IMG/VR virus record: IMGVR_UViG_3300031933_000215
Location: 124,001-188,000 of that record
DNA: 64,000 nt
Strand: one strand, 5' to 3'
The notes beneath the pieces are model-generated. The model ran no database searches, had not been told where the DNA came from, and saw only the letters and a program-made list of their open reading frames with translations. Positions 1 through 64,000 of the stretch are shown here, piece after piece; the first letter of the stretch is position 1, and the number at the start of each line of letters is the position of its first letter. Both the position numbers and the translations under genes were made by a program.

Positions 1-15
1 AACGAAGGACATGAC

Positions 16-978
16 ATGTTTTTCTACGACAAAACACCCAAGCAAATGCTCGTTGACTTGATCAACGAAGCAAACCCGGATCTGCCGTTCCCGATCAATG
101 TGACGGACTACGAGTTCCTCGATCCGGTCACCATCGAAGAAACCCCGGAAGGTCACAACACCCAGATCCGTCTGTACGCCCATCCCGAGGCCCCGTACTT
201 TGGTAACATCGTTCTGACGTACCGTCGGTTGGACCTGGCCCGCCTGTTCTGGGGCATTACCCCGCGCATTCAGAAGTGGTTCCCAGGCAGTGATGACGTT
301 GGGGACAACGGCGAGGTCATCGCCACCCTGTACGATATTCTTCCGTTGTTCTCGAAACAGTACGGTCTGTTATTGGACTCGTCCCAGATTCAGAACCAGA
401 ACATGACTGCGTACTACGGTGCCGAGGAAGGGCGTCTGTACACCATGCGGGCCCGTACGGACTCGTACATTTACGTGGGCAGTGTGAACTACAACTGGAT
501 GTCCGGTCGTCGGGGTCTGGAAGACGTGGTGACCAACGATGAAACCGTGGGCATTTACTACCCTGGCGGGAACGACTTCACCGACCCGGCAGCGCGTAAG
601 CGTTACCTAACTCCACTGACGTACGACTACGATTTCTCCCTGATGTATTTCAACAACTCGTATGAGTGGGATCAGACGTACCGTTACTATATCGGTCATA
701 GTTCCGAAGACGACCATCACCGGAACTTCGTGGAACAAATTGCCGATGTGATCGAAGCTGCCACCGGTATTCGCCCACCCCAGGTGATTTACAGCAACGG
801 TACTGAATACCGAAACACCGAATTCAGTCTGAACGGTTTCGACATCACACATACCTCACTGCCGAATGCGGCCTTCCCAGAAGCCAACGCGGAGTTCTTC
901 AACCGCGCCATCATTCTGGAATGTCCGGCAGATTGCCCATGGGGTGTTGGTAACCTCTACTTCCACTACAACAAGTAA
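16..978 (+). CDS. Virion structural protein, phiKZ-like paralog family
   Basis: RBS GAAGGA; family motifs L.DLIN..N, NT.I.L...Y.G...L.Y.RLDL and C-terminal LYFHYN shared with neighbouring ORFs. Confidence 0.7.
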   Translation: MFFYDKTPKQMLVDLINEANPDLPFPINVTDYEFLDPVTIEETPEGHNTQIRLYAHPEAPYFGNIVLTYRRLDLARLFWGITPRIQKWFPGSDDVGDNGEVIATLYDILPLFSKQYGLLLDSSQIQNQNMTAYYGAEEGRLYTMRARTDSYIYVGSVNYNWMSGRRGLEDVVTNDETVGIYYPGGNDFTDPAARKRYLTPLTYDYDFSLMYFNNSYEWDQTYRYYIGHSSEDDHHRNFVEQIADVIEAATGIRPPQVIYSNGTEYRNTEFSLNGFDITHTSLPNAAFPEANAEFFNRAIILECPADCPWGVGNLYFHYNK

Positions 979-989
979 CAGGTGCATTC

Positions 990-1913
990 ATGAACCTTGA
1001 TCAGTTTACAAACTTGGCTGCGCTTCATCGGACCTCGCACGAAGCGCTGGTGGAATTCATTGCGCAGACCAACAACGTGGCCTTGAACCCCGACTACGTG
1101 TTCTTCTCGCCCCCGGCGCGGGTGGAGGACACTTGGCGGGCCGGGACCACCGATAAGAACACCATTATTCGGATGACCACCACCGAAGACAACCCAGACT
1201 ACCAAGGGACTGTCATCGTTGTTTACGACCGACTGAACTTAGCCGACCTGGGCAAGTTGGTGGAACCGGTGTTGGAGGTCTACCAACCCCAAACGACCCA
1301 CGATCTGATTCGCCCGTTTTTCTTGAAGTACGGCATTGTGTTGGATCAGGCCGATCTGGTGGACGAGCCGCTGGTGCGCATCAATGACAACGAGCTGGAA
1401 GACCCGATCTACGAGATCAACGCAGCTCCTACCTCTCTGCGATGGTACGGTACTTTGCAGGTGACGCACAAAGAAGGTCGAGGTGAGTTTAAGGATTACA
1501 TGACCGAAGACGTCCTGCCAGGCCTGAACTACCCGGTTGAGAACGATGACGGTACTCGGGGCTCGGCCATCGTGTACATGTACTCTCTGGATTTCACCGA
1601 CGTGAAAGACGTACTGGAGACCTACCCGGTAGAGTATGTGGTGGACGAAACCGACACGGCCCTGCTGGACGCGATTCAACAGATCGACACTGGCAACGGT
1701 AAGATGCTCTGGAACCTGGACCCGGCGGCGACCGCGTGGAGTCTGCATGGTGCTGAGATCATCGCCAGTGGTATCAACGACGAATCACTGCCGACCAACA
1801 AGTCGTACAAATATGTGTTGGGTATCCGCCTGCGGGCTGACGTGGACACCCCACCGGGTGACATGTACCTGCATTACAACGACGTGTTCGATCCGACGAA
1901 GTTGGTTCAGTAA
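990..1913 (+). CDS. Virion structural protein, same paralog family
   Basis: NTIIRM...YQGTVIVVYDRLNL; ends MYLHYN. Confidence 0.7.
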   Translation: MNLDQFTNLAALHRTSHEALVEFIAQTNNVALNPDYVFFSPPARVEDTWRAGTTDKNTIIRMTTTEDNPDYQGTVIVVYDRLNLADLGKLVEPVLEVYQPQTTHDLIRPFFLKYGIVLDQADLVDEPLVRINDNELEDPIYEINAAPTSLRWYGTLQVTHKEGRGEFKDYMTEDVLPGLNYPVENDDGTRGSAIVYMYSLDFTDVKDVLETYPVEYVVDETDTALLDAIQQIDTGNGKMLWNLDPAATAWSLHGAEIIASGINDESLPTNKSYKYVLGIRLRADVDTPPGDMYLHYNDVFDPTKLVQ

Positions 1914-1920
1914 TTCACAC

Positions 1921-1940
1921 GGGGGTGGGTCACCACCCCC
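1921..1940. other. Short GC-rich intergenic hairpin
   Basis: GGGGGTGG-GTCA-CCACCCCC perfect inverted repeat, no U-tract. Confidence 0.45.
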
Positions 1941-1961
1941 ATGAATGCAAGGGTATTAGGC

Positions 1962-3764
1962 ATGGCCTTTTATGAAAAGAAACCCAATCAACTGTTGATC
2001 GATCTGATCAACCAAGCCAACCCGGACACGGGGATCGATCTTCGGACACTGCAAAACACCCGGTTGGGGACGCCTAAGCCCTACCCCACACTGCGTCAGC
2101 AAGAACAACTTCGGGTGGTAAAGGCATTTACCGAAGTCGGTGAACACATTTGGATTCCCCCCAAGGGCGTTGAGTACGTCGACCTGTTAGTGGTCGGCGG
2201 TGGCGGTGCTGGTGGTTGGGACCCTTACGCTTACTCAGCCAATACCGGCGGTGGCGGTGCCGGCGGTCTGGTGTTTATTCCCAACTACCCGGTAAAGCAT
2301 CTAAATAAGATAGTCGTCGGTGCCGGCGGTTCCGAGAGTTCTGATGGCGACGGGCACGACTCTTGGTTTGGCGAAGAGGTCGTAGCTAAAGGCGGGGGTC
2401 AAGGTGGTACACGTACGGCCACCAAAGCGGGCCGGTCTGGCGGTTCCAGTGGTGGTTACGGTTACAGTCCCGCAGACGATCCAGAAGTTGGGAAAGGTAA
2501 CGGGCGAGCTATCCAACCGCGCCTGTTTGGTCTGAGTGGTCAGTATGGTTTTGGTAACGAGGGCGGGATCAATCAACTGGGCGGTGCACATAACCCATTC
2601 GGCGGCGGTGGTGCCGGGGAGTCAGCGCCAATAGACGGTAAACGTCGCGGTGCCGGTGGTCACGGTCTATGCAGAGTCACTCCCGAAATTGGCCCGTACG
2701 ATCGCGAGTACCGTTTCGCCGACGTCTTTGGTGTCGACCACGGCCATGTCATTGAGGGGGAAGCTTGGTTCGCGGGCGGTGGTGGTGGTACATCACCAAA
2801 TCTCAACGTCTACACCGACGGATCTAACGGCGGTAATGGTGGCGGTGGTCGCGGCACTACCGATGACCCAGCGTCCGAAACCCCAGGCATGCCCAACACC
2901 GGTGGTGGCGGTGGGGGCAGTAGCTACGACCGTGACGATGGTGAGCCTGGTGGTTCCGGTATTGTCATGGTGGCGTACAATAACCCCCGTGTCAATCAGC
3001 CTGGGTTTAAGTACCAGACCGTCAACACCGAGATCGACATCTTCCCGGCCCATGACTCGCCCATCAAGGGCAAAGTCACCATGTACTACCGGCGGATCAT
3101 CCTCCAGGACTTCTTCAAGAACCGGGAGGTACGATTCGATCGTTGGACTGAGGACAACCGCCTGACGGTTCCCCAGTTACTGGAGTTGTACAACCAAGAG
3201 TTTGGCACCCAGTTCATCCCGGAAGACTTTGAAGACAAAACCTTCAGTCCGTCGTCCAACGAACAACGACTGAATGTGTTGGACACGTCGTTTACCTACC
3301 TCGGCTATCTGGAGTTTGTCTGGAACCCCAACGAACGGGAACTGGATCAGATTCTGGAAACCAATGCCATTGACGGGTATGTTTGGGACCCACGGTTTAC
3401 CACCGAACCCACGGACCCGAAACCGTATCTGACGTTCTTGGGGTGGGGGTTTGATTACGGTCGTCATTACGAGAACCTGATCGAATCGGTGCCCAGCGGT
3501 GCGGTGATCGACGAACACACGCCTGTACTGAACGCCTTGGTGGATCATTGCAACCGAGTTCACGGGACCAGTCTGGACACCGCAATACCCCACACCGAAA
3601 CAAACGGATTGGGTGGCTTGACCGTGGTACGGTACACCCTGCCGAACAACACGGTGGATGAGGCCAACGCGTTTAAGTTCAACAAGGTGTACATGATTCG
3701 CGCTCTGCCCGACTCGTGGTTCACTGGAACGCTGTTCTTCCATTACGATCCTAAGGAGGTGTGA
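1962..3764 (+). CDS. Virion structural protein of the same family carrying an inserted glycine-rich domain
   Basis: N-terminus MAFYEKKPNQLLIDLINQANP matches ORF 16; internal VVGGGGAGG...GGSGIVMVAY Gly-rich domain; C-terminus LFFHYD. Start moved to ATG 1962 by paralog alignment. Confidence 0.7.
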   Translation: MAFYEKKPNQLLIDLINQANPDTGIDLRTLQNTRLGTPKPYPTLRQQEQLRVVKAFTEVGEHIWIPPKGVEYVDLLVVGGGGAGGWDPYAYSANTGGGGAGGLVFIPNYPVKHLNKIVVGAGGSESSDGDGHDSWFGEEVVAKGGGQGGTRTATKAGRSGGSSGGYGYSPADDPEVGKGNGRAIQPRLFGLSGQYGFGNEGGINQLGGAHNPFGGGGAGESAPIDGKRRGAGGHGLCRVTPEIGPYDREYRFADVFGVDHGHVIEGEAWFAGGGGGTSPNLNVYTDGSNGGNGGGGRGTTDDPASETPGMPNTGGGGGGSSYDRDDGEPGGSGIVMVAYNNPRVNQPGFKYQTVNTEIDIFPAHDSPIKGKVTMYYRRIILQDFFKNREVRFDRWTEDNRLTVPQLLELYNQEFGTQFIPEDFEDKTFSPSSNEQRLNVLDTSFTYLGYLEFVWNPNERELDQILETNAIDGYVWDPRFTTEPTDPKPYLTFLGWGFDYGRHYENLIESVPSGAVIDEHTPVLNALVDHCNRVHGTSLDTAIPHTETNGLGGLTVVRYTLPNNTVDEANAFKFNKVYMIRALPDSWFTGTLFFHYDPKEV

Positions 3765-3766
3765 TC

Positions 3767-4243
3767 ATGGCGTTATGTGACACGCCGGTGGTTGATTTCA
3801 ACAAGAACGTCAACCGCCAAACCTTGACGTACCTGCCAGTAGATAACGCCATCCTGAGCCCGACATATCCATCGGAAGACCCAGCGGTCTGCCAACTGCG
3901 TCTGACCATGAAGGATGAGCAGGACTATCGCGGTACGCAGGTTCTGACCTACAATCGGTTGAACCTTGCGGACATCGAAAACATGTTGGTCACCAAGCCT
4001 CACGTCAATCCAGTCTCAGGTCGTCTTTACGGCCTGCTGGATGAGCTGACTCAGGGCCTTGGAATTCTACTGACCGAGGAAGATGTTTATGATGCGGGCA
4101 TTGTGATGGACCCGGTGCGGGGACTCAACGTGGAGCTTAAAGCTCGGCCGGAGTCGTACCGCTGGTATGGGATTCACCGTCTGTACTTTGACAACCTTCC
4201 ACCGTTGTCCACCACACTCACCCGGCTGGAATTTACATGGTAG
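3767..4243 (+). CDS. Short virion protein of the same family (N-terminal module only)
   Basis: AAGGAGG RBS; YRGTQVLTYNRLNL and SYRWYG motifs. Confidence 0.65.
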   Translation: MALCDTPVVDFNKNVNRQTLTYLPVDNAILSPTYPSEDPAVCQLRLTMKDEQDYRGTQVLTYNRLNLADIENMLVTKPHVNPVSGRLYGLLDELTQGLGILLTEEDVYDAGIVMDPVRGLNVELKARPESYRWYGIHRLYFDNLPPLSTTLTRLEFTW

Positions 4244-4249
4244 GTAACT

Positions 4250-5608
4250 ATGGCCATTACGAATATTGTCGGGTTTGATGATGTTGCCCGATTACAACTC
4301 AACAACTTGGTGGATTTGAAGACCATTGAGAATCTACCATTTGTTGCCTTGCAGGACAATCAGAACAACACCATCCAAGAGTCTTATTTCAAGCTAACCC
4401 TTCACGATCAGCGTGGGTGGTTGTCCACCGACCCGCACACGTCATCAAGACAACCTGTGTCTTATTGTTATTGTTCTGACTCGTCAAGTGGTTGGTGGGG
4501 ATATAACTGTTACCGACTGGGTCGGCGGCACGACACCGACGACACCAATCGCAAACGGTTAATGGATTCCAGTCTTAGAACGCCTTGCTTGGGCATTGAT
4601 TTTGAAAGAGCTTGGGGCGAACACTTTAACAATAATGAGGTGGATCGGTTTCTCACTGGATGCCGCATTTACTTCCCAACCGGTTTTCTGGAAGGAAATG
4701 ACTTCGTAAGCATTGCAATACGACCAACGGGTGATGCCATTAATCGTTTTGTGGATGGTAACTTCACGGTATTCACTAAGGAAGAGATCAATACGTCGTT
4801 AAGTCGCAACACGGTGTTTATCGAAATCGAGGTGGATCGTCGCACTGGTAAGATCCGGCGGTGGATCAATGAAGAGGAGGTTTCGCCAAAGTTACTTCCA
4901 ACCAACTATTTGGCTTCGTTTGAAAACCTTAGGTTCCAGTATGGTGAAAAGTCCAGGTCCACTGAGGGTGAGTATTACCAATTCCACGACCAGCGAGAAT
5001 ACTACGGGTGCCCGACCAGTCGTACTTCACAGTACGACTACGACGCCGGGGCGCCACAGAACCAAGACTTCTCGGTGACGGACTTCTACTTCTTAGCCGA
5101 CACGTTCGATCAGGACAACGGAACAACCTACAGCGATCGTTTGGGTGACATTGAAGTAAGGGACATGGATGTTTCTAACTTTCTGCTGAGTCAGTTCTGG
5201 ACTCCGTACTCTGGGGAAAACCCGAAGGACACCATTAACCGTTTAAAAGTGGGTACGAACGTACCCGTTCCTGGGGTTTTGGGAGATACGAACGCAGAAC
5301 GCGCTACAATACTCCCTCTACCACCTTCGTACGAACTCGGGGAAGAGATCATCTACTCGGAGTTTTACCTGTGGGGAGCGCCTGAGGACGTCTCAGGGGT
5401 ATTGGAGATGGATGTAACACCAATCGTCGGCAGTGAGTTGCAACCGGACGTGAAAATCACGCTCCCAGCCACCACCGTCTTTGAACCAGCCACGCACTAC
5501 CAGGTGTTCCGAGCCGAGGCCAATCCCACGGGCGATTCGTTGGAGTCTACCGTACTCAACCGTTTGCAATTTAAGGTCGGGTTCAGCGAACCCACCACTG
5601 AAACATAA
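4250..5608 (+). CDS. Putative virion/tail-associated protein
   Basis: 452-aa ORF inside structural operon; MAI..I.GFD start; beta-rich composition. Confidence 0.5.
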   Translation: MAITNIVGFDDVARLQLNNLVDLKTIENLPFVALQDNQNNTIQESYFKLTLHDQRGWLSTDPHTSSRQPVSYCYCSDSSSGWWGYNCYRLGRRHDTDDTNRKRLMDSSLRTPCLGIDFERAWGEHFNNNEVDRFLTGCRIYFPTGFLEGNDFVSIAIRPTGDAINRFVDGNFTVFTKEEINTSLSRNTVFIEIEVDRRTGKIRRWINEEEVSPKLLPTNYLASFENLRFQYGEKSRSTEGEYYQFHDQREYYGCPTSRTSQYDYDAGAPQNQDFSVTDFYFLADTFDQDNGTTYSDRLGDIEVRDMDVSNFLLSQFWTPYSGENPKDTINRLKVGTNVPVPGVLGDTNAERATILPLPPSYELGEEIIYSEFYLWGAPEDVSGVLEMDVTPIVGSELQPDVKITLPATTVFEPATHYQVFRAEANPTGDSLESTVLNRLQFKVGFSEPTTET

Positions 5609-5619
5609 GGAAACCCATC

Positions 5620-5952
5620 ATGCTTTGGAAAAACTATTTCTTTACCGTGGATTTCAGTGAGGAAGCTGAGTTCTTCAAACGGTTTGACGAAGGGGACACC
5701 CTGACCGGTCAGGACGCCGAAACGATGGCGGGGATTTTCCAGGAACGCGACCCCCACCCTTCCAAACAGGATCGGTGGAACGTGAACCCGGAACACGATT
5801 ACAGTCTAATGGACGCTAAGGTGGTGTATCATGGCATCAACACGGACTTGATGTGTACCAACGCCAAGTTCAACCGTGTGTTGGTATTGGATTTTGAACC
5901 GACGGATTGCGATCAGCCCGACGGACGCGTGTACTTGCAGTACAACGTGTAA
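5620..5952 (+). CDS. Short virion protein (C-terminal module of the paralog family)
   Basis: YSL.DA.VVY.G.N...TNAKFNRVL...VYLQYN resembles the C-termini of ORFs 990 and 1962. Confidence 0.6.
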   Translation: MLWKNYFFTVDFSEEAEFFKRFDEGDTLTGQDAETMAGIFQERDPHPSKQDRWNVNPEHDYSLMDAKVVYHGINTDLMCTNAKFNRVLVLDFEPTDCDQPDGRVYLQYNV

Positions 5953-6022
5953 CTAGGGGTTTGCGTGGGGTCCATGGGCGCCACCAAACGTTCCATTAAC
6001 CGATGCAATCTGTGAGGCTATC

Positions 6023-6778
6023 ATGTCGGAAACAACAACCACCGACACGACCTCAGAAGACCCGATCGTTGCCAGTGGCGTGCGTGGTAAAGTCATTTAC
6101 GCCCAAGGCAAATACCTGAAGCGCCGAAAACGATTGCCGGACTTTACTCGGTTCGGTCATCAGGTGTTATTGGATCGTTTGAACGACGCGAACCAAACCA
6201 AGTTCACGTTTAACGATCTGGAGTTCGGGGCTCCTGAGGTTCAGTACAACCAACCCTACAACACACGGGTTCGGGTGTACGCCAGAGCACCGGCTGGGTT
6301 GACACGTTACGTTGACATCCAGTACAACCGCGTCAGTATCCTCAACGCGTTATCGAGTAAAGAACTCGTTGACTACACACCCACCGTAACCGACACCACC
6401 ACTGTGCACGATTTGTTGACTGACATCAACTATCGCTACGGAGTGGCCTTGACGTCGGACGACGTGTACGACGACCCCGTTCCCACCGATGGCAGTTGGA
6501 TCACACTGCGGGTGAAAGAAACCAGTTACATCTTTGAAGCTGAAGACAGTGACTTGATACCAGTGGGCATTGAGATCCTGACCACTGACCTGACAGGGTT
6601 CACCGCCCCGGTGTTCAGTCTTACGACGGTGTTGACCATGACCGATCTCAGTGGGTTTGAAGACCCCGCTGTTAGTTTGGTTCCACTATTGACAATCACC
6701 GACCTCAGTGGGTTCACCAAAGAAGAGACCACCGAAGAACCGGTGTCGTTGTTCAGTCTGCTGGGCAACAACCTGTAG
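6023..6778 (+). CDS. Virion structural protein of the paralog family with C-terminal repeats
   Basis: LLDRLNDAN, NTRVRV, IQYNRV motifs; three TDLxGF repeats. Confidence 0.65.
   Translation: MSETTTTDTTSEDPIVASGVRGKVIYAQGKYLKRRKRLPDFTRFGHQVLLDRLNDANQTKFTFNDLEFGAPEVQYNQPYNTRVRVYARAPAGLTRYVDIQYNRVSILNALSSKELVDYTPTVTDTTTVHDLLTDINYRYGVALTSDDVYDDPVPTDGSWITLRVKETSYIFEAEDSDLIPVGIEILTTDLTGFTAPVFSLTTVLTMTDLSGFEDPAVSLVPLLTITDLSGFTKEETTEEPVSLFSLLGNNL
6578..6720 (+). repeat. Three 57-nt imperfect coding repeats (TDL[T/S]GF)
   Basis: ACTGACCTG at 6584, ACCGATCTC at 6641, ACCGACCTC at 6698, each followed by GGGTT. Confidence 0.75.
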
Positions 6779-6782
6779 ACGG

Positions 6783-6820
6783 CATAAAACCCCTCCCATG
6801 TGGGAGGGGTTTTATTATGT
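6783..6820. terminator. Bidirectional rho-independent terminator
   Basis: AAAACCCCTCCCA-TG-TGGGAGGGGTTTT between convergent genes. Confidence 0.8.
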
Positions 6821-6851
6821 CGTTTCCCTAACTGGAGTCAGGGGTCAGACA

Positions 6852-7403
6852 TTACGCCGGGTAGGTGAAACCGCTCATGTCGGTAGTAGTCACCTCGTCA
6901 CCGACCGGAGTTTCCGGTACCGGAATCGGGTTGATGGTCACATCAACTTGACCGATGTAGCACAGGCTTTCCGGCTTGGCGCGGACAGTGTACACCTTGG
7001 ACACGGTCAGAGCCGGCAGAGAGCTGAGCTCAGTACCAGTCTCGTCGAACAGAGCCAGTTCGGTTTCGATCAGATCAACCTGAGTGGCGATCGCGTCGAT
7101 CACGGACTGAACAGTGGAGGACTCAGACTTGGTGTGCTCCAGAGCAACGCCACCGCGCAGAACGTCCAGGTCCAGACGGTAGTAACGAATGTCCACAGAG
7201 CCCTTGTAACCGCTGTTAGCAACAGCAGAAACAGTGACGATGGTGTTACGATCGTTACCAGTGTCAGAACCAGTGTCAGTCAGCTCGTCCCATGCGGCAG
7301 GAACACCGATGGAAATTTCAGCAGAAGTCAGCGCAGTGCCGTTGTCCGCATTGATCAGGTCAATGACGTTCTTTTCGGCAGACTTCGAAGTATTGATCAG
7401 CAT
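6852..7403 (-). CDS. Virion structural protein, paralog family
   Basis: VIDLINADN, RNTIVTV...GYKGSVDIRYYRLDL, SLCYIG motifs. Confidence 0.7.
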   Translation of the reverse strand: MLINTSKSAEKNVIDLINADNGTALTSAEISIGVPAAWDELTDTGSDTGNDRNTIVTVSAVANSGYKGSVDIRYYRLDLDVLRGGVALEHTKSESSTVQSVIDAIATQVDLIETELALFDETGTELSSLPALTVSKVYTVRAKPESLCYIGQVDVTINPIPVPETPVGDEVTTTDMSGFTYPA

Positions 7404-7510
7404 GGGATATTACTCCAATTGCGTTTGATGTATGACCGCGATGAGGTCATCAGACTACACGCACGCGGTCAAGAGGGACGTGAGTTCCACAACTCACATA
7501 TTATTGGTAT

Positions 7511-8095
7511 TTACGCAGGTTCAATTAGTACCAACCCGTCGAGAATCATTTCACCGATCAACTGGTTCAGATCCCGTGCGTCGTAGTGGTACATGTACTG
7601 AACACTTACTTCATACCCCTCGATATCCAATCCCTTTGGATCAACGAGGAATCGATAAGGGTCAGCCGTGGCGGTCAGTTTCAAATGGTGAATTTGACCG
7701 TCCAGATCCAACTGAACCTTACCGTAGTTGAGAATACCGTTAATGCCCTCATGGGGGCTATACGTTAACGTGATTCCCCCACTGGAAATCATGGGAGTTT
7801 CTACGGTCACGCTAGGTCCGCCCATTTGCAGGGCACCCAACACGTACTCTCGAATGGCCGTGACATTCGCGGCCAGGGTATTCGATTCAAGGTCCGAGAT
7901 GTTCGTGGCCAGTTTGTCTGAGGTGACCGCCTCGTCCAAGTTCACCGCCTCGGTGGCCGTTAACTTGTTCAGCAGATCTCGGTCCTCGGCACTGAGCAAA
8001 CCACTGTCAAAAAGTTCCTGAACGCGTGATTCCAGGTCTCCTAACTGTGCCTTCAGCCCGAGAATACTGGCCCTATCCCGTTTAACCGTAGCCAT
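7511..8095 (-). CDS. Putative virion protein, paralog of 15974-16969
   Basis: Shared N-terminus (KR....I.GL...LG) and C-terminus (ITLT..P..G.NGI.N, ATADP..F.V, VQY.Y). Confidence 0.6.
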   Translation of the reverse strand: MATVKRDRASILGLKAQLGDLESRVQELFDSGLLSAEDRDLLNKLTATEAVNLDEAVTSDKLATNISDLESNTLAANVTAIREYVLGALQMGGPSVTVETPMISSGGITLTYSPHEGINGILNYGKVQLDLDGQIHHLKLTATADPYRFLVDPKGLDIEGYEVSVQYMYHYDARDLNQLIGEMILDGLVLIEPA

Positions 8096-8229
8096 GGTCT
8101 AAACTCCAATGCGTCAGATTTTGTTTATACGACACCCTCCCAAATCTCCGTCAGAAAATGGGTAATGAAAACCACAGGACGGTGTAACCTGAACGGTTGG
8201 TTGAGGCGTGAGAATCTATAGTATTGGCA

Positions 8230-9381
8230 TCAGAGATCGGCGGTTCTGTTATTCGGGAAATCCCGACCCGGACCCCAGATGATCCTCACGGCCCCGTTCG
8301 CACCGTTGACGGCACCGAAGAAGTTGTTAGAGGACACACCGCGAGCACCGGAGCCGTACAGACCGGCGGTAATCCACGTACCGTCCGCACCACCAGAACC
8401 GCCTTTACCGCCAGCGTTCGCGGTATCGCCACGAACCCCGGCCGCACCACTGGGACCTTGACCGTAGAGACCGACACCGCCACCGGGTGTGGCGTGATGG
8501 CTGTTATTGCTTTCGGTCAGGTAGTAACTACCCCCACCACCAGCGCCGCCTTCCCCGCCGGTAGCGTCCAGAACCGCGTTACCGCCATTACCACCGTTGC
8601 CGGAGTAACCGCCGGCACCGCCGCCCCCTCCGGGGCCGTTCTCACCGCCTTCAGCACCAATCCCGCCATCACCGCCACCGATGGTGTCGGTCAGGTCACT
8701 ACTGTCGGTTGTACCACCGCCACCAGCGGCGAGAAGGATACTGTCACCGCGTTTGAGGAACGAACTACCCCCTTGTCGGGTAGCCAGATCGGTACTGTTG
8801 GTGCCACCTTTGCCCACCTCAATGGTCAGCGTTTCACCCGGTACCACCGGGATGTCGTTCCGCCAGCGTAGGTCACCACCGTTGCCCCCTTTACCACGCG
8901 GGGTTCCGTCGGCCCCTTGACCGGCACCGACACACACGGCACTGATCTTGGTCACCTCGGGAGGTACGGTCCATTGCCGTATTTCAGCCGCCACCTGTAG
9001 GTGGTTGCCTTCCGGGTGGGTGGAGTAGACAATGTCCACCGGATTGGAGGACGCCACCACTGTACTGCTACTTGCGGATGGGTGCACATTCAACACCAGC
9101 GTTTCATCGGTGTCTTTGAACTCGTCCGCCAGCGTGGTGATTTCCACGATCGCCGGTGTGTCGTCGGAAAAACTGAACGTGCCAGAGGTCGGACCATCCA
9201 CCAACTCAGGAGGCAATGAACCCGCCACCGACCAGCTGTACTCGTAACCCAAAATTGGGTTTTCGGGTACAATGGTGAACTCCACCGGGTTACCGGCGTT
9301 GAACGAACTGGCGTTAGCGGTCACTGTAAAAGAGACACCGGGCGCACTATTGCCCGCTGCTCCAAGTAACGTTTCTAACAT
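8230..9381 (-). CDS. Glycine-rich tail-fibre-associated protein
   Basis: MLETLLG start, Ig-like N-terminal part, then WTVP..VTKISAVCVGAG...GGGGGAGGY...GAVRIIWG Gly-rich domain. Confidence 0.65.
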   Translation of the reverse strand: MLETLLGAAGNSAPGVSFTVTANASSFNAGNPVEFTIVPENPILGYEYSWSVAGSLPPELVDGPTSGTFSFSDDTPAIVEITTLADEFKDTDETLVLNVHPSASSSTVVASSNPVDIVYSTHPEGNHLQVAAEIRQWTVPPEVTKISAVCVGAGQGADGTPRGKGGNGGDLRWRNDIPVVPGETLTIEVGKGGTNSTDLATRQGGSSFLKRGDSILLAAGGGGTTDSSDLTDTIGGGDGGIGAEGGENGPGGGGGAGGYSGNGGNGGNAVLDATGGEGGAGGGGSYYLTESNNSHHATPGGGVGLYGQGPSGAAGVRGDTANAGGKGGSGGADGTWITAGLYGSGARGVSSNNFFGAVNGANGAVRIIWGPGRDFPNNRTADL

Positions 9382-9986
9382 TGGAAGACTTCCTTAGTTT
9401 CTATCTGTCGTTTAAGGGTTTTGCACGCCTCGATGGTTTCGCAACACCGGATGGTTTCCAACGTCGCGTAATAACCCCGCTTCAACCCCCGTCGGTAGTG
9501 AACGGCCTGGTTGATTAACCGTAACCCAGCTTCCCAAGTGATCTCCATCACCTGACCGTTGCCCGTGGGAAACTGGACCGTCTCGGTCGAGCGTTCATCC
9601 CGCAGTGCTTGACACTCCATGTAACACCAATTTAGCTCCTCACTACTCGTGAGGTCAATGGGCTGGTCTTCGTGCGTAAACCCTCGCTTTAAAAGGGCGG
9701 TGTGGACCTGGTCCAATTGTCGTTTCAGGTCTTGACGCCAGGTGTTGAGGTCGGTGCTTTCCACCACATCCCACGTTTGGTAGAACTCACCGTCTTTGTA
9801 CCGAGGGTACCGTTCGACCACGTGCCTCCCAGCCGGTTTGGGCGTGGAGTGTACGTAGCAAAACCCCAGACGCATCATCTGTTCCACCGTGGGGTGTTTG
9901 GGGAGTGAGACCGTGAGCAGTTCCTTGCGCACCTCCTCCAGCGTCACTGGGTATTGGCCGGTGGTTAGGTTAATGTACGTGTCCAT
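9375..9986 (-). CDS. Putative tail fibre assembly/chaperone-like protein
   Basis: YIN..TGQYP start and helical C-terminus typical of fibre accessory proteins; sits between fibre genes. Confidence 0.45.
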   Translation of the reverse strand: MDTYINLTTGQYPVTLEEVRKELLTVSLPKHPTVEQMMRLGFCYVHSTPKPAGRHVVERYPRYKDGEFYQTWDVVESTDLNTWRQDLKRQLDQVHTALLKRGFTHEDQPIDLTSSEELNWCYMECQALRDERSTETVQFPTGNGQVMEITWEAGLRLINQAVHYRRGLKRGYYATLETIRCCETIEACKTLKRQIETKEVFQC

Positions 9987-10000
9987 AAACGTTCAACAGA

Positions 10001-10033
10001 AAACTGGGAGGAGGGAGGTTGCCCTCCCTCTCC
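10001..10033 (-). terminator. Probable terminator or processing hairpin after the large fibre gene
   Basis: GGAGGAGGGAGG...CCCTCCCTCTCC imperfect stem; TTTT follows on the minus strand. Confidence 0.5.
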
Positions 10034-10042
10034 ATTGGTGAA

Positions 10043-13000
10043 TTAAATGGCTTCCATCAACTTGCCAATCCAGATTGAACCCGTCCAGTACATGACCACC
10101 ACAGTGAAGTTGGTGCCCAAGGTTGGCGGTACTTCGTCCTTAAAGAACACATCCTGCGGCCAGGTAATGATGCCCTGGTCACCGGAGATGGTTACCACCA
10201 CGGTCATGGTCCGGTTGGCGCCCGGCTTGTTGGTGAAGGTCAACGTCTTGTCCCGGTCGGCGGCAATCGTGAAGGTTTGGGCCATGGACAGATCCATCGC
10301 CGTATCCACACTCTTGTTCGCCAGGGTGTACCGATCGAAACCAACCCACTTCTTGTTCCGGCGGAAGTACATTTGGTCATCCGCTGGGGCTTCGGTCAGC
10401 TCCATCGGTTTCCAGGCACCTTTTACCCGGTAGTGAGGTTGACTGGAATCCACGTCCGCCACATCCGGACGGTACACCGACCACGTGCCGTTCTTGCGCA
10501 TGTACGCTTCGCCGGTTTCCGGAGCGTCCGTGATCCCTTCGGTGAACGGCACCCACTTACCTTCGGACCGCACGTAACGACCGCCGGAGGTCGGCGCTTC
10601 TTCCACCGTACCACCGCCCATGCGACCGAGTTTCACCCAGAGCAGTTCGTCCGCTTTGAGGAAGTAGTCGTTGGTGATGGTGTTGATGGCGTAGTCGCCA
10701 CGACGGCCGTCCAGGGTCTCAGGATCGCGTTCAAAGGACAGCCATGCCGTACCCATCGGACCACGGTCACCTTTCGGGCCTGCGGGGCCCTCAGGGCCGG
10801 CTGGACCCTCGTAACCACGGGGACCTTGAACGATCCCCATGTCTTTCCAGGCTTGATCGACGTAAACGAACAGTTTGGGTCCCTTGCGGTAAATGTCGCC
10901 CGGCTCGTTGCCTTCCGTGGGCAGTTCTTCGGCCTCACCGAGTTCCCGTTGGAACTTCAGTCCAACACCGGTGTCGCCTTTCTCACCCTTGAGTGACAAC
11001 ACCCAGTCTTCGTAGGTGCCCACAAAGCCGTTGTCCAGCGCCAGCTCGTACGCACTCAGACCTGCTGGGCCACGCGGACCTTGCTTCCCTTCAAACTGAC
11101 CGAGGTCAATCCAGGTGACACCGTCGTAGGTGTAGACACGCCCTTCGATGATGTACGCATCCCCAACCCGGTGTTGACGTTCCGGGATGTCCGAGATACT
11201 GGGCAAGCTGCTCAGGATGTGGACGGAGATGCCCATGGGTCCTTGAATGCCCTGTTCACCTTGCACACCCTGCTCGCCCTGCGGACCTTGGATGCCACGC
11301 GGGCCCATCGGTCCTTGCGGTCCCTGGGGACCCCTATCCCCTTGCTCACCTTTCGGTCCTTGGATGAAACCAACATCCGACCACTGGTAGCCATCCCAGG
11401 CCCAGAAGCTCTGGCCAATGATGTACGCATCACCTGGAGCATTGCCACTGGTGGGGAGATCCGCCGTGCTATCAAGGCTACCCAGTACCGAAATGGAAGC
11501 AGCGGTATCGCCCTTCTCGCCTTTCTGACCTTCAGCCCCTACCGGGCCTTCGGGTCCTTGCGGACCTTGTTCGCCTTGAGGGCCTGTATTTCCCTGTGGG
11601 CCGGTCGGTCCGGTCGGACCTTGATCGCCTTTAATGCCTTGGGGACCTTGCAGGAAACCAACGTCTTCCCATTCGGTGCTGTTCCAGACGTAGAAACGAT
11701 CGCCCACAATGTACGCATCGCCCTGGGTTTGTGTGCCGTCAATGGGGAGGTCCCCCACGGTCGGCTGAGAACCCAGCACCGTAATGCTGGCAGCCGTAGC
11801 GCCTTGCAGACCGCGCTCACCCTGTGGGCCTTGAGCACCATCCACACCATCGACGCCATCCACACCGTCACGACCAGCAGGACCGGCCGGGCCAGTAGGA
11901 CCACGGAAGGGGCCGTAGTTGACCCATCGAGCGCCGTCCCAACCCCACATGTCGCCAGTGATGATGTAAAAATCCCCACGGGTGGCGTCCAGAGGAAGTT
12001 CGTCCGGACGTCCTTTCTCACCCAAAACCACCAGGTTTCGCCCGTCCTCACCAGGATCACCTTGGTCCCCTTTGTCACCCTTCGGACCTTGAGGGCCTTC
12101 CGGGCCAGTCCACTGACCAACGTTGATGAACGTCTCACCGTCGTGAATCCAGGCTTCCCCATCGATGGTGTAGAAATCCCCTTTCTTGGGGTCGGTGATC
12201 TGATTGAACAAGTAGTCGGTATCGACCGCCACACCACGCGGGGTGGGAATCGGACCCGGGGGTCCAGGAGGTCCTTGGACCGGACCGACGTCTTGCCATT
12301 CTCTACCATCCCATGCCCAGACGTTGCCGTCATCACCGTCGACAATGTACGCGTCACCCAACGATGGGCTGCTTTTCGCGCTCAGTGCGGCAATGGTGGA
12401 AACCCGACCCAGTACGTAGATGGACATGCCCATCGGTCCTTGGGGACCGTCGGGGCCTTGAACACCTTCGATCCCTTGGGGACCATCACGTCCTTGTGGA
12501 CCTTCTCGTCCCTCAGGGCCTTGCGGACCTTGCAAACCACGGGGACCTTCAACACCGCGAGGTCCCTGCAAGAAGCCTACGTTGGTCCATTGGACACCGT
12601 CCCATACGTGGAACTCTTCTTCGATGATGTACGCGTCACCGGGTTCGTTGCCTTCGGTGCTCAGGAAACTAACCGCCGGGACCGAACCCTTCACTTTGAT
12701 CGACGCGCCTGGAGAACCGGTAAAGCCGCGAGGACCTGGAGCACCCATCGCACCAGTACGACCTGTCCGTCCATTACGACCATAGCGTCCATTACGGCCG
12801 TTACGACCATTACGGCCGTTACGACCACGCTGACCGTCGGCACCGCGCGGGCCCCGTTCACCAGTCAGACCTTGGTCACCGGTATCACCTTTGTCCCCTT
12901 TCTCACCTTTTACTTCGCCGACGTTTTTCCACGCGCCCTCGGACTTGACGTAGAGTTCACGCTTGACAAAGAACGCATCGCCGTCGACGTGTTCGGTAAC

Positions 13001-14629
13001 GCTAGGCAGTTGGAGGACGTCTTCGTACGCACCTTTGACCTTAATACCGGTTCCAGTGTCGCCTTTGTCGCCCTTATCGCCTTTGTCACCCTTATCGCCC
13101 TTGTCCCCTTTGGGACCTTCAAAGCGACCCACATCAACCCATTCATTGTTCATGAAGATGTACAGGTGATCTTGCACCACGTATGCGGTGTACGGCGCTA
13201 CGTCGGTGGGCAGTGGTTGCGCTTGCGGGTCAACGATGTAACCGGAGATCTCCAGACTGCGACCCATGGGACCCTGTGGACCCATGGGACCTTCCGGACC
13301 CCGCATTTTCTCGTTCCATTCCTCCACCGAGGTCACCAGACCCAGTTCAATGGCGGTTTCGTAGGAGTTCTTACCCTTCAGCGATTCGAGCCACGCTTCT
13401 TCGTTTTCAATCTCGTTACCGAAATCGAATTCTTTGGCGATCTCGTAAGCGCTCTTACCTTGCAGAGAGGCAATCCAGGCTTCCTCGTCCCCATCGAACA
13501 GGTAGTTGTTGATGGCAACCTCGTAGGCACTCAGCCCTTCCGGACCTTGTTCTCCGGGAATACCGCGTGGGCCTTGCAGGCCTTGCTCGCCCTGTGGACC
13601 GACGATCTCACCCAGGTCTTCAAACCGGTCACCGGTGAACACCCAAAGGTTTTTCTGGATGAAGTACGCATCACCCGGCTCGTTGTTACCTTGTGGGAGG
13701 TCCCCGTAAGAAACCACCTTCCCCAAAACTTTGATGGCGTTGGCGGGCTCGCCCTTATCGCCCCGCAGACCACGAGGGCCCTGCGGGCCTTCCGGACCCA
13801 CCAGTGAGGCCAGGTAGTCCTCTTCAGTGCCCACAAAGCCATTTTCAACGGCCATCTCGTAAACGCTTTTACCTTGCAGCGATACGAGGTAGTCTTCCAT
13901 CGTCCAGTCGCTGGGGATGAGTTCGAACTCCCGAGCCAGTTGGTAAGCGCTCTGACCTTTGAGTCCTTCAAGGTACTGATTGATTGTTGTACCTTCTTCG
14001 ATTTGACCGGTCAATTTGGCCAAGTCGTAGGCACTCTTACCCGCAGGGCCGACTTGACCGACCTCGGCCCATTTCACGGTATCCCAAACATACATCTTCC
14101 GATCGATGATGTACGCATGGCCACGTACGGGCTCAACAAAGTCCAGCATTTCCAGGCTCGGCAACGATCCCCGGATGTTGATACCGATGCCGTCAGACCC
14201 TTTCAGGCTTTCTTTCCATTCGTCGTACGTGCCGGTAAAACCGTCTCGGGTTACCGCCAGCTCATAGGCGTTCTTGCCACTTTCGCCTCGGAATGAACCC
14301 AGGTTTTCCCACCGTTCACCAATCAGCGTGTAGTAGTGAGTGTCAATGACGTACGTGTCACCTGTGGCGTGTTCCCAGGCTTCCGGGAGGTTGTCCGGTG
14401 TCGACAGTGTTCCGACAATCACGATGCCGCTGTCAATGAGCTGGTCAACGCCTTCAATACTACCGCCGCTACCGGACTTGATGACGGACCCACCGGGGGT
14501 TTGACCGTCGTGAATACGCAGCTGTTTGAGCTCCGTATCAATGGTCACTTCCCCATCGTAACCAACGTAGCCGTCGTTATCGGCCGTTGTACCACGAGGG
14601 AAACGGTACCTTCTTTCTTGCTGTTGCAT
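10043..14629 (-). CDS. Large collagen-like tail fibre/whisker protein (1528 aa)
   Basis: Many Gly-X-Y tracts interrupted by GxSAYE.A...GF.GT..EW..SL and GDAYII....W.WDG..W.DVG modules; N-terminal RGTT..N....G..GEVTIDT......IHDG.TPGG anchor domain. Confidence 0.8.
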
Positions 14630-14645
14630 GAGTCAGACTCCTGTG

Positions 14646-15146
14646 TTACTGACCTAGTTTACCGCCGTCCACGACGCCAAGCCATACTCGACCACCGCCG
14701 GTCTCGCCATTACCACCACCGGAGTCGGTTCCACCGAACATTTTGTCGTGGTTCTCCATGGTGATCACCGCCGCGATTCGTGCCACGTTGGCGTCCACCA
14801 CGGTCGCGTCCCAGTGCGGTGTGACGTTACCGCTACGTGGAGTCATGATACCCCCACGGTGGACTGACCCCAATCCTGGAGACACCGATTCAGTGGTTTC
14901 GTCTTCCAACATGGACAGGGCCAGTTCAAATTTGTTGGCTCCGGCATCGAGTACTGTCACGGCTTCCACCACCCAGACGTTACCGCCCGGTTCGATTACC
15001 AAGTCGCCCACTTGCGCCGGGTTATCGGTGGCGTTTTGTTTACCGGGGTATTTAACGGTAACTTCAATGCCTTCCCATTGCTGGGTCTCGCTGTTGAACG
15101 ATTGCTTCCCGTTAAAAGAAGCAATCTCTACACCCGCATTGATCAT
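14646..15146 (-). CDS. Hypothetical virion-associated protein
   Basis: GAGGGGA RBS; co-oriented in fibre operon. Confidence 0.55.
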   Translation of the reverse strand: MINAGVEIASFNGKQSFNSETQQWEGIEVTVKYPGKQNATDNPAQVGDLVIEPGGNVWVVEAVTVLDAGANKFELALSMLEDETTESVSPGLGSVHRGGIMTPRSGNVTPHWDATVVDANVARIAAVITMENHDKMFGGTDSGGGNGETGGGRVWLGVVDGGKLGQ

Positions 15147-15162
15147 GAGTCATCCCCTCGGG

Positions 15163-15846
15163 TTAAAACTGGATGGAAATGTCGAACTCTTCAAAGCTGG
15201 ACACGTTGGTGATGATGACCGTGTTCGCATCCACAATCTGGATGTTCCGAGTGTTGGTCGGGATCATCCCGGTCATGGGGTCAGACTCACGGATGAACCC
15301 AAACCACCCTTTCGGGAATTTGTTCTGTCCGTGGTTGATCTGAAGGGAACTGTCGGAGTAGATCTTCTCCACAGTAACACCGTCCGGGAGGTTAAACTGA
15401 CCGGCACTCCAACTCACTGCCTGAACCGTCACAAAGTTACTACCAGCTTCCCCTTTCTCACCTTTCGGGCCCTGTGGACCTTCCGGACCGGCCGGGCCAG
15501 TTGGGCCTTCCGGACCAGCTGGACCTACGTCCCCTTTGGGGCCCAGGGGACCAATCGGACCCTGCTCGCCCACATCGCCCTTGGGCCCACGCGGACCTTC
15601 CACGCCCTGCGGACCACGAGGACCGACGGGGCCTTCGGGTCCACGCAGACTGATGAGCCATTCTTCCAGTGTCCCTTCAAACCCATTCGCCACCGCGATG
15701 TCGTACGCGGAGTCGCCCTCGTTCCCTTTTACGGACAGTTTGCCGATGGGGAATTTCTTATTCCGACCGTTCTGAACAACTTCCAACAACTCCTCACCCG
15801 AGAGCGGGAGTTCAATGGGGTCCATTTCGGAAATACGCTTAGCCAT
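15163..15846 (-). CDS. Short collagen-like fibre protein
   Basis: KRISEM start, [14 protein letters not shown] module, continuous Gly-X-Y run. Confidence 0.75.
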
Positions 15847-15973
15847 GGTATTTCTCCATTGTCAAACAAAATAAACCCAGAGCTAACGTAGGAGGCGATT
15901 GATTTGCCCATCCCACGTTAGCTCCAAGTATTTAAACGTCAGGTGTGTCCCGTTACCGAGACACGACTACCTG

Positions 15974-16969
15974 TTAAACCTGAGGGGAGTACAGGTACTG
16001 AACACGTACAGATTCGGTGTCCCACTGACCAGCGCTGTCGGCGTTCACAGTGAAGACCTTCGGATCGGCGGTTGCAACAACCGGCGCGTCCCAGGCCACA
16101 CCGTTGGCGTCAGTGTAACGCACAGTGGCAAAGTTCATGATGCCGTTGACACCACCACGTGGTTGATGGGTCAGAGTGATGTCGTCACCTGCGATAACAA
16201 CGGTTTCCATGAACGGAATCGCACCGCCAGCACGGGCAGCGGAATCAGCGTACGCTTTAACCGCAGCAACGGACGGAACCGCGTCGGTGGCATTGTTGCC
16301 AGCCAGGTCCTGGATCAGGTTGGCCTTGAAGACCGCGTCGTCCAGATCCACCGCACCAGTTACGCTGATGAAGTCAACCTTGGCCTTGGCAGCGTCAGTG
16401 AACGCGTTGGTGTCGTCGTTGGACTCGTACGCTGTCTTGAGACTGGCTGCTGTGAGGGAGTTCTCCAGCATGTCCTGGTCGGACAGCTTGACCCACTCAG
16501 TCACCGCACCGGTGCCTTCGTCGATGGTCATCGGCTGGTACAGGGCCCACTTGCCATCGCCGTCGTCGGCTACCAGAACGCGGTCAACGTTTTCCAGACC
16601 GGTCAGAGCGTCACGGCCGGCAACGTCGGCAACGTTGTAGCTGCGACCGAAGTTCAGCTGCGCGTCGGAGATCGCAGTGCTGACCTCGTCGCTGGACATC
16701 ACTTCCAGGTTGGTACGGGCAGCGGCTTTGTCGGCAACGCTGGCCAGGTTGTCGGCTTTGGTCAGGGCGTCAGAAGACACCTGATCAGCCGCACCCTTCA
16801 CTTCGTTGATCGCACCAACCAGGCTGGTTTTCTCAGCGGTGCTCAGGGTAGAGAGGTCACCGTCAGCGTTGGCACGTGCCGTGGCTTCGTCGGAGATGGC
16901 CTGGTTGATCTGGCCCAGGTCGTCCACAAGACCGTAAATCGTGGACTTATTACGCTTGATAATAGCCAT
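15974..16969 (-). CDS. Putative virion/fibre protein
   Basis: AGGAG RBS; L.T..K.SLVGAINE and K.DNLA.VADKAAARTNL fibre-type repeats. Confidence 0.65.
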   Translation of the reverse strand: MAIIKRNKSTIYGLVDDLGQINQAISDEATARANADGDLSTLSTAEKTSLVGAINEVKGAADQVSSDALTKADNLASVADKAAARTNLEVMSSDEVSTAISDAQLNFGRSYNVADVAGRDALTGLENVDRVLVADDGDGKWALYQPMTIDEGTGAVTEWVKLSDQDMLENSLTAASLKTAYESNDDTNAFTDAAKAKVDFISVTGAVDLDDAVFKANLIQDLAGNNATDAVPSVAAVKAYADSAARAGGAIPFMETVVIAGDDITLTHQPRGGVNGIMNFATVRYTDANGVAWDAPVVATADPKVFTVNADSAGQWDTESVRVQYLYSPQV

Positions 16970-17000
16970 GCTATTGCTCCTGAAATTTCAGAGATGTTGA

Positions 17001-17714
17001 TTAAGAACCGGTTAAGTAGGACACGGTGATGGCACCGACCATGCCGTTCAATTCGGCCATGTCTGCTGCCGGGATCACTGCATACCATGTGGACGTTTCA
17101 GCGTCAAGTTGGGGCTTCACCCCCGACAATTCAACCACCGAACCGTCCATCAGATACGCCAGTCCCATGTCCAATACGAAATCCCCCATGGGGGGTGAGG
17201 GTAATGGTGCTCGGCCATCGGGTGCCACGGGCAGCCATTGTGCGGTCCGTAAGACCGCGTTTCCACTCCCTCCACCGTCGGACCGTGGTGCGTCCAACTG
17301 TTTCAGGTTTTGGTTCAGGATGTAGAAACTGAACGCATCGGTCATGTCCTGAACATCAGGGGACACCACCGGTAACAGACCCAAATGCTCACTGGGTCGG
17401 GAAACAACGCCTTCAGCACCAATCAGGTAATCCAGTTGCGGGTTGGCAATGTTGTTGTCGTTGGTGTCCATGTAGGAGATCGACAACTCAATCTCCCCGG
17501 TCCAACTGACGTTCATCACTTCATTGATAACGTACTTGGTGTACGTCCCGGGCTCCAATATGCCGGTGTTCAGTACAATGACATCGCCGCTTAACAGGTC
17601 CCGGGGACGGAAGAACCCTTCCCCGTCCCGGAAACCAATCTGAACCACCCACGCCTCACCATCCGGGATTGCACTCTTCAGGTCAATGGTGGCCTGAAAA
17701 TGTAGTTTCGACAT
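17001..17714 (-). CDS. Hypothetical virion-associated protein
   Basis: Start set at ATG 17714 (MSKLHF) behind AAGGA RBS. Confidence 0.55.
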   Translation of the reverse strand: MSKLHFQATIDLKSAIPDGEAWVVQIGFRDGEGFFRPRDLLSGDVIVLNTGILEPGTYTKYVINEVMNVSWTGEIELSISYMDTNDNNIANPQLDYLIGAEGVVSRPSEHLGLLPVVSPDVQDMTDAFSFYILNQNLKQLDAPRSDGGGSGNAVLRTAQWLPVAPDGRAPLPSPPMGDFVLDMGLAYLMDGSVVELSGVKPQLDAETSTWYAVIPAADMAELNGMVGAITVSYLTGS

Positions 17715-17777
17715 TTGACAATCCTTTTTATGTTGGGGTAGCGCCACAATGGAGCACTACCCCAATGGCGCTGGTGT

Positions 17778-19808
17778 TTACGACAGCATGTACTTCCAGT
17801 GATAGCCGTAGTTGGAGTTAACGTTGGCTTTACCGACGTTAACGTACCCATCCACCACTTCGTAGTTCTGGTAAGTAGTAGGCTGCAGTGTCGGTGGGTT
17901 AGAACGCGAGAACTGCTGGAATGTCGGAATCACCATGTCGCCCATGAACGTATCGCCCCAGTTATCCGGGAACTGAAGGTTAAACGAGCTACCAGTGTTC
18001 CATCCTGCATCATAAAATATAGTCACAGAATGCAGGTGCAGGCCAGCGGCCTTGTTGTCCAACCGAACGATGCTGCCGTTGTTCAGTTCTTCGATGGTCA
18101 GTGCGTCCATGTCGGTCTGAGAACCGAAACCAACCACAATGACGATGGCTTCCAACGTGCCGCGCATCAACTTAGCCCGTTTGCGAACCAGGTTCACAGA
18201 CCCACCGGTAGAACCACCACCGCCCGGGATGTCAATGGTCACTGCACCACCAGCTTCGGTGACGTTAACGCCTTCGCCGGTGAAGTTAAACGAAGCGGCG
18301 GCGTCTGTTACGGCGGTACCGTCTTCTTTAACCGCGACCGAACCGCCCGTGCCGGAACTGCCCTGCAGGGAATCCAGCCATTCCTGTTCGGTACCGGTGA
18401 AGCCATTAGCCACCGCCACTTCGTATGCCGAATCACCCTCAGGACCAGTCGGACCGGCAGGGCCTACGGGGCCTTGAGGACCTTCCGGGCCAGCCGGACC
18501 TTGAGGACCGTCGTTACCCTGAGGACCTGCGGGACCTTCGGGACCCTGAGTACCCTGGGGGCCTTCCGGACCGGCGGGACCGGCTGGCCCCATGGGACCT
18601 TGCTCACCGGTGTCACCTTTCGGCCCTTGGAGTGAACCACTATTGAACCAAGCAGAGCCGTCCCAGATCCACAGGTCAGTACCAACAACATAACCTTGAC
18701 CAGGATTCACGCCCGACATCGGCAATTCGGTGTCGCTGGCCAGTGTACCCAAGATCTGGATTGGATCACCCATCTCACCCTGGATGCCTTGGGGACCTTC
18801 AGGGCCCTGTGGGCCTTCCGGACCAGTCGGACCTGCAGGACCGGCCGGGCCGGTATCACCAACGTCACCCTTGTCACCCTTCGGACCTTGAGGCCCAGCG
18901 GGACCTGCGGGACCAATAGGACCTTCGGCACCGTCAGCGCCTTGAGGACCGGTGGGGCCCTGTGGACCCTGCGGACCTTCCGGCCCACGAATCGGACCGA
19001 GGTCTTCATACGCGTCACCGGTCCATCCCCAGAAGTTACCACCTACCAGATAGCCTTCGCCAAGGGTACCGGTTGAAGGCAGTTCGGCCGTGCTGGTCAG
19101 TGTACCAACCACGCTAATGCCCGGACCCATCTCACCTTGAATACCCTGTTCACCCTGAGGACCCTCAGGACCCATGGGGCCTTGGTCACCCTTGGGACCC
19201 TGTGGGCCGGTCGGGCCTGCAGGACCCTCGGGACCAGGGTCGCCCTTCGCGCCTTTGTCACCTTTCAGTGACGTCAGCCACTCGCTTTCAGTGCCAGTAA
19301 AACCAGCGGCCATGGCCGCTTCAAACGCAGATTGACCAGCGTCGCCTTGTGGGCCTTCCGGACCCATGGGACCCTGTTCACCGGGTGAACCTTGAGGGCC
19401 TTGAGGGCCTTCGGCACCATCCGCGCCCTTAGGACCCACAGGACCTTCGGGGCCCTGGTCGCCTTTCGGGCCTTGAATGCCCTGAGGACCGGCTTCGCCT
19501 TGAGGACCGACCAACGAGTCCATCCATTCTTGAACCGTTCCCTGGAAACCAGAGTCCTGTGCCATTTCATAAGCACTCTTACCCTGGGGTCCTTTGAGCG
19601 ACTGAATCCACTGTTCAAACGTGCCCTGGAAACCATCTTCCACGGCGAGATCGAACGCGGACTTACCTTCTTTCCCTTTCAGGTTAGCAACCGCCAGACG
19701 ACGGTTCACGTAATTACCCGACGCGTCCTTCTGGATCACCTCGACGTAATCGTCAGCTTTGATCTGACCGGCAACGTTCAGGTCAGAAATCTTCTTTGGT
19801 GTAGACAT
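17778..19808 (-). CDS. Collagen-like tail fibre protein (676 aa)
   Basis: KKISDL start, long Gly-X-Y tracts, same spacer modules as 10043-14629, distinct C-terminal domain. Confidence 0.8.
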
Positions 19809-19825
19809 AACACTTTCCTTACTGG

Positions 19826-20680
19826 TTAGCTAAGGGCAATGTCTTCGGCGTAGCGGTCGTACGCTTTGGCCATCTTGACATCGTATTGGTTCTTGGCATA
19901 GGCTGGGCCATTGTAGCCACGGGCAAACCGCGCCCAGTCCCGTTCACGCAATGCCGTCCATAGGTTACTGTCGGCCTTGATGAAGCGGATGAACGCCTGT
20001 AAGTGGAAACGCTCGTGATCGTACATCCCCGCCACGAACTCATGAACACTCTCGTAACCGAGGCGCTCCCAGTGGTAGCCCATGATCTGGAATGCCCCCC
20101 AAGAGGCGGATTCCAACGCAGACTCCACGTGAATGAGCTTGGCGCGTCCCAGACGACCGTGTTCGGCGATACCACCTTTATACCCACCGGTGGTGCGGGC
20201 TACCAGCGATGGCATCTCACGGTGGTATAGACGGGCGTCAATGCCATGCTCGCCCAAGCGGCGATACATGATGTGGCGTTCAAACAAAATGGCGGGTTGT
20301 CCATTGGAGAAAAAGCCACTGCCGCGTGATTCAACGCTGTTTACGGCCATCACCGACGCCACGGGAACGCCCAGTTCCTTGGCAGCTGCCTCCAGGTCCT
20401 TCTGGGTGAGGACACGACGCACAACAACTGGAACACCATCCATGACAGCGTAGGTCTTAGGACCAGCAATGCCATCCGCCACCAGGCCGTGTTTCTTCTG
20501 GAACGCCATCACCGCATCGCGGGTTTTCTTACCGTAAATCCCGTCAGGATACAGGTCAGCGCCCAGAGTGTTCAACTGGGCTTGGAGAGCCTTAACTGCA
20601 GGCCCGTGATCCCCACGCTGGAGGACCTCATCGTAATCTGGATCGAAGTTTTGATCGATCAGGTCTTTGTAAATGGTCAT
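19826..20680 (-). CDS. Modular endolysin: peptidoglycan-binding domain plus N-acetylmuramidase (DUF3380-type)
   Basis: LQRGD.G..VK.LQ..L...DGIYG..T..AV..FQ..HGL.ADGIAGP.T; [35 protein letters not shown]. Confidence 0.9.
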
Positions 20681-20735
20681 GGAAAAACCAAACTCCCTGT
20701 TACTGCAAATGGTGGAGTATTGGGTTGGATTCGGA

Positions 20736-21113
20736 TTACCCAAAGTTTCTCAGTTTCTTGCCCAACTCCTTGAACGTACCATACACACTGGTTGCCGCAC
20801 CCATCAAAACCCGTTGCCAGGTTGGGATGTTACAATGCAGCAGAGTCTGGCGGAAGACAGCGTTGGAGTGTTTCCAACTGTAGCCTTTTACCAGCAGGTA
20901 GTCGTGTGCCATGGCGGCTGGGAAATACCGTCCCACCGGTGGGAAAGCCCACCGCAGGAAAATAGGCACGGTGGCCCCATCAGTCACAAACCCAGCGGGG
21001 ATGGTTACATCGCCCACGGTGATTTTACGAATCACACGGTAACGTGCTTGACGGTACCAACGGGTCGGGAGCATGATGTCCACACGGTAATTGTCACGTG
21101 GTTCAATCTGCAT
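20736..21113 (-). CDS. DUF1353-like protein
   Basis: IPAGFVTDGATVP and AAMAHDYL motifs. Confidence 0.75.
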   Translation of the reverse strand: MQIEPRDNYRVDIMLPTRWYRQARYRVIRKITVGDVTIPAGFVTDGATVPIFLRWAFPPVGRYFPAAMAHDYLLVKGYSWKHSNAVFRQTLLHCNIPTWQRVLMGAATSVYGTFKELGKKLRNFG

Positions 21114-21128
21114 GGAATGTCCTACCTG

Positions 21129-21662
21129 TTACTTGACTTCCAGCAGACGGTAGTCGCCGGTTTCAACCAGACGTGAGGAACCATCTTCCAGAATGCGGAT
21201 GTTCATGGGACGGTCGGTGGATTCCACGTAAACCGGAACGGAACCGTACCAGACCAATGAGTCTTCTTTGGCCGCCATGGTGTAGTTGAGGGGTTGACCC
21301 GGCTCGCCCATCGGCTCGTCGTTCATCTCAACGTCGTCCAGACCCAGGTTCATGTCACGAACCCGGTTGATTTCCTCAACGATGCGACGGGATGTAACTG
21401 GCGAATCCAGCTTGATCGTAATGCCGCCTTTGAACGTGATGTTCAAATCCAAACGGCGGTAAACATAATGCCGTTCCAGATTCAGGTCGGTTTGCTCTAC
21501 CTTAACAAAGGTTCGACCAGGGTTGGTTTCGGTCGGCGACGCGAAAGGTGGGTCAAAATGAGTATATTCTTCCTTCAGGTTAAAGCGCGGGTGCGTCTCT
21601 TGAATGAGACGAATCATCGCCAACCTGGAAGGCAGGTTATAGGGAAAAACGTCAGTAGCCAT
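21129..21662 (-). CDS. Virion structural protein, distant member of the paralog family
   Basis: YRRLDL and SLVWYG motifs; C-terminal RILEDG..RL.E.G.YRLLE. Confidence 0.6.
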   Translation of the reverse strand: MATDVFPYNLPSRLAMIRLIQETHPRFNLKEEYTHFDPPFASPTETNPGRTFVKVEQTDLNLERHYVYRRLDLNITFKGGITIKLDSPVTSRRIVEEINRVRDMNLGLDDVEMNDEPMGEPGQPLNYTMAAKEDSLVWYGSVPVYVESTDRPMNIRILEDGSSRLVETGDYRLLEVK

Positions 21663-21737
21663 TTTAGTATCCTCGTTGTCAATAGATAATTACTGAGGTG
21701 ACAACCCATAGCATAATATTTTTTCGGGGAGTAACGG

Positions 21738-21776
21738 CATAAAGCCCACCATCCCTTACGGACAGTGGGCTTTATA
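21738..21776. terminator. Probable terminator
   Basis: ATAAAGCCCAC...GTGGGCTTTAT inverted repeat downstream of 21789-22121. Confidence 0.65.
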
Positions 21777-21788
21777 TTTCAGTGGTCA

Positions 21789-22121
21789 TCAACGGAACAG
21801 AGAGAAAACACTGTACCCGGTCAATTCGAGTAAGGTTAGTAACATAACCCCAACACCAATCAAACCGGAGAGTGTCAGCACCGCCGATCGGTACGTATCA
21901 CTGTTTCGTACGGACCCAACCGGCTTCTGCAAGATTTTCTCCTGCAGCTCAGTGTCGTTGATCTGGTAAATGTCAGCCAGTAGTTCCTGACCTGTGTGAT
22001 TCACCGTGTACGTTTTATCGGTGGGTACCAAGGCATTGAGCATGGCTCGGAGTACTTTGGAGTAATCACTTTTGTGTAACGGCTGATCACCCAGATCAAT
22101 CAAGGCTTCTTCGACGTTCAT
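21789..22121 (-). CDS. Small membrane protein (possible lysis accessory)
   Basis: Start MNVEEAL behind AGGAG; hydrophobic C-terminal segment; coupled to the spanin-like genes. Confidence 0.5.
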   Translation of the reverse strand: MNVEEALIDLGDQPLHKSDYSKVLRAMLNALVPTDKTYTVNHTGQELLADIYQINDTELQEKILQKPVGSVRNSDTYRSAVLTLSGLIGVGVMLLTLLELTGYSVFSLFR

Positions 22122-22455
22122 CGTACTTCTCCTTTGTCTGGGCATTCATATCGACCCATTTTCGCAACTGCTTCATCTGACGATTGCAGTTACCAATGGC
22201 ATCCAATTCTTCGATGGTGTAATCCGTTAAGACCAGGAACCGAGCTTCCCAGATGTCAGTCACCCCAGGGAACTGGTCCCGTGGGTCACGCAACTCCTCC
22301 ATGGTGGGAGGTTTTGGGACGTAGCAGTCATTGGTCAGAGACGGCGGTGGCGCAAGAGGCGTCGGTGGGCTTGGCTCGACAGTAAGCGAGCTGCATGCTG
22401 TCAACCAGATGCTGGAGACCAGCAAGATCATCAGGCGGAGACTCTTGAGGCACAT
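22096..22455 (-). CDS. Outer-membrane spanin-like lipoprotein (Rz1-like)
   Basis: Signal peptide with lipobox LTAC, Pro-rich linker, C-terminal CN..M..LR; starts inside the upstream gene. Confidence 0.75.
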   Translation of the reverse strand: MCLKSLRLMILLVSSIWLTACSSLTVEPSPPTPLAPPPSLTNDCYVPKPPTMEELRDPRDQFPGVTDIWEARFLVLTDYTIEELDAIGNCNRQMKQLRKWVDMNAQTKEKYDERRRSLD

Positions 22456-22888
22456 GGTTTGTTTCCTTAACCGGGGTTGGTTTGGGGGTAGGTTTTGGCT
22501 CAACGGTAATCTCAGTTTCCGGTTCCGGTTGGGGTTCCGGCTTAGACTCGGGTTCTGGCTCGGGAGGTAATTTAACGTTCTTGAGTTTCAAGTAACGATC
22601 CAACACCTGCTCCCGTTGTTCGTACTGTTCCCGAATCGACGACACCTGGTCGTTCATGAACTCGTAGTTAATGGCCCGATCAATCTCGATGGTTTCTTCT
22701 AGTTGATCTTCGTTGTGCTGTCCTTGTTTCATCACCACTTTGGCTTCGGCCAGGTCTCCTTTTAGGGACCCGACCTGTTGATACAGGAAATAACACACAC
22801 CAATGGTAGTTAGTAACAGTCCGATGAACAACCATTCGAACCACTGCAAACCGATCTTACTGAACAGGCCTTTGATTACTGAAAACAT
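22328..22888 (-). CDS. Inner-membrane spanin-like protein (Rz-like)
   Basis: N-terminal TM helix, coiled coil, PE-rich linker, C-terminal Cys pair; overlaps the lipoprotein gene. Confidence 0.7.
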   Translation of the reverse strand: MFSVIKGLFSKIGLQWFEWLFIGLLLTTIGVCYFLYQQVGSLKGDLAEAKVVMKQGQHNEDQLEETIEIDRAINYEFMNDQVSSIREQYEQREQVLDRYLKLKNVKLPPEPEPESKPEPQPEPETEITVEPKPTPKPTPVKETNHVPQESPPDDLAGLQHLVDSMQLAYCRAKPTDASCATAVSDQ

Positions 22889-22898
22889 TGCACATTCC

Positions 22899-23462
22899 TT
22901 ATACCAGCACTAACATGTAGTACAGGGCAACTGCAATCGCATCCACACTGTGTTCGTCCAATGATTCCAAATCCACACCCCACGACAAGTCGGTCCTATC
23001 GCGCAACGCACGCCGAACCTCTTCCTTGTCAGACATAAACCCTTTGCGGACCCCCACGGTCTTCTTCACCGTGGTCGGGTCAACCTGGACCAATGGCATT
23101 GTGGGATCGTAGTTGAATAACGTTTGGCGGATATTCAACACACATTCCGTCAACGCCCCAAACGACTGAGCGAACTTGCCCATGAACGGGGATTCGGCAA
23201 CGACGGCGTGTGGTTGGACATTGTAGAAAATGGAGTGGAGTTCGTCGGCCTGTTGGTAAAACCGAGAGATACGACTGCCGTGAGTTTCGGTGATGGACTG
23301 GTATCCCAATAGCCGATCGTTGGCTTGCAGGGTGAACGCCATGTCGACGTGGAACTTCTGCGATACCATGTCCCAATGGACACCGGCGACTCCGAGAGTA
23401 ACGGTGCCGGGGTCAATCCCCAACACCTTCAGAGGCGTCGTGTTCGGTGGCATTACCAACAT
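22899..23462 (-). CDS. ruvC: Holliday junction resolvase, RuvC-like
   Basis: VLGIDPG, VVAESPF, P.TVKK.VG, EHSVDAIAVA catalytic motifs. Confidence 0.85.
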   Translation of the reverse strand: MLVMPPNTTPLKVLGIDPGTVTLGVAGVHWDMVSQKFHVDMAFTLQANDRLLGYQSITETHGSRISRFYQQADELHSIFYNVQPHAVVAESPFMGKFAQSFGALTECVLNIRQTLFNYDPTMPLVQVDPTTVKKTVGVRKGFMSDKEEVRRALRDRTDLSWGVDLESLDEHSVDAIAVALYYMLVLV

Positions 23463-23471
23463 AACGCCTCC

Positions 23472-24359
23472 TTACACAACCGATGCGCCATCGACGTCCT
23501 GTTCACCCAACGTGGGTTCAACACCACCAACATCCAGTGTGAACTCGGCACCGTTGGTTGAGTAACCCAGCGCGTGGTACGTGGATACGTGGACATTGAC
23601 TTGTGCGGCAATGACTTCGTTGTACGTGAAGTTGCCAGCACCGCCACTGCTGCCCGATACTTCCTTATCCACACCAGAGACCAGGGCCAGTTCAGAAATG
23701 ACCGGAGACCGAGTGGAACCGGTGCGAATCCGATGGGCATTCAGGATCTCTTCGATGTCCTTAGGCCCCAAGGCCACCGTCACTACCGCCGAAGCGGATT
23801 CGGACGAGTTCGAACCAACAACCATACCGGAATTCGGAACTTTGGGACGCTGTGGGTTGAGGTTGTCAGTGGTAGGTACAAACGGAGTGACGGTCGCGAC
23901 GCCGTCCACAATCTCAACGCGCTGCAGTTGCGCGTTCACCTGGGTCATGTCAATCCGACGCAGGTAGTAGGCGATGTACTGACGACCATTGTGGGATTCC
24001 TGTACCCGCAGGGCGTACCGACTACGTTCGTGGGCCGGGAGGTCGTCGTTCATTTCACGCAATACAAACGGAATCTGTCCGTACAGCGCAGCGTCGGTGG
24101 CGCGATGTACAATGGGGACTGTTTCGTCACTGCCGTCGTCGGCTTTCACCGTCGCGTGACCGAGGTTGCCAATGGCCAAGTACCGCATGCTTGGCACTTG
24201 ATGACTTTCAGGTGCCACGCCGGACTGTACATTGAACCGTTCATTCAGTGTTGTGTTGGGTACCAACTTGAACGGCAGGCCCAGATTTTTGATGGTTTGC
24301 AGAAAGGTACCATACACCGTTCGGGTGATACCAATGATTTCCTGATCGATAGCTGCCAT
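23472..24359 (-). CDS. Conserved phiKZ-like virion structural protein
   Basis: NTTLNE.F, YLAIGN.GH, H..TDAALY..IPFVLR...DDL, IAYYL, ISELALVSG.D motifs recalled from phiKZ-like virion proteins; start MAAIDQ. Confidence 0.65.
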   Translation of the reverse strand: MAAIDQEIIGITRTVYGTFLQTIKNLGLPFKLVPNTTLNERFNVQSGVAPESHQVPSMRYLAIGNLGHATVKADDGSDETVPIVHRATDAALYGQIPFVLREMNDDLPAHERSRYALRVQESHNGRQYIAYYLRRIDMTQVNAQLQRVEIVDGVATVTPFVPTTDNLNPQRPKVPNSGMVVGSNSSESASAVVTVALGPKDIEEILNAHRIRTGSTRSPVISELALVSGVDKEVSGSSGGAGNFTYNEVIAAQVNVHVSTYHALGYSTNGAEFTLDVGGVEPTLGEQDVDGASVV

Positions 24360-24522
24360 TGTCTTAAGACTCCGTAATAAGTGGTCGTTCACACACGATT
24401 ATACTACCTGGGTAGAACTACCCAGTGCGTGGGTGTGATGTGGAATACAGCGCCATGACGTCAAGAAACAAAAACAACGGACATACCGCTCATGTCATTC
24501 GCCTTTTCCTAAATGAGAATTG

Positions 24523-24792
24523 TCATAAGATATGGCATTGTAAGGACCGACTATGCGGAAATACTGGCGGATCAATGATCCGCCAGAGATCAGTCAAAGT
24601 GAACATCGCCGTCATCAATTCTTCATGGATTCGGTAGAGTTCGGGTGTTCCCCAGTATTTTAGAGGAAGATTGTTTTTGTCGTTGAGTTTATTGGACACG
24701 AGCAGACACTCAGTCACGGCTTGTTCCAAGTCACACTCACTGCTTAGGTCGTGGATTTCAATGTGCGTAGGTCATAAGGCTTCTTTGCTCAT
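24523..24792 (-). pseudogene. Probable pseudogene of a second 2OG-Fe(II) oxygenase
   Basis: ATG 24792 overlaps the upstream stop (ATGA) with GGAG RBS; MSKEAL*PTHIEIHDL...DLEQAVTECL aligns with EPWKTVIHKDHI...DIDVAIGEIF of 26072-26662; TGA at the Trp position; no catalytic half. Confidence 0.6.
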
Positions 24793-25208
24793 ATCTCTCC
24801 TAACTCCTCTTTACAATAGCCGATGATAACCGAGTACAGTACTGTTGCTTTGAAGGAAGTGGTCAGAACCGCCGGTATCAGAGTATCGTAGACGACCGCC
24901 GTTTCTTCGTTGTAAGGTGTGAAATGGTCGTCGTCGTGGAGTAGTTGCGGGTGAGATAAAACCGAATAAAAGTTATTGTCGTATTGTTTTGAAATATAAT
25001 CGGCGTAACAAATCGCCACGATGTAGCTCTTCGCCGGGAACTCCAACGCTTCGACGTCACCATTGATCATGTTCAACGCACTGACAATCACATTGGGGTT
25101 ATACGATCCCCCAAAGTAATCGGTTTTATTGCCTTCCCGATGAAAGCGTCTAAGACGGTCTAGCCAACCACCATTCAATGAGTGATTTGTACCCACTGCA
25201 TTCGCCAT
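24789..25208 (-). CDS. Hypothetical protein of the radical SAM cluster
   Basis: FPAKSYIVAICYA...FY.VL..P.LL.DD.HF.PY; overlaps upstream rSAM gene; start uncertain. Confidence 0.6.
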   Translation of the reverse strand: MANAVGTNHSLNGGWLDRLRRFHREGNKTDYFGGSYNPNVIVSALNMINGDVEALEFPAKSYIVAICYADYISKQYDNNFYSVLSHPQLLHDDDHFTPYNEETAVVYDTLIPAVLTTSFKATVLYSVIIGYCKEELGEI

Positions 25209-26049
25209 CCAATCCTTCCTTTCGTCGATAGTGTTCTGTCAAACATGTACCCTTAAACTCACACGAGCGACACACATCCGAAAGCAGGGTGTGTTTTTCT
25301 TTTTGGGTCCATTCAAGGTACGCATTGAAATCCGGGAGTTCCAGGAAAAACTCCCGATCGGCGTCGTCGAACTCCAAGACCCCAAAATTGCCATTTGGAG
25401 TGATGTAGACATGGTCGTCCGAGAACGCGTTACGGACACCGTCAGCGACGTCGTTCAATAATGCTGTGTTACGTAGCTGGCTGTTTGGAAAACCCATTAC
25501 CCAGCGTTTCACGTACTCTACAAAGGCATTGTTTGTATTACCTCGATCATTGGCCTGATTGGGACTGTAAGGTTTGATTTCCACCGAGTTCAAGTTCGCT
25601 AACGACCGGATCAATTCGATTTGCTGATCGACGTCACCGGCCATCACTTCCGGCGTGGCCAAAACAATGACGTTTATCGGACGTGAAAACACCAACATGT
25701 TTGTGAAAACTTGTTCATGGTGGGGCCGGTGGTCAAAGTCATACGAGACGTTGACGTCGATATCGTCGTCGTATAGCCATTCCGACATTTGGTAGAAATT
25801 GGTGGTTATGGAAATGGGACCATCGTAATATCGCCGAACGACCCCCTTTAGATCATGGACGTACGTCTGATCCAACAGGGTCACTTCACCACCATAAATC
25901 TCAACGGCTTCAATTTCGGGGAGTTCCGAGAGACGATGGTCCAGGTGTGTCAAATCCAACACGCGTCGAGACCGGAGCTGGTCTTCGGTTAAATAACAGT
26001 TCGCACATCGGAAATTACATCGGTACAAAGGGTTTATCGATACGATCAT
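25150..26049 (-). CDS. Radical SAM protein with Cys-rich C-terminus
   Basis: CNFRCANC (CX3CX2C), YGGE, ITTN; C-terminal CRSCEFKGTC...C. Confidence 0.9.
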   Translation of the reverse strand: MIVSINPLYRCNFRCANCYLTEDQLRSRRVLDLTHLDHRLSELPEIEAVEIYGGEVTLLDQTYVHDLKGVVRRYYDGPISITTNFYQMSEWLYDDDIDVNVSYDFDHRPHHEQVFTNMLVFSRPINVIVLATPEVMAGDVDQQIELIRSLANLNSVEIKPYSPNQANDRGNTNNAFVEYVKRWVMGFPNSQLRNTALLNDVADGVRNAFSDDHVYITPNGNFGVLEFDDADREFFLELPDFNAYLEWTQKEKHTLLSDVCRSCEFKGTCLTEHYRRKEGLDGECSGYKSLIEWWLARPS

Positions 26050-26071
26050 TTAACACCCCATGATAGAGAGG

Positions 26072-26662
26072 TTAGTAACCTGTGGGGTGACCAAAGAACA
26101 GATCGCATGCTATCGACATACGCATAACCCCAGGACTGGGTTTTACGTAGTGTCCCAGATAACTTGGGAACACGTAAACCGTATCGGCTTCGGGCGTTAT
26201 TTGGTAGTTGGCAAAGTGGTTTTTCGTTATGTCCCACTCATAACCACGACCGGCACAACCACGTGGGTCGACGAGAACCAGATTCCCTGGATTGGGAATC
26301 AGATAGAAAACAGCACTCACTTGAGCCCCGTTATGCACGTGCAGATCAAGACCGTCATTATTCTGACTATAAATACACCACATGCTGGTTCTATAGTCTT
26401 TGTCGTTCAGCGTAATGCCGAACTCTTCTTGAACGTAACGGAGCAATGCGGGTAGTATAACGTCGTCGTGCAGTTTGCTCAACGTAGGCCGTTCGGCGGG
26501 GTCGTATAAGTCAACCCTACTACCATACGCATTGTTATTGCTGTCCTCGTTGATCCCCATGGAAAATATCTCGCCGATGGCGACGTCTATATCCACATCG
26601 TGATCCTCGATGTGGTCTTTGTGGATCACGGTTTTCCAAGGTTCTATGCGCTCGTATGCCAT
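26072..26662 (-). CDS. 2OG-Fe(II) oxygenase (TIGR02466-like)
   Basis: HVH, SAVFYL, L.LVDPR, VFPSYLGHYV.P, RMSIA motifs. Confidence 0.8.
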   Translation of the reverse strand: MAYERIEPWKTVIHKDHIEDHDVDIDVAIGEIFSMGINEDSNNNAYGSRVDLYDPAERPTLSKLHDDVILPALLRYVQEEFGITLNDKDYRTSMWCIYSQNNDGLDLHVHNGAQVSAVFYLIPNPGNLVLVDPRGCAGRGYEWDITKNHFANYQITPEADTVYVFPSYLGHYVKPSPGVMRMSIACDLFFGHPTGY

Positions 26663-26671
26663 TGTCGTCCC

Positions 26672-27364
26672 CTATGGGTTTTTGAACGTGGGGTCGCCTG
26701 GAAGTAGGTACTGTTTTATTTTGATCACTTCCAACGTGGATGCATCAAACAGACAACCAAACGCCCGTTTCTTTCGTGTGGTATCACCGTCATTCGGTGG
26801 CGCAACATTAAAAAAGGTACCTATTTCCTTCCCAGTCAGGTCGGTGTAAAAATAGATGTCCCGGAAACGAAGTAATCGTTCATCGTTTAAATGTAAACCT
26901 ACACCGAAATAGTCGATTGGTACACACCCAGGCGGTAGCCGTGGGTATTGATGTCGTGCGATGTTGAGGTCGTACACCTTTAATGCTTTTTGTTGCGTCT
27001 CCAATTGTAGCTTTAACGTGTAGGACGTACCTTGAACAAAACCCTCGGGTAGCTCACAATCAAACAATGGGGCGACCTGAGCAACGTCACACCGACGGTA
27101 CGATATCGAAATAGTGTCTTCGGGGTAGTTGGTATTGTTTTTGCGGGTAAGGCCGATCAACTCCCAATTCTTCAATTCCGGCCACGGACTGGCTAAGATT
27201 TCAGGACTGTGTTCGATAGCCATATTGAACAAGGGTAGTACCGGTTCTGATAACACGGGGAAGTTGGGACGGTAGGTATTCTCGGACAACCCATTGGAAT
27301 CAAGGGTGATTTCCTTTGCAGTCGGGTCGACCCCATCGATGTTAGTCAAAGAAACATTAGACAT
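26672..27364 (-). CDS. Hypothetical protein of the radical SAM cluster
   Basis: 230-aa ORF overlapping the upstream rSAM stop; GAGG RBS. Confidence 0.6.
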   Translation of the reverse strand: MSNVSLTNIDGVDPTAKEITLDSNGLSENTYRPNFPVLSEPVLPLFNMAIEHSPEILASPWPELKNWELIGLTRKNNTNYPEDTISISYRRCDVAQVAPLFDCELPEGFVQGTSYTLKLQLETQQKALKVYDLNIARHQYPRLPPGCVPIDYFGVGLHLNDERLLRFRDIYFYTDLTGKEIGTFFNVAPPNDGDTTRKKRAFGCLFDASTLEVIKIKQYLLPGDPTFKNP

Positions 27365-28391
27365 TTCTTACCTCAATCAAATCGACAATACCAACTTCAC
27401 TAGCTTGATTCAGTTCCGCTTCCAACGCTTTCATCTTACTGCAATGTTCGTCAACCCGACAACTTTCCTGTGTATCCATGATCGTTTTCCGACATCCGTT
27501 ACACAAACTGAAGAGTGAACATCCCCAACAGTCGTCATGCATGGACAGGTATAACATCGAATCCTGAAGAGGTGTGGTGATTGCGTCACTGGCCATCTCA
27601 TTTTCAAAATCAATCGGAAACATGTCATCGTCACCAAATGCACCACAACTGTAATACGACCCGTCGGGATGTAGGTTACGAATTCCTTTATCGCAGTCAC
27701 GACTTATGGGACATGTCGTCTTAAGTCCGCCCAAGGAACGTATGAACTGCTGTGTGTTGTATTCCCATGGAGTCAACCCCGCCTTATGTATTTCGAGGTA
27801 TTTGGCGTAAATGTCCCCCATCAAATAAGAAATACTTTGACGCCCGCTGGCGAATGCCCAATTAAGCTTACACACTACGCCCATTTTTTTGGCCAGTCTG
27901 ACATTATCCAAGGCGCGTTGAACGTTACTCTCGTCTATCACTGAGATGAAATCTGGACGGTACCCGACCCGCTCTAAGAACAGGTCACTGACTGCCCAAA
28001 AGTCCTCTTCTAAAAACACCCGTGTACGAGTAATTAATCGACTGTCACCGTAATGGAAGGACGTCCCCACCCCGATTTGTGGGTGGCGAAACAGCTCAGT
28101 CCATTTGTCGGGCCGCTTATAAAAGTCCCACAAGTTGGTCGTGAAGCTGACAATGGTTTCGGTCATGCCGCGTTCTTCCAACAGCTTGAGGATATCCCAA
28201 TAATAGTCGGGCCTGAGCATCAACGGATCACCACCGTTAACAATGATCGTTTGGGTGTTCGGAAACCGATCCAGAAAGCGAGCAATATAGTCCAGATTGA
28301 GAACGTCTTTCTTATCGTCGGTTATGTTGGTGGAGCTGCAGAACGTGCAGGCGAAGTTACAAAGTTCCGTTGGTTTGATGATCAGATCCAC
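27357..28391 (-). CDS. Radical SAM/SPASM-domain protein
   Basis: IIKPTELCNFACTFC, NGGDPL, FTTNL; SPASM-like C...C...YSCG...CWGCSLFSLCNGC...HC; GTG start with AGGAG RBS. Confidence 0.9.
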   Translation of the reverse strand: MDLIIKPTELCNFACTFCSSTNITDDKKDVLNLDYIARFLDRFPNTQTIIVNGGDPLMLRPDYYWDILKLLEERGMTETIVSFTTNLWDFYKRPDKWTELFRHPQIGVGTSFHYGDSRLITRTRVFLEEDFWAVSDLFLERVGYRPDFISVIDESNVQRALDNVRLAKKMGVVCKLNWAFASGRQSISYLMGDIYAKYLEIHKAGLTPWEYNTQQFIRSLGGLKTTCPISRDCDKGIRNLHPDGSYYSCGAFGDDDMFPIDFENEMASDAITTPLQDSMLYLSMHDDCWGCSLFSLCNGCRKTIMDTQESCRVDEHCSKMKALEAELNQASEVGIVDLIEVRNV

Positions 28392-28460
28392 GGGTAAACT
28401 CCTGTTCGGTATTGGATGACTATATAGTTAGACGTCGGCGTTGAAAACAACCACACACAG

Positions 28461-28495
28461 CATAAAACCACGGCCTCAGGTACCGTGGTTTTATG
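28461..28495 (-). terminator. Rho-independent terminator inside the radical SAM cluster
   Basis: CATAAAACCACGG...CCGTGGTTTTATG 13-bp perfect stem directly after the stop at 28496. Confidence 0.75.
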
Positions 28496-29479
28496 TCACC
28501 ATTGGTTTACTTTGGCGATTGTTTCCTTCGGTAAAACACACTCGGTGATTCCATAATCTTCCATGATTGACAACACGCGATGGTCCAGACACGTCGGCAG
28601 AAACGGACACTCGCCACACTCTTTCGTTTTGGTGGTGTAAGCGTACTGTTCTAAGATGACGGCGTCGTACTTCTTACGATAGTCCTCTACCCCGTCAACC
28701 CGGTACCGGTCACGGATTTGTATCAAATCTTCGTAAACGATGGGGATGGCGTAAAACTCATTCTCATAAAAAATGATTACGCGTTCTAGTTTGTCGTGCG
28801 GACTCACCACATCGACGTGTTGGTCGACCATACAGCCGTCGTTAGTCGCCTGAGTGGTGACGGTCACAGATTTTAACCAGTTAAACGCGCGCCGGTACTG
28901 TTCTGGATCGTTACTGGTTCGAGCAAACGACAGATTAAAGTCCACACCTTGACCGTACTGTCTGAGGTAAAAGTTGTTCAACGTTTCGTAGTTATCGACT
29001 ACCAACGACTGACTCAAATTCAACTGTGGGTGCAGGTACAGGTTCGGGAACCGGGCTTTGACGTCCCGAACCTTCTCGGCAATGACCGCATTGTAGCGTT
29101 CGTTCAGGTTCTTCGATTCCGGAATGACCACGTTGATCTGAAGTTCCTTCATACCAAGACGATCAAGGGCGTTCAATACCTGTAAGTCGGGTTTCACCAT
29201 GGTGGAGTTGACAACCAGTCGATCAAACCTTTTGATTAATTCAGTCAACCGAATGTCATTCAGGATCTCCATCGTGTTGGTGGCGGTGAAGATATCGGTA
29301 CTACCCAAAACGACCGCATATGGGTCGAGGTGTTCTAGGAACTCATAGGCCACGCGGTACATCTTATCCGTAGCTTTATTGGGGGAATCACGATCAACAT
29401 GGCAACCCGCGCAATTGAATGCACAACCCGCTAAGATCTCCAACTGCAGTTCGAATGAGTTGAATTTTTCGATGTTCAC
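28496..29479 (-). CDS. Divergent radical SAM protein
   Basis: CAFNCAGC motif; C-terminal CGECPFLPTC...C; lacks the canonical GGE. Confidence 0.8.
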   Translation of the reverse strand: MNIEKFNSFELQLEILAGCAFNCAGCHVDRDSPNKATDKMYRVAYEFLEHLDPYAVVLGSTDIFTATNTMEILNDIRLTELIKRFDRLVVNSTMVKPDLQVLNALDRLGMKELQINVVIPESKNLNERYNAVIAEKVRDVKARFPNLYLHPQLNLSQSLVVDNYETLNNFYLRQYGQGVDFNLSFARTSNDPEQYRRAFNWLKSVTVTTQATNDGCMVDQHVDVVSPHDKLERVIIFYENEFYAIPIVYEDLIQIRDRYRVDGVEDYRKKYDAVILEQYAYTTKTKECGECPFLPTCLDHRVLSIMEDYGITECVLPKETIAKVNQW

Positions 29480-30480
29480 GAAATCACTCCATAGAGTCGT
29501 TTAAACTCACAATGTTTGTTTGTGATGTTCACGTGGTCACTGTGTAGAAAACAACCCAACCCGCAACGCTGATAAAACTCACAACTCAGGCACTCGCGTT
29601 CTTGAATGAACCGGACCTCGGACTCATGGATGTTGTCAACAACAGTCGGGTCCGATTTGAACTGGTCCCGATCGGCCAAAATCCGACAAGAGCCCGTATG
29701 TCCTGTCGGAAGAATGATGAACGAACTCCGACAGGTCGCTGTGTTGTGGTGATTCTCACGAAACCCTTTGACTGGTTGACATTCCGGATAGTGTTTATCC
29801 AACCACAGGAAAAAGTCAACCAGTTCAACATCACTGGGCTGTAAAATTTCAGCGTTATCTTCGGGTGAATAATAGTCAAAGAAAATCGGGTAGTCCTGGT
29901 AAAGTCGATCAAACACGACGTTGGAACCACGCATGAATCGTTCAATGTTAGGTCGGGTCAACACCACGGAAATGTTTGACAGCCAGGGTTTGAACTTGGC
30001 CAGGTTTTCCTCAAACAGTTTAAGCGTCTGAGAGTTAAACCGACCCGCAGCATCGTAAGACGTGCAAAAGGTGAACGGAATCAGCAGTTCTTCCAATGTC
30101 TTGATGAACCGCATCACCCGCTCGGCCTTCTCGAACACTAAGTTGGTCACGAAATTGATTTCACAGTGTTTAACTGATGTCACTACCCGATGACAGAACT
30201 CTACATAGTCGTCGAATACTCGATCGGGGAGTTCGTCCATGAACAACTCCCCACCCATGACGTTCACACTGTAAAAATCGTGATCGTTGGTGTTATTAAT
30301 GACAACGCTTGCTTTCTCAACAATCTCATCAACACCAGTCCAGTCGCTGTGGTCCTGCCAACAAAACCCACAGCTAAGGTTGCAGCGCTCAAAGAAGTTG
30401 ATGAAAAATTCTTTATTCTGTCCCCGCTTTGCTTCCACTATCTCCACCAGCGGTATCAGGTCCGGGTTGTTCGTGGCCAT
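29476..30480 (-). CDS. Radical SAM/SPASM-like protein
   Basis: CNLSCGFC, MGGE, FVTNL, TSYD; C-terminal C...C...CLSCEFYQRCGLGC...C. Confidence 0.9.
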   Translation of the reverse strand: MATNNPDLIPLVEIVEAKRGQNKEFFINFFERCNLSCGFCWQDHSDWTGVDEIVEKASVVINNTNDHDFYSVNVMGGELFMDELPDRVFDDYVEFCHRVVTSVKHCEINFVTNLVFEKAERVMRFIKTLEELLIPFTFCTSYDAAGRFNSQTLKLFEENLAKFKPWLSNISVVLTRPNIERFMRGSNVVFDRLYQDYPIFFDYYSPEDNAEILQPSDVELVDFFLWLDKHYPECQPVKGFRENHHNTATCRSSFIILPTGHTGSCRILADRDQFKSDPTVVDNIHESEVRFIQERECLSCEFYQRCGLGCFLHSDHVNITNKHCEFKRLYGVIS

Positions 30481-31165
30481 TGAGTATCTCCAAAGCGTAT
30501 TTGTTTAAAAGCAACCAGTTGGGGTTTTCTTTATCCCCAACGAAGAAGTGAAACAGGTTCTTTCCGTTGAACATGTATTCTTCAAACTGGACAGGGAAAT
30601 AAAACTGCCGGTAGTCCACCGCATCTCGGATAGAGAAAAACAACTCGAAGAACGAAGGAATCTCAAACAGCCAGACAACGTTAACACCGATATATTTCGG
30701 GTCGTTAATAACACCGTCATATCCCCGGAGATCTGGGTCTTTGTCATCGTCTATTGCTTTGATGTAGTCACAGTACTTGACCATCGAAGAGCAGAACAAG
30801 AAATACCGGGCCAGCAGGTCGGAGTGTTCTTCAACAAATTCATCTAAGAATCCATCTGGGGTTTCGAATGTAGCGATCCCAGAGGTGTCCCCCTCCATGA
30901 AATGGATCAGTACCAACAACACAAGAACGTTGAGTTCTTCACACTTAAAGAGTGTGTTGATTTCCATGTAAACACTGAGTAATTCTGAGAGTTCTTCTTT
31001 TGACAACGTCTCCACGTTGATCCGTGTTTTGACGTTCAGGTTTGCCAGGTAAAACACAAAGGGTTTCCCCTTTATTTTCGAATTACTGTAATCGACAGTA
31101 TACACTTTGTCGTTTTCGGCAATGACGTTGTGTAGGTCACTGATGGGGAGTGGTACGGTAATCAT
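30413..31165 (-). CDS. Hypothetical protein of the radical SAM cluster
   Basis: 250-aa ORF, GAGG RBS, overlaps next rSAM gene. Confidence 0.6.
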   Translation of the reverse strand: MITVPLPISDLHNVIAENDKVYTVDYSNSKIKGKPFVFYLANLNVKTRINVETLSKEELSELLSVYMEINTLFKCEELNVLVLLVLIHFMEGDTSGIATFETPDGFLDEFVEEHSDLLARYFLFCSSMVKYCDYIKAIDDDKDPDLRGYDGVINDPKYIGVNVVWLFEIPSFFELFFSIRDAVDYRQFYFPVQFEEYMFNGKNLFHFFVGDKENPNWLLLNKYALEILNGHEQPGPDTAGGDSGSKAGTE

Positions 31166-31175
31166 GACGTTTGCC

Positions 31176-32210
31176 TCATCCGTTCAGATTCATTTGTTTC
31201 AACACGTCTCGGTCTGCGTGGTACAAGTACCCGATGAAATTGTTATTCATGTTATCCCGAAATTCCGTGCGACCAAAAATTTGACTACAGTGGGTATTTA
31301 TATCCATGTTGACCAGGTCTCTGGCTTTCGTTACCGTGAACGAACCCTCAGGAAGAACCCTGAGTAGGTGGTTCAGGAATGGATCGGTGGTTCCATTCTT
31401 CGCATGGACTTTTTCGACAAGCTCACGTATTTCCTTGTGGTGCCTTTTAATAAACGCCACATTCCCTGGGTGGTTATCTGGATTGAACAGCACTGTGTCC
31501 TCCAGTGCTTCGATCTGGTCGTCGATATCGTCCCGTTCCAAGTCAATATCAAACCCAAAGTTTTGCTTTAGGTTGTAGATCCCATATAACAAGTCACGTC
31601 GCACGCCCACGAAGTCCCATGCCACTGATTTCCAGAGGATTGTTTCCATGCGCTCTACGAACGCGGATACGTAGCGATCAGATGGGTCAAAATCAACCAA
31701 GAGAACATGCGCCAGTAAGTATTCAAAACTGATACGCTCTTTCAGTTCGGCTGGGACGGGGCGCGGTTCTACTTCCTCATACCAAGCCCTTACAGCATCC
31801 AGGGTGGGGATTGTGATGTTTCGAAAACCGTCTTTTCGCGAACCTTTGGTACTGGTGCGACTTCCATGCTCGTACTTGTGGTTCACCGCATTCAGTTTCA
31901 AGAATCGATGTACCATCTCCACACTTGCCAGTGGGAATAAGGATCGCAGCCAGACCACCAAAAAGTAATTCAGGGAACGCTCGTCTATTAAAATGGTGGT
32001 CTTTTGTCCGATAGGCGTCAGGCATTCAACAAATGTGAATAGGTCACCAAAGTCTCTCTCGATTGCGTCGACCGACACAAACTGATACAATGGCCTAGGG
32101 CCATGCGTTACACGACACTGTCCAAGTGGTCCTACATAGACCAAGTTGTTGCGACCTACATTTCCAGTGAAATCGTAATCAATATAAACCTTATCCAACA
32201 AATGTAACAT
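31176..32210 (-). CDS. Hypothetical protein, paralog 3 of a tandem triplet
   Basis: MLHLLDKVYIDYDF; SFEYLLAH; ME.ILW; IFGR; YLY shared with the two upstream genes. Confidence 0.7.
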   Translation of the reverse strand: MLHLLDKVYIDYDFTGNVGRNNLVYVGPLGQCRVTHGPRPLYQFVSVDAIERDFGDLFTFVECLTPIGQKTTILIDERSLNYFLVVWLRSLFPLASVEMVHRFLKLNAVNHKYEHGSRTSTKGSRKDGFRNITIPTLDAVRAWYEEVEPRPVPAELKERISFEYLLAHVLLVDFDPSDRYVSAFVERMETILWKSVAWDFVGVRRDLLYGIYNLKQNFGFDIDLERDDIDDQIEALEDTVLFNPDNHPGNVAFIKRHHKEIRELVEKVHAKNGTTDPFLNHLLRVLPEGSFTVTKARDLVNMDINTHCSQIFGRTEFRDNMNNNFIGYLYHADRDVLKQMNLNG

Positions 32211-32232
32211 TATTTTTTTTACCTGCCGTCAG

Positions 32233-33270
32233 TCAGCCGTTCATTTTGAAATACTTCAAGGTCTCCGGCGTCAGATTGTAAAGATAATTAACAAAGACGC
32301 CGTTCGTGTCTTTGGTCATCTTCTCTCGACCAAAAAGAAAAGACCAGAGTGATTCTCTGTCGACAGCCACCAGTTCTTTCAGAACACTCCCGGTGAATGG
32401 TCGTTCCGGGTCTAAAAGGTCAAACAAGAAACGCCGATACTGGTCACCGTACCCAAGAAGCTCATCCACTTTATCCATCATCTTTCTGATGTACGCGTAA
32501 TCCGCTTTGACGACATCCACGTCTTTATAGGTTATTGCCGGGTCGAAAAACCGCTTAACCTCAGGCTGATTAAGTTGGTACTCGATATCATTTCGATCAA
32601 AATTAATCGGCAGACCAAGTGTTTTCTTCAACCTAAACCCATTGTAGAAAGCCGCCATTCGACGCTTAACAAAATCCCTAGCGCAGGATATCCACAACAT
32701 GTGTTCAATTTTCTTAGAAAGTTGATCTACATGCGGGTCAGCGTCGTCAAAATCCACACTTAAGGAGTGAGCCAAGAGTGTTTCATAGCTCAGGTGTTTT
32801 TTGAGTTCCGAACAATACCCACTACCATGTTTCGAACCCGCGTAAAAGCGTTTCGTGTCGTCCAGTGTTGGAGCCGGAAGCTGGTCAGCGTAATGATCGT
32901 AAGCAAACCCCCTAACTCGAACAAAACGATGGTGTATGTAGAAGGTCCTCAGGATTGCGTGGATGATTTCCACCGGCATCTCAGGATACACCGCTCGATA
33001 GTGGGTCACCACTAGCTGGTACATGTCGTCAATGTCCAACATTAACCACACGTCGCCTTCAGTAAGAATCAATGTTTCCATGAATGTAGGTAGGTCGCCA
33101 AAAGCATCCAACGCTTCTTCGAGGTTGGTGAATTCCATGAGTCCTTCGGGATGGAATTCATTTTGAGTATGCGTACGGTCGTCCAGATAAATGTACGAGT
33201 CGGTTGGTTGTTTCAGGTCAACGCTCGTAAATGCAAAGTCCGCCCGGACGTCATCAATTAAGTGCAGCAT
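32233..33270 (-). CDS. Hypothetical protein, paralog 2 of a tandem triplet
   Basis: Start MLHLIDD at 33270 behind AAGGA RBS; SYETLLAH, IEHMLW, LFGR, YLY. Confidence 0.7.
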   Translation of the reverse strand: MLHLIDDVRADFAFTSVDLKQPTDSYIYLDDRTHTQNEFHPEGLMEFTNLEEALDAFGDLPTFMETLILTEGDVWLMLDIDDMYQLVVTHYRAVYPEMPVEIIHAILRTFYIHHRFVRVRGFAYDHYADQLPAPTLDDTKRFYAGSKHGSGYCSELKKHLSYETLLAHSLSVDFDDADPHVDQLSKKIEHMLWISCARDFVKRRMAAFYNGFRLKKTLGLPINFDRNDIEYQLNQPEVKRFFDPAITYKDVDVVKADYAYIRKMMDKVDELLGYGDQYRRFLFDLLDPERPFTGSVLKELVAVDRESLWSFLFGREKMTKDTNGVFVNYLYNLTPETLKYFKMNG

Positions 33271-33272
33271 GG

Positions 33273-34322
33273 TTATGTTTCCTTTGTTGGGGACAGGACC
33301 ATATCTGAAATCTTTACAGGCGTGACTGAATGCAGGTAACTGAATATAAGGGAGCCTGTTCCCCATAATGCATCGTCGATACCGAAGAATGCACTCCACG
33401 GACGCTTCCGGTCGGCGTCAATCAGCTCGATGAATTCGTCGTGTGTGATCTCATGGTCCTTCAAGAAGAAGCTAACGGCGAGCTCCTTGAAGTCCTCTAC
33501 AATGTTATTGCGTTTGTTGTTAACGCTAATAGCGTGGTGGATTTTCTGGGCGTTAGCTGCAGTTATCTCATTAAGTGATTCATCAAACCCCAGCGCTTCA
33601 TCCAGCTTTGAGATTTGTTCCTCGATGTCGTCCGCCAGCGGATCGATATCTAGGTCTAGGTTTTTCTTTAGACCGAAGATTCCTAATAACAGCCTACGGC
33701 GCCATGTGGTGTAGTCAGTCACCAACATTTGCCACAACAACGCTTCCATCCGTCGTCTAAAACAGATGACATAAGGATCTGACTCAGAATAGTTACACGC
33801 ATGTGCGTGAACCATAAGGTATTCAATAGAAACGTTCTCTTTTACCAAATCGGAGAACTCACCATTTACTCCCGCCTCTTCGTACCAAATGCGCGTCTGC
33901 ATTGGTGTCGGGACTGTAAGTCCGAGTCTACCCTCACGATTAATGCTCGCGCGGGTGGAAAGGCGAATCTGGCTGTATTTTTGGTCGATCGTCACCATTC
34001 TCAAGAACCGATGTGTGTTCTCAAGCGTGATGTTTGGAAAAATACCACGCAAGAAATGAACGTAAAAACGGTTTAGATCTTGCTCGTCGATGAACGCCGT
34101 GACATCACGACCACTGTGAATAATGGATTCGATGAATCCATTTATACCACCAGGGGCGTCTATAAGCACATCAAGATTGGGGTACTTCATCAGCGGAGTT
34201 GCGTCTTGAGAAAAAGCCTTAGACCCGAGGGAGTTAATATAAACAATATCTTTCGGGTTGGCCCTAGCGTTCGGACTGGAAAATGAGTAATCAAGCGACA
34301 GGCCGTTTGTCAACCGGATCAT
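33273..34322 (-). CDS. Hypothetical protein, paralog 1 of a tandem triplet
   Basis: MIRLTNGLSLDYSF; SIEYLMVH, MEALLW, FFG, YLH; ATGA-coupled to upstream gene. Confidence 0.7.
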   Translation of the reverse strand: MIRLTNGLSLDYSFSSPNARANPKDIVYINSLGSKAFSQDATPLMKYPNLDVLIDAPGGINGFIESIIHSGRDVTAFIDEQDLNRFYVHFLRGIFPNITLENTHRFLRMVTIDQKYSQIRLSTRASINREGRLGLTVPTPMQTRIWYEEAGVNGEFSDLVKENVSIEYLMVHAHACNYSESDPYVICFRRRMEALLWQMLVTDYTTWRRRLLLGIFGLKKNLDLDIDPLADDIEEQISKLDEALGFDESLNEITAANAQKIHHAISVNNKRNNIVEDFKELAVSFFLKDHEITHDEFIELIDADRKRPWSAFFGIDDALWGTGSLIFSYLHSVTPVKISDMVLSPTKET

Positions 34323-34861
34323 CGTCTGCTCCTTGAACCGTGGCAGTTGCTGTGGCAGTTCGAATGACAGACTGACAGATCCACGATCTCACCGTTGTGA
34401 ATGCGTTCATATAACTCGTTCTGAACTGTTTGGATCAGGTCGGATAGATTTGACCGATCAGCATCGTTTCGAGTGGAAATGTAGGTCGGGTCACCACCGG
34501 CGGTTTTCAAGCTGTGTATGCTCTGGCGGTAATTATTGTTCAGTGCTGCAATACCCCACTCTTTATCGTGATCGCCGTTTGTGTAATTACTGCCAGAATA
34601 ATGACGCGCGGTGTAAACCTTGCGCATTGAAGTACAACGTTCCGCTTCGGCTTTGATCACGTCAACAACGTTACTTGCATCGACATCTCCGGTGTTTGCA
34701 TCAGTACCCCTATCAAAATGAGACAGTTCCACCAGCGGACTTTGGTCCATGTACTTGTCGTCCCGGGCAGAACCCTTCCACCATTTCGCTTGGTCCTTGG
34801 CGTACTGGTTGATGTTGTTATTGACAGCCGCGTGAAAATCACTCCGTTTTAAATCAGCCAT
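34319..34861 (-). CDS. Putative radical SAM substrate/precursor protein with CHSN-CHSN-CHGSRSRR tail
   Basis: 180 aa; 4-residue Cys-His repeats at the extreme C-terminus; directly downstream of the first rSAM gene. Confidence 0.65.
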   Translation of the reverse strand: MADLKRSDFHAAVNNNINQYAKDQAKWWKGSARDDKYMDQSPLVELSHFDRGTDANTGDVDASNVVDVIKAEAERCTSMRKVYTARHYSGSNYTNGDHDKEWGIAALNNNYRQSIHSLKTAGGDPTYISTRNDADRSNLSDLIQTVQNELYERIHNGEIVDLSVCHSNCHSNCHGSRSRR

Positions 34862-34862
34862 G

Positions 34863-35999
34863 TTAGAATACCTCTACAACTGGGATCGTTTTTGTATCCG
34901 AAGTCAGCGCGGACGGCTCTTTCTCATACCGAATGCCTTCCTCACCCATGAACCCATTGAGTACTTCCTTCAGGATGTCCTGATCGGTGTTTTTCATGGA
35001 CCGCATCATGGACTTTGGAGAAGCACAGATATCGCCCTGCCAATTAAGTTGATGACAATCGCCATTACAAACGTCAAATACGTCACAACTGAAACAGACT
35101 TCGTTCAGGGTGCTTTCGGTTGCAATGTTACATCCACGTCCTTCCGAGAACACGATATCTGAAATGGTTTGATCCAAGGTTCCGAACGTCGTCTCAGGGG
35201 CGCCATTGGGACACCCGCCAATGGTACCATCGGCGTTCAGGGTTAGAATCTTCTGTTCGCATTCCCGACTACGGCACCCGGAAAACGTATTGAATACAGT
35301 GCTGGTCAGCAGGCTTTCTAGGAACATGTTCAAGATCTTTTCGTACGCCTTGTGTTCCAACGTCTGTTCCCACATTTTCAAGAACCACGCGTCCAACTCC
35401 AGATTGGTAGGAAAAATACCGGTGTTCTCACGGGCGTTACCATTCTCAGTGATGCGTTCAAAGTTGATGAACGCAACCCCAAGGTTGGTCATCTTGTTGA
35501 TCAAGTCGATTGGCTCAACATCCATCAGGTCTTTGGACACGCAAATCATGACCGTGACGTCTATGCCTTCGGCCACTAACTTACGGACGTTTTCTTCCCA
35601 CAGCGCTTCTTGGTTGCGGTTCCCTTGCCAACGGATGCTGTAATCCCAGGATGTCCCGATTGAAGTTCCTGCCACTTTCTTCAGAAACGCCAGTCGGTCA
35701 TCTGTCAGCTTATACGTCAGGTTGGTTTGAATACCCCATGTCAAGTTATCCCAGAGTCCATCCAGCTCATCGTAAACCTTTTCCATTTTGTCCAGCGGGC
35801 AGAGCATCGGCTCGCCACCATGGAACGAGATGTTGGCGGAACGGAAGGTGGGGAACTGAGCTTTCAGTCGGTGAAAGAAGTCAATGGTGGCATCCGGGTC
35901 AAACCAACCCTTCTTCCCGTTGGTACCACTTGTGAAACAGTGCTGGCAGTTTAACTGGCAAGTTTCGGTAGTTTTCAGGTAGACCATTAAATCACGCAT
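34863..35999 (-). CDS. Radical SAM/SPASM-domain protein (peptide-maturase-like)
   Basis: YLKTTETCQLNCQHC, FHGGEP, IQTNL, TSWD; SPASM-like CRSREC...GGCPN...CFSCDVFDVCNGDC...C; start MRDLMV behind GAGGA. Confidence 0.9.
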   Translation of the reverse strand: MRDLMVYLKTTETCQLNCQHCFTSGTNGKKGWFDPDATIDFFHRLKAQFPTFRSANISFHGGEPMLCPLDKMEKVYDELDGLWDNLTWGIQTNLTYKLTDDRLAFLKKVAGTSIGTSWDYSIRWQGNRNQEALWEENVRKLVAEGIDVTVMICVSKDLMDVEPIDLINKMTNLGVAFINFERITENGNARENTGIFPTNLELDAWFLKMWEQTLEHKAYEKILNMFLESLLTSTVFNTFSGCRSRECEQKILTLNADGTIGGCPNGAPETTFGTLDQTISDIVFSEGRGCNIATESTLNEVCFSCDVFDVCNGDCHQLNWQGDICASPKSMMRSMKNTDQDILKEVLNGFMGEEGIRYEKEPSALTSDTKTIPVVEVF

Positions 36000-36075
36000 G
36001 GTACGTCCTCGTTTATTTCTAATGAATGTCGCTACTGTACAATCATGACCATAAGTAAAAAAAGCAGCAGTGGGC

Positions 36076-37005
36076 TTACACCCACTGTGCCGGCCAAACG
36101 ACCTTCCAACCACCGTTGACGTAGGCTTGCAGTTGATTGTTACGGACCCGCAGACTGGTCTCGTCTGTAGAACCAATTCGCACGTAACGCCCGTCGTGGT
36201 GATTCACGTTCGGGTTAGCGTGGGTGGCAAGTGCGACACCCACGGCGTGTGGTGACATGTACCGGGTTTTGGTGGACATGTCCGCCGCCTGGGTATCCGT
36301 GGCCATTTTGTAGTTTTCGACGTCCCCCAGTCCCACCTGGGCCTTAGTAACCTTGTGTGGGTTGGTGCCGTCTTCCATGTGGTCGACCAAGCGGTTCTCG
36401 ACTCGGTTTCGATCTTCGGCTGCTTCTTCAAACAACATCAACGCGTAGGCACGCGTTTCATCGTGAAGTGCTTGGTCACCAGCCATGATCGCCTGAACAA
36501 TCCGTTCCAGTTCGGTGACAACCGGCTCAAACCCATACAGTTCCCACAAGGCGTGCAGGTGGCCAGCCGCTGGGTACTCGTTAGGCTTGCCGATGATGTT
36601 GGCCCACTCCACGGGCCGATCTTCTTCAGCCAGTGTGTCGATCACCTGCTGGAGTGCGTCGGTTGAAACTGCAAAGTCTCCACCCACTACCTGGTAATCC
36701 AGGAACACACTGGTCGAAACATTGGGGTTAACAACGATGATCGCCCCACAGACTTCCAGACCGCTTCGGGTCGTGGCCCGTTCGTACAGGTAAGTGGCGA
36801 TATAATCATCGCCCTTACGAAGCTCTGCACCTGACACATCCCGGAGGACCATGTCGCGGGTGTAGAACCCGCCGTAATTGGGAACCAAGACCCGGTAGTT
36901 ACCGGTGGTCACGGCGGCGTCCAGATCGTGTCGCTCGCCCAGGATGCGGTTATCCGGATTCCGGCCCGTCAAATCCAACGGGTATTTGTTAACAATGAGT
37001 GACAT
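36076..37005 (-). CDS. Virion structural protein (baseplate/fibre-anchor type)
   Basis: YPLD.TG.NP.N.I.GE N-terminus; H.....NPH.VTK.QVGLG.V.NY fibre repeat; paralog of 37022-38668. Confidence 0.7.
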   Translation of the reverse strand: MSLIVNKYPLDLTGRNPDNRILGERHDLDAAVTTGNYRVLVPNYGGFYTRDMVLRDVSGAELRKGDDYIATYLYERATTRSGLEVCGAIIVVNPNVSTSVFLDYQVVGGDFAVSTDALQQVIDTLAEEDRPVEWANIIGKPNEYPAAGHLHALWELYGFEPVVTELERIVQAIMAGDQALHDETRAYALMLFEEAAEDRNRVENRLVDHMEDGTNPHKVTKAQVGLGDVENYKMATDTQAADMSTKTRYMSPHAVGVALATHANPNVNHHDGRYVRIGSTDETSLRVRNNQLQAYVNGGWKVVWPAQWV

Positions 37006-37021
37006 TTAGACTTCTCCGAAG

Positions 37022-38668
37022 TTAGGCTTCAAGTTGGGCGGACGCGTCATCGAATGCCGCAATCAGGGTGTCCGTGACGTCTTGGGCACCGGCACCGACG
37101 GTGGGAATCGGTGTCCGACCACTTCCACGGGTTGGGTAGTACAGACCAGGATCGGGCAGGAACTGACCTGTCGGTTGACGCACTGGGATGAATGTAATTC
37201 CTTCAGCGGGAACGTTGGTCACATCCAGTGACAGTTCCATGACCCGCTCAGCGCCGGTACCGGTGATACCCAACATGAAATCCCGCATGGGCGGGATGCC
37301 GTTCAGTGTGGTTATGTTTACCGTTTCGTTTGTCCAGTCGGCTTCAATACTAACCCACGCTTTACGTCCATCGGGTCCTGGTACGCTACCAAGCATGTGA
37401 AGGGGTTCGTCGGTTTCACTGAGGTGATAAAACGGCAGATGTTCATCGCGTCCGAAACTGTCTCCAGAGGTGAAGTCCCAGGTATACGTTGCGAAATACA
37501 CAAATTGCGTGTACATGTCGTCCTTGATGTCACCATACGTCATGTTCTCCAGCATTTGGGAGTTAGCAGCCGTGCCCAACAGGATGTCCTGTTTCAACCC
37601 TTCGAGGGTCATCCCAAATGTCCGGTCGGTGTCGTAAGCGGTACCATCGACCCGGAGGTAATTCTGCAAGATACCGTTGATGGTATCCATGCTGATTGCG
37701 CCGATATCCGCAGCGGTAATTCCGTGGGGGTTATTGGTGTCACTGAAATGCGGTTCCAGAACCTCGTCCTTGAGGGCTTGGATGACCACCTCTACCAGAT
37801 ACGGGGTCATGTACCGGTCGTTACGGGTCCCGTCATACGCTTCGCCCGGTGTGGCGATTCCGAAGTTCTGTACTAGCGAAAGACCTACGTCGGCTTTATC
37901 AGTACCGTGGGGGTTGTCGGCGTTCAGGTGTTCGTCAATTTCCCGTTGTACAGCTGCCCCTACAGCAACGTCCGTCGACTTCGGTGACATATAACGGTCA
38001 CTGCGGAGTCCTTCGGCTGCCTCGGTCTCGTTGGCCATCGGGAAGTTTTGTACGTACTCCAGCCCCACCTGTTTCTTGGTGACCATGTGAGGGTTGTCCC
38101 GACTGTTCATGTGGTCGGTTACAGTCCCCGCTTCCGTATCACCCAGTGCACGATTGATATCACCGATGGCTTCAACCACTTCTTCGAAACCGATCAGTTC
38201 ACCGGTGCCCTGATCGTGTGGGATCGGTGGGAACAACGCCGGGAGTGTGTCAATCTGACTCCATGCGCGAGTCAATGGGTTGACAGCTTTATTCGACAGC
38301 TCTTCCAATACGGCTTGATCTGAGAAGCCCCAGTGACCCCCGATGGTTTGGTAGGTCATGGACACAATACCACCGATATCGCGACTCAGGAAGCGCAGAG
38401 AACCTGCCAGAGCCTTACCGGTGTTGTTGGAGCCTTCGGGGAAATAGTGACCAAAGAGAAAGTCACGTCCTTCCTTATACAGACGACCAGTTGCTTGGTC
38501 ACGGATCTCAAACGACTCCACGTAAAACGGAGCCGCCTGAGGGATGATGAAATAATAGTCATCCCGGCCAGGGACCTGCAGGGTCTGCAACTCCCCATCG
38601 ATTTTGTTTGCCGGGTTGGTACCGTACGGGTCGAACTCGTACAGTCCCGTGGTGTTTACAGTAGCCAT
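37022..38668 (-). CDS. Virion structural protein with three NPH-type fibre repeats
   Basis: Y.FDP.G.NP.N.I.GE; NPHMVTKKQVGL, NPHGTDKADVGL, NPHGITAADIG. Confidence 0.7.
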   Translation of the reverse strand: MATVNTTGLYEFDPYGTNPANKIDGELQTLQVPGRDDYYFIIPQAAPFYVESFEIRDQATGRLYKEGRDFLFGHYFPEGSNNTGKALAGSLRFLSRDIGGIVSMTYQTIGGHWGFSDQAVLEELSNKAVNPLTRAWSQIDTLPALFPPIPHDQGTGELIGFEEVVEAIGDINRALGDTEAGTVTDHMNSRDNPHMVTKKQVGLEYVQNFPMANETEAAEGLRSDRYMSPKSTDVAVGAAVQREIDEHLNADNPHGTDKADVGLSLVQNFGIATPGEAYDGTRNDRYMTPYLVEVVIQALKDEVLEPHFSDTNNPHGITAADIGAISMDTINGILQNYLRVDGTAYDTDRTFGMTLEGLKQDILLGTAANSQMLENMTYGDIKDDMYTQFVYFATYTWDFTSGDSFGRDEHLPFYHLSETDEPLHMLGSVPGPDGRKAWVSIEADWTNETVNITTLNGIPPMRDFMLGITGTGAERVMELSLDVTNVPAEGITFIPVRQPTGQFLPDPGLYYPTRGSGRTPIPTVGAGAQDVTDTLIAAFDDASAQLEA

Positions 38669-38760
38669 GACCTCTCCTTACATGGTGTTTGGGCTGGTAG
38701 GCTGATCAATGGTTTGAGATCATAAGATTGACGCTTAACGCCTTAAACGAGGACATGCCT

Positions 38761-40008
38761 ATGTACAGTCTACACAGCGCTCATGTGCGGGTGGATCGTC
38801 GCAACGACCGTTGGGAGAAGAAAGACCTTGCCAACACCACTCTGCTTTCTTTGCGTAATGACTACGATGAGATCTGGTTATTCATCGACCATTACAGTTT
38901 TGACGCACCCCGAGCGTTGTACTTTGGGGACGTCATTCAACAAACGTACGACGACCCTAACGAACTCACACTCACCGAGTGGTTGTCGCAGGTTGGAAAC
39001 CAAACACTTCCGTTCCGGGCCACAGTTCCCCGACTCGATCCCAGTTACGTGAAATACGCACACGCTTGGCAACTCGGGTACACATTCACACCGGTGGGCG
39101 ACCCGGGAACCGTCCAGCAAGGTGGTAGTCGGTTTGACAAAACCGATCTGAAAGTTTACAAGGAAGGGATGGATAACGACTTTGTCGGTAAACACGCCAT
39201 TTTCAGTGTAAACGGTTTTCACCACATCACCGATTACGGACCGGACGGCGTGTTCGTTGTGGGCGGTAACCATTCATTGCGTCACGCCAACGACAACCAA
39301 ATCGGTCTATTGTCGTTTGAGGACATTGGTGAGATCAAATGCGTTCCAATCACCGATGACATGGTCACCGGAAACCAAGGCGACGTACCGCTGCGCAAGG
39401 GCGCTTACGTCACCATTCCGGACCACATCGACATTGAGAACAAAACCACACTGCTCGTCCTGGGTGGTTATCTTCAAGTGCTGGGTAAGACCTACACCCG
39501 AGTGAGCGATCGAACGTATCGTATTCAACTGGAACAATTGAACCTTTTGGAACGGTACTACGACAGTCGTCCGTATTTGGACTTCAGTTCATTGGGTCTG
39601 GATGTTAATGACGATAATCCGACCATGGTAAGTATCGATGAGTTTTTCCAAGACGATACGCTTCGCGCTTACCTAACGCTCCCTCAGAGTTTCTTGATCG
39701 TAGTGGACGCCGACAGCTTCTTCCAAGAACTGGAACCGCTGGAGCGATCGGGGTTGCCGGGTCGGTATTACGCACACACCGACTATCACCCGTATCCCGT
39801 GGTCGGCGCGTACGGACGCACCTTGGAATACCACACCCTTCAAGAAGACGGTACATTGGTATTGGCAACGGTTCGTAACCAACGCCATAATTACGACTTC
39901 TATCGTCAACCGTGGATGACTAACGAGCGGGTGGATTCGGGCCGATACCCCGAATGGCCGCATCAAGAAGGAGAGGCATACACCCGTCTGATCGGGGTTG
40001 AGAAGTAG
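38761..40008 (+). CDS. Conserved phiKZ-like virion structural protein
   Basis: Long ORF, GAGGA RBS; SVNGFHH, LVLGGYL, LT..QSF motifs recalled from phiKZ-like virion proteins. Confidence 0.6.
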   Translation: MYSLHSAHVRVDRRNDRWEKKDLANTTLLSLRNDYDEIWLFIDHYSFDAPRALYFGDVIQQTYDDPNELTLTEWLSQVGNQTLPFRATVPRLDPSYVKYAHAWQLGYTFTPVGDPGTVQQGGSRFDKTDLKVYKEGMDNDFVGKHAIFSVNGFHHITDYGPDGVFVVGGNHSLRHANDNQIGLLSFEDIGEIKCVPITDDMVTGNQGDVPLRKGAYVTIPDHIDIENKTTLLVLGGYLQVLGKTYTRVSDRTYRIQLEQLNLLERYYDSRPYLDFSSLGLDVNDDNPTMVSIDEFFQDDTLRAYLTLPQSFLIVVDADSFFQELEPLERSGLPGRYYAHTDYHPYPVVGAYGRTLEYHTLQEDGTLVLATVRNQRHNYDFYRQPWMTNERVDSGRYPEWPHQEGEAYTRLIGVEK

Positions 40009-40014
40009 CGACGA

Positions 40015-40049
40015 CATAAAGCCCGCCTCGAAGGCGGGCTTTATTATGC
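40015..40049. terminator. Bidirectional terminator
   Basis: AAAGCCCGCCT-CGA-AGGCGGGCTTT between convergent genes. Confidence 0.8.
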
Positions 40050-40057
40050 CGTTGGGA

Positions 40058-40741
40058 TCAGTCCTTACCGGAGCTTCCAAAGCCCTTATCGCCACGTTCG
40101 GTGACGGTATCGAACTCGTCCACCCATTGTGGATTCACCGGGTAGCATTTGGTGACCACATACTGCGCCACCCGCTCACCCGGTTGGATTTCCATGACCC
40201 GGTGAGTTTCGGTTTCATGACGATTCCACAACGCCAGTTTCAGCTCACCTTGGTAGTCGGAGTCAATAACCCCAACCAAGTTACCCAACACCACGCCTTT
40301 ACACCCCAAGCCACTGCGCGGTAGGATCAGACCCACAAAGTTAGGATGACCCAGATGCATGGCAACCCCGCTGTGAACCGTTGCCATTTCACCGGGTTGG
40401 AGGATCAGTGGTTCTTTACCGACGTAACGCAGGTCGTACGCTGCGCTCCCCGACGTGGCGTGACCCGACTCTTTGTACCGCCACTTGATCTGAGCGGCGA
40501 GTGTCTCGTCCATACCTTCAAAGGCTTCTTCAACGAAACGGGCTTTTGGGGTGACACACTCCACGTTGATAATTTGGGAATACGGGTTTCCCTCCACCAA
40601 GTGTTCGGCGGGGGTGTCCAACACGGAAGTCAGACCGGAGGGACGGGGCTTGCGTTTCAGGGTCACCGAGTTTTCATCCTGGTGGACTGTGGTGACTGTC
40701 ACGGCGTCTTTTTCAGTGAATTCATCGTTGTCTTTGGACAT
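40058..40741 (-). CDS. dut: Trimeric dUTPase
   Basis: AT.GSAAYDL, ILPRSGLG, GVIDSDYQGE, GERVAQ, RG.KGFGSSG motifs I-V. Confidence 0.95.
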   Translation of the reverse strand: MSKDNDEFTEKDAVTVTTVHQDENSVTLKRKPRPSGLTSVLDTPAEHLVEGNPYSQIINVECVTPKARFVEEAFEGMDETLAAQIKWRYKESGHATSGSAAYDLRYVGKEPLILQPGEMATVHSGVAMHLGHPNFVGLILPRSGLGCKGVVLGNLVGVIDSDYQGELKLALWNRHETETHRVMEIQPGERVAQYVVTKCYPVNPQWVDEFDTVTERGDKGFGSSGKD

Positions 40742-40752
40742 GGTTCGATTCC

Positions 40753-43242
40753 TCAGGCTATGGTTACGTGTTGGTTGTAGGTTTGTGGGACGGTGATGTT
40801 GTTGGGGTCCAAGACACAGATCTCGGCTTGGTTGAACGCCCCGTGTACGGATGAGAAGTGGGAGATGTAGAAGATCTGGTTGACCTGACCCAACTCCATC
40901 ATGCGGTTCAAGAACGGAATCAGGTTCTGACGGTGTTGCTCGTCAAAGGTACTGCCAAACTCATCCAGGTACAACGGGTAGTGGGAGATGTTCAAGAACT
41001 TCATCACCAGCAGTTTGAACGCGAAGTTCACGATGTCCCGTTGGGAACTGGAACCCAAAGCGATGTCTGGGGCCGTGACCGACCCGTTGTTAACGTCCAG
41101 TGGGAACTTGTACGTCAGTTCGTCTTTTTCCATCGGGGACGGCATGACTTTCATTGGGTACGTCCAAATCTCATCACTGACGCTGTTGATGAGTTTCACC
41201 ACCACCTGCATGAACCCCATTAAGTAACGACCAATCAACCCGTCGGTGGGGCCGAGGGCCTTCACCAAGGCCTGATACTCTTTTTGGGCCGTGACGCTCT
41301 GGTCGTGTTGGGTTTGTATCTCACGCAGCACCCCTTCACGGACTTCCATCCGCGATAGCGACTCTTGTTCCTGAGCCAGCTGTATTTGCAAGTGACGGGT
41401 CTCTTCGGAAATGGCGTCCTGATACAGCGACTCCCGGTGCGTGTCCATGTCTTTAAAGAACGCTTCCAAATCCGCAATGGTGCTTTCCATGGCTTCTTTG
41501 AACCGAACCCGGTTGCGTTTGTGCGCGTCCAGTTCTTGAATTTCACGACCCAGTGTGCGTAACCGTTGGGTGGTGTTCTCGATCTCCTGTTCCAGTTGCT
41601 TACGGTGACGGTCGGTGCGGGTCAAAGCGTCCCGATCAATGGCATCCACGTAACGCAAGCGGTGTTCGATCACCTCCACTTCTTGTTTGAGTTCGTTGAG
41701 TTTGTTCAGGTTCTGCATGGCGTTGTTCCAGGACAACGCGTCGTTGAGATAATCCTTGGGCTGGCGGAACATGATTTTGTGCTCAACACACACGTCCCAA
41801 ACCGGCGCAAACCGTTGGTTTTCATTCACCAACTTCCGGAACGCCCGAACGTACGTCATGTACTCCTCGAACTTCTCTAGGTACTCCTTGAGGTGTTCCA
41901 TCTCCTTTTCAATCGCCGCAATGCGGGGACCACGTTCATCAATGGCTTGTTGGATGGCTTTGACTTCGGTTGGGTTCACCCCCGGTTGGAAGTCGTGTTC
42001 ACAGTTCGGGCAATGAACCGTCTCACACCCTTTGAGTCGTGACAACCGCCGCGCATCAGTGTTCTGATCGTTGTCCAAGGCCAGATGGGTTTTCTCCAAG
42101 TGCCGGTACCGCTCGTGGGCCTCTTTACCTTTCGCACTACTGAAACGCTCGTCGGCGTTGTTCGGGATAGTCTGAATCAAGTTGACCCATTCGTCGAATA
42201 CTTGTGCCAACGTCTCATGCGGACGACGGTCTTGGGGAATGTCCACCAGCGGGAAGATGCCTTGATAGTGATCCACGGCTTGTTTGGGTTCGAGCATCTG
42301 TTGGCTCAGTGACTTGACCTGTTGGCGCAGATCGTTGATTTGGGTCTCACTGAGTTCCGTGTCACGACTGGGAGCTTGTTCGTTGAGCTTCTGAAACTCC
42401 TCGGTCATGCGTTCCAACAACGTTTGCTGGCGACGGTACTCCTCGTTCTGTTCCGCACAGTACGCCTCAAACGCCGTTTCGTCTTCCAGTCCCGGAATGG
42501 CGTCCGGCAGCTGATAACGCAGTAGTTTCTCTGCCCGATCTGTCAGTGTCTTCAGATGATCACCCACCTCCCGTTCGTCCCGGTAATTCGATTGCACTCC
42601 GGCCTTGCGCTCTTCAAACAGCCGATCGAGTTTGGCGGTGAGTTCTTTGATGCGGGTTCGGTGATGACTCAAAACGTTGTCATCCGGTAGATCGTGATTC
42701 TCCTGACCCATACGCTTGGTCAGATGCTTCACCACGCCCTGCTGGTCTCGATGGGCCGTCTTGGCTTTATGGAACACGTTAAAGGCAAACCCCAAATCCA
42801 CCGGCGCCAGACGGGTGAGCCACTCCCGACGTTTGGCCGTGCTCAGGGAGGTAAACGGGGTGATGCCCACCAAGAGGTTATGGATCTCTCGGTTAAGACC
42901 GAACTCGTCCCACACCAGCTCCTTCTGAACCGCAAAGGTGTTGCCCTTGTTCAACTCCTCACCGTTCTTGACGAAGGAGTGATGGCCCGACCCGCCAGTG
43001 TACTCAGACACCAGTTCGTAATTGTCGTTCAAGTTACGCAGTCGCACTTCTTTACGACCACCTTTCGCAAACCCACTGTGGTGTGCAGGGAGCGGGGTAA
43101 GTTCTTCCAGGACCGACGACTTGCCCGAACCGTTACTGCCGATCAACAACTGCAGGTCCTGTTTCGGTCGGAACTCAAAACGTTGAATGTTCGACAACAT
43201 CAAACGCTTGTACTTTTCCAACAGCAAATAAGTAATGCGCAT
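40753..43242 (-). CDS. sbcC: SbcC/Rad50-like SMC ATPase
   Basis: Walker A GSNGSGKS, coiled coils, CPNC zinc hook, signature GSSSQ, Walker B LYLDEFG, ISH. Confidence 0.9.
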   Translation of the reverse strand: MRITYLLLEKYKRLMLSNIQRFEFRPKQDLQLLIGSNGSGKSSVLEELTPLPAHHSGFAKGGRKEVRLRNLNDNYELVSEYTGGSGHHSFVKNGEELNKGNTFAVQKELVWDEFGLNREIHNLLVGITPFTSLSTAKRREWLTRLAPVDLGFAFNVFHKAKTAHRDQQGVVKHLTKRMGQENHDLPDDNVLSHHRTRIKELTAKLDRLFEERKAGVQSNYRDEREVGDHLKTLTDRAEKLLRYQLPDAIPGLEDETAFEAYCAEQNEEYRRQQTLLERMTEEFQKLNEQAPSRDTELSETQINDLRQQVKSLSQQMLEPKQAVDHYQGIFPLVDIPQDRRPHETLAQVFDEWVNLIQTIPNNADERFSSAKGKEAHERYRHLEKTHLALDNDQNTDARRLSRLKGCETVHCPNCEHDFQPGVNPTEVKAIQQAIDERGPRIAAIEKEMEHLKEYLEKFEEYMTYVRAFRKLVNENQRFAPVWDVCVEHKIMFRQPKDYLNDALSWNNAMQNLNKLNELKQEVEVIEHRLRYVDAIDRDALTRTDRHRKQLEQEIENTTQRLRTLGREIQELDAHKRNRVRFKEAMESTIADLEAFFKDMDTHRESLYQDAISEETRHLQIQLAQEQESLSRMEVREGVLREIQTQHDQSVTAQKEYQALVKALGPTDGLIGRYLMGFMQVVVKLINSVSDEIWTYPMKVMPSPMEKDELTYKFPLDVNNGSVTAPDIALGSSSQRDIVNFAFKLLVMKFLNISHYPLYLDEFGSTFDEQHRQNLIPFLNRMMELGQVNQIFYISHFSSVHGAFNQAEICVLDPNNITVPQTYNQHVTIA

Positions 43243-43316
43243 GTCGTTACTTTCTCTATTTTGGCGGTTAATCTCTATAGGAAAAGACCCCACAGTAGAA
43301 GTTCAGGAGACCTCTA

Positions 43317-44375
43317 ATGCAAATGAGTCAATTACGCCCGTACAGTATCGGCGTGGCTTCGGAAAACAAACCGCTCGACACACGTCACTTGAATGTGACG
43401 CCCATTGAAATGTTGTCGGCCTTGGATGGGGAAATCAAGTTTGACCCTCAGGACGAGGTGGTTCGGGGTGTGGACAGTCGTGGGAACGAATACGAAATCA
43501 AGGTAACGATGGACAACTCCATCACTGCTGAATGGTACCCCGGGGCGTCCAATCGTGTCACACCGCCTGACATTCGCCGTGGCGAGCTGATCGAGATCTT
43601 TCGACTCGCTGATACGGATAAGTTTTATTGGCGTTGTATGGGCCTCAGAGACGATCTGAGGCGATTGGAAACCGTGATCTGGGCCTTCAATGGCACACCA
43701 AACGAAGGCGACAAAGGGATCAGTTACGAGACCTCCTATTTCTTTGAGGTGTCCACCCATAAGAAACTGATCACCATGAGCACATCCCAAGCCAATGGGG
43801 AACCGTTCCGTTACACCTTCCAGTTCAATACCGGGGAAGGCAATGTCCTATTGACCGACGACGTTGGTAACCATGTACTGTTGGATAGTGCTAACACCAA
43901 CATCCACCTAGAAAACATCGAAGGCACCATGGTGGAGTTGAACAAACAGGACATCAACTTTTACGCCCCCAACGACCTGAACGGCCTGGTTGACAACAAC
44001 GTCAATCTGAAGGTCGGGAACAACATGAACATTGACGTGGTCAAAGACATTAGCATCAAGGCGGGTAAAAACTACACGCTCACCGCTGGGGTGGACATCA
44101 CGACGAACGCTGGAAAGAACAGCACCCACAACGCTGGTATGAACTACAGTGTGACCGCCCAACAGATGGTGAACGTCCTGGCCATGAAAACCGCAACGGT
44201 CACGGGCAATGTCAGTGCGTCCTTAGTCAGTGGTGGGAATGGTCTAAACGTAACCCCCGCAGGGATCACCATGACAGGTGGCACATCAACCATGGGTATG
44301 ACACCGGCGGGCGTTCAGTTTGAGTCTCCGGCCATGAACATGAAGGTCGGTTCATTCGATGTAAAACAGGGGTAA
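43317..44375 (+). CDS. Baseplate central spike protein
   Basis: NRVTPPDIRRGE N-terminal module; C-terminal 8-residue beta-helix repeats (VGNN/AGKN/AGVD/AGMN); followed by PAAR gene. Confidence 0.75.
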   Translation: MQMSQLRPYSIGVASENKPLDTRHLNVTPIEMLSALDGEIKFDPQDEVVRGVDSRGNEYEIKVTMDNSITAEWYPGASNRVTPPDIRRGELIEIFRLADTDKFYWRCMGLRDDLRRLETVIWAFNGTPNEGDKGISYETSYFFEVSTHKKLITMSTSQANGEPFRYTFQFNTGEGNVLLTDDVGNHVLLDSANTNIHLENIEGTMVELNKQDINFYAPNDLNGLVDNNVNLKVGNNMNIDVVKDISIKAGKNYTLTAGVDITTNAGKNSTHNAGMNYSVTAQQMVNVLAMKTATVTGNVSASLVSGGNGLNVTPAGITMTGGTSTMGMTPAGVQFESPAMNMKVGSFDVKQG

Positions 44376-44379
44376 CGCA

Positions 44380-44643
44380 ATGCCAGGTATCAGTTTAGTG
44401 GGTGTCGACGCCGCTGGCGGAACTATTAACGGTGGTGGTCAAAGTGTCATGACAGTAGACGGTGCACCCGTAGCAGTCGTGGGTGACGCGGTGGCCGGTC
44501 ACGGTAAGTCCCCACACGCGGCGCCATCAATGACAGCGGGTTCCAGCATCATGCGCATCAACGGAATTCCTGTGTGTCGGGCAGGGGATTCGGCCAGCTG
44601 CGGACACGCCGCCAGTGGGCAATCGTGGTTCAATGTGGATTAA
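44380..44643 (+). CDS. PAAR-like spike tip protein
   Basis: DGAPVAVVGD, INGIPVCRAGD.ASCGH and metal-binding His residues. Confidence 0.85.
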   Translation: MPGISLVGVDAAGGTINGGGQSVMTVDGAPVAVVGDAVAGHGKSPHAAPSMTAGSSIMRINGIPVCRAGDSASCGHAASGQSWFNVD

Positions 44644-44644
44644 G

Positions 44645-44678
44645 GACATAAAGGCGCCCCGAAGGGCGCCAATATGTC
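44645..44678. terminator. Probable terminator between convergent genes
   Basis: GGCGCCC-CGAA-GGGCGCC stem flanked by GACATA...TATGTC. Confidence 0.65.
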
Positions 44679-44698
44679 GTCATTTAAGGTAGAACCGA

Positions 44699-46999
44699 TT
44701 AGGCGGTTTCACCTTTTTCTTTTTCTTTTTCTTCTTTTACTGCATGCTGTTTGTGGGTTTTGATGAAATACTCCAAAGTTGAAGCGTACGCTTTTGCTGT
44801 GGAAGCAACGTAAGCATGGAAATCACCTGTCGGTTTGACGAAGTTTCGGACGAGTTCGTTGAGGGTACGAACCGGAAGGTTGGTTCCGGCGCCGACCAAC
44901 AGCTCGCCAATAGAAGACGGACTCTTGCCGTTATTTTCATCCCTGACGATCTTGAACGTAACGTCGACCTTATCCGAAGACATCTTTCTACGGATCTGCT
45001 CGTACTTGTCTTGAGCGTTTTTCGAGTCCTCAAGAACCTTGACAAGAGTTTCCATGGATTTAAGCATACCCTTGATTTCATCCATGGATGGCAGGTCAAC
45101 CGCGTCCATTTCCGGATTTGTACCTGTATTTACAGGCACGAAATCGAAGTATGAGAACTTACTCAACGACGGGTTATTATTCCCCTTCACGAACGATTCG
45201 ATACGCGTCTGGGGTTGTACCCACAAGACCAGCGCACGATCCCCTGGAAGGAGTGAGGAGCGTTTGATGCCCTCATAGCCCTTAACATGGTCGGGCAGAT
45301 CCGATGCCTTTACATCCGTAGACCCAGGCAGTGGTTTAATGTGTTTCTGCGGGAGCATGAACAGTTCCCGAGCCGTCAGGTCCATAGTGGCTTTCAGGTC
45401 CTTTGACTTTGAGAAGTCGGTCGACATGATGTCGATGCCTTCTTTTATCATGCTCTCGTATTGGCGTGGGTATTGATTGAACATGTAATTAGACACGTCA
45501 ATCATTGCCTTAATGGTCTCTGGTTTTGTGGGTCCGAATACCCCGGAAACCATCAAACGTTTACCGCCTTTAACATTTACCTTCTTACTGCCAGCTCCGG
45601 ACTCAATGGACTCAACTTCTTTCTTAAGCTGATCCAGTTTCTTCTTGGTACCGGCGACGTCATCGTTGAATTTACCCCAAATGTGCCGGAGTAGTTCAAA
45701 CAGTTTTTCCATCGCCTTCTTGCCGGCAGCGATGGTGGCTTTGAAGCCCGACTGGACGCTTTCCAGAGACACCTGGGTTGCGTACTGACGCGAGCTGGTC
45801 TGACCGAACGCTTCATTGGAGGGAATCAGCTGATCGCCACTGAACGACTCGTCCATATGCTCAAGACCAATGCGGATGGACTCGGCGGTAATGGAATCAA
45901 TACCATCGCCACGTTCCAGAGCTTTGGTGAGAAGTGAATGGTAGGCTTCCAGAGACTCGCTCACTTTATCAAAATGGGCACCGTCTTGAGCGACCTGGTT
46001 CATGTCCTCGACCATCTTCTCTTCCGGTGAGGTAATGCCCACATCCAGGGACTCGTCTTCTTCAGCACTGACGGAAACATCGCCTTCGCCTTCACCGCTG
46101 GCTTCTTCGGTGCCCTTGGTGTCGGCCGATACCTCTTCTTCCGGCTTGGGAACGTCCTGTTGTGGACCTTCTTTCACTTCGCCAGTAGTTTCGGCTTCGC
46201 CGGATTCGGTTTCTTCAGACACAGTCACCGGCTGGTGTTCAACATCGCCGTTTACTTCGGCGTCGCCAGCGGTTTCTTCTTCCGGATCACCGGCTTCGGA
46301 TTCCACGTCGTCAGCTTCAGAGACCGATTCTTCTTCGGCTTGGGCTTCAGCTTCCGCAGGAGCTTCTTCAGCGGGTCCTTCTTCGACCACGGGTGTTTTC
46401 CCAGCTTCTTCCTCTTCCCCACCTTCTTCGGCGTCAGAGGCCGGCTCTTCACCAGACTGCTCGTCCACTTCTTCTTTTACAGCTTCGGCATCGTCGGCAT
46501 CGGCTTCAGCAGACTCTTCCTCGGCATCGTCGGAAGAGGTTTCTTCTTCCTGCTCGCCATCGTCGGAAGCTTCTTCCTCGCCAGCTTCCTCTTCTTCCTC
46601 ACCGGCTTCGGATTCTTCGCCGTCTTCTTCGGCTTCTTCCTCGTCCTTTTCTTCAGACTCTTCGTCTTTCTCTTCGGAGTCGTCGTCGGAGGACTCTTCC
46701 TCTTCCTCACGCTCCTCTTCTTCGTCCTTTTCCTCTTCCTCCTCTTCTTCCTTGCTGTCCTCGGAGGAAACGGTCACTTTTTGGTGACCTTGGTCTCTGG
46801 TCGTGTGTTTCGGAGCGTCGTCGGACGCCGCGTCGAGCTCCGCTACCGCCGGCTTGGCTGTATCCGCATCACCGCTCTGTTCATTGCTGGCGTCAGAGAA
46901 ATCGTCTTTCGGGGTTTCACCGTCCTGAACAACAACCTTCTGGTCTTCGTTGTTGTCTTCGTTACTGGACGTCAGCCATTGCTTGATAAATCGAGACAT
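44699..46999 (-). CDS. Internal head protein with very long acidic propeptide
   Basis: About 330 Glu/Asp-rich N-terminal residues; S-x-E sites (SNE, SSE, SEE, SAE, SLE); SLEAY..LL..AL..G.G and PSNEAFG...VSLE motifs of phiKZ-type inner-head proteins. Confidence 0.7.
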   Translation of the reverse strand: MSRFIKQWLTSSNEDNNEDQKVVVQDGETPKDDFSDASNEQSGDADTAKPAVAELDAASDDAPKHTTRDQGHQKVTVSSEDSKEEEEEEEKDEEEEREEEEESSDDDSEEKDEESEEKDEEEAEEDGEESEAGEEEEEAGEEEASDDGEQEEETSSDDAEEESAEADADDAEAVKEEVDEQSGEEPASDAEEGGEEEEAGKTPVVEEGPAEEAPAEAEAQAEEESVSEADDVESEAGDPEEETAGDAEVNGDVEHQPVTVSEETESGEAETTGEVKEGPQQDVPKPEEEVSADTKGTEEASGEGEGDVSVSAEEDESLDVGITSPEEKMVEDMNQVAQDGAHFDKVSESLEAYHSLLTKALERGDGIDSITAESIRIGLEHMDESFSGDQLIPSNEAFGQTSSRQYATQVSLESVQSGFKATIAAGKKAMEKLFELLRHIWGKFNDDVAGTKKKLDQLKKEVESIESGAGSKKVNVKGGKRLMVSGVFGPTKPETIKAMIDVSNYMFNQYPRQYESMIKEGIDIMSTDFSKSKDLKATMDLTARELFMLPQKHIKPLPGSTDVKASDLPDHVKGYEGIKRSSLLPGDRALVLWVQPQTRIESFVKGNNNPSLSKFSYFDFVPVNTGTNPEMDAVDLPSMDEIKGMLKSMETLVKVLEDSKNAQDKYEQIRRKMSSDKVDVTFKIVRDENNGKSPSSIGELLVGAGTNLPVRTLNELVRNFVKPTGDFHAYVASTAKAYASTLEYFIKTHKQHAVKEEKEKEKGETA

Positions 47000-47090
47000 T
47001 AGGATTACTCCTCGTTGCTACGTAACAAATAGAGCTGTATGCTCCAAAGGAAATGCCCGGCCGGGGGCATGTATGATTCCAAAGCATTGG

Positions 47091-47708
47091 TTACTCTGGG
47101 ATCAAATTATTGTCTTTTAGGATCTGCTCCATGATGGCCAAACGCTGTTCGAGTTGGGCGTTTTTCTCCGACAACTCCAACACACGGGCATGGGACGTGG
47201 TGCGGTTGCTGATGGCCGCCGCGCGCGCGGTCTCCAACACCTCGTGCTGTTCGGGTGAGATGGTCCCTTTCATGGGAGCAACACCCAACTCCACTTTTGG
47301 TTGCATGCCGATGGTGTCTGACACCACCGCACCGACTTGATCCTGCAAGAAGGTTAAGTCTATATAATCGGGTAGGGGACCCAAAGACGCACTGAGCACC
47401 ACATGGTGGTAATTACGATGCGAGAGATCGGGGATCGCTTCAATATAACTACTGGGCACGTAGATGGGGGCGCTGGTCTCCGACGTCAGTGTGACGATTG
47501 CCACCTTTTCCCGTCGGTCTTTCTCAAAGACGTTCCGGTCCACCCCCATGGGCTGGTAGTAGTCTTCATAGACATCGAACCCAAGGTTCTCAATGTCCAC
47601 GAAGTAGCGGATCGCCGCACACGTGTACAGCGTGTCGGGCGAAGCGTTCCATGGGGACTTCAGACTGTAACGCCCTTTCATCCCCAACGTTGGGATAATC
47701 GATGCCAT
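47091..47708 (-). CDS. Conserved phiKZ-like hypothetical protein
   Basis: G.Y.L..PW, YTC.AIR, IYVPSSYI, SLGPLP motifs; C-terminal coiled coil. Confidence 0.6.
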   Translation of the reverse strand: MASIIPTLGMKGRYSLKSPWNASPDTLYTCAAIRYFVDIENLGFDVYEDYYQPMGVDRNVFEKDRREKVAIVTLTSETSAPIYVPSSYIEAIPDLSHRNYHHVVLSASLGPLPDYIDLTFLQDQVGAVVSDTIGMQPKVELGVAPMKGTISPEQHEVLETARAAAISNRTTSHARVLELSEKNAQLEQRLAIMEQILKDNNLIPE

Positions 47709-47715
47709 GTTAACC

Positions 47716-48846
47716 TCATGTTCTTAGGACCTGACGGACAGTGCCGTTGTGGTCGCGATAAAAGACTTTTCGGGTCGTTGTACTGAAACACATCCGGCCC
47801 GGTTTTAGAATGTCGTCCAGATTACCGGCCACCACGGACCAACTCTGACCATCCCAATCGTGACGACTGCCATCACGCAAGTCGTAAACACTCAAGGCAT
47901 TGCCTGGGCGTTGATGCGCTTCCCAGATTGCGTTGTCCTGCGAGATCGCCACGTACCCATAAGGAGACGGACCTTTAAAGCGAGCCAAGGATGGATGGTC
48001 GTTCAAACTGAAGGTCAATGTGGCTTCCGGGACCAATCCAGGTACGTCGTAATTACTGGTCTCGATGGTGAACTGGTCACCATTGCGGGTGACGCGCAGT
48101 TGAATCCCGTTCGGTGCTTCCGCCCAGGGTTTTACTGCATATGGGGCCGTACCACCCAAACTCTCTTTCGTTGGGGCCGGTCCCGTGGCGGGAGTTCCGT
48201 CTACCCACAACAACCCTTCGTTCTGTTCGGCAATGACAATACCACCAATGGTGTTGTAGTCCACGGCAACCTGCATGGCCGAGTCCAAGCCGGAATAGTT
48301 GTCCCAAACCGAACGGAAAACAGTCAACGTGTGGGTGGTCCCATCTGGGTCACGGACGTAGCCGAGTAATAACCCCAACGGGTCGTTCTGCCACGTAGAG
48401 GTTGACTTCAAGGTGACGTCCAATACATAATCTTCATACGCGTCGGGCGATACAAACCCAACCATGGATTTGGTATCGACACTGTTCTTAATGACATCGT
48501 TGGTCGCGTCGTAAGTGAAGCCCGCCAGATCGCCAGGGATGGCGTTATCACTGAAACCCACCTCAGCTTTTGTCGGTGAATTGTTCTGCCAGTTACCCCG
48601 GGAGATTTTCTGCCAACTATTGAAAACGTATTCGTTGGATTGAAGGGTGGTTTTACTATACCCTAGATCTGTACTATTATTCACCACCGTGGTTTGCTTC
48701 ACCAACGGGTCGTTCAAAAAAGAGAACTGACCATCATGGTTATCAATAAACAGGGCATTGTTCACCGGACCCGATGCTCGGGCTAATACCGTTCGTATTT
48801 TACTGGTATAACCAAGCACTGAGTTCCGTAGAGTGGTCATGTCCAT
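47716..48846 (-). CDS. Putative virion protein with lectin-like beta-sandwich, paralog of 49262-50323
   Basis: Shared VFN.WQ, GF.S...Y..Y.L, G.THTL.V.RS, PNGI.L.VTR..D..TIETS, LA.F.GP..YGY. Confidence 0.6.
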   Translation of the reverse strand: MDMTTLRNSVLGYTSKIRTVLARASGPVNNALFIDNHDGQFSFLNDPLVKQTTVVNNSTDLGYSKTTLQSNEYVFNSWQKISRGNWQNNSPTKAEVGFSDNAIPGDLAGFTYDATNDVIKNSVDTKSMVGFVSPDAYEDYVLDVTLKSTSTWQNDPLGLLLGYVRDPDGTTHTLTVFRSVWDNYSGLDSAMQVAVDYNTIGGIVIAEQNEGLLWVDGTPATGPAPTKESLGGTAPYAVKPWAEAPNGIQLRVTRNGDQFTIETSNYDVPGLVPEATLTFSLNDHPSLARFKGPSPYGYVAISQDNAIWEAHQRPGNALSVYDLRDGSRHDWDGQSWSVVAGNLDDILKPGRMCFSTTTRKVFYRDHNGTVRQVLRT

Positions 48847-48861
48847 GTTGTTACCTTTGAG

Positions 48862-49254
48862 TTACATTGGGTTGGACCCGGTTGTGAGGTTCACCCGACT
48901 CAGTCGTAAATAACTGTCGCAGTAATACATCTTACCGGTGGGGGTAGAATAGCACAACGTGTTGGCCCGAAGGAAAGTCTGATCACCGCCATAGGTCGAT
49001 ACCGACCATGTCCCTGCCGTGAGTACCCACAGCTCAGTTGTTCGCATGTCGATGAACTGCGTCTGTGTTTGGCGGAGGGTGTTGATATCGGAGTCAGTCT
49101 CAGCGACCGCCAACGAACTGACCGGATAGGCTTCGGTCATAATCAAACCACTGCTACCACCTACCGCGTGAACCAAACTACCATTGGCCGGAAGCGATAG
49201 GAAACGACCCACCACCAGATCCAGCCATCGTCGAACCGATTGTTTTAATGACAT
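48862..49254 (-). CDS. Short paralog of flanking genes
   Basis: IDMRT..LW....TWS and YSTPTGKMYY match the C-termini of both neighbours. Confidence 0.55.
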   Translation of the reverse strand: MSLKQSVRRWLDLVVGRFLSLPANGSLVHAVGGSSGLIMTEAYPVSSLAVAETDSDINTLRQTQTQFIDMRTTELWVLTAGTWSVSTYGGDQTFLRANTLCYSTPTGKMYYCDSYLRLSRVNLTTGSNPM

Positions 49255-49261
49255 GTTCGCC

Positions 49262-50323
49262 TCACAGTCTTAGGATGTTGTTAGCTGGGTCAACGTAAAA
49301 GTATTTCCCAGTGGTGGGGTTATGATGCATCCAGTTAGGAATCAACTTACCGGTGGTGACCAGATCGGCAACCGTTGTGGACTTAGGCTGCCATGACCCG
49401 TCTACGTAATCGTACTGAGTCATGGTCCTGAGATCCAAGATCGACATGCGGTCCCCGGCGCGTTGCAATACATCCCACGTACTACCGGCCTGCGATTGGC
49501 ATGCGTACCCGTACCGCTGGGGCCCACGGAAAACCGCCAATTCAGGGTCGGAGGTAAGATCAATGACTGTTTTTGCTGGCTCATAATAAACCGTCGAGTT
49601 GATCTGGCTGGTTTCGATGGTAATGATGTCGTCTTCGCGAGTGACTTTCAATCGGATACCGTTAGGCCAATTACCCCACCCGTAAGCGCCTGAGTTTTGG
49701 TTGCCTGCAAACGACCCGGTCGCAGTACTACCATCGGGCCACTTCAATCCACTGAATACATTACGGATTACTAGGTTATCAATCCCCCGGTCTTTTAAAA
49801 TCCCCATAGGGGCTGCACCCATCAACGAACGCATGACATCCAAGGTATGGGTTCGGCCATTCACGTCCGTTGCGTGCGCTATGACCAACCCGATGTAATC
49901 GTCATCGTTGTTCGATGAACGCAGGATGGTTTCCAACGTGTAGTTGTTGTACCGTTGATTGGAGATAAACCCAATGAAACTTACTGAGTTTACCGTACTC
50001 CGAATTCGGTCATTGTCGGCGTCATACGACCATGAAGTCAATTCGCTGGGGTACGCCTCATCGTCGTATGGGTTATTAGGGTTCTCATCCCCTTTTCGGG
50101 CGAACCGTTGCCATTGATTAAACACCACGTCAAATGATTCTTTTTGCTCCTGCTGTAGGGCCAATTCCTCATCGGTTTCAATGATGCCCAGTTGATTAAC
50201 CACCGGTCTCGGTTTGAACACACCGTCCTTCATGGCCAATACCTGGTTCTTGGTATTTACTGGCAAGGTGGTTCGTTGGTTGAACGCGGTGGCAAACCGT
50301 TTTAACGCGGCAACCACGGTCAT
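49262..50323 (-). CDS. Putative virion protein with lectin-like beta-sandwich
   Basis: Paralog of 47716-48846; contains NNDDDYIGLV. Confidence 0.6.
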   Translation of the reverse strand: MTVVAALKRFATAFNQRTTLPVNTKNQVLAMKDGVFKPRPVVNQLGIIETDEELALQQEQKESFDVVFNQWQRFARKGDENPNNPYDDEAYPSELTSWSYDADNDRIRSTVNSVSFIGFISNQRYNNYTLETILRSSNNDDDYIGLVIAHATDVNGRTHTLDVMRSLMGAAPMGILKDRGIDNLVIRNVFSGLKWPDGSTATGSFAGNQNSGAYGWGNWPNGIRLKVTREDDIITIETSQINSTVYYEPAKTVIDLTSDPELAVFRGPQRYGYACQSQAGSTWDVLQRAGDRMSILDLRTMTQYDYVDGSWQPKSTTVADLVTTGKLIPNWMHHNPTTGKYFYVDPANNILRL

Positions 50324-50385
50324 GTTAATACCTCACTTGGTTTTCAAAAAAAAATAACAACTATCGCCGGCATGTTGTTTGAGAA

Positions 50386-50417
50386 TTATAAAGGGGGCTT
50401 TCGCTCCCCCTTTATAA
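50386..50417. terminator. Probable terminator
   Basis: TTATAAAGGGGG...CCCCCTTTATAA 12-bp stem downstream of 50454-51773. Confidence 0.65.
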
Positions 50418-50453
50418 TGTTATTTTGTCCAACAAAACCAACTACCAAACTCT

Positions 50454-51773
50454 TTAACCATTACCTGTCAACTCTTCTACCGTTGGCTTACCCACAATCA
50501 GGTAGTTCGCATTTTCGTATGGGAAAATAACATACGAAACACCGCCCCGGGTGATCCGATTCATGGTCACTGGGAGCTCGCTGGTCGGACTCAGAGTCTC
50601 TGCGATTTTGACCGCTTCACTCAACAGGGTAAAGAACTCTTGAGTGCGCGGTTGCATCCGGTTGTAATCGGAAGATTCGTTAGAGACAATGAGGTAGTCC
50701 TCAAACTTACTGTAAAAGCTGGTAATGCCGTCCTGGTTTTGTGGGTTACCCACAACCCCAAATGCCAGCGACTTGTACAATAGGTTTGAAAGCTCGTACT
50801 CGTTGTTGATCCACGCATCGTTATACTGCGGTCCCAGTGTGGTCTTCCGTAACAGGCTGGTGATGTCTTTTGGCTTCACCGTAGGACTGTAGATACCCGC
50901 TTTCAGTTCACGGTTGGGTACGCCGTAATGAGTCCAGAACGGTGTGATCACAAACTCAGTGGTGATGAAGATCTCAGGTAGGATCTTGGACCAGTCATCT
51001 TCACCGTACTCGCTGTTAGCCAAGATGTAATCGACAATCGCCTGTTTCATCTTGTCGGGGTTATTACCCGCTGGACCATAAATGATGAGCAACCACTCGG
51101 TCGGGATTTCCCAACCGGTGTCGTTGGGGTCCACGTAATTAAAGCGCAGCGCTTTCAGGTCCGTGTATGGGTACTCACCCCGAGTGATTTCCACCTCACC
51201 CAGTTTCTCCACCAAGTCGAACTGATTCAACCGTTGCTGTACCCGCACCGGGTCCAAGAAGAAATCATCAATTGGGGTAAACGGTGGGATGACTTCAATC
51301 TGAGATTCGTCGTATTGGTACCGGAAGGCCGCGTCGGACAGCCAGACCGAAATGTAGTTTTCTTCACCGAGCTGCGAATCGGTAAAGCTGACCCAAGTGG
51401 GCATCCAAAGACCGTCCGAACGCTCCAACGGGCCAAATGTGAAATCGGCTATTTGATCAGCAAATTCAGCCTTGACCATCTGCAGAAAAGCGGTTCGGTC
51501 ACTGCTGATTGACTGCTCGTTGGCCCGGTCGTAAATGTACTGACCCAGCGTCAGTATACGGGTCACCAACGTCATGTTCGGGTTAACTGGTTGGTTGTCC
51601 TTTACGCTATGAAACGAAACAAGAGTCGTTACTGGAGCTTGTTCATCGGTGTGGTACGTTTTGTCTTTGGCATAGGTGGATGAATGCGTGGAAAGTTCGC
51701 CAAAACGGGCGACTGCATCACGTGTGTTATCGACCAACGTCGAATAGCTGAAAAACCCTTTCAGTACAAACAT
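50454..51773 (-). CDS. Conserved phiKZ-like virion structural protein
   Basis: MF.LKGF....L.DN....VA.FGELS..S.TY start; IYG.AGNN.D; TEF...P.W motifs. Confidence 0.65.
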   Translation of the reverse strand: MFVLKGFFSYSTLVDNTRDAVARFGELSTHSSTYAKDKTYHTDEQAPVTTLVSFHSVKDNQPVNPNMTLVTRILTLGQYIYDRANEQSISSDRTAFLQMVKAEFADQIADFTFGPLERSDGLWMPTWVSFTDSQLGEENYISVWLSDAAFRYQYDESQIEVIPPFTPIDDFFLDPVRVQQRLNQFDLVEKLGEVEITRGEYPYTDLKALRFNYVDPNDTGWEIPTEWLLIIYGPAGNNPDKMKQAIVDYILANSEYGEDDWSKILPEIFITTEFVITPFWTHYGVPNRELKAGIYSPTVKPKDITSLLRKTTLGPQYNDAWINNEYELSNLLYKSLAFGVVGNPQNQDGITSFYSKFEDYLIVSNESSDYNRMQPRTQEFFTLLSEAVKIAETLSPTSELPVTMNRITRGGVSYVIFPYENANYLIVGKPTVEELTGNG

Positions 51774-51982
51774 GCCTATTTTTCCTTTAATAAAGGTTGA
51801 AATCGATTGCGAGTTCCTATAAAATCAACGGGCGATGCGGGAGTTAACCCCCGGTCGTCGGTTCGTTCCTAATAGCAATATCGGGAGTTTAGCGCTGTTA
51901 CCTACCGTAAATGTGAAAAGACCTTCGTGACGGCCTAAGGTAGGAGTAGTATCACAACATGACAACTGTCACGAGGTAGTGC

Positions 51983-52321
51983 ATGTTATCAACCATACTA
52001 AAAGCCCTTGTGGTGGTCTGGCCTTTCTTCAAAGCCCTGATCTTTAAAGACCGTTCAGCCATGGAAGTGTTGAGCGATAATAAGCAGTTCACTGGCATGT
52101 TCGTAGTGTTGGTGGTGGTGGCTTTGATGTTTTACGTGACGTTGAACGAACTTTCTGAAACGAAAGTGGTTCTTCAAGCACGGGAGCAAGAATTGAGTCA
52201 ACTCCAAAAGCGCTGTCGAACACCGGTGGTTCCAGGTGTCAATTCGCCTGTAATAGAAAAAGACGAAGAACCGCCGTTCGATAAGAGTCCGGTCCTAGAA
52301 CTGCTGGACATCGAAGGATAA
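51983..52321 (+). CDS. Membrane protein with coiled coil (possible second i-spanin or holin-like protein)
   Basis: Hydrophobic FTGMFVVLVVVALMFYV helix then coiled coil; GAGG RBS. Confidence 0.55.
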   Translation: MLSTILKALVVVWPFFKALIFKDRSAMEVLSDNKQFTGMFVVLVVVALMFYVTLNELSETKVVLQAREQELSQLQKRCRTPVVPGVNSPVIEKDEEPPFDKSPVLELLDIEG

Positions 52322-52324
52322 AAC

Positions 52325-52732
52325 ATGGAGTTTACCATGCTGCACCGTATTGGATTACTCAGCGGTGTTGTGTTGTTGGCATTGGGTGGGTGTACCGTGC
52401 ACGTGGGGTACACCCCCAAACTTTACCTCGCCCAATCCGACCGTCTCCAAACGGATCTCGACACATCACCCACGTTTACCTTACAGAGCGAATCACGACC
52501 TGCAGTGATTCCCAATCCACCCACAACTAACGGTGGTTGTGTAATACCACCCAAACCACCAAAAGTTCCCATTCCCGAACCGCTTCAACTGGTTAACCCC
52601 ACGGTCGACAGTGATAAGAAAGTCACCGAGGTGCTGGCCAACCACGTCGTACTGCTGCGTGAGTTCATTGAAGCCGAACGGAAACGGGAACAAGAGTACC
52701 ACACCGCCCTGCGTGAAGCGTGTAATCCGTAA
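52325..52732 (+). CDS. Lipoprotein (possible second o-spanin)
   Basis: Lipobox LALGGC, Pro-rich centre, C-terminal helix ending in Cys. Confidence 0.6.
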   Translation: MEFTMLHRIGLLSGVVLLALGGCTVHVGYTPKLYLAQSDRLQTDLDTSPTFTLQSESRPAVIPNPPTTNGGCVIPPKPPKVPIPEPLQLVNPTVDSDKKVTEVLANHVVLLREFIEAERKREQEYHTALREACNP

Positions 52733-52791
52733 ATATTACCATCGGGCGTTATGGTGTAGCAGGTTCACCATAAGAAAAGGATAACGTTGTT

Positions 52792-54279
52792 TTGACTGAT
52801 ACCAATGAAAACAAAGGTTTGGGATTGGTTCTGTATGCCGATGGCAGTTTCCTACCGCGTCGCGCGGGTTGGGGTCTGCATGGGTATACCTTCACCCCCG
52901 AACCGCTCGTGAAGAAACCCAAAGGTAAATTTCTACCAAGTGAAAAAGGATATTTGGAAACCAAAGAGTTGGATCAGACGGTCACGCCGGTTGTCTACAT
53001 TGACTGTTACGGTCGGGTTGAAACCAACCCCACCAACAACACCGCCGAGCTACAAGCCGTCATCGAGGCGATCCGACTGGCCATGCGGTATCCGGTCACG
53101 CACCTGCACATTATGTCCGACAGTGAATACGTGCGCAAAGGTCTGACCAAGTACGTGAATACATGGCAGAAGAACAACTGGACCAAATCCGACGGGCAAC
53201 CAGTGGCCAACCAAGACTACTGGAAAGAACTGTTGGATGTGGAGCGGGAATGGAAGGCCGCTGACCGGACCTTGGACCTCGTGTGGGTCAAAGGTCACTC
53301 TGGGGAACCCGGCAACGACGCAGCGGATGCGAACGCTAAAACCGCCAGCAAGTCTCAACGGCGCTATCGGTTTAAGGAAACCCCGGCCGAGGAGTACGCG
53401 GCCAAATTGCCGGACGCCAACCCCTTGATCATGAAGACACGGATGTTGTTCAACATGGGTGGGGACGGTACTACCGAACGGCCTGAGAGTAATACGTATT
53501 ACCTCTACCAGCTCGGTCGCATGCAAACCTATGGTGTGAAACAACATGACACTGTGATAGAGCGACACAATAAGAGCGATCTTTTGTTGGGCCGTCGAAT
53601 TGCAGATGCCACGTTTTGTGTCCTTCAAACCCCAGAACAGGACGAGTTTCTGGAGTCGTTGATGGAAATGCACAGCGACACACATAAAAAGGAAACCATC
53701 GAGCTGGCCGTAGCACGTTTGGACAATGCCTACAAAGCATCGGTTCAACAACGCCTGCGACAACTGGGTGGGATGAGTTTGATTGGACGCAAGGTTAATC
53801 ACAGCTTGGTGACCCCGCATGAGGATTTGGTCACCAAAACCTTAGACCCGCCCCGTTTGGCTCGGGAAGCTGTGAGTCAGTTTGCCATTCTTCAAGAGCG
53901 TCTGGAGAAACATCTGGCCGGGAAGTCCGGTCGGAGCGTTACCACCAAAGACATCACCGATGCATTTTATGCGGAGGAGAAAAATGGTAACAAAAAGACT
54001 AAGGTAAAACTTCATAAACACATTACGAACAACCTACCGTACATTGAAGTTCCGGTCGAGTTCAAAGACCAGAAACTGAACATTCGGTTGGTATTGGGTG
54101 TGGACATCCCGCAACGCAACCCACTGTCACGGATTGCTGAACTCAATCCCAAGGTCAGTGCGTTGGTCGTCGCAACAGGACCAGCGGCGTACTCGTTTGC
54201 GGTCGTGTTCGAAACGGACGACGGTAATGCCATCTACCAGTCGCCGTATACCCAGTTCGTTCTCCCGTTAACCAAATAA
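52792..54279 (+). CDS. rnhA: Ribonuclease HI with long C-terminal extension
   Basis: LYADGS, TNNTAELQA, SDSEYV, WVKGHSG.PGN..AD catalytic motifs. Confidence 0.9.
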   Translation: MTDTNENKGLGLVLYADGSFLPRRAGWGLHGYTFTPEPLVKKPKGKFLPSEKGYLETKELDQTVTPVVYIDCYGRVETNPTNNTAELQAVIEAIRLAMRYPVTHLHIMSDSEYVRKGLTKYVNTWQKNNWTKSDGQPVANQDYWKELLDVEREWKAADRTLDLVWVKGHSGEPGNDAADANAKTASKSQRRYRFKETPAEEYAAKLPDANPLIMKTRMLFNMGGDGTTERPESNTYYLYQLGRMQTYGVKQHDTVIERHNKSDLLLGRRIADATFCVLQTPEQDEFLESLMEMHSDTHKKETIELAVARLDNAYKASVQQRLRQLGGMSLIGRKVNHSLVTPHEDLVTKTLDPPRLAREAVSQFAILQERLEKHLAGKSGRSVTTKDITDAFYAEEKNGNKKTKVKLHKHITNNLPYIEVPVEFKDQKLNIRLVLGVDIPQRNPLSRIAELNPKVSALVVATGPAAYSFAVVFETDDGNAIYQSPYTQFVLPLTK

Positions 54280-54296
54280 ACCCATAGGCACTTGTC

Positions 54297-54713
54297 ATGT
54301 CATCGAAACCTTCTGTAATAAGAGGATTCTACAACGTCCTTCTACATTTGTGGTTTTACCTCTGGTCCAATGCAAACGATCGATGCAAGCGCATGTTTGT
54401 ACTGTCATCCCTGTACGCACGACTCATGCGCTGCGACGAAGATGACCTGGAAGAACTCAAGGAGCTGAACGAAAACCTGGATCTCAGTAGAGACACCAGA
54501 GCTTTACGAACGCCTACGTTGTTCTCGACGTGGGTGTGGGGGAACACTTTACCGCTGGAACGTGTGAATCTTGACCGCGTGGATTCTTACGTGATGCGAT
54601 TGGTGAAGAAAACCCCGTGTTGGCTTTGGTATGCAGACCAAGAAACTCGCCGTAAAGACATTCAAGATCTGATCTTATACTGCGTGGAGCGAAAGACCAT
54701 GGCTGTGGGATGA
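54297..54713 (+). CDS. Hypothetical protein
   Basis: 138-aa ORF co-oriented after RNase H and ending before a terminator. Confidence 0.55.
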   Translation: MSSKPSVIRGFYNVLLHLWFYLWSNANDRCKRMFVLSSLYARLMRCDEDDLEELKELNENLDLSRDTRALRTPTLFSTWVWGNTLPLERVNLDRVDSYVMRLVKKTPCWLWYADQETRRKDIQDLILYCVERKTMAVG

Positions 54714-54730
54714 ACGTTCGATGAAGACGT

Positions 54731-54768
54731 CATAAAGGACTCCCCTCGTGTGGGGAGTCCTCTTATGT
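54731..54768. terminator. Bidirectional terminator
   Basis: AGGACTCCCC...GGGGAGTCCT stem between convergent genes. Confidence 0.75.
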
Positions 54769-54774
54769 CGCAAA

Positions 54775-55632
54775 TCAGCCAATGCGAATCAGTGTCCGTT
54801 CCATGTGTTTCAGTGCGGTGGTGGTGTCGATGATTCGGGTCACCTGCACCGAATACCACTCCACCCAACGACCGGCCAATTCCAGCTCGTCGGCGAGGGC
54901 TTTCAGTACTTGCTTACTGACGTTGCCGCGTTTCTTGATGGCACCGAACAACGACTCGGCAATCTTCACCAACGCTTGGGTGTCTTTCTGGACGTCCTTG
55001 GGGTTGGCTTTGGCCCACCGGACCTTGTTCACTTGATTGATGTGCGTCATGGCTTCAACGCACTGTTTGTTGTTTTCAAACAACTCACCGAAGTTAGCCT
55101 CGTTACTGCGGTTGCCTTCGATGTGCCACCGAGCCTCGGCTTCGATGTGTTTATTCAGCAGGTCGCGATTCAAGGCCATGATGCCTTCCTCAACGCGTTT
55201 TTCGTCGAGGTTGTCCAGGTCGTTCAGGTAGTACGCAAAACGCTTCCGACAGGCTTTGAGGACGTTCTCACGGATGGCGATGAGCGCTTCGAGACGTTCG
55301 GTGTCCAATTCTTTGCAGTACTGGTGAAGATTCCCCGTAAACGCCACCGGTTTGGCCACACGCACGTCGGCAAAATCGGTATAATGGTTCTTGCGCAGGA
55401 TGCCGCTGATTGACATGGCGTTCAGACCTTCCGGGCGACTGAAGTCCCACGTGGTCATGAAACGGAACGCGTCCTTCAGGGCCGCACTGAGTTTGGGCAA
55501 ACGCTCAGACACCACCTTTCCGATGTCGGATACGGCGAATGCCTCGTTGGAAACGGTTTGACAAGATTCCACCAGACGCTGAATTTCCAGAGTCTCGATG
55601 GCTGGGATTTGTGGGTTGTTGATCTCGGACAT
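54775..55632 (-). CDS. Putative head/virion protein
   Basis: VSNEAF candidate processing site near the N-terminus; helical; position beside UvsX as recalled for phiKZ-like genomes. Confidence 0.55.
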   Translation of the reverse strand: MSEINNPQIPAIETLEIQRLVESCQTVSNEAFAVSDIGKVVSERLPKLSAALKDAFRFMTTWDFSRPEGLNAMSISGILRKNHYTDFADVRVAKPVAFTGNLHQYCKELDTERLEALIAIRENVLKACRKRFAYYLNDLDNLDEKRVEEGIMALNRDLLNKHIEAEARWHIEGNRSNEANFGELFENNKQCVEAMTHINQVNKVRWAKANPKDVQKDTQALVKIAESLFGAIKKRGNVSKQVLKALADELELAGRWVEWYSVQVTRIIDTTTALKHMERTLIRIG

Positions 55633-55813
55633 AGTAAAACCTATTCAGCAGGTGGGTGGTGACGCGGGGTCACGAGTATTGTGTCATAGAATGTTCCCAT
55701 AATAAGAAGTTAACCCATGGCAGAAAAAACCACCTGAAGGCCCAATGAAGTGACTGTATGCTCACAGAAGCGCCTTTTCCTATTAACACTCAACCGGATA
55801 AGAAGCACTGTCT

Positions 55814-57274
55814 ATGTTTAACAAAGCATTTGCAAAACCACGGTTTCGACCAGCCATCAACGTTGGTTGTTTAATGGACGTTAGTACCGGTAAGTACGAG
55901 CGCGGGATTCACGGTGAGAACATCCTTAACGGGGGCATCTCCGGGATCACGGGGATCTGTGCTCGACCCAACAACTTCAAGACGGCGCTGGCGGTGTACT
56001 GCATGGCTATGCTCCGACGCTCGTGTCATCACTCGCACGCGATCACCTACGACTCTGAGGGGACACTGTATCCCGTAGGTCGTTTCACCGCCGTTTCCAA
56101 GAACGACGAGTACCTCTCTGAAATCGATTACACCGAAGACGAACAGTTCGCCTTCACGGACATCTCCCAGTACACCGGGGACGAGTTCTTTGACTTGTTC
56201 CGCAAGACCGTGAACGAGAAGACCAAGGATGAGAAATCCCATTTGGGTACCACCCCGTTTGTGGATATGCACGGCAAACCGCGCACTGCACTCTACCCGT
56301 CCGGTGGCATGATCGACTCCCTGTCGCGGATGACCGTGAAAGCGGTGGAAGACATCTACGACAAGAACGTCATTGGTGAGTCGGGCATGAACACCGAAGC
56401 CATGAACAACGGTCGGGCCAAGAAGCAGATGTTCAACCAACTACCGCAGATTTGTGCCCGTACCGGCACCTACCTGTTCCTGACCGCGCACGTAAAAGAC
56501 GTGATCAACATGGAGATGTACCCGACCGACAAACGGAACCTGTCTTACATGAAAAAGGACACGGTGCTCGAAGGTGTGTCCGGGGGGTTCTACTCGCTGC
56601 CCAACAACGTGTGGATGATCACCGCCAACAAGCCGCTGCAGAACAAAGACAAGATGCCGGAGTACCCGTGGGACAACTCCGAAGCCATGAAAGGTGACAC
56701 CGACCTCTCCATCCTCACCATGATGAACATTCGTGGGAAGAACGGGCTGTCTGGCTTCCCCATCGACATCATCGTGTCTCAATCCGAAGGGGTATTGGCC
56801 TCACTGTCCGAGTTCCATTATTGCAAGGACACCGACCGGTTTGGGCTGGGCGGTAACCTGCAGAACTATTACATGGAACTGCTTCCGGATGTGAAACTCA
56901 GTCGCACCACCGTGCGTCAGAAGCTGAACAAAGACTACCGCCTGCGTCGTGCGGTTCAGATCACGGCGGAACTGTTGCAGTTGATCCAGTTCCATCGCGA
57001 CATGGACCCGGGTCTGCTCTGTGACCCCAAGACCCTCTACGACGATCTGACTGCCATGGGGTACAACTGGGACACGCTGCTGGAAACTCGGGGGTATTGG
57101 GTGTTTGATGAAGAGCTCAAGGAACATCCACGGAAATACCTTTCCACAAAAGACCTGCTGGAGATGCGGATTGGTAAATACGTCCCGTGGTGGCTGAGCA
57201 AGGAAGAGAAAGCCAACCTGAAGATGGAGAAAGCGGCCGGCGCCAGTAAGGCGGAGGATAAATCAGCCGCATGA
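55814..57274 (+). CDS. uvsX: UvsX/RecA-like recombinase
   Basis: RP.INVGCLMD..TG, LNGG, variant Walker A ARPNNFKT, YDSE, IDSLS, RGKNG.SG. Confidence 0.8.
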   Translation: MFNKAFAKPRFRPAINVGCLMDVSTGKYERGIHGENILNGGISGITGICARPNNFKTALAVYCMAMLRRSCHHSHAITYDSEGTLYPVGRFTAVSKNDEYLSEIDYTEDEQFAFTDISQYTGDEFFDLFRKTVNEKTKDEKSHLGTTPFVDMHGKPRTALYPSGGMIDSLSRMTVKAVEDIYDKNVIGESGMNTEAMNNGRAKKQMFNQLPQICARTGTYLFLTAHVKDVINMEMYPTDKRNLSYMKKDTVLEGVSGGFYSLPNNVWMITANKPLQNKDKMPEYPWDNSEAMKGDTDLSILTMMNIRGKNGLSGFPIDIIVSQSEGVLASLSEFHYCKDTDRFGLGGNLQNYYMELLPDVKLSRTTVRQKLNKDYRLRRAVQITAELLQLIQFHRDMDPGLLCDPKTLYDDLTAMGYNWDTLLETRGYWVFDEELKEHPRKYLSTKDLLEMRIGKYVPWWLSKEEKANLKMEKAAGASKAEDKSAA

Positions 57275-57633
57275 TTGTCTACACTTACCAGTTGGCACAC
57301 TGGCGGCGATTAGCCAAAACCGGTGTGCCACTGGTTGACACAACCGTGAAAACCGGCGAGCTGCGTCTCGCGCCTTCCTGGGACATGGTCATGGGAATCA
57401 AGCGCGGGACGATCACTGAGGCGGAGTACACCCGCCTTTACCAGGCTCGTTTGGACCACTGGTGGTTTCAAGATCCTTTATTCTGGGATGAGTTGCTGAC
57501 TCATCCCGTTTTGGCGTTCGGCTGCTACTGCCGAGCGGGGACGTTTTGCCACCGTCATTTATTAGTCGAGTTCTTAAAACGCGTCACCCACGTAGAGTAT
57601 CGTGGCGAGCTGACCGGGGAACACGACCCTTAA
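57271..57633 (+). CDS. DUF488-like protein
   Basis: LAPSW, EY...Y...L, CYC....FCHRHLL motifs. Confidence 0.65.
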   Translation: MIVYTYQLAHWRRLAKTGVPLVDTTVKTGELRLAPSWDMVMGIKRGTITEAEYTRLYQARLDHWWFQDPLFWDELLTHPVLAFGCYCRAGTFCHRHLLVEFLKRVTHVEYRGELTGEHDP

Positions 57634-57651
57634 CCACATTCGGAGTTTATC

Positions 57652-57960
57652 ATGCCGCACCGCAACCACACCATCCGCACCAAAGTGTTTTACCTGATCC
57701 GCTACCACGACGTGGAGCTGGCGGAATCGTTCCTGCGTCACTGCCAACACGCCAACGACCTGGAAGACATCAACGCCTTCTTTCACCGTACCCTGGCTCA
57801 GATGACACCGGACACCACCGCCATCCGTTCGGTACTGGAAACCAACATCACCGAAGAGCAGTGGCTGCAGCGGTTTGACCAGCACGTGCTGCCGTTCCTG
57901 CGTGAGCATCGATTCCCTCCACTGTCAGGTAAAAACGTTCCGTCGCTGTATTCAGAATAA
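57652..57960 (+). CDS. Hypothetical protein
   Basis: GGAG RBS; operon position. Confidence 0.55.
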   Translation: MPHRNHTIRTKVFYLIRYHDVELAESFLRHCQHANDLEDINAFFHRTLAQMTPDTTAIRSVLETNITEEQWLQRFDQHVLPFLREHRFPPLSGKNVPSLYSE

Positions 57961-57969
57961 GGACATTCC

Positions 57970-58266
57970 ATGTCAATGGCAGAAGAGTTAGGTGTTCAAC
58001 CGGTCGTGGTGGCTGCGGCGTGTCGCGTGGGTGATGTCATGGTAGTCAGTGCCCGCCACTTCGATCTGTTGATGCATCAGCAAATCAAACAACTGGGCAT
58101 GACGAAAGACTTCCGGACCAAGGCCGAACAGGGGTTCATTGACCAGTTCGGGGAGTTCCTCGATCGGTTCGAGGCGTTGGAAGTAGCCAAGGCGGCCGGG
58201 CAGTTGAACGTCCGGCGTCCCAAAACGTTCCCTCAAGACCGGTTATTCAGCGAAGACATCTACTGA
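57970..58266 (+). CDS. Conserved small phage protein
   Basis: VVAAA, ARH, EQGFIDQ.G.FL.R.EA..VA..AGQ, LFSEDIY pattern common in phages. Confidence 0.6.
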   Translation: MSMAEELGVQPVVVAAACRVGDVMVVSARHFDLLMHQQIKQLGMTKDFRTKAEQGFIDQFGEFLDRFEALEVAKAAGQLNVRRPKTFPQDRLFSEDIY

Positions 58267-58321
58267 GCCCAGCGCGGGCTATTTTATGACAGAGCCCCCT
58301 AACACAAAGAGAGGTCATCGC

Positions 58322-58996
58322 ATGACACCCAGAGAAAAGGCCACGCAAGAATTGTTGTACTTCATCGACCGTTTCGCGCCCGGTTCCGAAAACCGGGCCA
58401 TTTATGAGAAGCGGCTGAACGCCATGTCGAACCGCGAGTTCGAAGCGTTCATTGAGCGGTTGGAATCAGGCAGTGAAACCCTGTCCTTGTTCATTCCGAA
58501 TCTGAGCGAGCACAAGCTCGACATCAACCGCAACTTCGAGATCGCCGAAGAGTTGGGTCACGAGTTCTACCAGCACTTGTACTTGACCGACCCCCAAACG
58601 GGTCAGGTGGTGAAAACCCCAGTCAAACACTTGGTGTTGATGTTGCCATTGCGTCGTCAGGCGCAGATGCTGTACAAGAAGATTTCCATACCGGAAAACA
58701 ACCGCGCTGTGGACGATCGTTCCGGCCAGCCCACCGGGCCGTCGAAAGGCGCCAGTATCTCGTACCCGGAACTGCAGGTAAACGCCGCCAAAGGTTTGGA
58801 CAACATGGTACTGGAGCTGATCAAGTACCGGGGTGGTGACACCCGGTCGTTCAACGCCATGAACCGCAGTATCATGGAAACCGGCGAAGCGTCAATGAAT
58901 GAAATCGATAGCGAAGGCGATACCACCGTAAAGTCTACTCAGACCCTCGACGTTATGCTGAAAGCCATGCACCTGAATAGCAATCTACGACAATAA
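58322..58996 (+). CDS. Virion RNA polymerase beta-subunit C-terminal fragment (phiKZ gp149-like)
   Basis: LP.RRQAQ.L.KKIS, D..SGQPTG.SKG..IS.PE, ELIKYRGGD resemble the RpoB C-terminus. Confidence 0.75.
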   Translation: MTPREKATQELLYFIDRFAPGSENRAIYEKRLNAMSNREFEAFIERLESGSETLSLFIPNLSEHKLDINRNFEIAEELGHEFYQHLYLTDPQTGQVVKTPVKHLVLMLPLRRQAQMLYKKISIPENNRAVDDRSGQPTGPSKGASISYPELQVNAAKGLDNMVLELIKYRGGDTRSFNAMNRSIMETGEASMNEIDSEGDTTVKSTQTLDVMLKAMHLNSNLRQ

Positions 58997-59005
58997 GGAA
59001 TCGCA

Positions 59006-59521
59006 ATGCTATCACTGTACGAAGAAGTCACTGTGGCCGTTACCGGCGCCATCGAAGAAGAGTTGAAGCTCCAACCGCGTGAGATGCACAATACGTTTTA
59101 CGCTTGGGCATTACGGTTGCGTCACGAGCACCGCATTTATTACATCAACGCGGACATGGCACGCGAACAACTGTGGGCCGAGCTGCGCCGGGACGAGAAA
59201 CTGCTTGACCTGATACTGCGTGCCAGCATCGGTTTTTACAACCGTTTGATGGACGATAACGGTGGCGACCACCGGTTTAGTTCGCAATGCACGACGTTGG
59301 CAAAAGGCATCAGCTCTGCAGTCAACAAAGCTGGGAGCGTTGCGGACGACACGTTCACAGAAAAAGTGCCCAAGCAGGAAACAGTGGCCAACTTGTTGCA
59401 GTCGGAAATCTGGTTGTGTTTCACCCTGTCGCTGGAGCGTTGCCTCACCCGTGTGATTCCCGGAAACCTACTCGAACCCCTGGTGGCACGAACGTCCGGG
59501 AGTAAAATAACGGAGGAATAA
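59006..59521 (+). CDS. Hypothetical protein
   Basis: AAGGA RBS; operon position. Confidence 0.55.
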   Translation: MLSLYEEVTVAVTGAIEEELKLQPREMHNTFYAWALRLRHEHRIYYINADMAREQLWAELRRDEKLLDLILRASIGFYNRLMDDNGGDHRFSSQCTTLAKGISSAVNKAGSVADDTFTEKVPKQETVANLLQSEIWLCFTLSLERCLTRVIPGNLLEPLVARTSGSKITEE

Positions 59522-59524
59522 CCC

Positions 59525-60235
59525 GTGCGTAAAATCTACATTGATTTGGACGGTCTGTTGGACACCCGACTGGGGACGGTGGCGAAGCTCAACCCCGAAG
59601 CGGCGATTCAGGTCATTCAGGGCGACCGTTATTGGGATCGGGAACACACGGACTGGCACGAACTGTCCAATGGGTACCTGAACAACGAGCAGTTCACCGA
59701 AGCCTGGGAACAGCGTGACAAGGAAACCCTGAGGGAATCCGTCATGACGTCGATCCTGGCGGTGCTGGGGCGGGTTCTGGCTGAGTACCACCAGAACATG
59801 AAAGAAGGCATGACAGCCGACGAGGTGGCGGTTGAAATCAACGTGGCCCCGTACCCGTTCGACGACGAGGAAATGGAGGAGCTGGCGGACATCCTTAAGA
59901 TGAACACGTACAAGGATCTCCCGGTGTTCTTCATCTCCCGTCCCTTGGACGAGCTCACCCCCGAATTCATCCGGGATAACTACGATGCCATGATCCTGTT
60001 TGATTTTCATCAATGGGTGCGCCACCACCACACGGCGTTGGTGAGGTGTCATTGTCGGGACGTGACGTTCATCATTCCCCGGTTGTTCGAGCGCAAACCC
60101 GAACGCCTGACGGACGAACAAAAGCGCGACGAGTTCGTGGCGTTCCGGTTGGGGTTCTTGGACCACTTGGAGCTGGAGTTCATCGACCCGTCGTGGTTCT
60201 CGATGTTCCGCCCATTGAACAAACCGCCCGAATAA
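59525..60235 (+). CDS. Conserved hypothetical protein, HAD-like N-terminus
   Basis: IYIDLDGLLDTRLGT (DxD); GGAGG RBS with GTG start. Confidence 0.55.
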   Translation: MRKIYIDLDGLLDTRLGTVAKLNPEAAIQVIQGDRYWDREHTDWHELSNGYLNNEQFTEAWEQRDKETLRESVMTSILAVLGRVLAEYHQNMKEGMTADEVAVEINVAPYPFDDEEMEELADILKMNTYKDLPVFFISRPLDELTPEFIRDNYDAMILFDFHQWVRHHHTALVRCHCRDVTFIIPRLFERKPERLTDEQKRDEFVAFRLGFLDHLELEFIDPSWFSMFRPLNKPPE

Positions 60236-60240
60236 TAAGT

Positions 60241-60265
60241 GCCGTCCTTCGGGACGGCGTTTATG
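60241..60265 (+). terminator. Rho-independent terminator
   Basis: GCCGTCC-TTCG-GGACGGC then GTTTAT; UUCG tetraloop. Confidence 0.8.
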
Positions 60266-60292
60266 CCGTCTTCAATTCCAAGCAAACTGACG

Positions 60293-60315
60293 CCTATATC
60301 ACTCAGGTGGTATAA
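60293..60315 (+). promoter_or_regulatory. Candidate early-type phage promoter
   Basis: CCTATATCACTCAGGTGGTATA, similar to 62872-62892 and to the phiKZ early motif TATATTAC. Confidence 0.4.
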
Positions 60316-60361
60316 CTCCAATCGAGTTAACCCTTATCACATTACTTTGAGGAAAAGTATC

Positions 60362-60535
60362 ATGATCATTAAAGTTGGCCCCGTAAGCTTCAACACCCGC
60401 AACAAGAAAATCAACTTGGATCGTCGGACCATCAAAGGTCAATCCGCCGCCAAACACGTCACCTACATTGCCGTGGGTGCCGCTGCAACCGCCGGTGTGG
60501 CCGCTGCGGTGAACTTCGTCAACCGTCAGTTTTAA
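60362..60535 (+). CDS. Small basic protein with C-terminal hydrophobic helix
   Basis: GAGGA RBS, ATG 60362; YIAVGAAATAGVAAAV. Confidence 0.5.
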   Translation: MIIKVGPVSFNTRNKKINLDRRTIKGQSAAKHVTYIAVGAAATAGVAAAVNFVNRQF

Positions 60536-60591
60536 TCGTAGGGTTTGTCAATGATGTGCATTATACTCAATTCAAAAGAGGAGTGATGACC

Positions 60592-61239
60592 ATGACCACC
60601 TATGAAACAAACCACGAAGCCAAGGCTTTGTTTGTGATTCTGATGGGGGCGATCCTGTTTGTCTTTGCCCAATTGCCGAACTCGATCGTCATTAACCATG
60701 CGTTCTTTGAACCGACCCCTGAGACTCAGGTGGTTGAGGTCGCCACTCCTAACGGGGTTAGCGGTAAGATCGTCCGCACCGTCCACGACGTACCCCCGGA
60801 AACCTGGCGGGACAACATTGCCATCGACCTACCGAAAGGTAACGATGTCATGACCGCCGATTGGAACGAAGTCGAATGCCTAGCGGTAAACATTTACCAT
60901 GAATCACGTAACCAATCCCAACTCGGGCAGGAGTTGGTAGCGCAGGTCGTGGTCAATCGGATGGAAAACCGACATTACCCCAACACCGCCTGCGAGGTCA
61001 TCCGTCAATCGTATCAGTTCAGCTGGACCCATGACGGTAAGAGTGACCAAGTTCGTGATCGGGTGGCGTATGAGAAGGCTTACACAACTGCAATAGAGTA
61101 TCTTCTATTGAAAAAAGTAGCTGATGTTGAAAACGCAAAACGTCTATTAAATTACCATGCCGACTACGTGAATCCAGGTTGGTATAATCTCACGGTCGCG
61201 GTAGTTGAGGGGGCGCATATTTTCTATACAAGGGGATAA
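60592..61239 (+). CDS. SleB-like cell wall hydrolase (Hydrolase_2) with N-terminal TM anchor
   Basis: CLAVNIYHESR, VAQVVVNR, YPNTACEVI.Q..QFSW, YHADYV.P.W, HIFY. Confidence 0.85.
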   Translation: MTTYETNHEAKALFVILMGAILFVFAQLPNSIVINHAFFEPTPETQVVEVATPNGVSGKIVRTVHDVPPETWRDNIAIDLPKGNDVMTADWNEVECLAVNIYHESRNQSQLGQELVAQVVVNRMENRHYPNTACEVIRQSYQFSWTHDGKSDQVRDRVAYEKAYTTAIEYLLLKKVADVENAKRLLNYHADYVNPGWYNLTVAVVEGAHIFYTRG

Positions 61240-61244
61240 GTAAA

Positions 61245-61898
61245 ATGGGTAGTGCTCTTGACTTAACAGGTAAGACCTTTGGCAGACTTACCGTTGTTCG
61301 TTTAGAACCTAAAGAAAAAGGTAGACGGCGCTGGCGCTGTCTATGTTCTTGTGGCAATGAGGTAACTGTGATCAGTTATCAACTTACGGGCAATAAAACA
61401 AAAAGTTGCGGGTGCTACCACAAAGAACGTGTTTCCAAAATGTTTCGTAAGCATGGTAAAAGCAATAACCCTACTTACAAAAGCTGGCAGGCAATGAAGA
61501 ATCGTTGTGGAAATCCAAAAGCCAGTGATTACCCATACTACGGGGGTCGTGGAATAAAATACGACCCCCGTTGGGAGGACTTCGAAGCTTTCTTAAGCGA
61601 TATGGGTGAGAAACCGACACCAAAACACACCATCGAAAGGATTAACAATGATGGGGATTACACAAAACAGAATTGTTATTGGGCAACTCGTTTAGAGCAG
61701 GCTCAAAATCAAACCCATAGTGCCAGGATTGAATACCGTGGTGTGGAACACACGTTTATGGAACTCTCCAGACGTACTGGGGTTAAAGAGTCTATGCTTA
61801 GATATCGGATTCGCGTCATGGGTATGAGCCCTGAGGAAGCAGTGGAAACACCAAATCGATACTCTAACAAACCCGATCCGCACTACACTTCGCTGTAA
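61245..61898 (+). mobile_element. Free-standing HNH homing endonuclease gene
   Basis: DLTGK.FGRLTV, W.C.C.CG, SCGC, SW..MK.RC, YGGRGI, TIERINNDGDY...NC.WAT..EQA.N; AT-rich relative to flanks. Confidence 0.85.
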
Positions 61899-61901
61899 GG
61901 T

Positions 61902-62258
61902 TAGGCCCGTGGTGAGCCCGAACTGGGCCAAGAACTCGTTGCTCAGGTCGTGGTCAACCGCATGAAGAAGAAATGGTGGCCTGAGACGGCCTGTGGCGTC
62001 GTCAGAGAGGCGTATCAGTTCAGCTGGACCCACGATGGCCGGTCAGACCAAGTCACCGATGAAGAGGCCTACAAGGAGGCGTACTTGATTGCGGTCGAGT
62101 ACCTACACCTCAAGAAGGTCGCCGAGTTGCCTTATGCCGAACAGATTGTCAACTACCATAATCACACTGTAGTACCCAATTGGGACAACATGCAGGCGGT
62201 TAGTACAGTAGGCAATCACCAGTTCTATCGACCCACGTACTACGTGACGTCGGCATAA
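61902..62258 (+). pseudogene. Orphan 3' half of a SleB-like hydrolase gene
   Basis: In frame from 61905: ARGEPELGQELVAQVVVNRM...ACGVVREAYQFSWTHDG.SDQV...HQFY, preceded by TAG where the catalytic Glu codon is expected. Confidence 0.8.
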
Positions 62259-62282
62259 ACAGAGGGGCGCGTGCCCCTCTGT
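62259..62282. terminator. Bidirectional terminator
   Basis: ACAGAGGGGC-GCGT-GCCCCTCTGT between convergent genes. Confidence 0.7.
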
Positions 62283-62301
62283 CACTCGGTCCTTTTCTTT
62301 T

Positions 62302-62811
62302 TTAATCACCCACGTCCTCATCCCCGGTAGGAGCCGGACGGACACCATTTTCCTTTTCCTTTTCCATGCGGGCCATGAACTCCTTGTAGGATTCATTGAC
62401 CACACCCACTTCGGTTTCACCTTCCACCAATTGATAATCGCCCAGCTTCTCCACATCCACACTGGGCGGCTGAAGTGACTCGGGTGCTGGTTGTTGGGGC
62501 ACAACGCCCCCATCGGTCGAACGCTGGAATGGGTTCTTGTTCTGCTGCATCTGAATGAACTCGCTCATGGCCTCGGCCACCTGTTTCGAGGTGTCGGCGT
62601 TGCCTTGGTCGATGTCGTTCTTCCGATCCATCAACACGGTCTTATCCATATCCCCCAGTGCCTTAAGGACAACGTTCAGTTCCTTGGGGTCACTGGGGAT
62701 ACTGCCCTCACCTACAAAGTGGTCGACGATGCGTTTTCGCACGCCTTGGCTGTAATTCAATGTCTCGCGATATTCCATGGTGGCATCGCCACCGTCTTTA
62801 TGTTCAGTCAT
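62302..62811 (-). CDS. Conserved phiKZ-like hypothetical protein
   Basis: L.YSQ..R..IV, LKAL.DMD motifs. Confidence 0.55.
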   Translation of the reverse strand: MTEHKDGGDATMEYRETLNYSQGVRKRIVDHFVGEGSIPSDPKELNVVLKALGDMDKTVLMDRKNDIDQGNADTSKQVAEAMSEFIQMQQNKNPFQRSTDGGVVPQQPAPESLQPPSVDVEKLGDYQLVEGETEVGVVNESYKEFMARMEKEKENGVRPAPTGDEDVGD

Positions 62812-62871
62812 GGGATTCTCCAGAGAAATTACGGGTTACTCAGACTCTATAGTACTGAAGCCGACTTTAGA

Positions 62872-62892
62872 CCTATATCATCAGTTTGGTAT
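62872..62892 (+). promoter_or_regulatory. Candidate early-type phage promoter
   Basis: CCTATATCATCAGTTTGGTAT in divergent intergenic region; resembles 60293-60315. Confidence 0.4.
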
Positions 62893-62950
62893 GACCAAAC
62901 CTAATAACGATGCGGTCTCGGAGACTTTTGTAAAACCATAGGGGACCTAC

Positions 62951-63451
62951 ATGTTCATACGCGCTTGGCGACTGCGCCGATACCGTCGTCTATTGGAAAA
63001 CTCATCCTTGGTGGTCACCGACAGTGAGACCATCACCAGCGAACTTGAGAAACTGTGGAGGTGCTTAAAACCAGAAGATCTTTTTCCCATTACCACCGAA
63101 TACCGCACGCAGCAACACGTGGCTGTGTGTTATCCCAACCTACCTGCCCTCGTGGCGGCGTTGAAAAACCAAAACCAACTGATCGCGGACGAAGCGGATG
63201 CGCAGTTGGAAAGAAGATTGGGACAGGACGGACGCGACACCAAGGTGGTCAGCTTGGACTTCTATTTGGCGGACGATCAACATCTCCCCATTGACGAGGT
63301 TCAGCTGTTCAACCGGTTACGCGGTTTGATCCAAGCCCATCACTGTCTGGTGACTCGGCACACCGGACATTTCTATGAAAGACACAGCGAGATGATCTAC
63401 AAGGATCTGGTCACTCTCATCCATGTGTTGATCAACTCAATCCAGTCATAA
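62951..63451 (+). CDS. Hypothetical protein
   Basis: 166-aa ORF, AGGGGA RBS. Confidence 0.55.
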   Translation: MFIRAWRLRRYRRLLENSSLVVTDSETITSELEKLWRCLKPEDLFPITTEYRTQQHVAVCYPNLPALVAALKNQNQLIADEADAQLERRLGQDGRDTKVVSLDFYLADDQHLPIDEVQLFNRLRGLIQAHHCLVTRHTGHFYERHSEMIYKDLVTLIHVLINSIQS

Positions 63452-63570
63452 CAGAGGTCAAACGATGACATAATGATTCCTATTGCGACTGTATAAAGGC
63501 GTCAGTCGCACGTCGTTTGTGTTTTCACAAACCGGGTCAGTCTGGCCCAGCACCGTAGGGTGATAATAAA

Positions 63571-64000
63571 ATGAATCAAGATGTAAAAGATCTGCTCGCC
63601 GATCCCTTAAAAGGAACGAACCGAGCGCAGGGCATACTGTGTTACCTGTTCCGCAACACCCTGTTGTGGCGCAAGGTCAACCAGTTTACGTGGAACAAGA
63701 GGGCAAAGTTATTCTTTGAAAAACCTCACAACAAAAAGAAGGCCGACAAAGGCAACTTGAACAAGGCATTAACCCACGACGATTTCACGTGGGCCACGTT
63801 CAAGAAAGGGGTCGATTTTCTCAACCCTGTGTCGGCAACACTGACCATACAACTGACGTGGAAAAGCGGTCGGGTCTCGCGTTACCCGATTAAGATTGAT
63901 CCCGCTGAAGACGAAGCCGATCCCGAACTGAATACGTTTGGGCCTGAGGAAAGCAACGTGTTCAGCGACATGAAAAAGCCAGCCAACACACTGGCCCGCC
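63571..64000 (+). CDS. Hypothetical protein, truncated by the window end
   Basis: Open frame from ATG 63571 (MNQDVKDLLADP...GILCYLFR...KGNLNKAL...TWATFKKG) with no stop before 64000; not in supplied track. Confidence 0.65.
   Translation, partial: MNQDVKDLLADPLKGTNRAQGILCYLFRNTLLWRKVNQFTWNKRAKLFFEKPHNKKKADKGNLNKALTHDDFTWATFKKGVDFLNPVSATLTIQLTWKSGRVSRYPIKIDPAEDEADPELNTFGPEESNVFSDMKKPANTLAR

Follow-up and report, generated by a model that had tools for sequence, protein, structure and literature searches.

A block of ~12 kb in the window (the whole 64-kb stretch of phage DNA analysed here) is, judged by its gene content, one copy of a conserved jumbo-phage cassette, and we consider it probable that this cassette post-translationally remodels the C-terminal tail of one (virion) phage protein. 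The block comprises 13 co-oriented, mostly coupled genes on the minus strand at 24789–35999, encoding five CX3CX2C radical SAM proteins, a 2OG oxygenase, three paralogs, a 180-aa protein ending in Cys-His repeats (the CH-tail protein) and others. The intergenic gaps were −68 to +22 nt, with one 104-nt spacer as the sole exception, in agreement with the preliminary description of a minus-strand series of mostly overlapping or coupled genes. The G+C content of the block was 0.46–0.48 compared with 0.53–0.55 for the flanks. The features, in the direction of transcription, are listed below.

36068–36087, minus strand: terminator-like hairpin and T-run; 8-bp stem with five GC pairs, then CTGCTTTTTT
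34863–35999, minus strand: rSAM1, radical SAM/SPASM enzyme, putative primary maturase, directly upstream of the CH-tail gene
34319–34861, minus strand: CH-tail protein, 180 aa; probable virion protein, proposed as both substrate and end product
34322–34369, minus strand: C-terminal tail CHSN-CHSN-CHGS-RSRR, three C-H-x-(S/N) units and R-x-R-R at the carboxyl end
33273–34322, minus strand: X paralog A (cassette family X), 349 aa; BLASTP to paralog C E 1e-46
32233–33270, minus strand: X paralog B, 345 aa from the ATG at 33270; BLASTP to paralog C E 3e-45
31176–32210, minus strand: X paralog C, 344 aa; X is single-copy in most other cassettes
30413–31165, minus strand: Y protein, 250 aa, core member; phrog_20767 E 2e-41
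29476–30480, minus strand: rSAM2, SPASM-type motif, core member; CNLSCGFC and CLSCEFYQRCGLGC; phrog_1802 E 6e-33
28496–29479, minus strand: rSAM3, divergent radical SAM, accessory; CAFNCAGC and CGECPFLPTC; phrog_31457 E 1e-11
28464–28493, minus strand: hairpin read from the sequence, 10-bp stem then TTTTAT, within the 104-nt spacer
27357–28391, minus strand: rSAM4, radical SAM/SPASM-like, core member; PF04055 38.6 bits; CNFACTFC and CWGCSLFSLCNGC
26672–27364, minus strand: 230-aa protein, accessory; homologs in 11 of 45 loci
26072–26662, minus strand: 2OG-Fe(II) oxygenase; PF13759 E 2e-12, 47.7 bits (cutoff 27); phrog_81 E 6e-25
25150–26049, minus strand: rSAM5, one C-terminal CX2CX5C motif, core member; CNFRCANC and CRSCEFKGTC; phrog_1802 E 5e-26
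24789–25208, minus strand: Z081, 139 aa, phrog_20737, last conserved cassette gene; 49% identity to RSL2 ORF081 over 61 aa

rSAM1 starts at the ATG at 35999, the end coordinate given previously. The hairpin upstream of it (36068–36087) overlaps the stop codon of 36076–37005, lies between the upstream tail-fibre-like gene and the cassette, and is much stronger than the hairpin in the spacer. The terminator that had been placed in that spacer (28392–28495) is a weak call, since a 10-bp hairpin followed by TTTTAT is present but was not called by the terminator consensus scan; it is possibly an internal terminator or attenuator. At the other end, an oxygenase pseudogene had been proposed at 24523–24729. 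This was not borne out, as there was no Pfam match and the best tblastn hit of any cassette oxygenase reached only E 0.44.

We defined a CH-tail cassette by the presence of Y, rSAM2, rSAM4 and rSAM5 and by an rSAM1 ortholog whose immediate downstream neighbour encodes a protein with at least three C-H-x-x units at its end, as a rule with R-x-R-R after them. The window contains all of these genes in the canonical order (cupin, rSAM1, CH-tail protein, Y, X, rSAM2, rSAM4, rSAM5, Z081, 2OG); it lacks the cupin, which is present in 34 of 45 loci, and carries X in three copies. The cassette was found in cultured jumbo phages (the RSL2/RSF1 group, Atu_ph07, Phosso and pPa_SNUABM_DT01) and in at least 125 IMG/VR loci, and the same gene order was seen in RSL2, Atu_ph07, pPa_SNUABM_DT01, Phosso and 45 IMG/VR loci with G+C contents from 30% to 66%. 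The cassette has four to six radical SAM enzymes plus oxygenases. In two unrelated phage lineages it sits within the structural region and follows closely on tail-fibre-like genes, and the corresponding slot of Phikzvirus PA7 holds only three small genes. The cassette is restricted almost wholly to viruses: among 185579 prokaryotic species genomes it occurred on only two MAG contigs. A search of the available literature found no functional description of it. The RSL2 block also contains a DHFR gene, which is lineage-specific, and one accessory family gave a faint TYW3-like match (E 0.004).

The CH-tail gene starts 1 nt past the rSAM1 stop codon, and its product ends CHSNCHSNCHGSRSRR. As reported earlier, it is a Cys-His-repeat protein; a six-frame scan of the 64 kb turned up no (C[HY]xx)n run other than its tail. 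To examine the pairing free of circularity, loci were fetched by the rSAM1 profile alone, without reference to the tail, giving 68 that could be evaluated. A (CHxx)n-tailed ORF lay directly downstream of rSAM1 in 67 of them, with the ORF end at a median of 626 nt. The preliminary description had proposed a co-occurrence search, and it had named homologous clusters without a CH-repeat protein as evidence against its view; the tail was found beside rSAM1 in all but one locus.

The CH-tail family forms 613 clusters at 50% identity. Among representatives of the best 150 of these clusters, mutually no more than 50% identical, 132 had the exact (CHxx)3-RxRR ending with C, H and R positions invariant, and in the phage loci these positions were invariant in 28–29 of 29 unique tails. 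Synonymous codons alternate at the invariant residues, and the N-terminal domains are only ~25% identical compared with the near-invariant tail, a pattern that at the sequence level indicates selection on the protein. With Ser as the usual residue at position 4 of the unit, the tail amounts to three C-H-x-S units. The number of CHxx repeats varies from three to six across the family, and Tyr replaces the third His in one lineage, which fits a substrate motif in tandem better than a fixed metal site. The tailed proteins are 180–300 aa long. For the window protein, the N-terminal domain was predicted with low confidence (pLDDT 57.8) and matched only members of its own family in BFVD, and a search of NCBIfam, including the target families, gave no match at E up to 0.1.

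In one cultured phage the tailed protein forms part of the particle. In the virion proteome of Atu_ph07 the homolog gp170 was present with eight unique peptides and 35% coverage, whereas gp164–169, gp171 and gp172 were absent and no cassette enzyme was among the detected proteins (PMC6102473, Table S5). The listed mass of gp170, 31.89 kDa, equals that computed for the Atu_ph07 homolog. The detection concerns this homolog, which is ~30% identical to the window protein over the last 69 residues, the phage of the window being known from metagenomes. It lends outside support to the earlier guess of a virion appendage. gp170 was most abundant in the top gel slice (slice 1), and the 117-kDa sheath peaked in slice 2 (PMC6102473). 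Since no reducing agent is listed for the gel sample buffer (PMC6102473), the high-mass form could be due to plain disulfide bonding via the three tail cysteines.

A different role for the tail would be that of a metal- or Fe–S-binding arm (a cluster carrier, an electron donor or a Zn, Cu or Fe site of the virion) while the radical SAM enzymes act elsewhere, on another virion protein or a small molecule. Three cysteine residues spaced CX3CX3C, each followed by His, are a plausible ligand set, and five enzymes with two to three clusters each would impose a large Fe–S demand. We nevertheless regard this arm as unlikely, because the protein is found in the virion without the enzymes, where a cluster carrier would be needless, and because the number of repeats varies with Tyr for His in one lineage. 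Metal ligation also gives no reason for Ser/Asn being conserved at position 4 or for the invariance of R-x-R-R, and near-constant adjacency to rSAM1 is typical of an enzyme–substrate pair.

We then consider the enzymes. All five radical SAM proteins listed in the preliminary description have CX3CX2C at residues 11–33, near the N-terminus, and match PF04055, which on sequence places them in the radical SAM superfamily. That superfamily is marked by this motif, the ligand of the SAM-cleaving 4Fe–4S cluster, in a partial TIM barrel. rSAM1 (30.2 bits) and rSAM4 (38.6 bits) exceeded the gathering score of 29.5 bits, and rSAM2, rSAM3 and rSAM5 scored 18.5–22.8 bits, below the gathering score. Four of the five fall in the phage radical SAM family phrog_1802 (E 5e-26 to 5e-54). 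A SPASM/twitch domain was taken as CX2CX5CX3C with flanking cysteine residues, binding one or two auxiliary 4Fe–4S clusters, with a TIGR04085 cutoff of 27 bits. rSAM1 and rSAM2 have CX2CX5CX3C, rSAM4 has CX2CX5CX2C, and rSAM3 and rSAM5 have only CX2CX5C; TIGR04085 scores were 26.2 (rSAM1), 19.2 and 21.3 bits. At the level of the motif rSAM1 and, with a different last spacing, rSAM4 are in line with the earlier SPASM assignment, and rSAM2, listed as a plain radical SAM enzyme, has the motif as well; the model scores all lie under the cutoff.

rSAM1 (motifs CQLNCQHC and CFSCDVFDVCNGDC) has orthologs in RSL2 (ORF067), Atu_ph07 (gp171) and DT01 (gp66). The GGEP SAM-binding motif is invariant among the orthologs, and seven to eight cysteine residues of the SPASM region are invariant in 22 of them. 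Its best named similarities were anSME, DarE and CbpB, each far under the family cutoff, and a profile of the orthologs aligned full-length to anSME 4k36 (E 3e-9), with CteB also matched. rSAM1 has diverged paralogs in rSAM2, rSAM4 and rSAM5. rSAM2 was weakly similar to the peptide maturases WgkB, GggB and PapB, and rSAM4 to anSME and TIGR04083, far under the cutoffs; rSAM1 and rSAM4 were found in the same 15 phage records. For rSAM3, whose family occurs in 14 of 45 loci with zero to four copies in other cassettes, and rSAM5 (orthologs RSL2 ORF077 and DT01 gp59), similarities were generic and N-terminal only. None of the five enzymes reached the cutoff of a characterized family, so their chemistry is a guess. 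When rSAM1 was co-folded with the CH-tail protein, the score was 0.12 (mark 0.34), in the range in which the tool makes no call.

For rSAM1, rSAM2 and rSAM4 the similarities indicate an affinity with SPASM enzymes that act on peptides or proteins, not with nucleotide or cofactor families. Grouping with non-peptide families had been named beforehand as evidence against peptide modification. Phages do use radical SAM enzymes in 7-deazaguanine pathways, and the cassette might likewise serve nucleic acid or nucleotide hypermodification with the tailed protein a structural gene linked to it by chance, an idea to which the RSL2 DHFR gene and the TYW3-like family lend something. We consider it very improbable. 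As stated previously for queuosine and 7-deazaguanine genes, the cassette has no conserved QueC/D/E, nor a conserved kinase, glycosyltransferase or nucleotide-binding family; DHFR is confined to one lineage; the SPASM architecture and best matches favour protein substrates; and adjacency of this constancy across unrelated phages is beyond chance linkage.

The protein at 26072–26662 can be assigned by sequence to the 2OG-Fe(II) oxygenases, as previously proposed; the family is marked by a double-stranded beta-helix with a His-x-Asp...His iron triad and a PF13759 gathering score of 27 bits, well exceeded here, and it occurs in 31 of 45 loci. The cupins of other loci gave JmjC_2/Cupin_2 matches. 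The three paralogs noted before are related by BLASTP at E 1e-46, 3e-45 and 2e-29; the alignment of paralogs B and C begins at residue 44 of the long ORF, and the start of B is most likely 33270 rather than 33399. By hhalign, paralog C matched RSL2 ORF069 (probability 96%, E 2e-9) and L003 (97%, E 8e-11). Its model (pLDDT 89.6) matched one unnamed AFDB cluster and suggests a weak likeness to the PTP/DSP phosphatase fold in the N-terminal 150 residues only (Z 5–6), and this region lacks the catalytic Cys. The Y family adjoins the tailed protein and is present in 43 of 45 loci; Y had no match in Pfam, NCBIfam or PDB. The Z081 family, with a conserved YPAKSY..A..YA block, is present in 32 of 45 loci, and the 230-aa protein had no family match in Pfam, NCBIfam or PHROGs.

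The preliminary description had spoken of a RiPP-like or protein-modification system. A modification cassette centred on the CH-repeat protein agrees with the near-invariant tail and its pairing with rSAM1, but a strict RiPP system does not. The latter calls for a short leader/core precursor and for a recognition element that is part of the maturase or adjoins it, and the modified core is then cut free by a protease and exported. Searches of Pfam, NCBIfam and PHROGs found no RiPP recognition element or PqqD-like element in the cassette proteins and, as previously noted, no protease or exporter; there is no leader/core peptide, the tailed protein has 180–300 aa, and its homolog persists in the virion. 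For the same reasons the secreted or anti-defence peptide effector suggested earlier is disfavoured. The best reading is RiPP-like logic with a product that is not a released peptide.

PQQ and mycofactocin derive from C-terminal residues of a precursor, and the tailed protein could similarly be sacrificial, with cleavage of the modified tail giving a small cofactor of peptide origin or a bioactive RiPP. Like cofactor precursors, the family combines an invariant core with a remainder that varies, and SPASM enzymes with oxygenases would make a multi-enzyme tailoring set. However, none of 45 cassettes encodes a protease, peptidase or exporter, a protein of this length would be an unusually large precursor, and the homolog, at the peptide coverage given above, is a stable virion component. 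We therefore hold a sacrificial role to be improbable.

Among the known systems closest to the cassette is HXS, an antiphage system in which the His-x-Ser repeats of HxsA are matured by the radical SAM enzymes HxsB and HxsC with HxsD (PMC13128918). Both have a full-size protein with short tandem His-x-Ser-type repeats, several neighbouring radical SAM genes and a small helper protein, and in HXS the modified protein itself is the functional product (PMC13128918). HXS is bacterial, antiphage and has a periplasmic product, whereas the cassette is viral with a product that, by its homolog, goes into the virion; the cassette repeat has period 4, an invariant Cys, a position at the extreme C-terminus and an R-x-R-R end, and there are four to six radical SAM enzymes plus oxygenases. 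Scores in the HxsB (TIGR03978, cutoff 370) and HxsC (TIGR03977, cutoff 268) models were both 26.9 bits, so the cassette enzymes do not count as orthologs of either. Given these scores and the C-H-x-S/N repeat of period 4, the resemblance is one of logic only.

A second such system is anSME (TIGR03942; PDB 4k36), a SPASM enzyme that modifies a folded protein at a Cys or Ser lying in a short motif with Arg at its end. Among solved structures it gave the rSAM1 profile its best full-length match, and in NCBIfam both rSAM1 and rSAM4 were most similar to it; in our reading the C-H-x-S-R unit and S-R-x-R-R end loosely resemble C/S-x-P/A-x-R, although the tail has Gly, Ser or Asn where the sulfatase motif has Pro/Ala. 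Membership (at least 349 bits) was rejected at 65.8 bits for rSAM1 and 42.2 bits for rSAM4, and there is no sulfatase gene in the cassette. The CXXX-repeat system (TIGR04115) likewise has target Cys with period 4 beside a SPASM maturase, and rSAM1 aligned to the full model length, with 23.1 bits where membership requires at least 350; the tailed protein had no NCBIfam target match, and that system is bacterial. To our knowledge its product is uncharacterized as well.

Further SPASM maturases introduce cross-links at Cys, or at aromatic side chains such as His, in short repeated motifs; they comprise the sactipeptide and ranthipeptide thioether synthases CteB and PapB and the formers of three-residue cyclophanes XyeB, GrrM/OscB, FxsB, YhhB and AmcB. 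The H-x-S/N triplet fits the aromatic-x-x substrate pattern of the latter, and the cassette enzymes showed weak similarities, all far under family cutoffs. Unlike these systems, the cassette has no leader peptide, recognition element, protease or exporter, and its putative substrate is a structural protein of 20–32 kDa. QhpD, also a SPASM enzyme, installs thioethers on the QhpC subunit of quinohemoprotein amine dehydrogenase. Together with the thioether cross-links that SPASM enzymes are reported to make in archaeal proteins (PMC13692751), it offers a precedent for cross-linking Cys inside a protein that later serves as a structural or catalytic subunit. rSAM2 matched the QhpD model at E 0.005, and the cassette differs in being viral and without a dehydrogenase context.

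Taken together, we propose that the 180-aa protein at first carries an unstructured tail, (Cys-His-x-Ser/Asn)x3-Arg-x-Arg-Arg-COOH, and that rSAM1, which is translationally coupled and almost always adjacent to it, would bind this tail, probably via the basic R-x-R-R end. Its 5′-deoxyadenosyl radical would abstract hydrogen from tail residues, and rSAM2, rSAM4, rSAM5 and the accessory rSAM3 may act on it in additional radical reactions. As candidate outcomes, these reactions might form thioether cross-links at Cys, close rings centred on His across each H-x-S/N triplet, or oxidize Cys or Ser to an aldehyde in the manner of anSME. Hydroxyl or methyl groups could be added by the 2OG oxygenase, the JmjC-like cupin and, in some phages, a B12-dependent radical SAM methyltransferase, with X (triplicated here), Y and Z081 as non-catalytic helpers or unknown enzymes. 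The finished protein would become part of the virion, its probable site being close to the tail or baseplate, and there its modified tail may serve as a covalent cross-link or a metal-binding group.

The cassette, a block of genes at 24789–35999 on the minus strand, comprises 13 genes with intergenic gaps of −68 to +22 nt, except for a single 104-nt spacer.

Genes of the cassette, in order of transcription
34863–35999, minus strand: rSAM1, a radical-SAM protein, first in transcription order
34319–34861, minus strand: the tailed protein, 180 residues, with the C-terminus CHSNCHSNCHGSRSRR, second, after rSAM1
Minus strand, after the tailed-protein gene: X_A, X_B and X_C, about 345 residues each
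30413–31165, minus strand: Y, a phrog_20767 protein, after the X paralogs
Minus strand, after Y and in this order: rSAM2, rSAM3, a hairpin-bearing spacer, rSAM4
Minus strand, after rSAM4: an unknown 230-residue protein, then the 2OG-Fe(II) oxygenase, then rSAM5
24789–25208, minus strand: Z081, a homolog of Ralstonia phage RSL2 ORF081, last in transcription order

The five radical-SAM enzymes, the 2OG-Fe(II) oxygenase and the three paralogs recognized in the preliminary description were all borne out: CX3CX2C lies near the N-terminus of each of the five enzymes, with concordant Pfam, NCBIfam and PHROG scans, the oxygenase belongs clearly to PF13759, and the paralogs represent a triplication of X. 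An oxygenase pseudogene placed at 24523–24729 was rejected, as it had no support from the family scan or from comparison with the oxygenase. A strong terminator-like hairpin (36068–36087, minus strand) separates the block from the upstream tail-fibre-like gene (36076–37005), whose stop codon lies inside the hairpin loop, and is followed downstream by a T-run and then the rSAM1 ribosome-binding site. This position suggests that the cassette is probably transcribed as a separate unit.

Both flanks carry the genes of a phiKZ-like (chimallivirus-type) jumbo phage, and the same sequence recurs in metagenomes from gas wells, shale and freshwater, on contigs of ~232 kb. On one side, the protein at 23472–24392 is a DUF7208 virion protein, 58% identical with its Phikzvirus homologs and matching 288 phage records. 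On the other, 36076–37005 and 37022–38668 (both minus strand) encode two neighbouring, paralogous virion proteins of tail or tail-fibre-like type (phrog_2163 and phrog_13857) with a common N-terminal region, and this pair precedes the cassette in every chimallivirus-type locus compared. The corresponding interval of Phikzvirus PA7, from the homolog of 36076–37005 (36% identity, E = 7e-49) to the gene for DUF7208, holds only three small genes; thus the 11.2-kb block is an accessory insertion within the structural region. The G+C content is 0.46–0.48 over the cassette compared with 0.53–0.55 on either flank (window 24001–36000), i.e. 5–8 points lower, which together with the near-empty PA7 slot suggests a fairly recent horizontal gain. 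Elsewhere in the window, a 1528-residue ORF (10043–14629, minus strand), presumably a large jumbo-phage protein of structural or polymerase type, occupies a stretch of high G+C content (0.57–0.60) with long antisense ORFs.

We analysed the enzymes further by motif, family and structure comparison. The full SPASM motif CX2CX5CX3C is present in rSAM1 and rSAM2 and a variant, CX2CX5CX2C, in rSAM4; rSAM3 and rSAM5 carry CX2CX5C alone. rSAM1, rSAM2, rSAM4 and rSAM5 are paralogs of one another (phrog_1802) and fall in a single-linkage cluster. The nearest named families of rSAM1, rSAM2 and rSAM4 are protein or peptide modifiers, including anSME, DarE, DynA, CbpB, FxsB, YhhB, AmcB, PapB, the SCIFF maturase, WgkB and GggB, with every score far under the family cutoffs. 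Single-sequence PDB searches with these three gave almost no matches; a profile of rSAM1 orthologs matched anSME over its full length (E = 3e-9), and CteB and two other radical-SAM structures partially. Beside these protein-modifying relatives, it is very improbable that the enzymes modify nucleic acid. As the preliminary description had noted, genes for queuosine, a ribonucleotide reductase activase or a cofactor pathway are not recognisable, and the conserved cassette set contains nothing resembling these, molybdopterin or other small-molecule pathways; nor does anything in it resemble a transporter or protease, again as described. That the tail is released as a peptide-derived cofactor is accordingly held to be improbable. 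The PADLOC matches were only to a generic viperin N-terminal region, so the cassette is not a known defence system.

Profile searches of the PDB with Y and Z081 found no match, and ESM Atlas look-alike searches with X and Y gave sub-threshold leads only. A confident model of X had no convincing PDB relative; a PTP/DSP phosphatase-like match recurred over its N-terminal 150 residues (Z 5–6, Foldseek probability ~0.8) and was not read as the function of X, because the catalytic cysteine is missing. The cupin found in related cassettes gave a Cupin_2 signal and a faint JmjC_2 signal; JmjC enzymes hydroxylate protein side chains.

The proteins adjoining rSAM1 vary from 175 to 364 residues with identity down to ~25%, yet their last 16 residues are nearly fixed. 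When 1.84 billion representatives were searched exhaustively by profile, the family comprised 613 clusters (50% identity), 293 of them at E ≤1e-10, and 132 of the best 150 of the 613 end exactly in C-H-x-x-C-H-x-x-C-H-x-x-R-x-R-R. In those tails C, H and R are invariant and the fourth position of the unit is Ser (or Asn) in >95%. Synonymous codons alternate freely at the invariant residues (TGT/TGC, CAT/CAC and five or six Arg codons), indicating selection on the protein rather than on a DNA or RNA element. Some tails depart from this form by having four to six units, by an insertion of one residue, by Tyr replacing the third His, or by an end CHSNCHGSCHGS(I/L) from which the arginines are absent. 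The last type was seen in L079, L080, L081 and 13 more loci, where an rSAM1 ortholog (~48% identity) lies directly upstream of the tailed gene, so that R-x-R-R is not universally required. One contig (L053:9686–11042) carries two tandem tailed-protein genes with the tails CHSSCHSNVTCYNSRGRR, in which the third unit is shifted and carries Tyr in place of His, within a rearranged cassette order. Binding of c-type haem through CX3CH was considered and rejected, as the protein is cytoplasmic and haem lyase is absent.

The structure model of the tailed protein was weak (pLDDT 57.8, and <50 in the tail itself), and the tail is most likely an unstructured substrate arm on a small predicted α/β domain. 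A fold search with the model found, in BFVD, only its own family and, in the PDB, nothing meaningful. Three proteins of 504–660 residues from the uncultured Myoviridae sp. ctijX18 (BFVD A0A8S5USJ7, A0A8S5USV2 and A0A8S5USJ8) match its N-terminal fold, so this domain may, on the models, also occur inside larger virion proteins. A predicted complex of rSAM1 with three 4Fe-4S clusters, SAM and the tailed protein gave no answer in either direction.

Across 45 IMG/VR loci fetched through the tail, the cassette has the canonical order cupin, rSAM1, tailed protein, Y, X, rSAM2, (B12-radical-SAM), rSAM4, rSAM5, Z081 and 2OG. The radical-SAM paralog group (rSAM1/2/4/5) was present in all 45, Y in 43, X in 35, the cupin in 34, Z081 in 32, the 2OG oxygenase in 31 and rSAM3 in 14. 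Because these loci had been fetched via the tail, the pairing was retested starting from rSAM1. A profile of rSAM1 orthologs found at least 359 IMG/VR relatives; the best 80 were taken, 68 of which had at least 1 kb of downstream sequence. A downstream ORF ending in (CHxx)n..RxRR was found in 51 of the 68 and the arginine-less variant in 16, with the tail stop a median of 626 nt past rSAM1. The occurrence of homologous clusters lacking the CH-repeat protein had been set beforehand as grounds against the modification reading; the tail was present in 67 of 68 rSAM1 loci. We strongly infer that the tail is the substrate of the cassette enzymes, and next to this pairing a tail acting as an unmodified metal or Fe–S arm, for all its invariant Cys and His, seems unlikely.

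Gene-by-gene comparison identified collinear orthologs in Ralstonia phage RSL2 (ORF066–081), Agrobacterium phage Atu_ph07 (gp172–164), Pseudomonas phage pPa_SNUABM_DT01 (gp67–54), Sinorhizobium phage Phosso and metagenomic contigs. A near-identity DNA search with the block found no match among 50,697 phage records, only 15 of which contain rSAM1, the same 15 containing rSAM4. An X paralog gave no tblastn match, and its kinship to RSL2 ORF069 was seen by profile comparison only (probability 96%, and 97% with the metagenome contig L003). At least three unrelated phage lineages are represented among the carriers, which differ in their structural neighbours and span G+C contents of 30%–66%; in two lineages the cassette directly follows tail-fibre-like genes. 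Cultured carriers are RSL2/RSF1, FLC6, SURPRISE13, Atu_ph07, Phosso and pPa_SNUABM_DT01, and the known range covers phages of plant pathogens, Pseudomonas aeruginosa, and gut, freshwater and deep-subsurface communities. A scan of 185,579 bacterial and archaeal species (one genome per species) returned two loci, both on MAG contigs with several radical-SAM genes of the cassette, apparently phage sequence caught up in the binning. Thus the cassette is effectively virus-restricted.

Some cassettes contain additional genes, among them one resembling a B12-dependent radical-SAM methyltransferase. In one lineage (L054:12980–14650 and 13 other IMG/VR loci), a 556-residue B12-binding radical-SAM protein with similarity to KedN5-type C-methyltransferases (83 bits) lies between rSAM2 and rSAM4, accompanied by extra 2OG-FeII_Oxy_3 genes; the window has neither these nor the B12 gene. 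Phages of the RSL2 group have a gene for dihydrofolate reductase (L002:20081–20617, ORF073) between rSAM2 and rSAM4; it is missing from the window and most other cassettes. The rSAM5 homolog gp164 of Atu_ph07 (L001:20159–21070, gp165/gp164) is annotated without its ~66 first residues, which would contain CX3CX2C, and is preceded by a 198-nt unannotated gap, pointing to a mis-called start or a disrupted gene. In L003:10053–12424 (ERZ23499156 scaffold_1016), the opposite strand ~1.7 kb downstream of the last cassette radical-SAM gene encodes subunits I and II of cytochrome bd oxidase (PF01654 and PF02322). These may accompany the cassette to scavenge oxygen for its oxygen-sensitive enzymes, or the short contig may simply include host DNA.

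Purified Atu_ph07 virions have been analysed by ESI-MS/MS on gel slices, and gp170 was listed at 31.89 kDa with 8 unique peptides and 35% coverage (PMC6102473, Table S5). The mass we computed for the Atu_ph07 cassette homolog was exactly the same. None of gp164–169, gp171 and gp172 (the enzymes, Y, the X-position genes and the cupin) is in the virion list (PMC6102473, Table S5). Thus, as judged from one distant homolog, gp170 of Atu_ph07, the tailed protein is a virion component and the enzymes are not. gp170 ran far above its own size, in slices 1–9 with its peak in slice 1 at the gel top, slice 2 being the peak of the 117-kDa sheath and a 137-kDa baseplate protein (PMC6102473). The sample buffer as described was reductant-free (PMC6102473), so disulfides via the tail cysteines could account for the shift.

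The RiPP-like or protein-modification system proposed in the preliminary description stands in part: the logic of radical-SAM maturation, centred on the tail, was retained, and the RiPP definition was dropped, for there is no leader, protease or export. Whereas the findings at gene level are demonstrated, the chemistry and biological role of the tail are conjectural. rSAM1, translationally coupled to the tailed protein, would most likely start the modification, and the tail would be elaborated further by the paralogs of rSAM1, by the oxygenases and, in cassettes that have it, by the methyltransferase. Three known SPASM chemistries could act on the C-H-x-S/N unit: thioether formation at Cys, ring closure from His, through its side chain, to residue three of an aromatic-x-x triplet, or conversion of Cys or Ser to an aldehyde by anSME-type oxidation. 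By motif, the last unit C-H-x-S-R and the S-R-x-R-R end would loosely fit C/S-x-small-x-R. The mature protein would then enter the particle, where its modified end could fasten subunits to one another or coordinate a metal. We tentatively propose that diverse jumbo phages possess a virus-only pathway, with four to six radical-SAM enzymes plus oxygenases, that may build a new, heavily cross-linked or metal-binding prosthetic group from the structural-protein end (Cys-His-x-Ser)3-Arg-Gly-Arg-Arg, the tail covalently stapling virion parts or mediating host recognition or penetration.

Bacteria and archaea are well known to mature peptides, and a few proteins, with radical-SAM/SPASM enzymes. The closest system in logic is HXS, a bacterial defence whose effector is a His-x-Ser-repeat protein matured by radical-SAM enzymes (PMC13128918). 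Also close are anSME, the uncharacterised CXXX-repeat maturase system, the RiPP maturases that form thioethers or cyclophanes, and thioether installation at the protein level; on score-based family membership the cassette falls outside all of these, HXS included, and is best filed as a new, virus-specific form of radical-SAM protein maturation. Literature on jumbo phages with radical SAM and on phage RiPPs (subscription journals outside coverage) offered gene lists only and no functional account. Carrier-phage papers at times label the cassette genes as MoaA, Fe-S oxidoreductase or 'DNA repair' proteins, and radical SAM is absent from a comparative jumbo-phage overview. Within the same coverage, no description was found of a dedicated, essentially virus-confined multi-enzyme maturation directed at a virion protein. 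Some carriers are cultured and tractable, so that the hypothesis is testable at once by mass spectrometry. The 16-residue invariant tail and four paralogous enzymes hold promise of new radical chemistry on Cys-His-Ser motifs and may give a natural enzyme-plus-tag system for protein engineering. If the proposal is true, this would be the first virus-particle component matured by radical SAM, and it may reveal a new principle of virion assembly or stabilization.

Follow-up and report, generated by a model that had tools for sequence, protein, structure and literature searches.

A phage protein with a radical-SAM-linked Cys-His tail and a homologue in the virus particle

Radical SAM (rSAM) maturation of whole proteins is known in only a few cases, namely sulfatases, QhpC, CrpA and HxsA, and none of these is a component of a virus particle. 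In the HXS anti-phage system a full-length protein rather than a short peptide, HxsA, carries short His-x-Ser repeats rich in basic residues, its gene sits with two or more rSAM genes and a small partner protein (HxsB, HxsC and HxsD), and a site-specific modification was mapped to an S-H-R-S-S motif (PMC13128918). The anaerobic sulfatase-maturating enzyme (anSME) combines an rSAM core with a SPASM domain containing 8 Cys, lacks an RRE (RiPP recognition element, the leader-binding domain; RiPPs are ribosomally made, enzymatically modified peptides), and acts on a sulfatase bearing the motif C-x-[PA]-x-R. Thioether-forming SPASM enzymes act on Cys-rich substrates (SCIFF/CteB, QhpD/QhpC and CrpC/CrpA; PMC13692751), and CrpC shows that such enzymes install thioether cross-links on proteins. 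In SCIFF the Cys residues are spaced every four positions. The triceptide enzymes XyeB, YhhB, FxsB and AmcB form three-residue cyclophanes on short peptides. Metal sites are also found at the ends of virion proteins, including the HxH iron sites of phage spikes and fibre tips and the [4Fe-4S] cluster of lambda gpL, and those sites are not known to need dedicated enzymes.

Here we describe a 180-residue protein of a jumbo phage, encoded in a 64,000-nucleotide stretch (the window; positions 124,001 to 188,000 of IMG/VR record IMGVR_UViG_3300031933_000215), that ends in VCHSNCHSNCHGSRSRR-stop and whose gene directly follows that of a SPASM rSAM enzyme (rSAM_A; Table 1). A preliminary description based on sequence alone had noted three Cys-His units at four-residue spacing with varied codons and a basic tail on a 164-residue body, starting 1 nt after an rSAM gene, and this observation is confirmed. 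The ORF encodes a protein ending ...DLSVCHSNCHSNCHGSRSRR-stop, with C165 at 34369-34367 and the stop codon at 34321-34319, so that the interval originally marked is exactly the tail and 164 residues precede it. The rSAM_A ORF stops at 34863 and the ATG lies at 34861, a 1-nt gap, while the stop of the gene overlaps the ATG of the next (ATGA at 34322-34319); these junctions suggest translational coupling. The pattern CHxxCHxxCH occurs once in the six-frame translation of the window and 0.0 times on average in 200 shuffles.

Table 1. Coordinates of the Cys-His-tail gene, its cassette and the adjoining tail genes in the window
Feature	Coordinates	Strand	Description
Cys-His-tail protein	34319..34861	-	180 aa; body is residues 1-164, tail is C165-R180 = CHSN-CHSN-CHGS-RSRR
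C-terminal tag	34319..34369	-	(C-H-x-S/N)3-R-x-R-R plus stop
rSAM_A	34863..36002	-	SPASM radical SAM enzyme with CxxxCxHC plus 8 C-terminal Cys and no RRE; the listed ORF runs up to a TTG at 36176, but homologues start at the Met at 36002
Paralogue 1	33273..34322	-	Member of a family of about 345 aa (RSL2 ORF069-like), without assigned function
Paralogue 2	32233..33270	-	Same family; the listed ORF starts at a GTG at 33399, probable start is the Met at 33270
Paralogue 3	31176..32210	-	Same family
p20767	30413..31165	-	phrog_20767, third member of the conserved triad; predicted helical protein of new fold, not found in Atu_ph07 virions
rSAM_B	29476..30480	-	Full SPASM Cys pattern
rSAM_E	28496..29479	-	Divergent rSAM with CAFNCAGC and 4 C-terminal Cys (RSL2 ORF071-like)
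rSAM_C	27357..28391	-	Full SPASM Cys pattern
230-aa protein	26672..27364	-	No family match; inside the co-directional block
2OG-Fe(II) oxygenase	26072..26662	-	PF13759
rSAM_D	25150..26049	-	4 C-terminal Cys
Tail-fibre or virion structural protein	36076..37005	-	phrog_2163; directly upstream of the cassette
Tail protein	37022..38668	-	phrog_13857/2163; upstream of the cassette

The tail is nearly invariant in a large family that is restricted to phages and comprises 845 clusters at 50% identity. Of the 162 family proteins in hand, 146 end in exactly (CHxx)3RxRR, and Cys, His and the three Arg of the tail are invariant in homologues that share only about 20-25% identity with the body; across the family the bodies drop to about 20% identity. 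Among these 146, the fourth residue of each unit is mostly Ser (132, 96 and 129 proteins for the three units) and Asn is the minority, so the unit is C-H-x-S/N. The family is essentially absent from cellular genomes: a search of 185,579 species genomes gave 9 hits, all on contigs of metagenome-assembled genomes (MAGs), and the seven with enough flanking sequence carry rSAM genes of the cassette. Pfam and NCBIfam searches gave nothing for the 180-residue protein, and PHROGs matched only phrog_35144, of unknown function, over the C-terminal 45 residues. An AF2 model (pLDDT 71.8) shows an alpha/beta body with low confidence in the tail; Foldseek against the PDB found nothing below E = 1, and matches in BFVD are family members only, including gp170 of Agrobacterium phage Atu_ph07. 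The ESM Atlas gave only chance-level leads (portal fragments at 0.84, with a pLDDT of 0.38 for its own model).

Linkage to the rSAM genes was examined in both directions, since motif-bearing homologues without linked rSAM genes would have spoken against the proposed relationship, and none were found. All 45 loci identified through the tail motif carry rSAM genes, and nearly all show the order [cupin]-rSAM_A-CHtail-p20767-...-rSAM_B-rSAM_C-rSAM_D. Of 80 loci identified through rSAM_A alone, 74 have a Cys-His-tailed gene just downstream (49 with the full tail, 22 with the variant ...CHSNCHGSCHGS[I/L], and 3 with CHSSCHSSHSSRNRR), and the remaining 6 break off within 1.5 kb. The conserved triad of rSAM_A, the tail protein and the 250-residue p20767 sits in a cassette with four more rSAM genes and a 2OG oxygenase, next to tail-fibre genes. 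The same cassette is present in cultured phages of three unrelated groups, RSL2/FLC6/SURPRISE13, Atu_ph07 and pPa_SNUABM_DT01; counterparts of the tail protein are PA10_00065 of the P. aeruginosa phage pPa_SNUABM_DT01 and ORF068 of RSL2. A blastn search of the cluster against 50,697 phage records found only a 58-nt match to phage Goslar, so no close cultured relative exists. For p20767, a Foldseek search of the PDB returned nothing below 0.3, a PDB profile search was empty, and a profile-profile comparison with the 345-residue paralogue family showed no relation.

rSAM_A has the SPASM architecture of enzymes that modify peptides and proteins. It scores 30.2 against a cut-off of 29.5 for PF04055 and 26.2 against 27 for TIGR04085, just under the cut-off, but all 7 motif Cys are invariant. 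Like anSME, it combines CxxxCxxC with 8 conserved C-terminal Cys and no RRE, and it aligns over its full length with anSME (4k37), the best full-length solved match; anSME is also the best NCBIfam match (3.7e-18), but at 65.8 bits against a cut-off of 349.45. The last unit of the tail, C-H-G-S-R, has the C-x3-R spacing of the sulfatase motif, yet there is no sulfatase domain, Pro/Ala at the third position is replaced by G/S/N/T, and variant tails lack the Arg altogether. With respect to HXS, the unit C-H-x-S contains H-x-S, but the repeat period is 4 with an invariant Cys at the extreme C-terminus, no Pfam domain, peptidoglycan-binding domain or signal peptide is present, and that system is bacterial and defensive. 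Against the HxsB/HxsC models, whose cut-offs are 370 and 267.9 bits, rSAM_A scores 26.9 against 370, and rSAM_B and rSAM_C score 15.3 and 26.9 against 267.9. In contrast to CteB and CrpC, which carry an RRE, rSAM_A starts at the rSAM core, and CteB aligns only from its residue 101. TIGR03974 is hit only by rSAM_B, at 16 bits against 425, and the SCIFF precursor is a peptide of about 45 residues, whereas the protein here has 180 residues and only 3 tail Cys, each followed by an invariant His. For the cyclophane-forming families XyeB, YhhB, FxsB and AmcB the hits are weak (2e-9 to 3e-4), with scores of 19.6, 33.5, 36.8 and 32.7 bits against cut-offs of 450, 445, 370 and 425. An aromatic-x-polar triad, H-x-S/N, does occur three times in the tail, but its third residue across the family is mostly Ser, and the invariant Cys has no role in that chemistry. 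The rSAM family scores are all far below curated cut-offs, so no chemistry can be assigned from them.

Evidence for a place in the particle comes from a published proteome of Atu_ph07 (PMC6102473, Table S5). The homologue gp170 was detected in purified virions with 8 peptides and 35% coverage and was most abundant in band 1, at the top of the gel, despite a verified mass of 31.89 kDa, while gp165, gp168, gp169 (the p20767 counterpart), gp171 and gp172 are not in the virion list. The loading buffer described in that study lists no reductant, so ordinary disulfides could explain the high-mass migration, and one other small protein behaves the same way. gp170 shares the predicted fold of the window protein (Foldseek E 1.6e-4, TMq 0.60) and is linked to the family by tblastn (2e-7 to family member P0013).

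In sum, what the analysis establishes is the motif and its conservation, the gene linkage, the restriction to phages, the enzyme architecture and the virion location of one homologue; that the tail is modified, by which enzyme and with what chemistry are inferences. We favor, with moderate confidence, a model in which the 180-residue protein is a virion structural protein, probably associated with the baseplate or tail fibres, whose C-terminal tag is the substrate of rSAM_A. In this view rSAM_A, and possibly the other four rSAM enzymes and the oxygenase, would modify the Cys/His/Ser tag on the full-length protein in the infected cell, and p20767 may help as a non-virion chaperone or presenter. 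The result would be a covalent cross-link (a thioether or a His-centred C-C/C-S link) and/or a metal-binding tip, and the protein would then be built into the particle with its body attached. Such a system would work like protein-level RiPP chemistry, as in anSME, QhpD, CrpC or HxsB/C, and not like a leader-peptide system. There is no direct evidence of modification, in that no mass spectrometry covers the C-terminal peptide and the tail would give very small tryptic fragments, and gene linkage would also arise if the tail served the enzymes rather than being their substrate. The interpretation offered in the preliminary description is partly supported. Its proposed link to the rSAM cluster is real and nearly universal, and its option of a structural protein with a cross-linked tip is favored. 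Its appeal to an aromatic-X-Asn (H-S-N) triad of the cyclophane type is weakened because Asn is not the conserved residue, and its alternative of an unusually long-leader precursor of a released peptide is disfavored by the virion location of the homologue and by the absence of an N-terminal RRE in rSAM_A.

The alternative that survives best, although we consider it unlikely, is that the tail is an unmodified metal- or Fe-S-binding site on a virion protein, which the preliminary description had also raised. Three Cys and three His, possibly multiplied in an oligomer, would coordinate Fe, Zn, Ni or an Fe-S cluster in a manner resembling the His-coordinated iron of phage spikes and fibre tips or the cluster of lambda gpL, and the rSAM genes would be neighbours because they act on other parts of the same tail structure. 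Only Cys, His and Arg are strictly invariant, as expected for ligands plus a charged tip, a homologue is in virions, and the cassette lies next to tail-fibre and baseplate genes. However, this does not explain why the gene is placed directly after rSAM_A in almost every lineage, including after rearrangements, or why Ser/Asn at the fourth position of each unit is also conserved. In addition, no HxH or CxxC-type ligand motif is present in the tail, and the monomer model is alpha/beta without a beta-helix. The two readings are not exclusive, since modification could create the metal site. Considerably less likely is that the protein serves the enzymes, its tail carrying an Fe-S cluster or electrons to load or reduce the five cluster-rich rSAM proteins (three with full SPASM Cys sets and two with four C-terminal Cys) during infection. 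Some phages that encode many rSAM proteins also encode Fe-S assembly proteins (PMC5332604), but the homologue is a virion component while the enzymes are not, there is no similarity to IscU, Nfu, A-type carriers, ferredoxin or flavodoxin, and an i, i+4, i+8 Cys spacing at an extreme C-terminus is not known as a cluster-carrier motif. Least likely is a scaffold or precursor whose C-terminal residues are converted into a released small molecule or cofactor, as in PQQ, mycofactocin or methanobactin biosynthesis, a reading suggested by the invariant core with a variable remainder and by several rSAM and oxygenase genes indicative of multi-step chemistry, but disfavored because no peptidase or exporter gene is conserved in the cassette, the protein is retained in virions (as shown for gp170) and the body has a conserved predicted fold across the family.

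A bolder reading, which we hold only tentatively, is that many large phages (phiKZ/RSL2-like, Rak2/Atu_ph07-like and numerous uncultured lineages) carry a dedicated pathway of several rSAM enzymes and oxygenases that would install an unprecedented Cys/His-based cross-link or metallocofactor on the C-terminal tag of a baseplate or tail virion protein. That would be the first RiPP-like enzymatic maturation of a virus particle component, and it may be needed for adsorption or for DNA delivery across the envelope. Here a nearly invariant 16-residue tag is tied to a SPASM enzyme and a partner of predicted new fold across hundreds of phage lineages, within a cassette of five rSAM genes that genome papers list only as "radical SAM/Fe-S oxidoreductase/cupin" genes of unknown role. 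Literature searches on phage rSAM, RiPP and virion combinations found only gene lists and no functional study, and no description of this family was found in the searched literature. If the tag is modified, this defines a new post-translational chemistry and a new step in the assembly or infection mechanism of jumbo phages, and it would also explain why these phages invest in so many oxygen-sensitive Fe-S enzymes. The question is directly testable because cultured hosts exist: Pseudomonas aeruginosa, Ralstonia, Burkholderia glumae and Agrobacterium.

Two other readings of the tail were also rejected. A heme-binding CxxxCH motif was rejected on reasoning alone, as nothing else in the cassette or the phage context points to cytochrome c maturation. 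A DNA-level tandem repeat is rejected because the codons differ (TGT/TGC/TGC, CAT/CAC/CAC, TCG/AGC and AGG/AGA/CGA), and the motif is therefore one of the protein and not of the DNA.

The tail protein has 180 residues and ends ...DLSVCHSNCHSNCHGSRSRR-stop, with a body of 164 residues preceding a tail that coincides exactly with the sub-interval singled out in the preliminary description. The three Cys, His and Ser/Arg positions are encoded by different codons (TGT/TGC/TGC, CAT/CAC/CAC, TCG/AGC, AGG/AGA/CGA), and the repeat therefore exists at the protein level and not as a DNA repeat. CHxxCHxxCH occurs once in the six-frame translation of the window and never in 200 shuffles. The upstream gene, which encodes the radical SAM (rSAM) enzyme rSAM_A, stops 1 nt before the ATG of the tail protein, whose own stop overlaps the start of the next gene (ATGA). 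Each element of the original observation is confirmed. Positions of the features discussed here are collected in the following table; the block from 38668 down to about 25150 lies entirely on the minus strand and is tightly packed. Mechanical ORF prediction over-extends two genes in this block at their 5′ ends, and alignment with homologues places the starts further downstream.

Positions of the tail protein gene, its cassette and other features (window coordinates unless a locus is named)
Feature	Position	Strand	Remarks
Large tail-fibre protein	10043-14629	-	1528 aa
Large tail-fibre protein	17778-19808	-	676 aa
rSAM_D	25150-26049	-	Four C-terminal Cys
2OG-Fe(II) oxygenase	26072-26662	-	PF13759
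230-aa ORF		-	Between rSAM_C and the oxygenase
rSAM_C	27357-28391	-	Full SPASM Cys pattern
rSAM_E	28496-29479	-	Four C-terminal Cys; very divergent (Pfam 22.8 bits) but keeps CxxxCxxC
rSAM_B	29476-30480	-	Full SPASM Cys pattern
p20767	30413-31165	-	Third member of the conserved triad
Three tandem paralogues of about 345 aa	31176-34322	-	23-28% identical to each other
Over-extended ORF	32233-33399	-	Called from a GTG at 33399; start by homologue alignment 33270
Tail protein	34319-34861	-	C165 at 34369-34367; ATG at 34861; stop at 34321-34319
rSAM_A	34863-36176 as called	-	Stops at 34863; called from a TTG at 36176 that overlaps the fibre gene; probable start by homologue alignment 36002
Five rSAM genes together	25150-36002	-	Within 11 kb
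Tail-fibre/virion protein	36076-37005	-	phrog_13857/2163 (both proteins)
Tail-fibre/virion protein	37022-38668	-	phrog_13857/2163 (both proteins)
Internal head protein	44699-46999		
RSL2 cupin	6945-7433 of locus L003		Precedes rSAM_A in most phages

The tail is the conserved part of a large phage family. A word-seeded search found 13 relatives, all of which keep the tail down to 25% identity, and in a 36-sequence alignment with a mean column identity of 34% only M1, C165, H166, C169, H170, C173, R177, R179 and R180 are invariant. A profile search of 1.84 billion cluster representatives gave 845 proteins at E <= 1e-3 and 568 at E <= 1e-10. Of the 162 proteins in hand, 146 end in exactly (CHxx)3RxRR, and most of the remainder have one-residue insertions, variant endings or C-termini that differ after the Cys-His units. 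The consensus is V-C-H-[S/A]-S-C-H-S-[S/N]-C-H-[G/S]-S-R-G-R-R, in which the fourth residue of each unit is Ser in 132, 96 and 129 of 146 proteins and Asn is the minority. The H-S-N triad of this window, which had been taken to fit a three-residue cyclophane pattern, is therefore a minor variant of a C-H-x-S unit.

Linkage of the tail to the rSAM gene was examined in both directions. Starting from the tail motif, a scan of viral contigs returned 45 loci; an ORF ending in a tail of this type was found in 44 of them, and the remaining locus (L048) carries two tandem copies of a variant tail. All 45 loci carry rSAM genes, and nearly all share the order [cupin]-rSAM_A-CHtail-p20767-[345-aa protein(s)]-rSAM_B-[rSAM_E]-rSAM_C-[2OG oxygenase]-rSAM_D, while in the few rearranged loci the rSAM genes lie within a few kb. 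Because that set was selected through the motif, we repeated the analysis with an rSAM_A profile alone. At least 360 viral contigs encode relatives, and among the best 80 the gene just downstream ends in (CHxx)3RxRR at 49 loci, in ...YCHSNCHGSCHGS[I/L] at 22 loci belonging to one lineage, and in WCHSSCHSSHSSRNRR at 3 loci, with the contig ending within 1.5 kb at the other 6, which could not be assessed. The occurrence of motif-bearing homologues unlinked to rSAM genes had been set beforehand as a condition that would refute the proposal, and it is clearly not observed. The invariant core is the triad rSAM_A-CHtail-p20767. A scan of one genome for each of 185,579 bacterial and archaeal species found only 9 loci (L130-L138), all on contigs of metagenome bins labelled Bdellovibrio/Bacteriovoracia, Gemella or Rhodobacteraceae; the seven with enough flanking sequence carry rSAM genes of the cassette, and the remaining two contigs are too short to judge. 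These are probably phage contigs binned with bacteria, and the family is essentially phage-restricted.

Variant tails, in the 22 loci within L071-L111, in L061/L063/L064 and in L048, are ...YCHSNCHGSCHGS[I/L]-stop without the Arg end, WCHSSCHSSHSSRNRR without the third Cys, and YCHSSCHSNVTCYNSRGRR. The lineage with the tail ending ...CHGS[I/L] lacks both the cupin and rSAM_B within the fetched flanks, which hints that those two genes relate to the RxRR end, although it is a single lineage and therefore a single event. Some phages carry two tandem tail-protein genes (loci L048, L088, L090, L092, L121 and L135), and L041/L043 have four Cys-His units and a rearranged cassette in which the rSAM genes lie downstream. 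The paralogues of about 345 aa, for which no family or fold was assigned, lie here between the tail protein and p20767 in three tandem copies, whereas relatives such as RSL2 ORF069 occur in 0-2 copies in other phages. The phage of this window also lacks the cupin/JmjC-like gene that precedes rSAM_A in most relatives. In RSL2 that cupin hits JmjC models and, weakly (5e-4, below the cut-off), Pfam T4_baseplate (PF12322), hinting at a link to baseplate assembly factors.

rSAM_A has CxxxCxHC plus eight conserved C-terminal Cys, a full SPASM domain, and begins directly at the rSAM core, so that it has no RRE (the leader-binding domain of RiPP enzymes). Its best curated match is the anaerobic sulfatase-maturating enzyme (anSME; 3.7e-18, 65.8 bits against a cut-off of 349), followed by DarE, CbpB, DynA, the cyclophane-forming families and HxsB, all far below their cut-offs. 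Among solved structures anSME (4k37) aligns over the full length, while CteB and 8vpo align only from their residues 101 and 112 onward, after their N-terminal regions. With the family alignment, AF2 predicts an alpha/beta body for the tail protein, with helices at 6-24, 62-76 and 136-156 and a hairpin at 79-107 (pLDDT 71.8, pTM 0.68), the tail itself having low confidence. Foldseek found no match to this model in PDB (best E = 1.0), and in BFVD it found only uncharacterised family members, including Atu_ph07 gp170 (E 1.6e-4, TMq 0.60). p20767 is confidently modelled (pLDDT 84.5, pTM 0.82) as a mostly helical protein, and searches of PDB by fold and by sequence returned no match.

The same module is annotated, without assigned function, in three groups of cultured phages, and the genome papers only list these genes. 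The first comprises Ralstonia phage RSL2 (ORF066 cupin, ORF067 rSAM, ORF068 tail protein ...CHSSCHTSCHGSRGRR) and related Ralstonia and Burkholderia phages such as FLC6, FLC8 and SURPRISE13; the second is Agrobacterium phage Atu_ph07 (gp172 cupin, gp171 rSAM, gp170 with tail ...CHSSCHASCHNSRSRR, gp169 p20767, gp168 rSAM); and the third is the related Pseudomonas phage pPa_SNUABM_DT01, in which the tail-protein match lies in PA10_00065, directly after a cupin and an rSAM gene, and six rSAM genes are annotated in the module. The Atu_ph07 virion proteome (PMC6102473, Table S5) lists gp170 at 31.89 kDa with 8 unique peptides and 35% coverage, found in gel bands 1-9 and most abundant in band 1, the top of the lane, whereas gp165, gp168, gp169, gp171 and gp172 are not listed. 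We verified that the 296-aa ORF weighs 31.89 kDa and that gp176 and gp177 match as well, so the numbering is the same. A 32-kDa protein running mainly at the top of the gel after 95 °C in SDS suggests a covalently linked or very stable assembly. However, the loading buffer as described lists no reductant, so disulfides are an alternative, and at least one other small protein (gp321) behaves similarly.

In sum, the data fit a virion structural protein whose C-terminal tag is the substrate of rSAM_A, and possibly of further enzymes of the cassette, with p20767 as a presumed non-virion partner. The pattern of an invariant tag, a variable body, an adjacent RRE-less SPASM enzyme, a partner protein and retention of the whole protein resembles protein-level rSAM maturation, of which the known cases are anSME acting on sulfatases, QhpD acting on QhpC, CrpC acting on CrpA (PMC13692751), and the HXS defence system, in which the rSAM enzymes HxsB/HxsC, with HxsD, mature the protein HxsA. 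HxsA carries basic His-x-Ser repeats, and a +8 Da change was mapped to S-H-R-S-S (PMC13128918). This is an analogy and not membership, since all family scores are far below their cut-offs. The motif, its conservation and its linkage to rSAM genes are established from sequence, and the virion location is established for one homologue, whereas modification of the tag, and by which enzyme, is inferred. The chemistry cannot be inferred from these data; thioether formation from the Cys residues, a His-x-Ser/Asn cyclophane, Cys oxidation of the anSME type (the last unit, C-H-G-S-R, has the C-x3-R spacing) and creation of a metal site are all candidates. The interpretation offered in the preliminary description is accordingly supported in part: its core inference, that the protein is the substrate of the cluster, is well supported by comparative genomics but unproven biochemically, while the His-x-Asn detail and the reading as a long-leader precursor are not supported.

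Among the alternatives, an unmodified metal or Fe-S site on the virion protein remains possible. A role of the protein as a cluster or electron donor for the enzymes is disfavoured by the virion location. A cofactor precursor is likewise disfavoured, by the lack of a peptidase or exporter gene and by retention in virions. The pairing of a SPASM rSAM enzyme with a protein substrate is a known arrangement, and what is new is the phage virion context, the (C-H-x-S)3-R-x-R-R tag, the partner with a predicted new fold and the cassette with five rSAM genes; no paper in the literature searched describes this motif or assigns a role to the cassette.

The cassette lies next to tail-fibre genes. Both fibre proteins upstream of it carry repeated ...NPH-x-[VI]T-x-x-Q/D-[VI]GL... 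motifs, and the two large tail-fibre proteins elsewhere in the window contain many repeated fibre modules (phrog_3904/819, collagen-like hits). The window also holds an internal head protein, an SbcC-like protein, an RNase H-like protein and UvsX, consistent with a phiKZ/RSL2-like jumbo phage.

What the first reader, a model, noticed from the sequence alone, without database searches (positions are those of the whole stretch)
60901..62258. Homing endonuclease that brought a replacement 3' half of its target gene
Seen: the intact hydrolase reads ...IYH-ESRNQSQLGQELVAQVVVNRM..., followed by the HNH gene, and 3 nt after the HNH stop comes TAG-ARGEPELGQELVAQVVVNRM..., a diverged second copy beginning exactly at the catalytic Glu position with the canonical ARGE motif. 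The orphan has genome-like GC-rich codons, while the end of the intact copy and the HNH gene look AT-richer. Inference: a cassette (recoded 3' gene half plus HNH) inserted at the active-site codon, keeping the gene functional and immune to cleavage without an intron or intein.
Basis: partly seen in the sequence, partly recalled or inferred. Interest (0 to 1): 0.7.

Follow-up and report, generated by a model that had tools for sequence, protein, structure and literature searches.

The report
Mobile nuclease cassette carrying replacement gene half
A 1,001-base mobile cassette in a jumbo phage sits in the active-site codons of a cell-wall hydrolase gene, supplies a foreign 3' half so the gene stays whole, and leaves the original 3' half stranded downstream, an arrangement known from fungal mitochondria that I did not find reported for phages.

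Summary

**What is there.** Window 60904-61904 is a 1,001-bp insertion. It consists of a foreign 3' half of a SleB/CwlJ-type hydrolase gene (60904-61239) and an HNH-like endonuclease gene (61245-61898). The displaced native 3' half (61905-62258) lies just downstream.

**Empty site.** An insertion-free relative (L014) has one hydrolase gene. Its 3' half matches the orphan (90% aa), not the resident 3' half (55%).

**Second carrier.** L017 is 98-99% identical to L014 in both flanks and differs essentially by this cassette.

**Mobility.** The cassette is 97.9% identical between the window and L017. Their backbones are only 85-89% identical.

**Site specificity.** Related nucleases sit at the same codons of hydrolase genes in two unrelated phage lineages:
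- L022 versus L023 shows the same breakpoint.
- L019-L021 show a mirrored version that appears to carry a replacement 5' end.

- The orphan starts one codon after the invariant Glu.
- Only the last 180 nt of the new half are AT-rich.
- The new half is a foreign allele, not a recoded copy.
- The nuclease matches no Pfam HNH model and lacks the canonical His.

**Not shown.** Cleavage of the empty allele is inferred, not tested.

**Precedent.** Fungal mitochondrial mobile ORFs (Allomyces atp6, Glomus). I found no phage precedent.

The parts
60592..60903 (+). Native 5' half of the SleB/CwlJ-type (PF07486) cell-wall hydrolase gene. It includes an N-terminal hydrophobic segment and ends with the invariant Glu codon GAA at 60901-60903.
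   Evidence: 102 of 104 aa identical to the insertion-free relative P0002/L014, and 94% nt identity. GC3 is 0.654. E104 is present in 174 of 174 representatives.
60904..61904 (+). The inserted cassette, 1,001 bp: foreign 3' gene half, 5-nt spacer, endonuclease gene and 6-nt tail GGTTAG.
   Evidence: Absent from L014: window 54611-61083 and 61905-64000 align to adjacent, overlapping parts of L014. The 226-kb contig of run X8 joins 60908 to 61911, skipping about 1,002 bases. The cassette is 980/1001 identical to the one in L017, against 85-89% for the flanks.
60904..61239 (+). Foreign 3' half of the hydrolase gene. It is fused in frame to the native 5' half, reads SRNQSQ... where the native allele reads ARGEPE..., and ends ...HIFYTRG with its own stop.
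   Evidence: 55% aa identity to P0002 and 54% to the orphan, against 67% to P0007, which has the same HIFYKRG-type end. It falls outside the native clade in the tree of 3' halves. The full PF07486 domain is matched, positions 2-100 of 100.
61232..61236 (+). Shine-Dalgarno-like GGGGA, 8 nt before the nuclease ATG and inside the last codons of the new 3' half.
   Evidence: Read directly from the sequence. Its function is inferred.
61245..61898 (+). Endonuclease gene (217 aa). Domains: an N-terminal Cys-rich beta domain, a helical domain, a beta-beta-alpha segment (residues 129-155) and a C-terminal helix-turn-helix.
   Evidence: PHROG 374 'HNH endonuclease', E 4e-70. No Pfam or NCBIfam match. 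AF2 model pLDDT 90. Best solved-structure match is PacI, Z 6.1, over residues 70-159. AFDB cluster matches are named HNH or AP2. It is the only copy in the 231.8-kb genome.
61905..62258 (+). Orphan: the displaced native 3' half of the hydrolase gene (117 codons, open). It has no start codon, lacks the invariant Glu, and is preceded by TAA GGT TAG.
   Evidence: 90% aa identity to P0002 residues 105-221. 85-100% nt identity to L014 in 30-nt bins. GC3 0.678. dN/dS against the L014 3' half is 0.13, so its divergence arose mostly while it was still under selection.
62260..62281 (.). Nine-bp GC-rich hairpin between the convergent hydrolase locus and the minus-strand gene 62302-62811. It is the likely shared terminator, now downstream of the orphan.
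   Evidence: Read from the sequence. The simple terminator scan did not call it, because there is no T run.

Best explanation
The 1,001-bp segment 60904-61904 is a mobile homing-endonuclease cassette of the 'mobile ORF with a carried gene end' type.

**Proposed mechanism**
1. The cassette's nuclease is HNH-superfamily-like and appears to lack the canonical catalytic histidine, as PacI does. It is proposed to cut cassette-free alleles of the phage hydrolase gene at the codons of the active-site motif (...NIY-H-E | A-R-G-E...). This would happen during co-infection with a related phage.
2. The break is repaired by homologous recombination from the cassette-bearing genome. The phage encodes its own UvsX-like recombinase.
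3. The native 5' half of the hydrolase gene serves as the left homology arm. The orphan 3' half and the DNA downstream serve as the right arm.
4. The cassette is copied in. The recipient's own 3' half is pushed downstream and becomes an orphan.
5. The gene is completed in frame by the cassette's foreign 3' half.
6. That half starts with a different natural version of the motif (SRNQSQ, with different DNA). Neither junction therefore rebuilds the target, and the carrier should be immune.

No intron or intein is involved.

**Shown:** the insertion polymorphism, the exact junctions, the foreign origin of the new half, the native identity of the orphan, the higher similarity of the cassette than of the backbones, and the same insertion point in other lineages.

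**Inferred:** nuclease activity, the cut site, immunity of the carrier, and muralytic activity of the chimeric enzyme.
For: 1. **Empty site.** L014 (226-kb contig) has one hydrolase gene. The window aligns to it on both sides of 60904-61904, with a 180-bp overlap that reflects the duplication.
2. **Near-isogenic filled and empty pair.** L017 carries the same hydrolase, nuclease and orphan arrangement. It is 97.8-98.5% identical to L014 outside the cassette. In the 600 nt on each side, L017 equals L014 at 598 and 597 positions. The only window-like bases are at 60900, 61907 and 61910, right at the junctions.
3. **Horizontal spread.** The cassette is 97.9% identical between the window and L017, while the flanks are 85.4%, 86.4% and 88.7% identical. 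dS is 0.05-0.07 in the cassette against 0.24-0.56 in the backbone halves.
4. **Native orphan, foreign new half.** Shown by identities, GC3 and the tree.
5. **Site specificity in a second lineage.** L022 carries a nuclease 66% identical to the window's. Against the nuclease-free L023 it is identical at 111 of 112 nt up to CAT GAG GC, then at 204 of 342 nt after it (Fisher p 8e-20). This is the same codon position as in the window.
6. **Third lineage.** In L019-L021 (GC 29%), nucleases 52-54% identical sit between a 15-codon orphan 5' fragment and a complete hydrolase gene. The break is at NIY|FE.
7. **The new motif is likely functional.** ESRNQ is the only copy in the nuclease-free phage L015/L016. 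The RNQ and RSE variants each occur in about 10% of 175 representatives, while E104 is invariant.
8. **The nuclease gene is intact.** It is preceded by a Shine-Dalgarno-like site. dN/dS between the two carriers is 0.15, based on only 11 differences.
9. **Recombination genes in the window.** UvsX-like recombinase, SbcC-like protein and RNase H.
10. **Not an assembly artefact.** The junctions are spanned by contigs of independent runs and samples.
Against: - No biochemical evidence exists that the protein cuts DNA.
- None of 64 family members matches a Pfam HNH model.
- The position of the canonical general-base His is an invariant Arg.
- Foldseek found no solved structure.
- The PacI match (Z 6.1) is in the range the tool itself calls ambiguous.
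- No donor with a closely related 3' half was found; the best is 67% aa.
- The L022 contig ends inside the nuclease gene, so an orphan cannot be seen there.
- No nuclease-free relative of L019-L021 was found.
- Six more distant family members show no flanking duplication, so the architecture is not general for the family.
Confidence: 0.8

Rival explanations
1. The cassette is a real foreign insertion, but it spreads by ordinary homologous recombination between co-infecting phages. The HNH-like protein is then a passenger, or has another role such as DNA binding or regulation, and does not cut the empty allele.
For: The family lacks the canonical catalytic His and matches no Pfam HNH model. It carries a C-terminal helix-turn-helix. 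The structural support for a nuclease fold is modest.
Against: The same codon position is occupied in three unrelated phage backbones by nucleases 52-66% identical to each other. That pattern is expected for a site-specific enzyme, not for random recombination. The foreign DNA ends within a few bases of the junctions in L017. PacI shows that a His-less member of this fold can cut, using a loop tyrosine (PMC5714182), and this family has an invariant Tyr139 in the corresponding loop. These proteins are annotated as HNH or homing endonucleases in many phage records.
Confidence: 0.13
2. The locus arose by tandem duplication of the hydrolase gene. The 5' half of the second copy was then deleted, and an endonuclease gene was inserted independently between the copies.
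For: There are two homologous 3' halves in tandem.
Against: The two halves are only about 57% identical in DNA, yet the orphan is 85-100% identical to the single gene of L014. L017 and L014 are about 98-99% identical and differ essentially by the whole 1,001-bp block. The new half groups with other hydrolase lineages. No relative with two complete genes was found.
Confidence: 0.02
3. The element is a group I or II intron or an intein. In that case the orphan would be the true downstream exon or extein, joined by splicing.
For: It sits in active-site codons, as many introns and inteins do. The nuclease ORF and the orphan are in the same frame.
Against: No Rfam intron family was found, even at a permissive threshold. 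The upstream ORF already encodes a complete PF07486 domain with its own stop. The nuclease is a separate ORF with its own start and ribosome-binding site. Stops (TAA, then TAG in the window) separate it from the orphan. No intein blocks were matched in Pfam.
Confidence: 0.02
4. The arrangement is an assembly artefact, a chimeric contig built from two co-occurring strains with different hydrolase alleles.
For: The window comes from a metagenome assembly.
Against: The same arrangement is found in independent assemblies from different studies and environments: L017 (Logan), L018 (TARA), L072 (JGI), and runs X4 and X6 (100% identical contigs) and X5. These contigs cross the left or the right junction.
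Confidence: 0.01

Closest known systems
Mobile endonuclease ORFs (mORFs) of fungal mitochondria that carry a foreign gene C-terminus: Allomyces macrogynus atp6; Glomus atp6, atp9, cox2 and nad3; Rhizopus atp9; Mortierella cox2; Endoconidiophora atp6 and cob (PMC3630166, PMC6279837)
   Same: The architecture is identical: native 5' part, then inserted foreign C-terminal in frame, then endonuclease ORF, then displaced native C*-terminal. The native copy matches close relatives (91-98% in Glomus; 85-100% here). The inserted copy is far more divergent (64-81% there; about 57% here). An ORF-less relative defines the insertion point.
   Different: The host is a bacteriophage genome, not an organelle. 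The nuclease is an HNH-like, Cys-rich plus HTH protein rather than LAGLIDADG or GIY-YIG. The target is the catalytic motif of a peptidoglycan hydrolase. Related elements in another phage lineage appear to use the mirror solution, a carried 5' end.
Intronless homing by free-standing phage endonucleases (T4 SegF, SegG, SegB, MobE; cyanophage F-CphI) (PMC2988022, PMC2790892, PMC6083498)
   Same: A free-standing endonuclease gene lies next to or within an essential or conserved phage gene. Spread is by double-strand-break repair in mixed infection, with co-conversion of flanking sequence. The resident allele is resistant because its sequence differs.
   Different: Those elements sit between genes, or split a gene into two working pieces. 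They do not carry a replacement gene half or leave a displaced duplicate. Here the insertion is inside the coding sequence and the gene is repaired by a carried segment.
HEG islands in ICP1-like and other phages (Barth et al. 2023, PMC10448857)
   Same: Nuclease genes mark the boundaries of exchanged DNA and travel with neighbouring 'cargo' sequence between otherwise divergent phages.
   Different: In my term searches of that paper, I found no report of a carried gene half together with a retained orphan of the recipient's own half. The nuclease families described there (T5orf172, IPA-HNH) are different.
PacI restriction endonuclease (PDB 3m7k/3ldy), His-Me finger group 20 (PMC5714182)
   Same: PacI is the best solved-structure match to the nuclease core (residues 70-159, Z 6.1). 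Both have a beta-beta-alpha segment flanked by Cys-rich motifs and an HTH. Both lack the catalytic His. PacI uses a tyrosine in the loop, and this family has an invariant Tyr139 there.
   Different: Sequence similarity is undetectable. The Z score is in the ambiguous range. PacI is a homodimeric restriction enzyme, not a mobile-element enzyme. Equivalence of the tyrosines was not tested.
Integrating elements that carry a replacement 3' end of their target gene, such as tRNA-gene integration by phages and islands (from general knowledge, not checked here)
   Same: The same logic applies: the element inserts into a gene, restores it with its own copy of the 3' end, and leaves the displaced native end beside it.
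   Different: Those elements use a site-specific recombinase and short identical att sites. They do not use a nuclease plus homologous repair, and the carried end is usually nearly identical rather than about 57% identical.

Membership tests
Mobile endonuclease ORF carrying a gene end (mORF type) | Presence/absence polymorphism at one precise site among close relatives | tested here: met
   L014 (empty) and L017 (filled) are 97.8-98.5% identical outside a 1,001-bp block. The X8 contig joins 60908 to 61911.
Mobile endonuclease ORF carrying a gene end (mORF type) | The inserted gene end is foreign: more divergent from relatives than the displaced native end, which matches relatives | tested here: met
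   New half 55% aa and orphan 90% aa to P0002. GC3 0.51 (0.40 in the last 180 nt) against 0.68. Tree.
Mobile endonuclease ORF carrying a gene end (mORF type) | The element is more similar between carriers than their genomes are (horizontal spread) | tested here: met
   97.9% for the cassette against 85-89% for the flanks. dS 0.05-0.07 against 0.24-0.56.
Mobile endonuclease ORF carrying a gene end (mORF type) | The encoded enzyme cleaves the element-free allele and not the carrier allele | not testable with these tools
   Only sequence is available. The two junctions differ from the empty site in most of the first 15 nt.
HNH / His-Me finger nucleases | Match to curated HNH family models | tested here: not met
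   No Pfam HNH model at E up to 1 in any of 64 family members. No NCBIfam match. Only PHROG 374, labelled HNH endonuclease, at E 4e-70.
HNH / His-Me finger nucleases | Beta-beta-alpha-metal fold | tested here: inconclusive
   The AF2 model (pLDDT 90) has strands at 129-132 and 144-147 and a helix at 149-154. The best solved-structure match is the HNH enzyme PacI, Z 6.1. Foldseek against the PDB found nothing. AFDB cluster matches are auto-named HNH or AP2.
HNH / His-Me finger nucleases | General-base histidine on the first strand | tested here: not met
   By my by-eye alignment to the HNH motif, that position is R132, which is invariant. H128 is not conserved. Y139 in the loop, N143 and N155 are invariant. 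This resembles the His-less PacI group.
PF07486 Hydrolase_2 (SleB/CwlJ-type lytic transglycosylase) | Full domain with the invariant catalytic-motif Glu | tested here: met
   Chimeric gene: E 2e-18, model positions 2-100 of 100. It aligns to the SleB structures 4f55 and 4fet across the GESRGE motif. E104 is present in 174 of 174 representatives. The orphan matches the domain but starts after that Glu and has no start codon.
Group I/II intron or intein | Intron RNA structure, or an in-frame intein with splicing blocks, interrupting the host ORF | tested here: not met
   No Rfam match at E up to 1 other than two chance-level hits. The host ORF ends with its own stop before the nuclease gene. No intein domains in Pfam.

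The most novel reading that the evidence does not exclude
One endonuclease lineage, His-less and PacI-like, has tracked the DNA encoding the catalytic motif of SleB/CwlJ-type hydrolases across unrelated phages (a 52% GC jumbo phage, a marine phage with a thymidylate-kinase neighbour, and a 29% GC phage). It avoids killing its host gene not by splicing but by carrying whichever gene end is cheaper to replace. In three cases that is a 3' half (window, L017, L022). Where the motif lies only 15 codons from the start, it is a 5' end with its own ribosome-binding site (L019-L021). This would be a third general solution, beside introns and inteins, for homing endonucleases that live inside coding sequence in viruses.
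Probability: 0.55. Interest if true: 0.7.

Novelty: new variant of a known kind. Interest (0 to 1): 0.6.

Why it matters
Homing endonucleases that target conserved coding sequence are usually thought to need an intron or an intein to avoid destroying the gene. In phages the alternatives described are to sit between genes or to split a gene into two working pieces.

This locus shows a phage element using the 'carry a spare gene end' solution, so far documented in fungal mitochondria. It comes with an unusually clean set of natural controls:
- a near-isogenic empty site;
- two diverged carrier backbones;
- the same target codons occupied in other phage lineages.

It matters in four ways:
- It gives a concrete route by which homing elements create chimeric lysis enzymes and leave gene fragments that annotators read as pseudogenes or extra small ORFs. 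The orphan is called as a 98-aa or 102-aa gene in public data.
- It offers a candidate site-specific nuclease with a defined natural target of about 30 bp.
- It is a case where a His-less member of the HNH-like fold may be active.
- It warns that 'duplicated gene fragment next to an HNH gene' in phage genomes can be a signature of recent homing.

Tried and rejected
- Nucleotide search of 50,697 phage records with the locus found no match. No cultured relative is available.
- The search for related loci with the orphan in viral contigs found nothing. With the chimeric protein it found only relatives at 47% identity or less.
- Pfam and NCBIfam gave nothing for the nuclease. A profile search of PDB sequences gave only a chance-level hit. 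Foldseek against the PDB gave nothing.
I did not try another route.
- The two SleB structure papers that name the catalytic Glu are not held. The assignment of E104 therefore rests on its invariance and on the alignment to the SleB motif.
- My attempt to extend the L022 lineage failed. The last protein search found nothing closer than 57%. The metagenome scan found only the window's own phage as a carrier.
- No nuclease-free relative of L019-L021 was found.
- A screen of six more distant nuclease loci for flanking duplications found none.
- Rejected: tandem duplication, intron or intein, and assembly artefact (see rivals).
- I first read the ESRNQSQ patch in L015/L016 as a conversion tract left by the cassette. 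I now hold this only loosely. RNQ-type motifs are common natural variants, and the nt similarity is modest: 50 of 63 against 44 of 63.
Full report
**Setting**

The window is bases 124001-188000 of a 231,818-bp virus record with direct terminal repeats. The window encodes tail and head proteins, an SbcC-like protein, an RNase H and a UvsX-like recombinase. It is a jumbo phage with its own recombination machinery.

The same phage is present, 100% identical across this locus, in gas-well, rock, subsurface and freshwater metagenomes. It is also in a further JGI sample, L072.

**The observation**

- A 215-aa ORF (60592-61239) matches PF07486 Hydrolase_2, the SleB/CwlJ type of cell-wall hydrolase, over the whole model (E 2e-18). 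PHROG calls it an endolysin.
- Five bases after its stop, a 217-aa ORF begins (61245-61898).
- After that ORF's TAA come GGT and TAG. At 61905 a 117-codon open stretch starts. It also matches the whole PF07486 model (E 4e-20).
- The two hydrolase copies are 56% identical in protein (E 3e-43) and about 57% identical in DNA.
- The genome holds no other PF07486 match and no other copy of the nuclease.

The closest full-length homologue, P0002 (77% overall), lies on a 226-kb contig, L014, from an oil-facility metagenome. L014 has one hydrolase gene and no nuclease.

The window aligns to L014 as two blocks: 54611-61083 (91%) and 61905-64000 (88.6%). On L014 these blocks overlap by 180 bp.

Codon by codon:
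- The window's gene is 94% identical to L014 up to and including CAT GAA (60898-60903).
- Identity then drops to about 50-80% per 30-nt bin.
- The orphan is 28-30 of 30 identical to L014 from its first codon.

In protein:
- The 5' half is identical at 102 of 104 residues.
- The resident 3' half is 55% identical to P0002.
- The orphan is 90% identical to P0002.

So 60904-61904 (1,001 bp) is an insertion. The orphan is the original 3' half, and the resident 3' half is foreign.

Composition agrees. GC3 is 0.654 for the 5' half, 0.678 for the orphan and 0.408 for the nuclease gene. In the new half it is 0.40 over the last 180 nt but 0.635 over the first 156 nt.

In a tree of 3' halves, the orphans sit with P0002-P0006. 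The resident halves sit elsewhere, and P0007 is their nearest neighbour by path.

**Evidence that the cassette moves**

A second carrier, L017 (with the fragment L018 from TARA), has the same three-part arrangement.

Outside the cassette, L017 is 97.8-98.5% identical to the empty-site L014. In the 600 nt on each side it equals L014 at 598 and 597 positions. The only window-like bases are 60900, 61907 and 61910, at the junctions. L014 and L017 therefore form a natural empty and filled pair, with a very short conversion tract.

Between the window and L017:
- The cassette is 980/1001 (97.9%) identical.
- The upstream flank is 85.4% identical, the orphan 86.4% and the downstream flank 88.7%.
- dS is 0.05-0.07 in the cassette, against 0.24 in the 5' half and 0.53 in the orphan.

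The cassette is thus much younger than the split of the two backbones.

The window's orphan differs from L014 with dN/dS 0.13. Most of that divergence predates its displacement.

**The same site in other lineages**

*L022 and L023.* The nuclease's closest relative (66% aa) is a truncated gene at the end of the TARA contig L022. It lies directly after a complete 183-aa hydrolase, P0008, whose C-terminus resembles the window's new half. A nuclease-free contig, L023 (P0009), carries the same hydrolase 5' part.
- The two are identical at 111 of 112 nt up to CAT GAG GC.
- After that point they are identical at 204 of 342 nt (Fisher p 8e-20).
- This is the same position as in the window, to within two bases.

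*L019-L021.* The next relatives (52-54% aa) lie in AT-rich contigs, 6 bp upstream of a complete 140-aa hydrolase gene. Just upstream of the nuclease there is a strong ribosome-binding site and a 15-codon fragment. It is homologous to the first 15 codons of the downstream gene and breaks off at NIY or TIF, right before FE(S/A)RS. This looks like the mirror arrangement: an orphan 5' end, then the nuclease, then a carried 5' end fused to the rest of the gene. I could not find a nuclease-free relative to confirm it.

*Wider sampling.*
- About 100 other hydrolase loci carry no such nuclease.
- Six more distant nuclease loci show no flanking duplication.
- The association is therefore specific to this sub-lineage.

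**Is the chimeric enzyme likely to work?**

Across 175 representatives, the Glu before the junction (E104) is present in all 174 that align. The second Glu of ARGE is replaced by Gln in 17, and the Gly by Asn or Ser in 17 each.
- E[AS]RNQ and EARSE are common natural motif versions.
- ESRNQSQ is the motif of the only hydrolase gene in the nuclease-free phage L015/L016.

I could not read the SleB structure papers to confirm which Glu is catalytic.

**What the nuclease is**

- It belongs to a large family: more than 1,400 proteins in the 5.8-billion set and 1,194 phage records. These are often annotated HNH or homing endonuclease.
- No member matches a Pfam HNH model. Weak hits point to a C-terminal helix-turn-helix.
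- Invariant residues are four Cys, H70, R87, R102, W110, R132, Y139, N143, W146 and N155.
- The AF2 model is confident (pLDDT 90) and has a beta-beta-alpha segment at 129-155.
- Foldseek finds no solved relative.
- The wide VIA search ranks the HNH restriction enzyme PacI first (Z 6.1, residues 70-159). The tool warns that this range is ambiguous.
- PacI is the known His-less member of the fold and uses a loop tyrosine (PMC5714182). The invariant Y139 lies in the corresponding loop.

I therefore call the protein HNH-superfamily-like. I treat nuclease activity as likely but unproven.

**Mechanism proposed**

1. The nuclease cuts cassette-free alleles at the motif codons.
2. The phage's recombination system repairs the break from a carrier genome.
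3. The native 5' half and the orphan serve as the two homology arms.
4. The carried 3' half keeps the gene whole.
5. Because that half begins with a different motif version, neither junction rebuilds the target.

A plausible origin is a nuclease gene sitting just downstream of a naturally resistant hydrolase allele, as in L022 or an L024-like gene. A break in a distant recipient would then have been repaired with homology only on the left, capturing the donor's 3' half and nuclease and leaving the recipient's 3' half in place. This origin story is inference.

**Comparison with what is known**

The architecture is that of the mobile endonuclease ORFs of fungal mitochondria: Allomyces atp6, Glomus atp6/atp9/cox2/nad3, and others. 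Those also show an inserted foreign C-terminal, the ORF, and a displaced native C*-terminal that matches relatives (PMC3630166, PMC6279837).

Phage endonucleases are known to home without introns, to co-convert flanks, to split genes and to bound exchanged 'islands' (PMC2988022, PMC2790892, PMC10448857). My three literature searches found no phage case with a carried gene half plus retained orphan. The searches match words literally and cover open-access papers only, so absence is not proof.

**Verdict**

The feature is real and well supported. The principle is known from another genetic system. What appears new is the phage setting, the nuclease family and the possible two-orientation use.

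Noticed in passing
L019:4914-5003 and 5643-6065; L020:654-719; L021:19-66: In an AT-rich phage lineage (GC 29%), a related nuclease (52-54% aa) lies between a 15-codon orphan 5' fragment of a hydrolase gene, which has its own ribosome-binding site, and a complete 140-aa hydrolase gene. The break is at NIY|FE. This looks like a mirror version of the window's cassette, carrying a replacement 5' end.
   Followed up: partly
L015:3119-3775 and L016:2685-3341 (P0004): A nuclease-free relative has a native-type hydrolase gene except for about 40-60 nt at the motif. There it reads ESRNQSQLGQELVAQ like the cassette, differing from the cassette only by synonymous changes in the first 14 codons. This may be an old conversion patch or a natural allele. 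RNQ motifs are common in the family, so the origin is open.
   Followed up: partly
window 61245-62258; L017:3171-4184: The nuclease ORF and the orphan are in the same reading frame. They are separated by TAA GGT TAG in the window and L018, but by TAA GGT TAT in L017, so only one stop separates them in L017. This is probably chance (one in three), and it was not examined further.
   Followed up: no
window 60362-60535 and 60592-60690: A 57-aa ORF with a hydrophobic C-terminal part sits just upstream of the hydrolase and is also called in L014 and L017. The hydrolase itself starts with a hydrophobic segment. Together they could be a holin-like or signal-anchor lysis pair.
   Followed up: no
window 55814-57274, 40753-43293, 52792-54279: UvsX-like recombinase, SbcC-like nuclease subunit and RNase H genes lie within the window. 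The phage therefore brings its own break-repair machinery, which homing would need.
   Followed up: partly
window 61950-62258: Public gene calls treat the orphan as a small gene: a 102-aa GTG ORF here and a 98-aa protein, P0150, in L017 and L018, each with a PF07486 hit. This is an annotation trap, because the product would lack the invariant Glu.
   Followed up: partly
runs X1-X8; L014, L017, L018: The carrier phage occurs in gas-well, rock, subsurface and freshwater metagenomes. The empty-site relative occurs at high depth (95x) in an oil-production-facility metagenome. The second carrier type occurs in marine samples. The host is unknown.
   Followed up: no
L023:451-1167 and L024:699-926: In the second hydrolase lineage, the nuclease-free alleles are followed directly by a thymidylate kinase gene. 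What follows the nuclease in the carrier L022 is unknown, because the contig ends.
   Followed up: no
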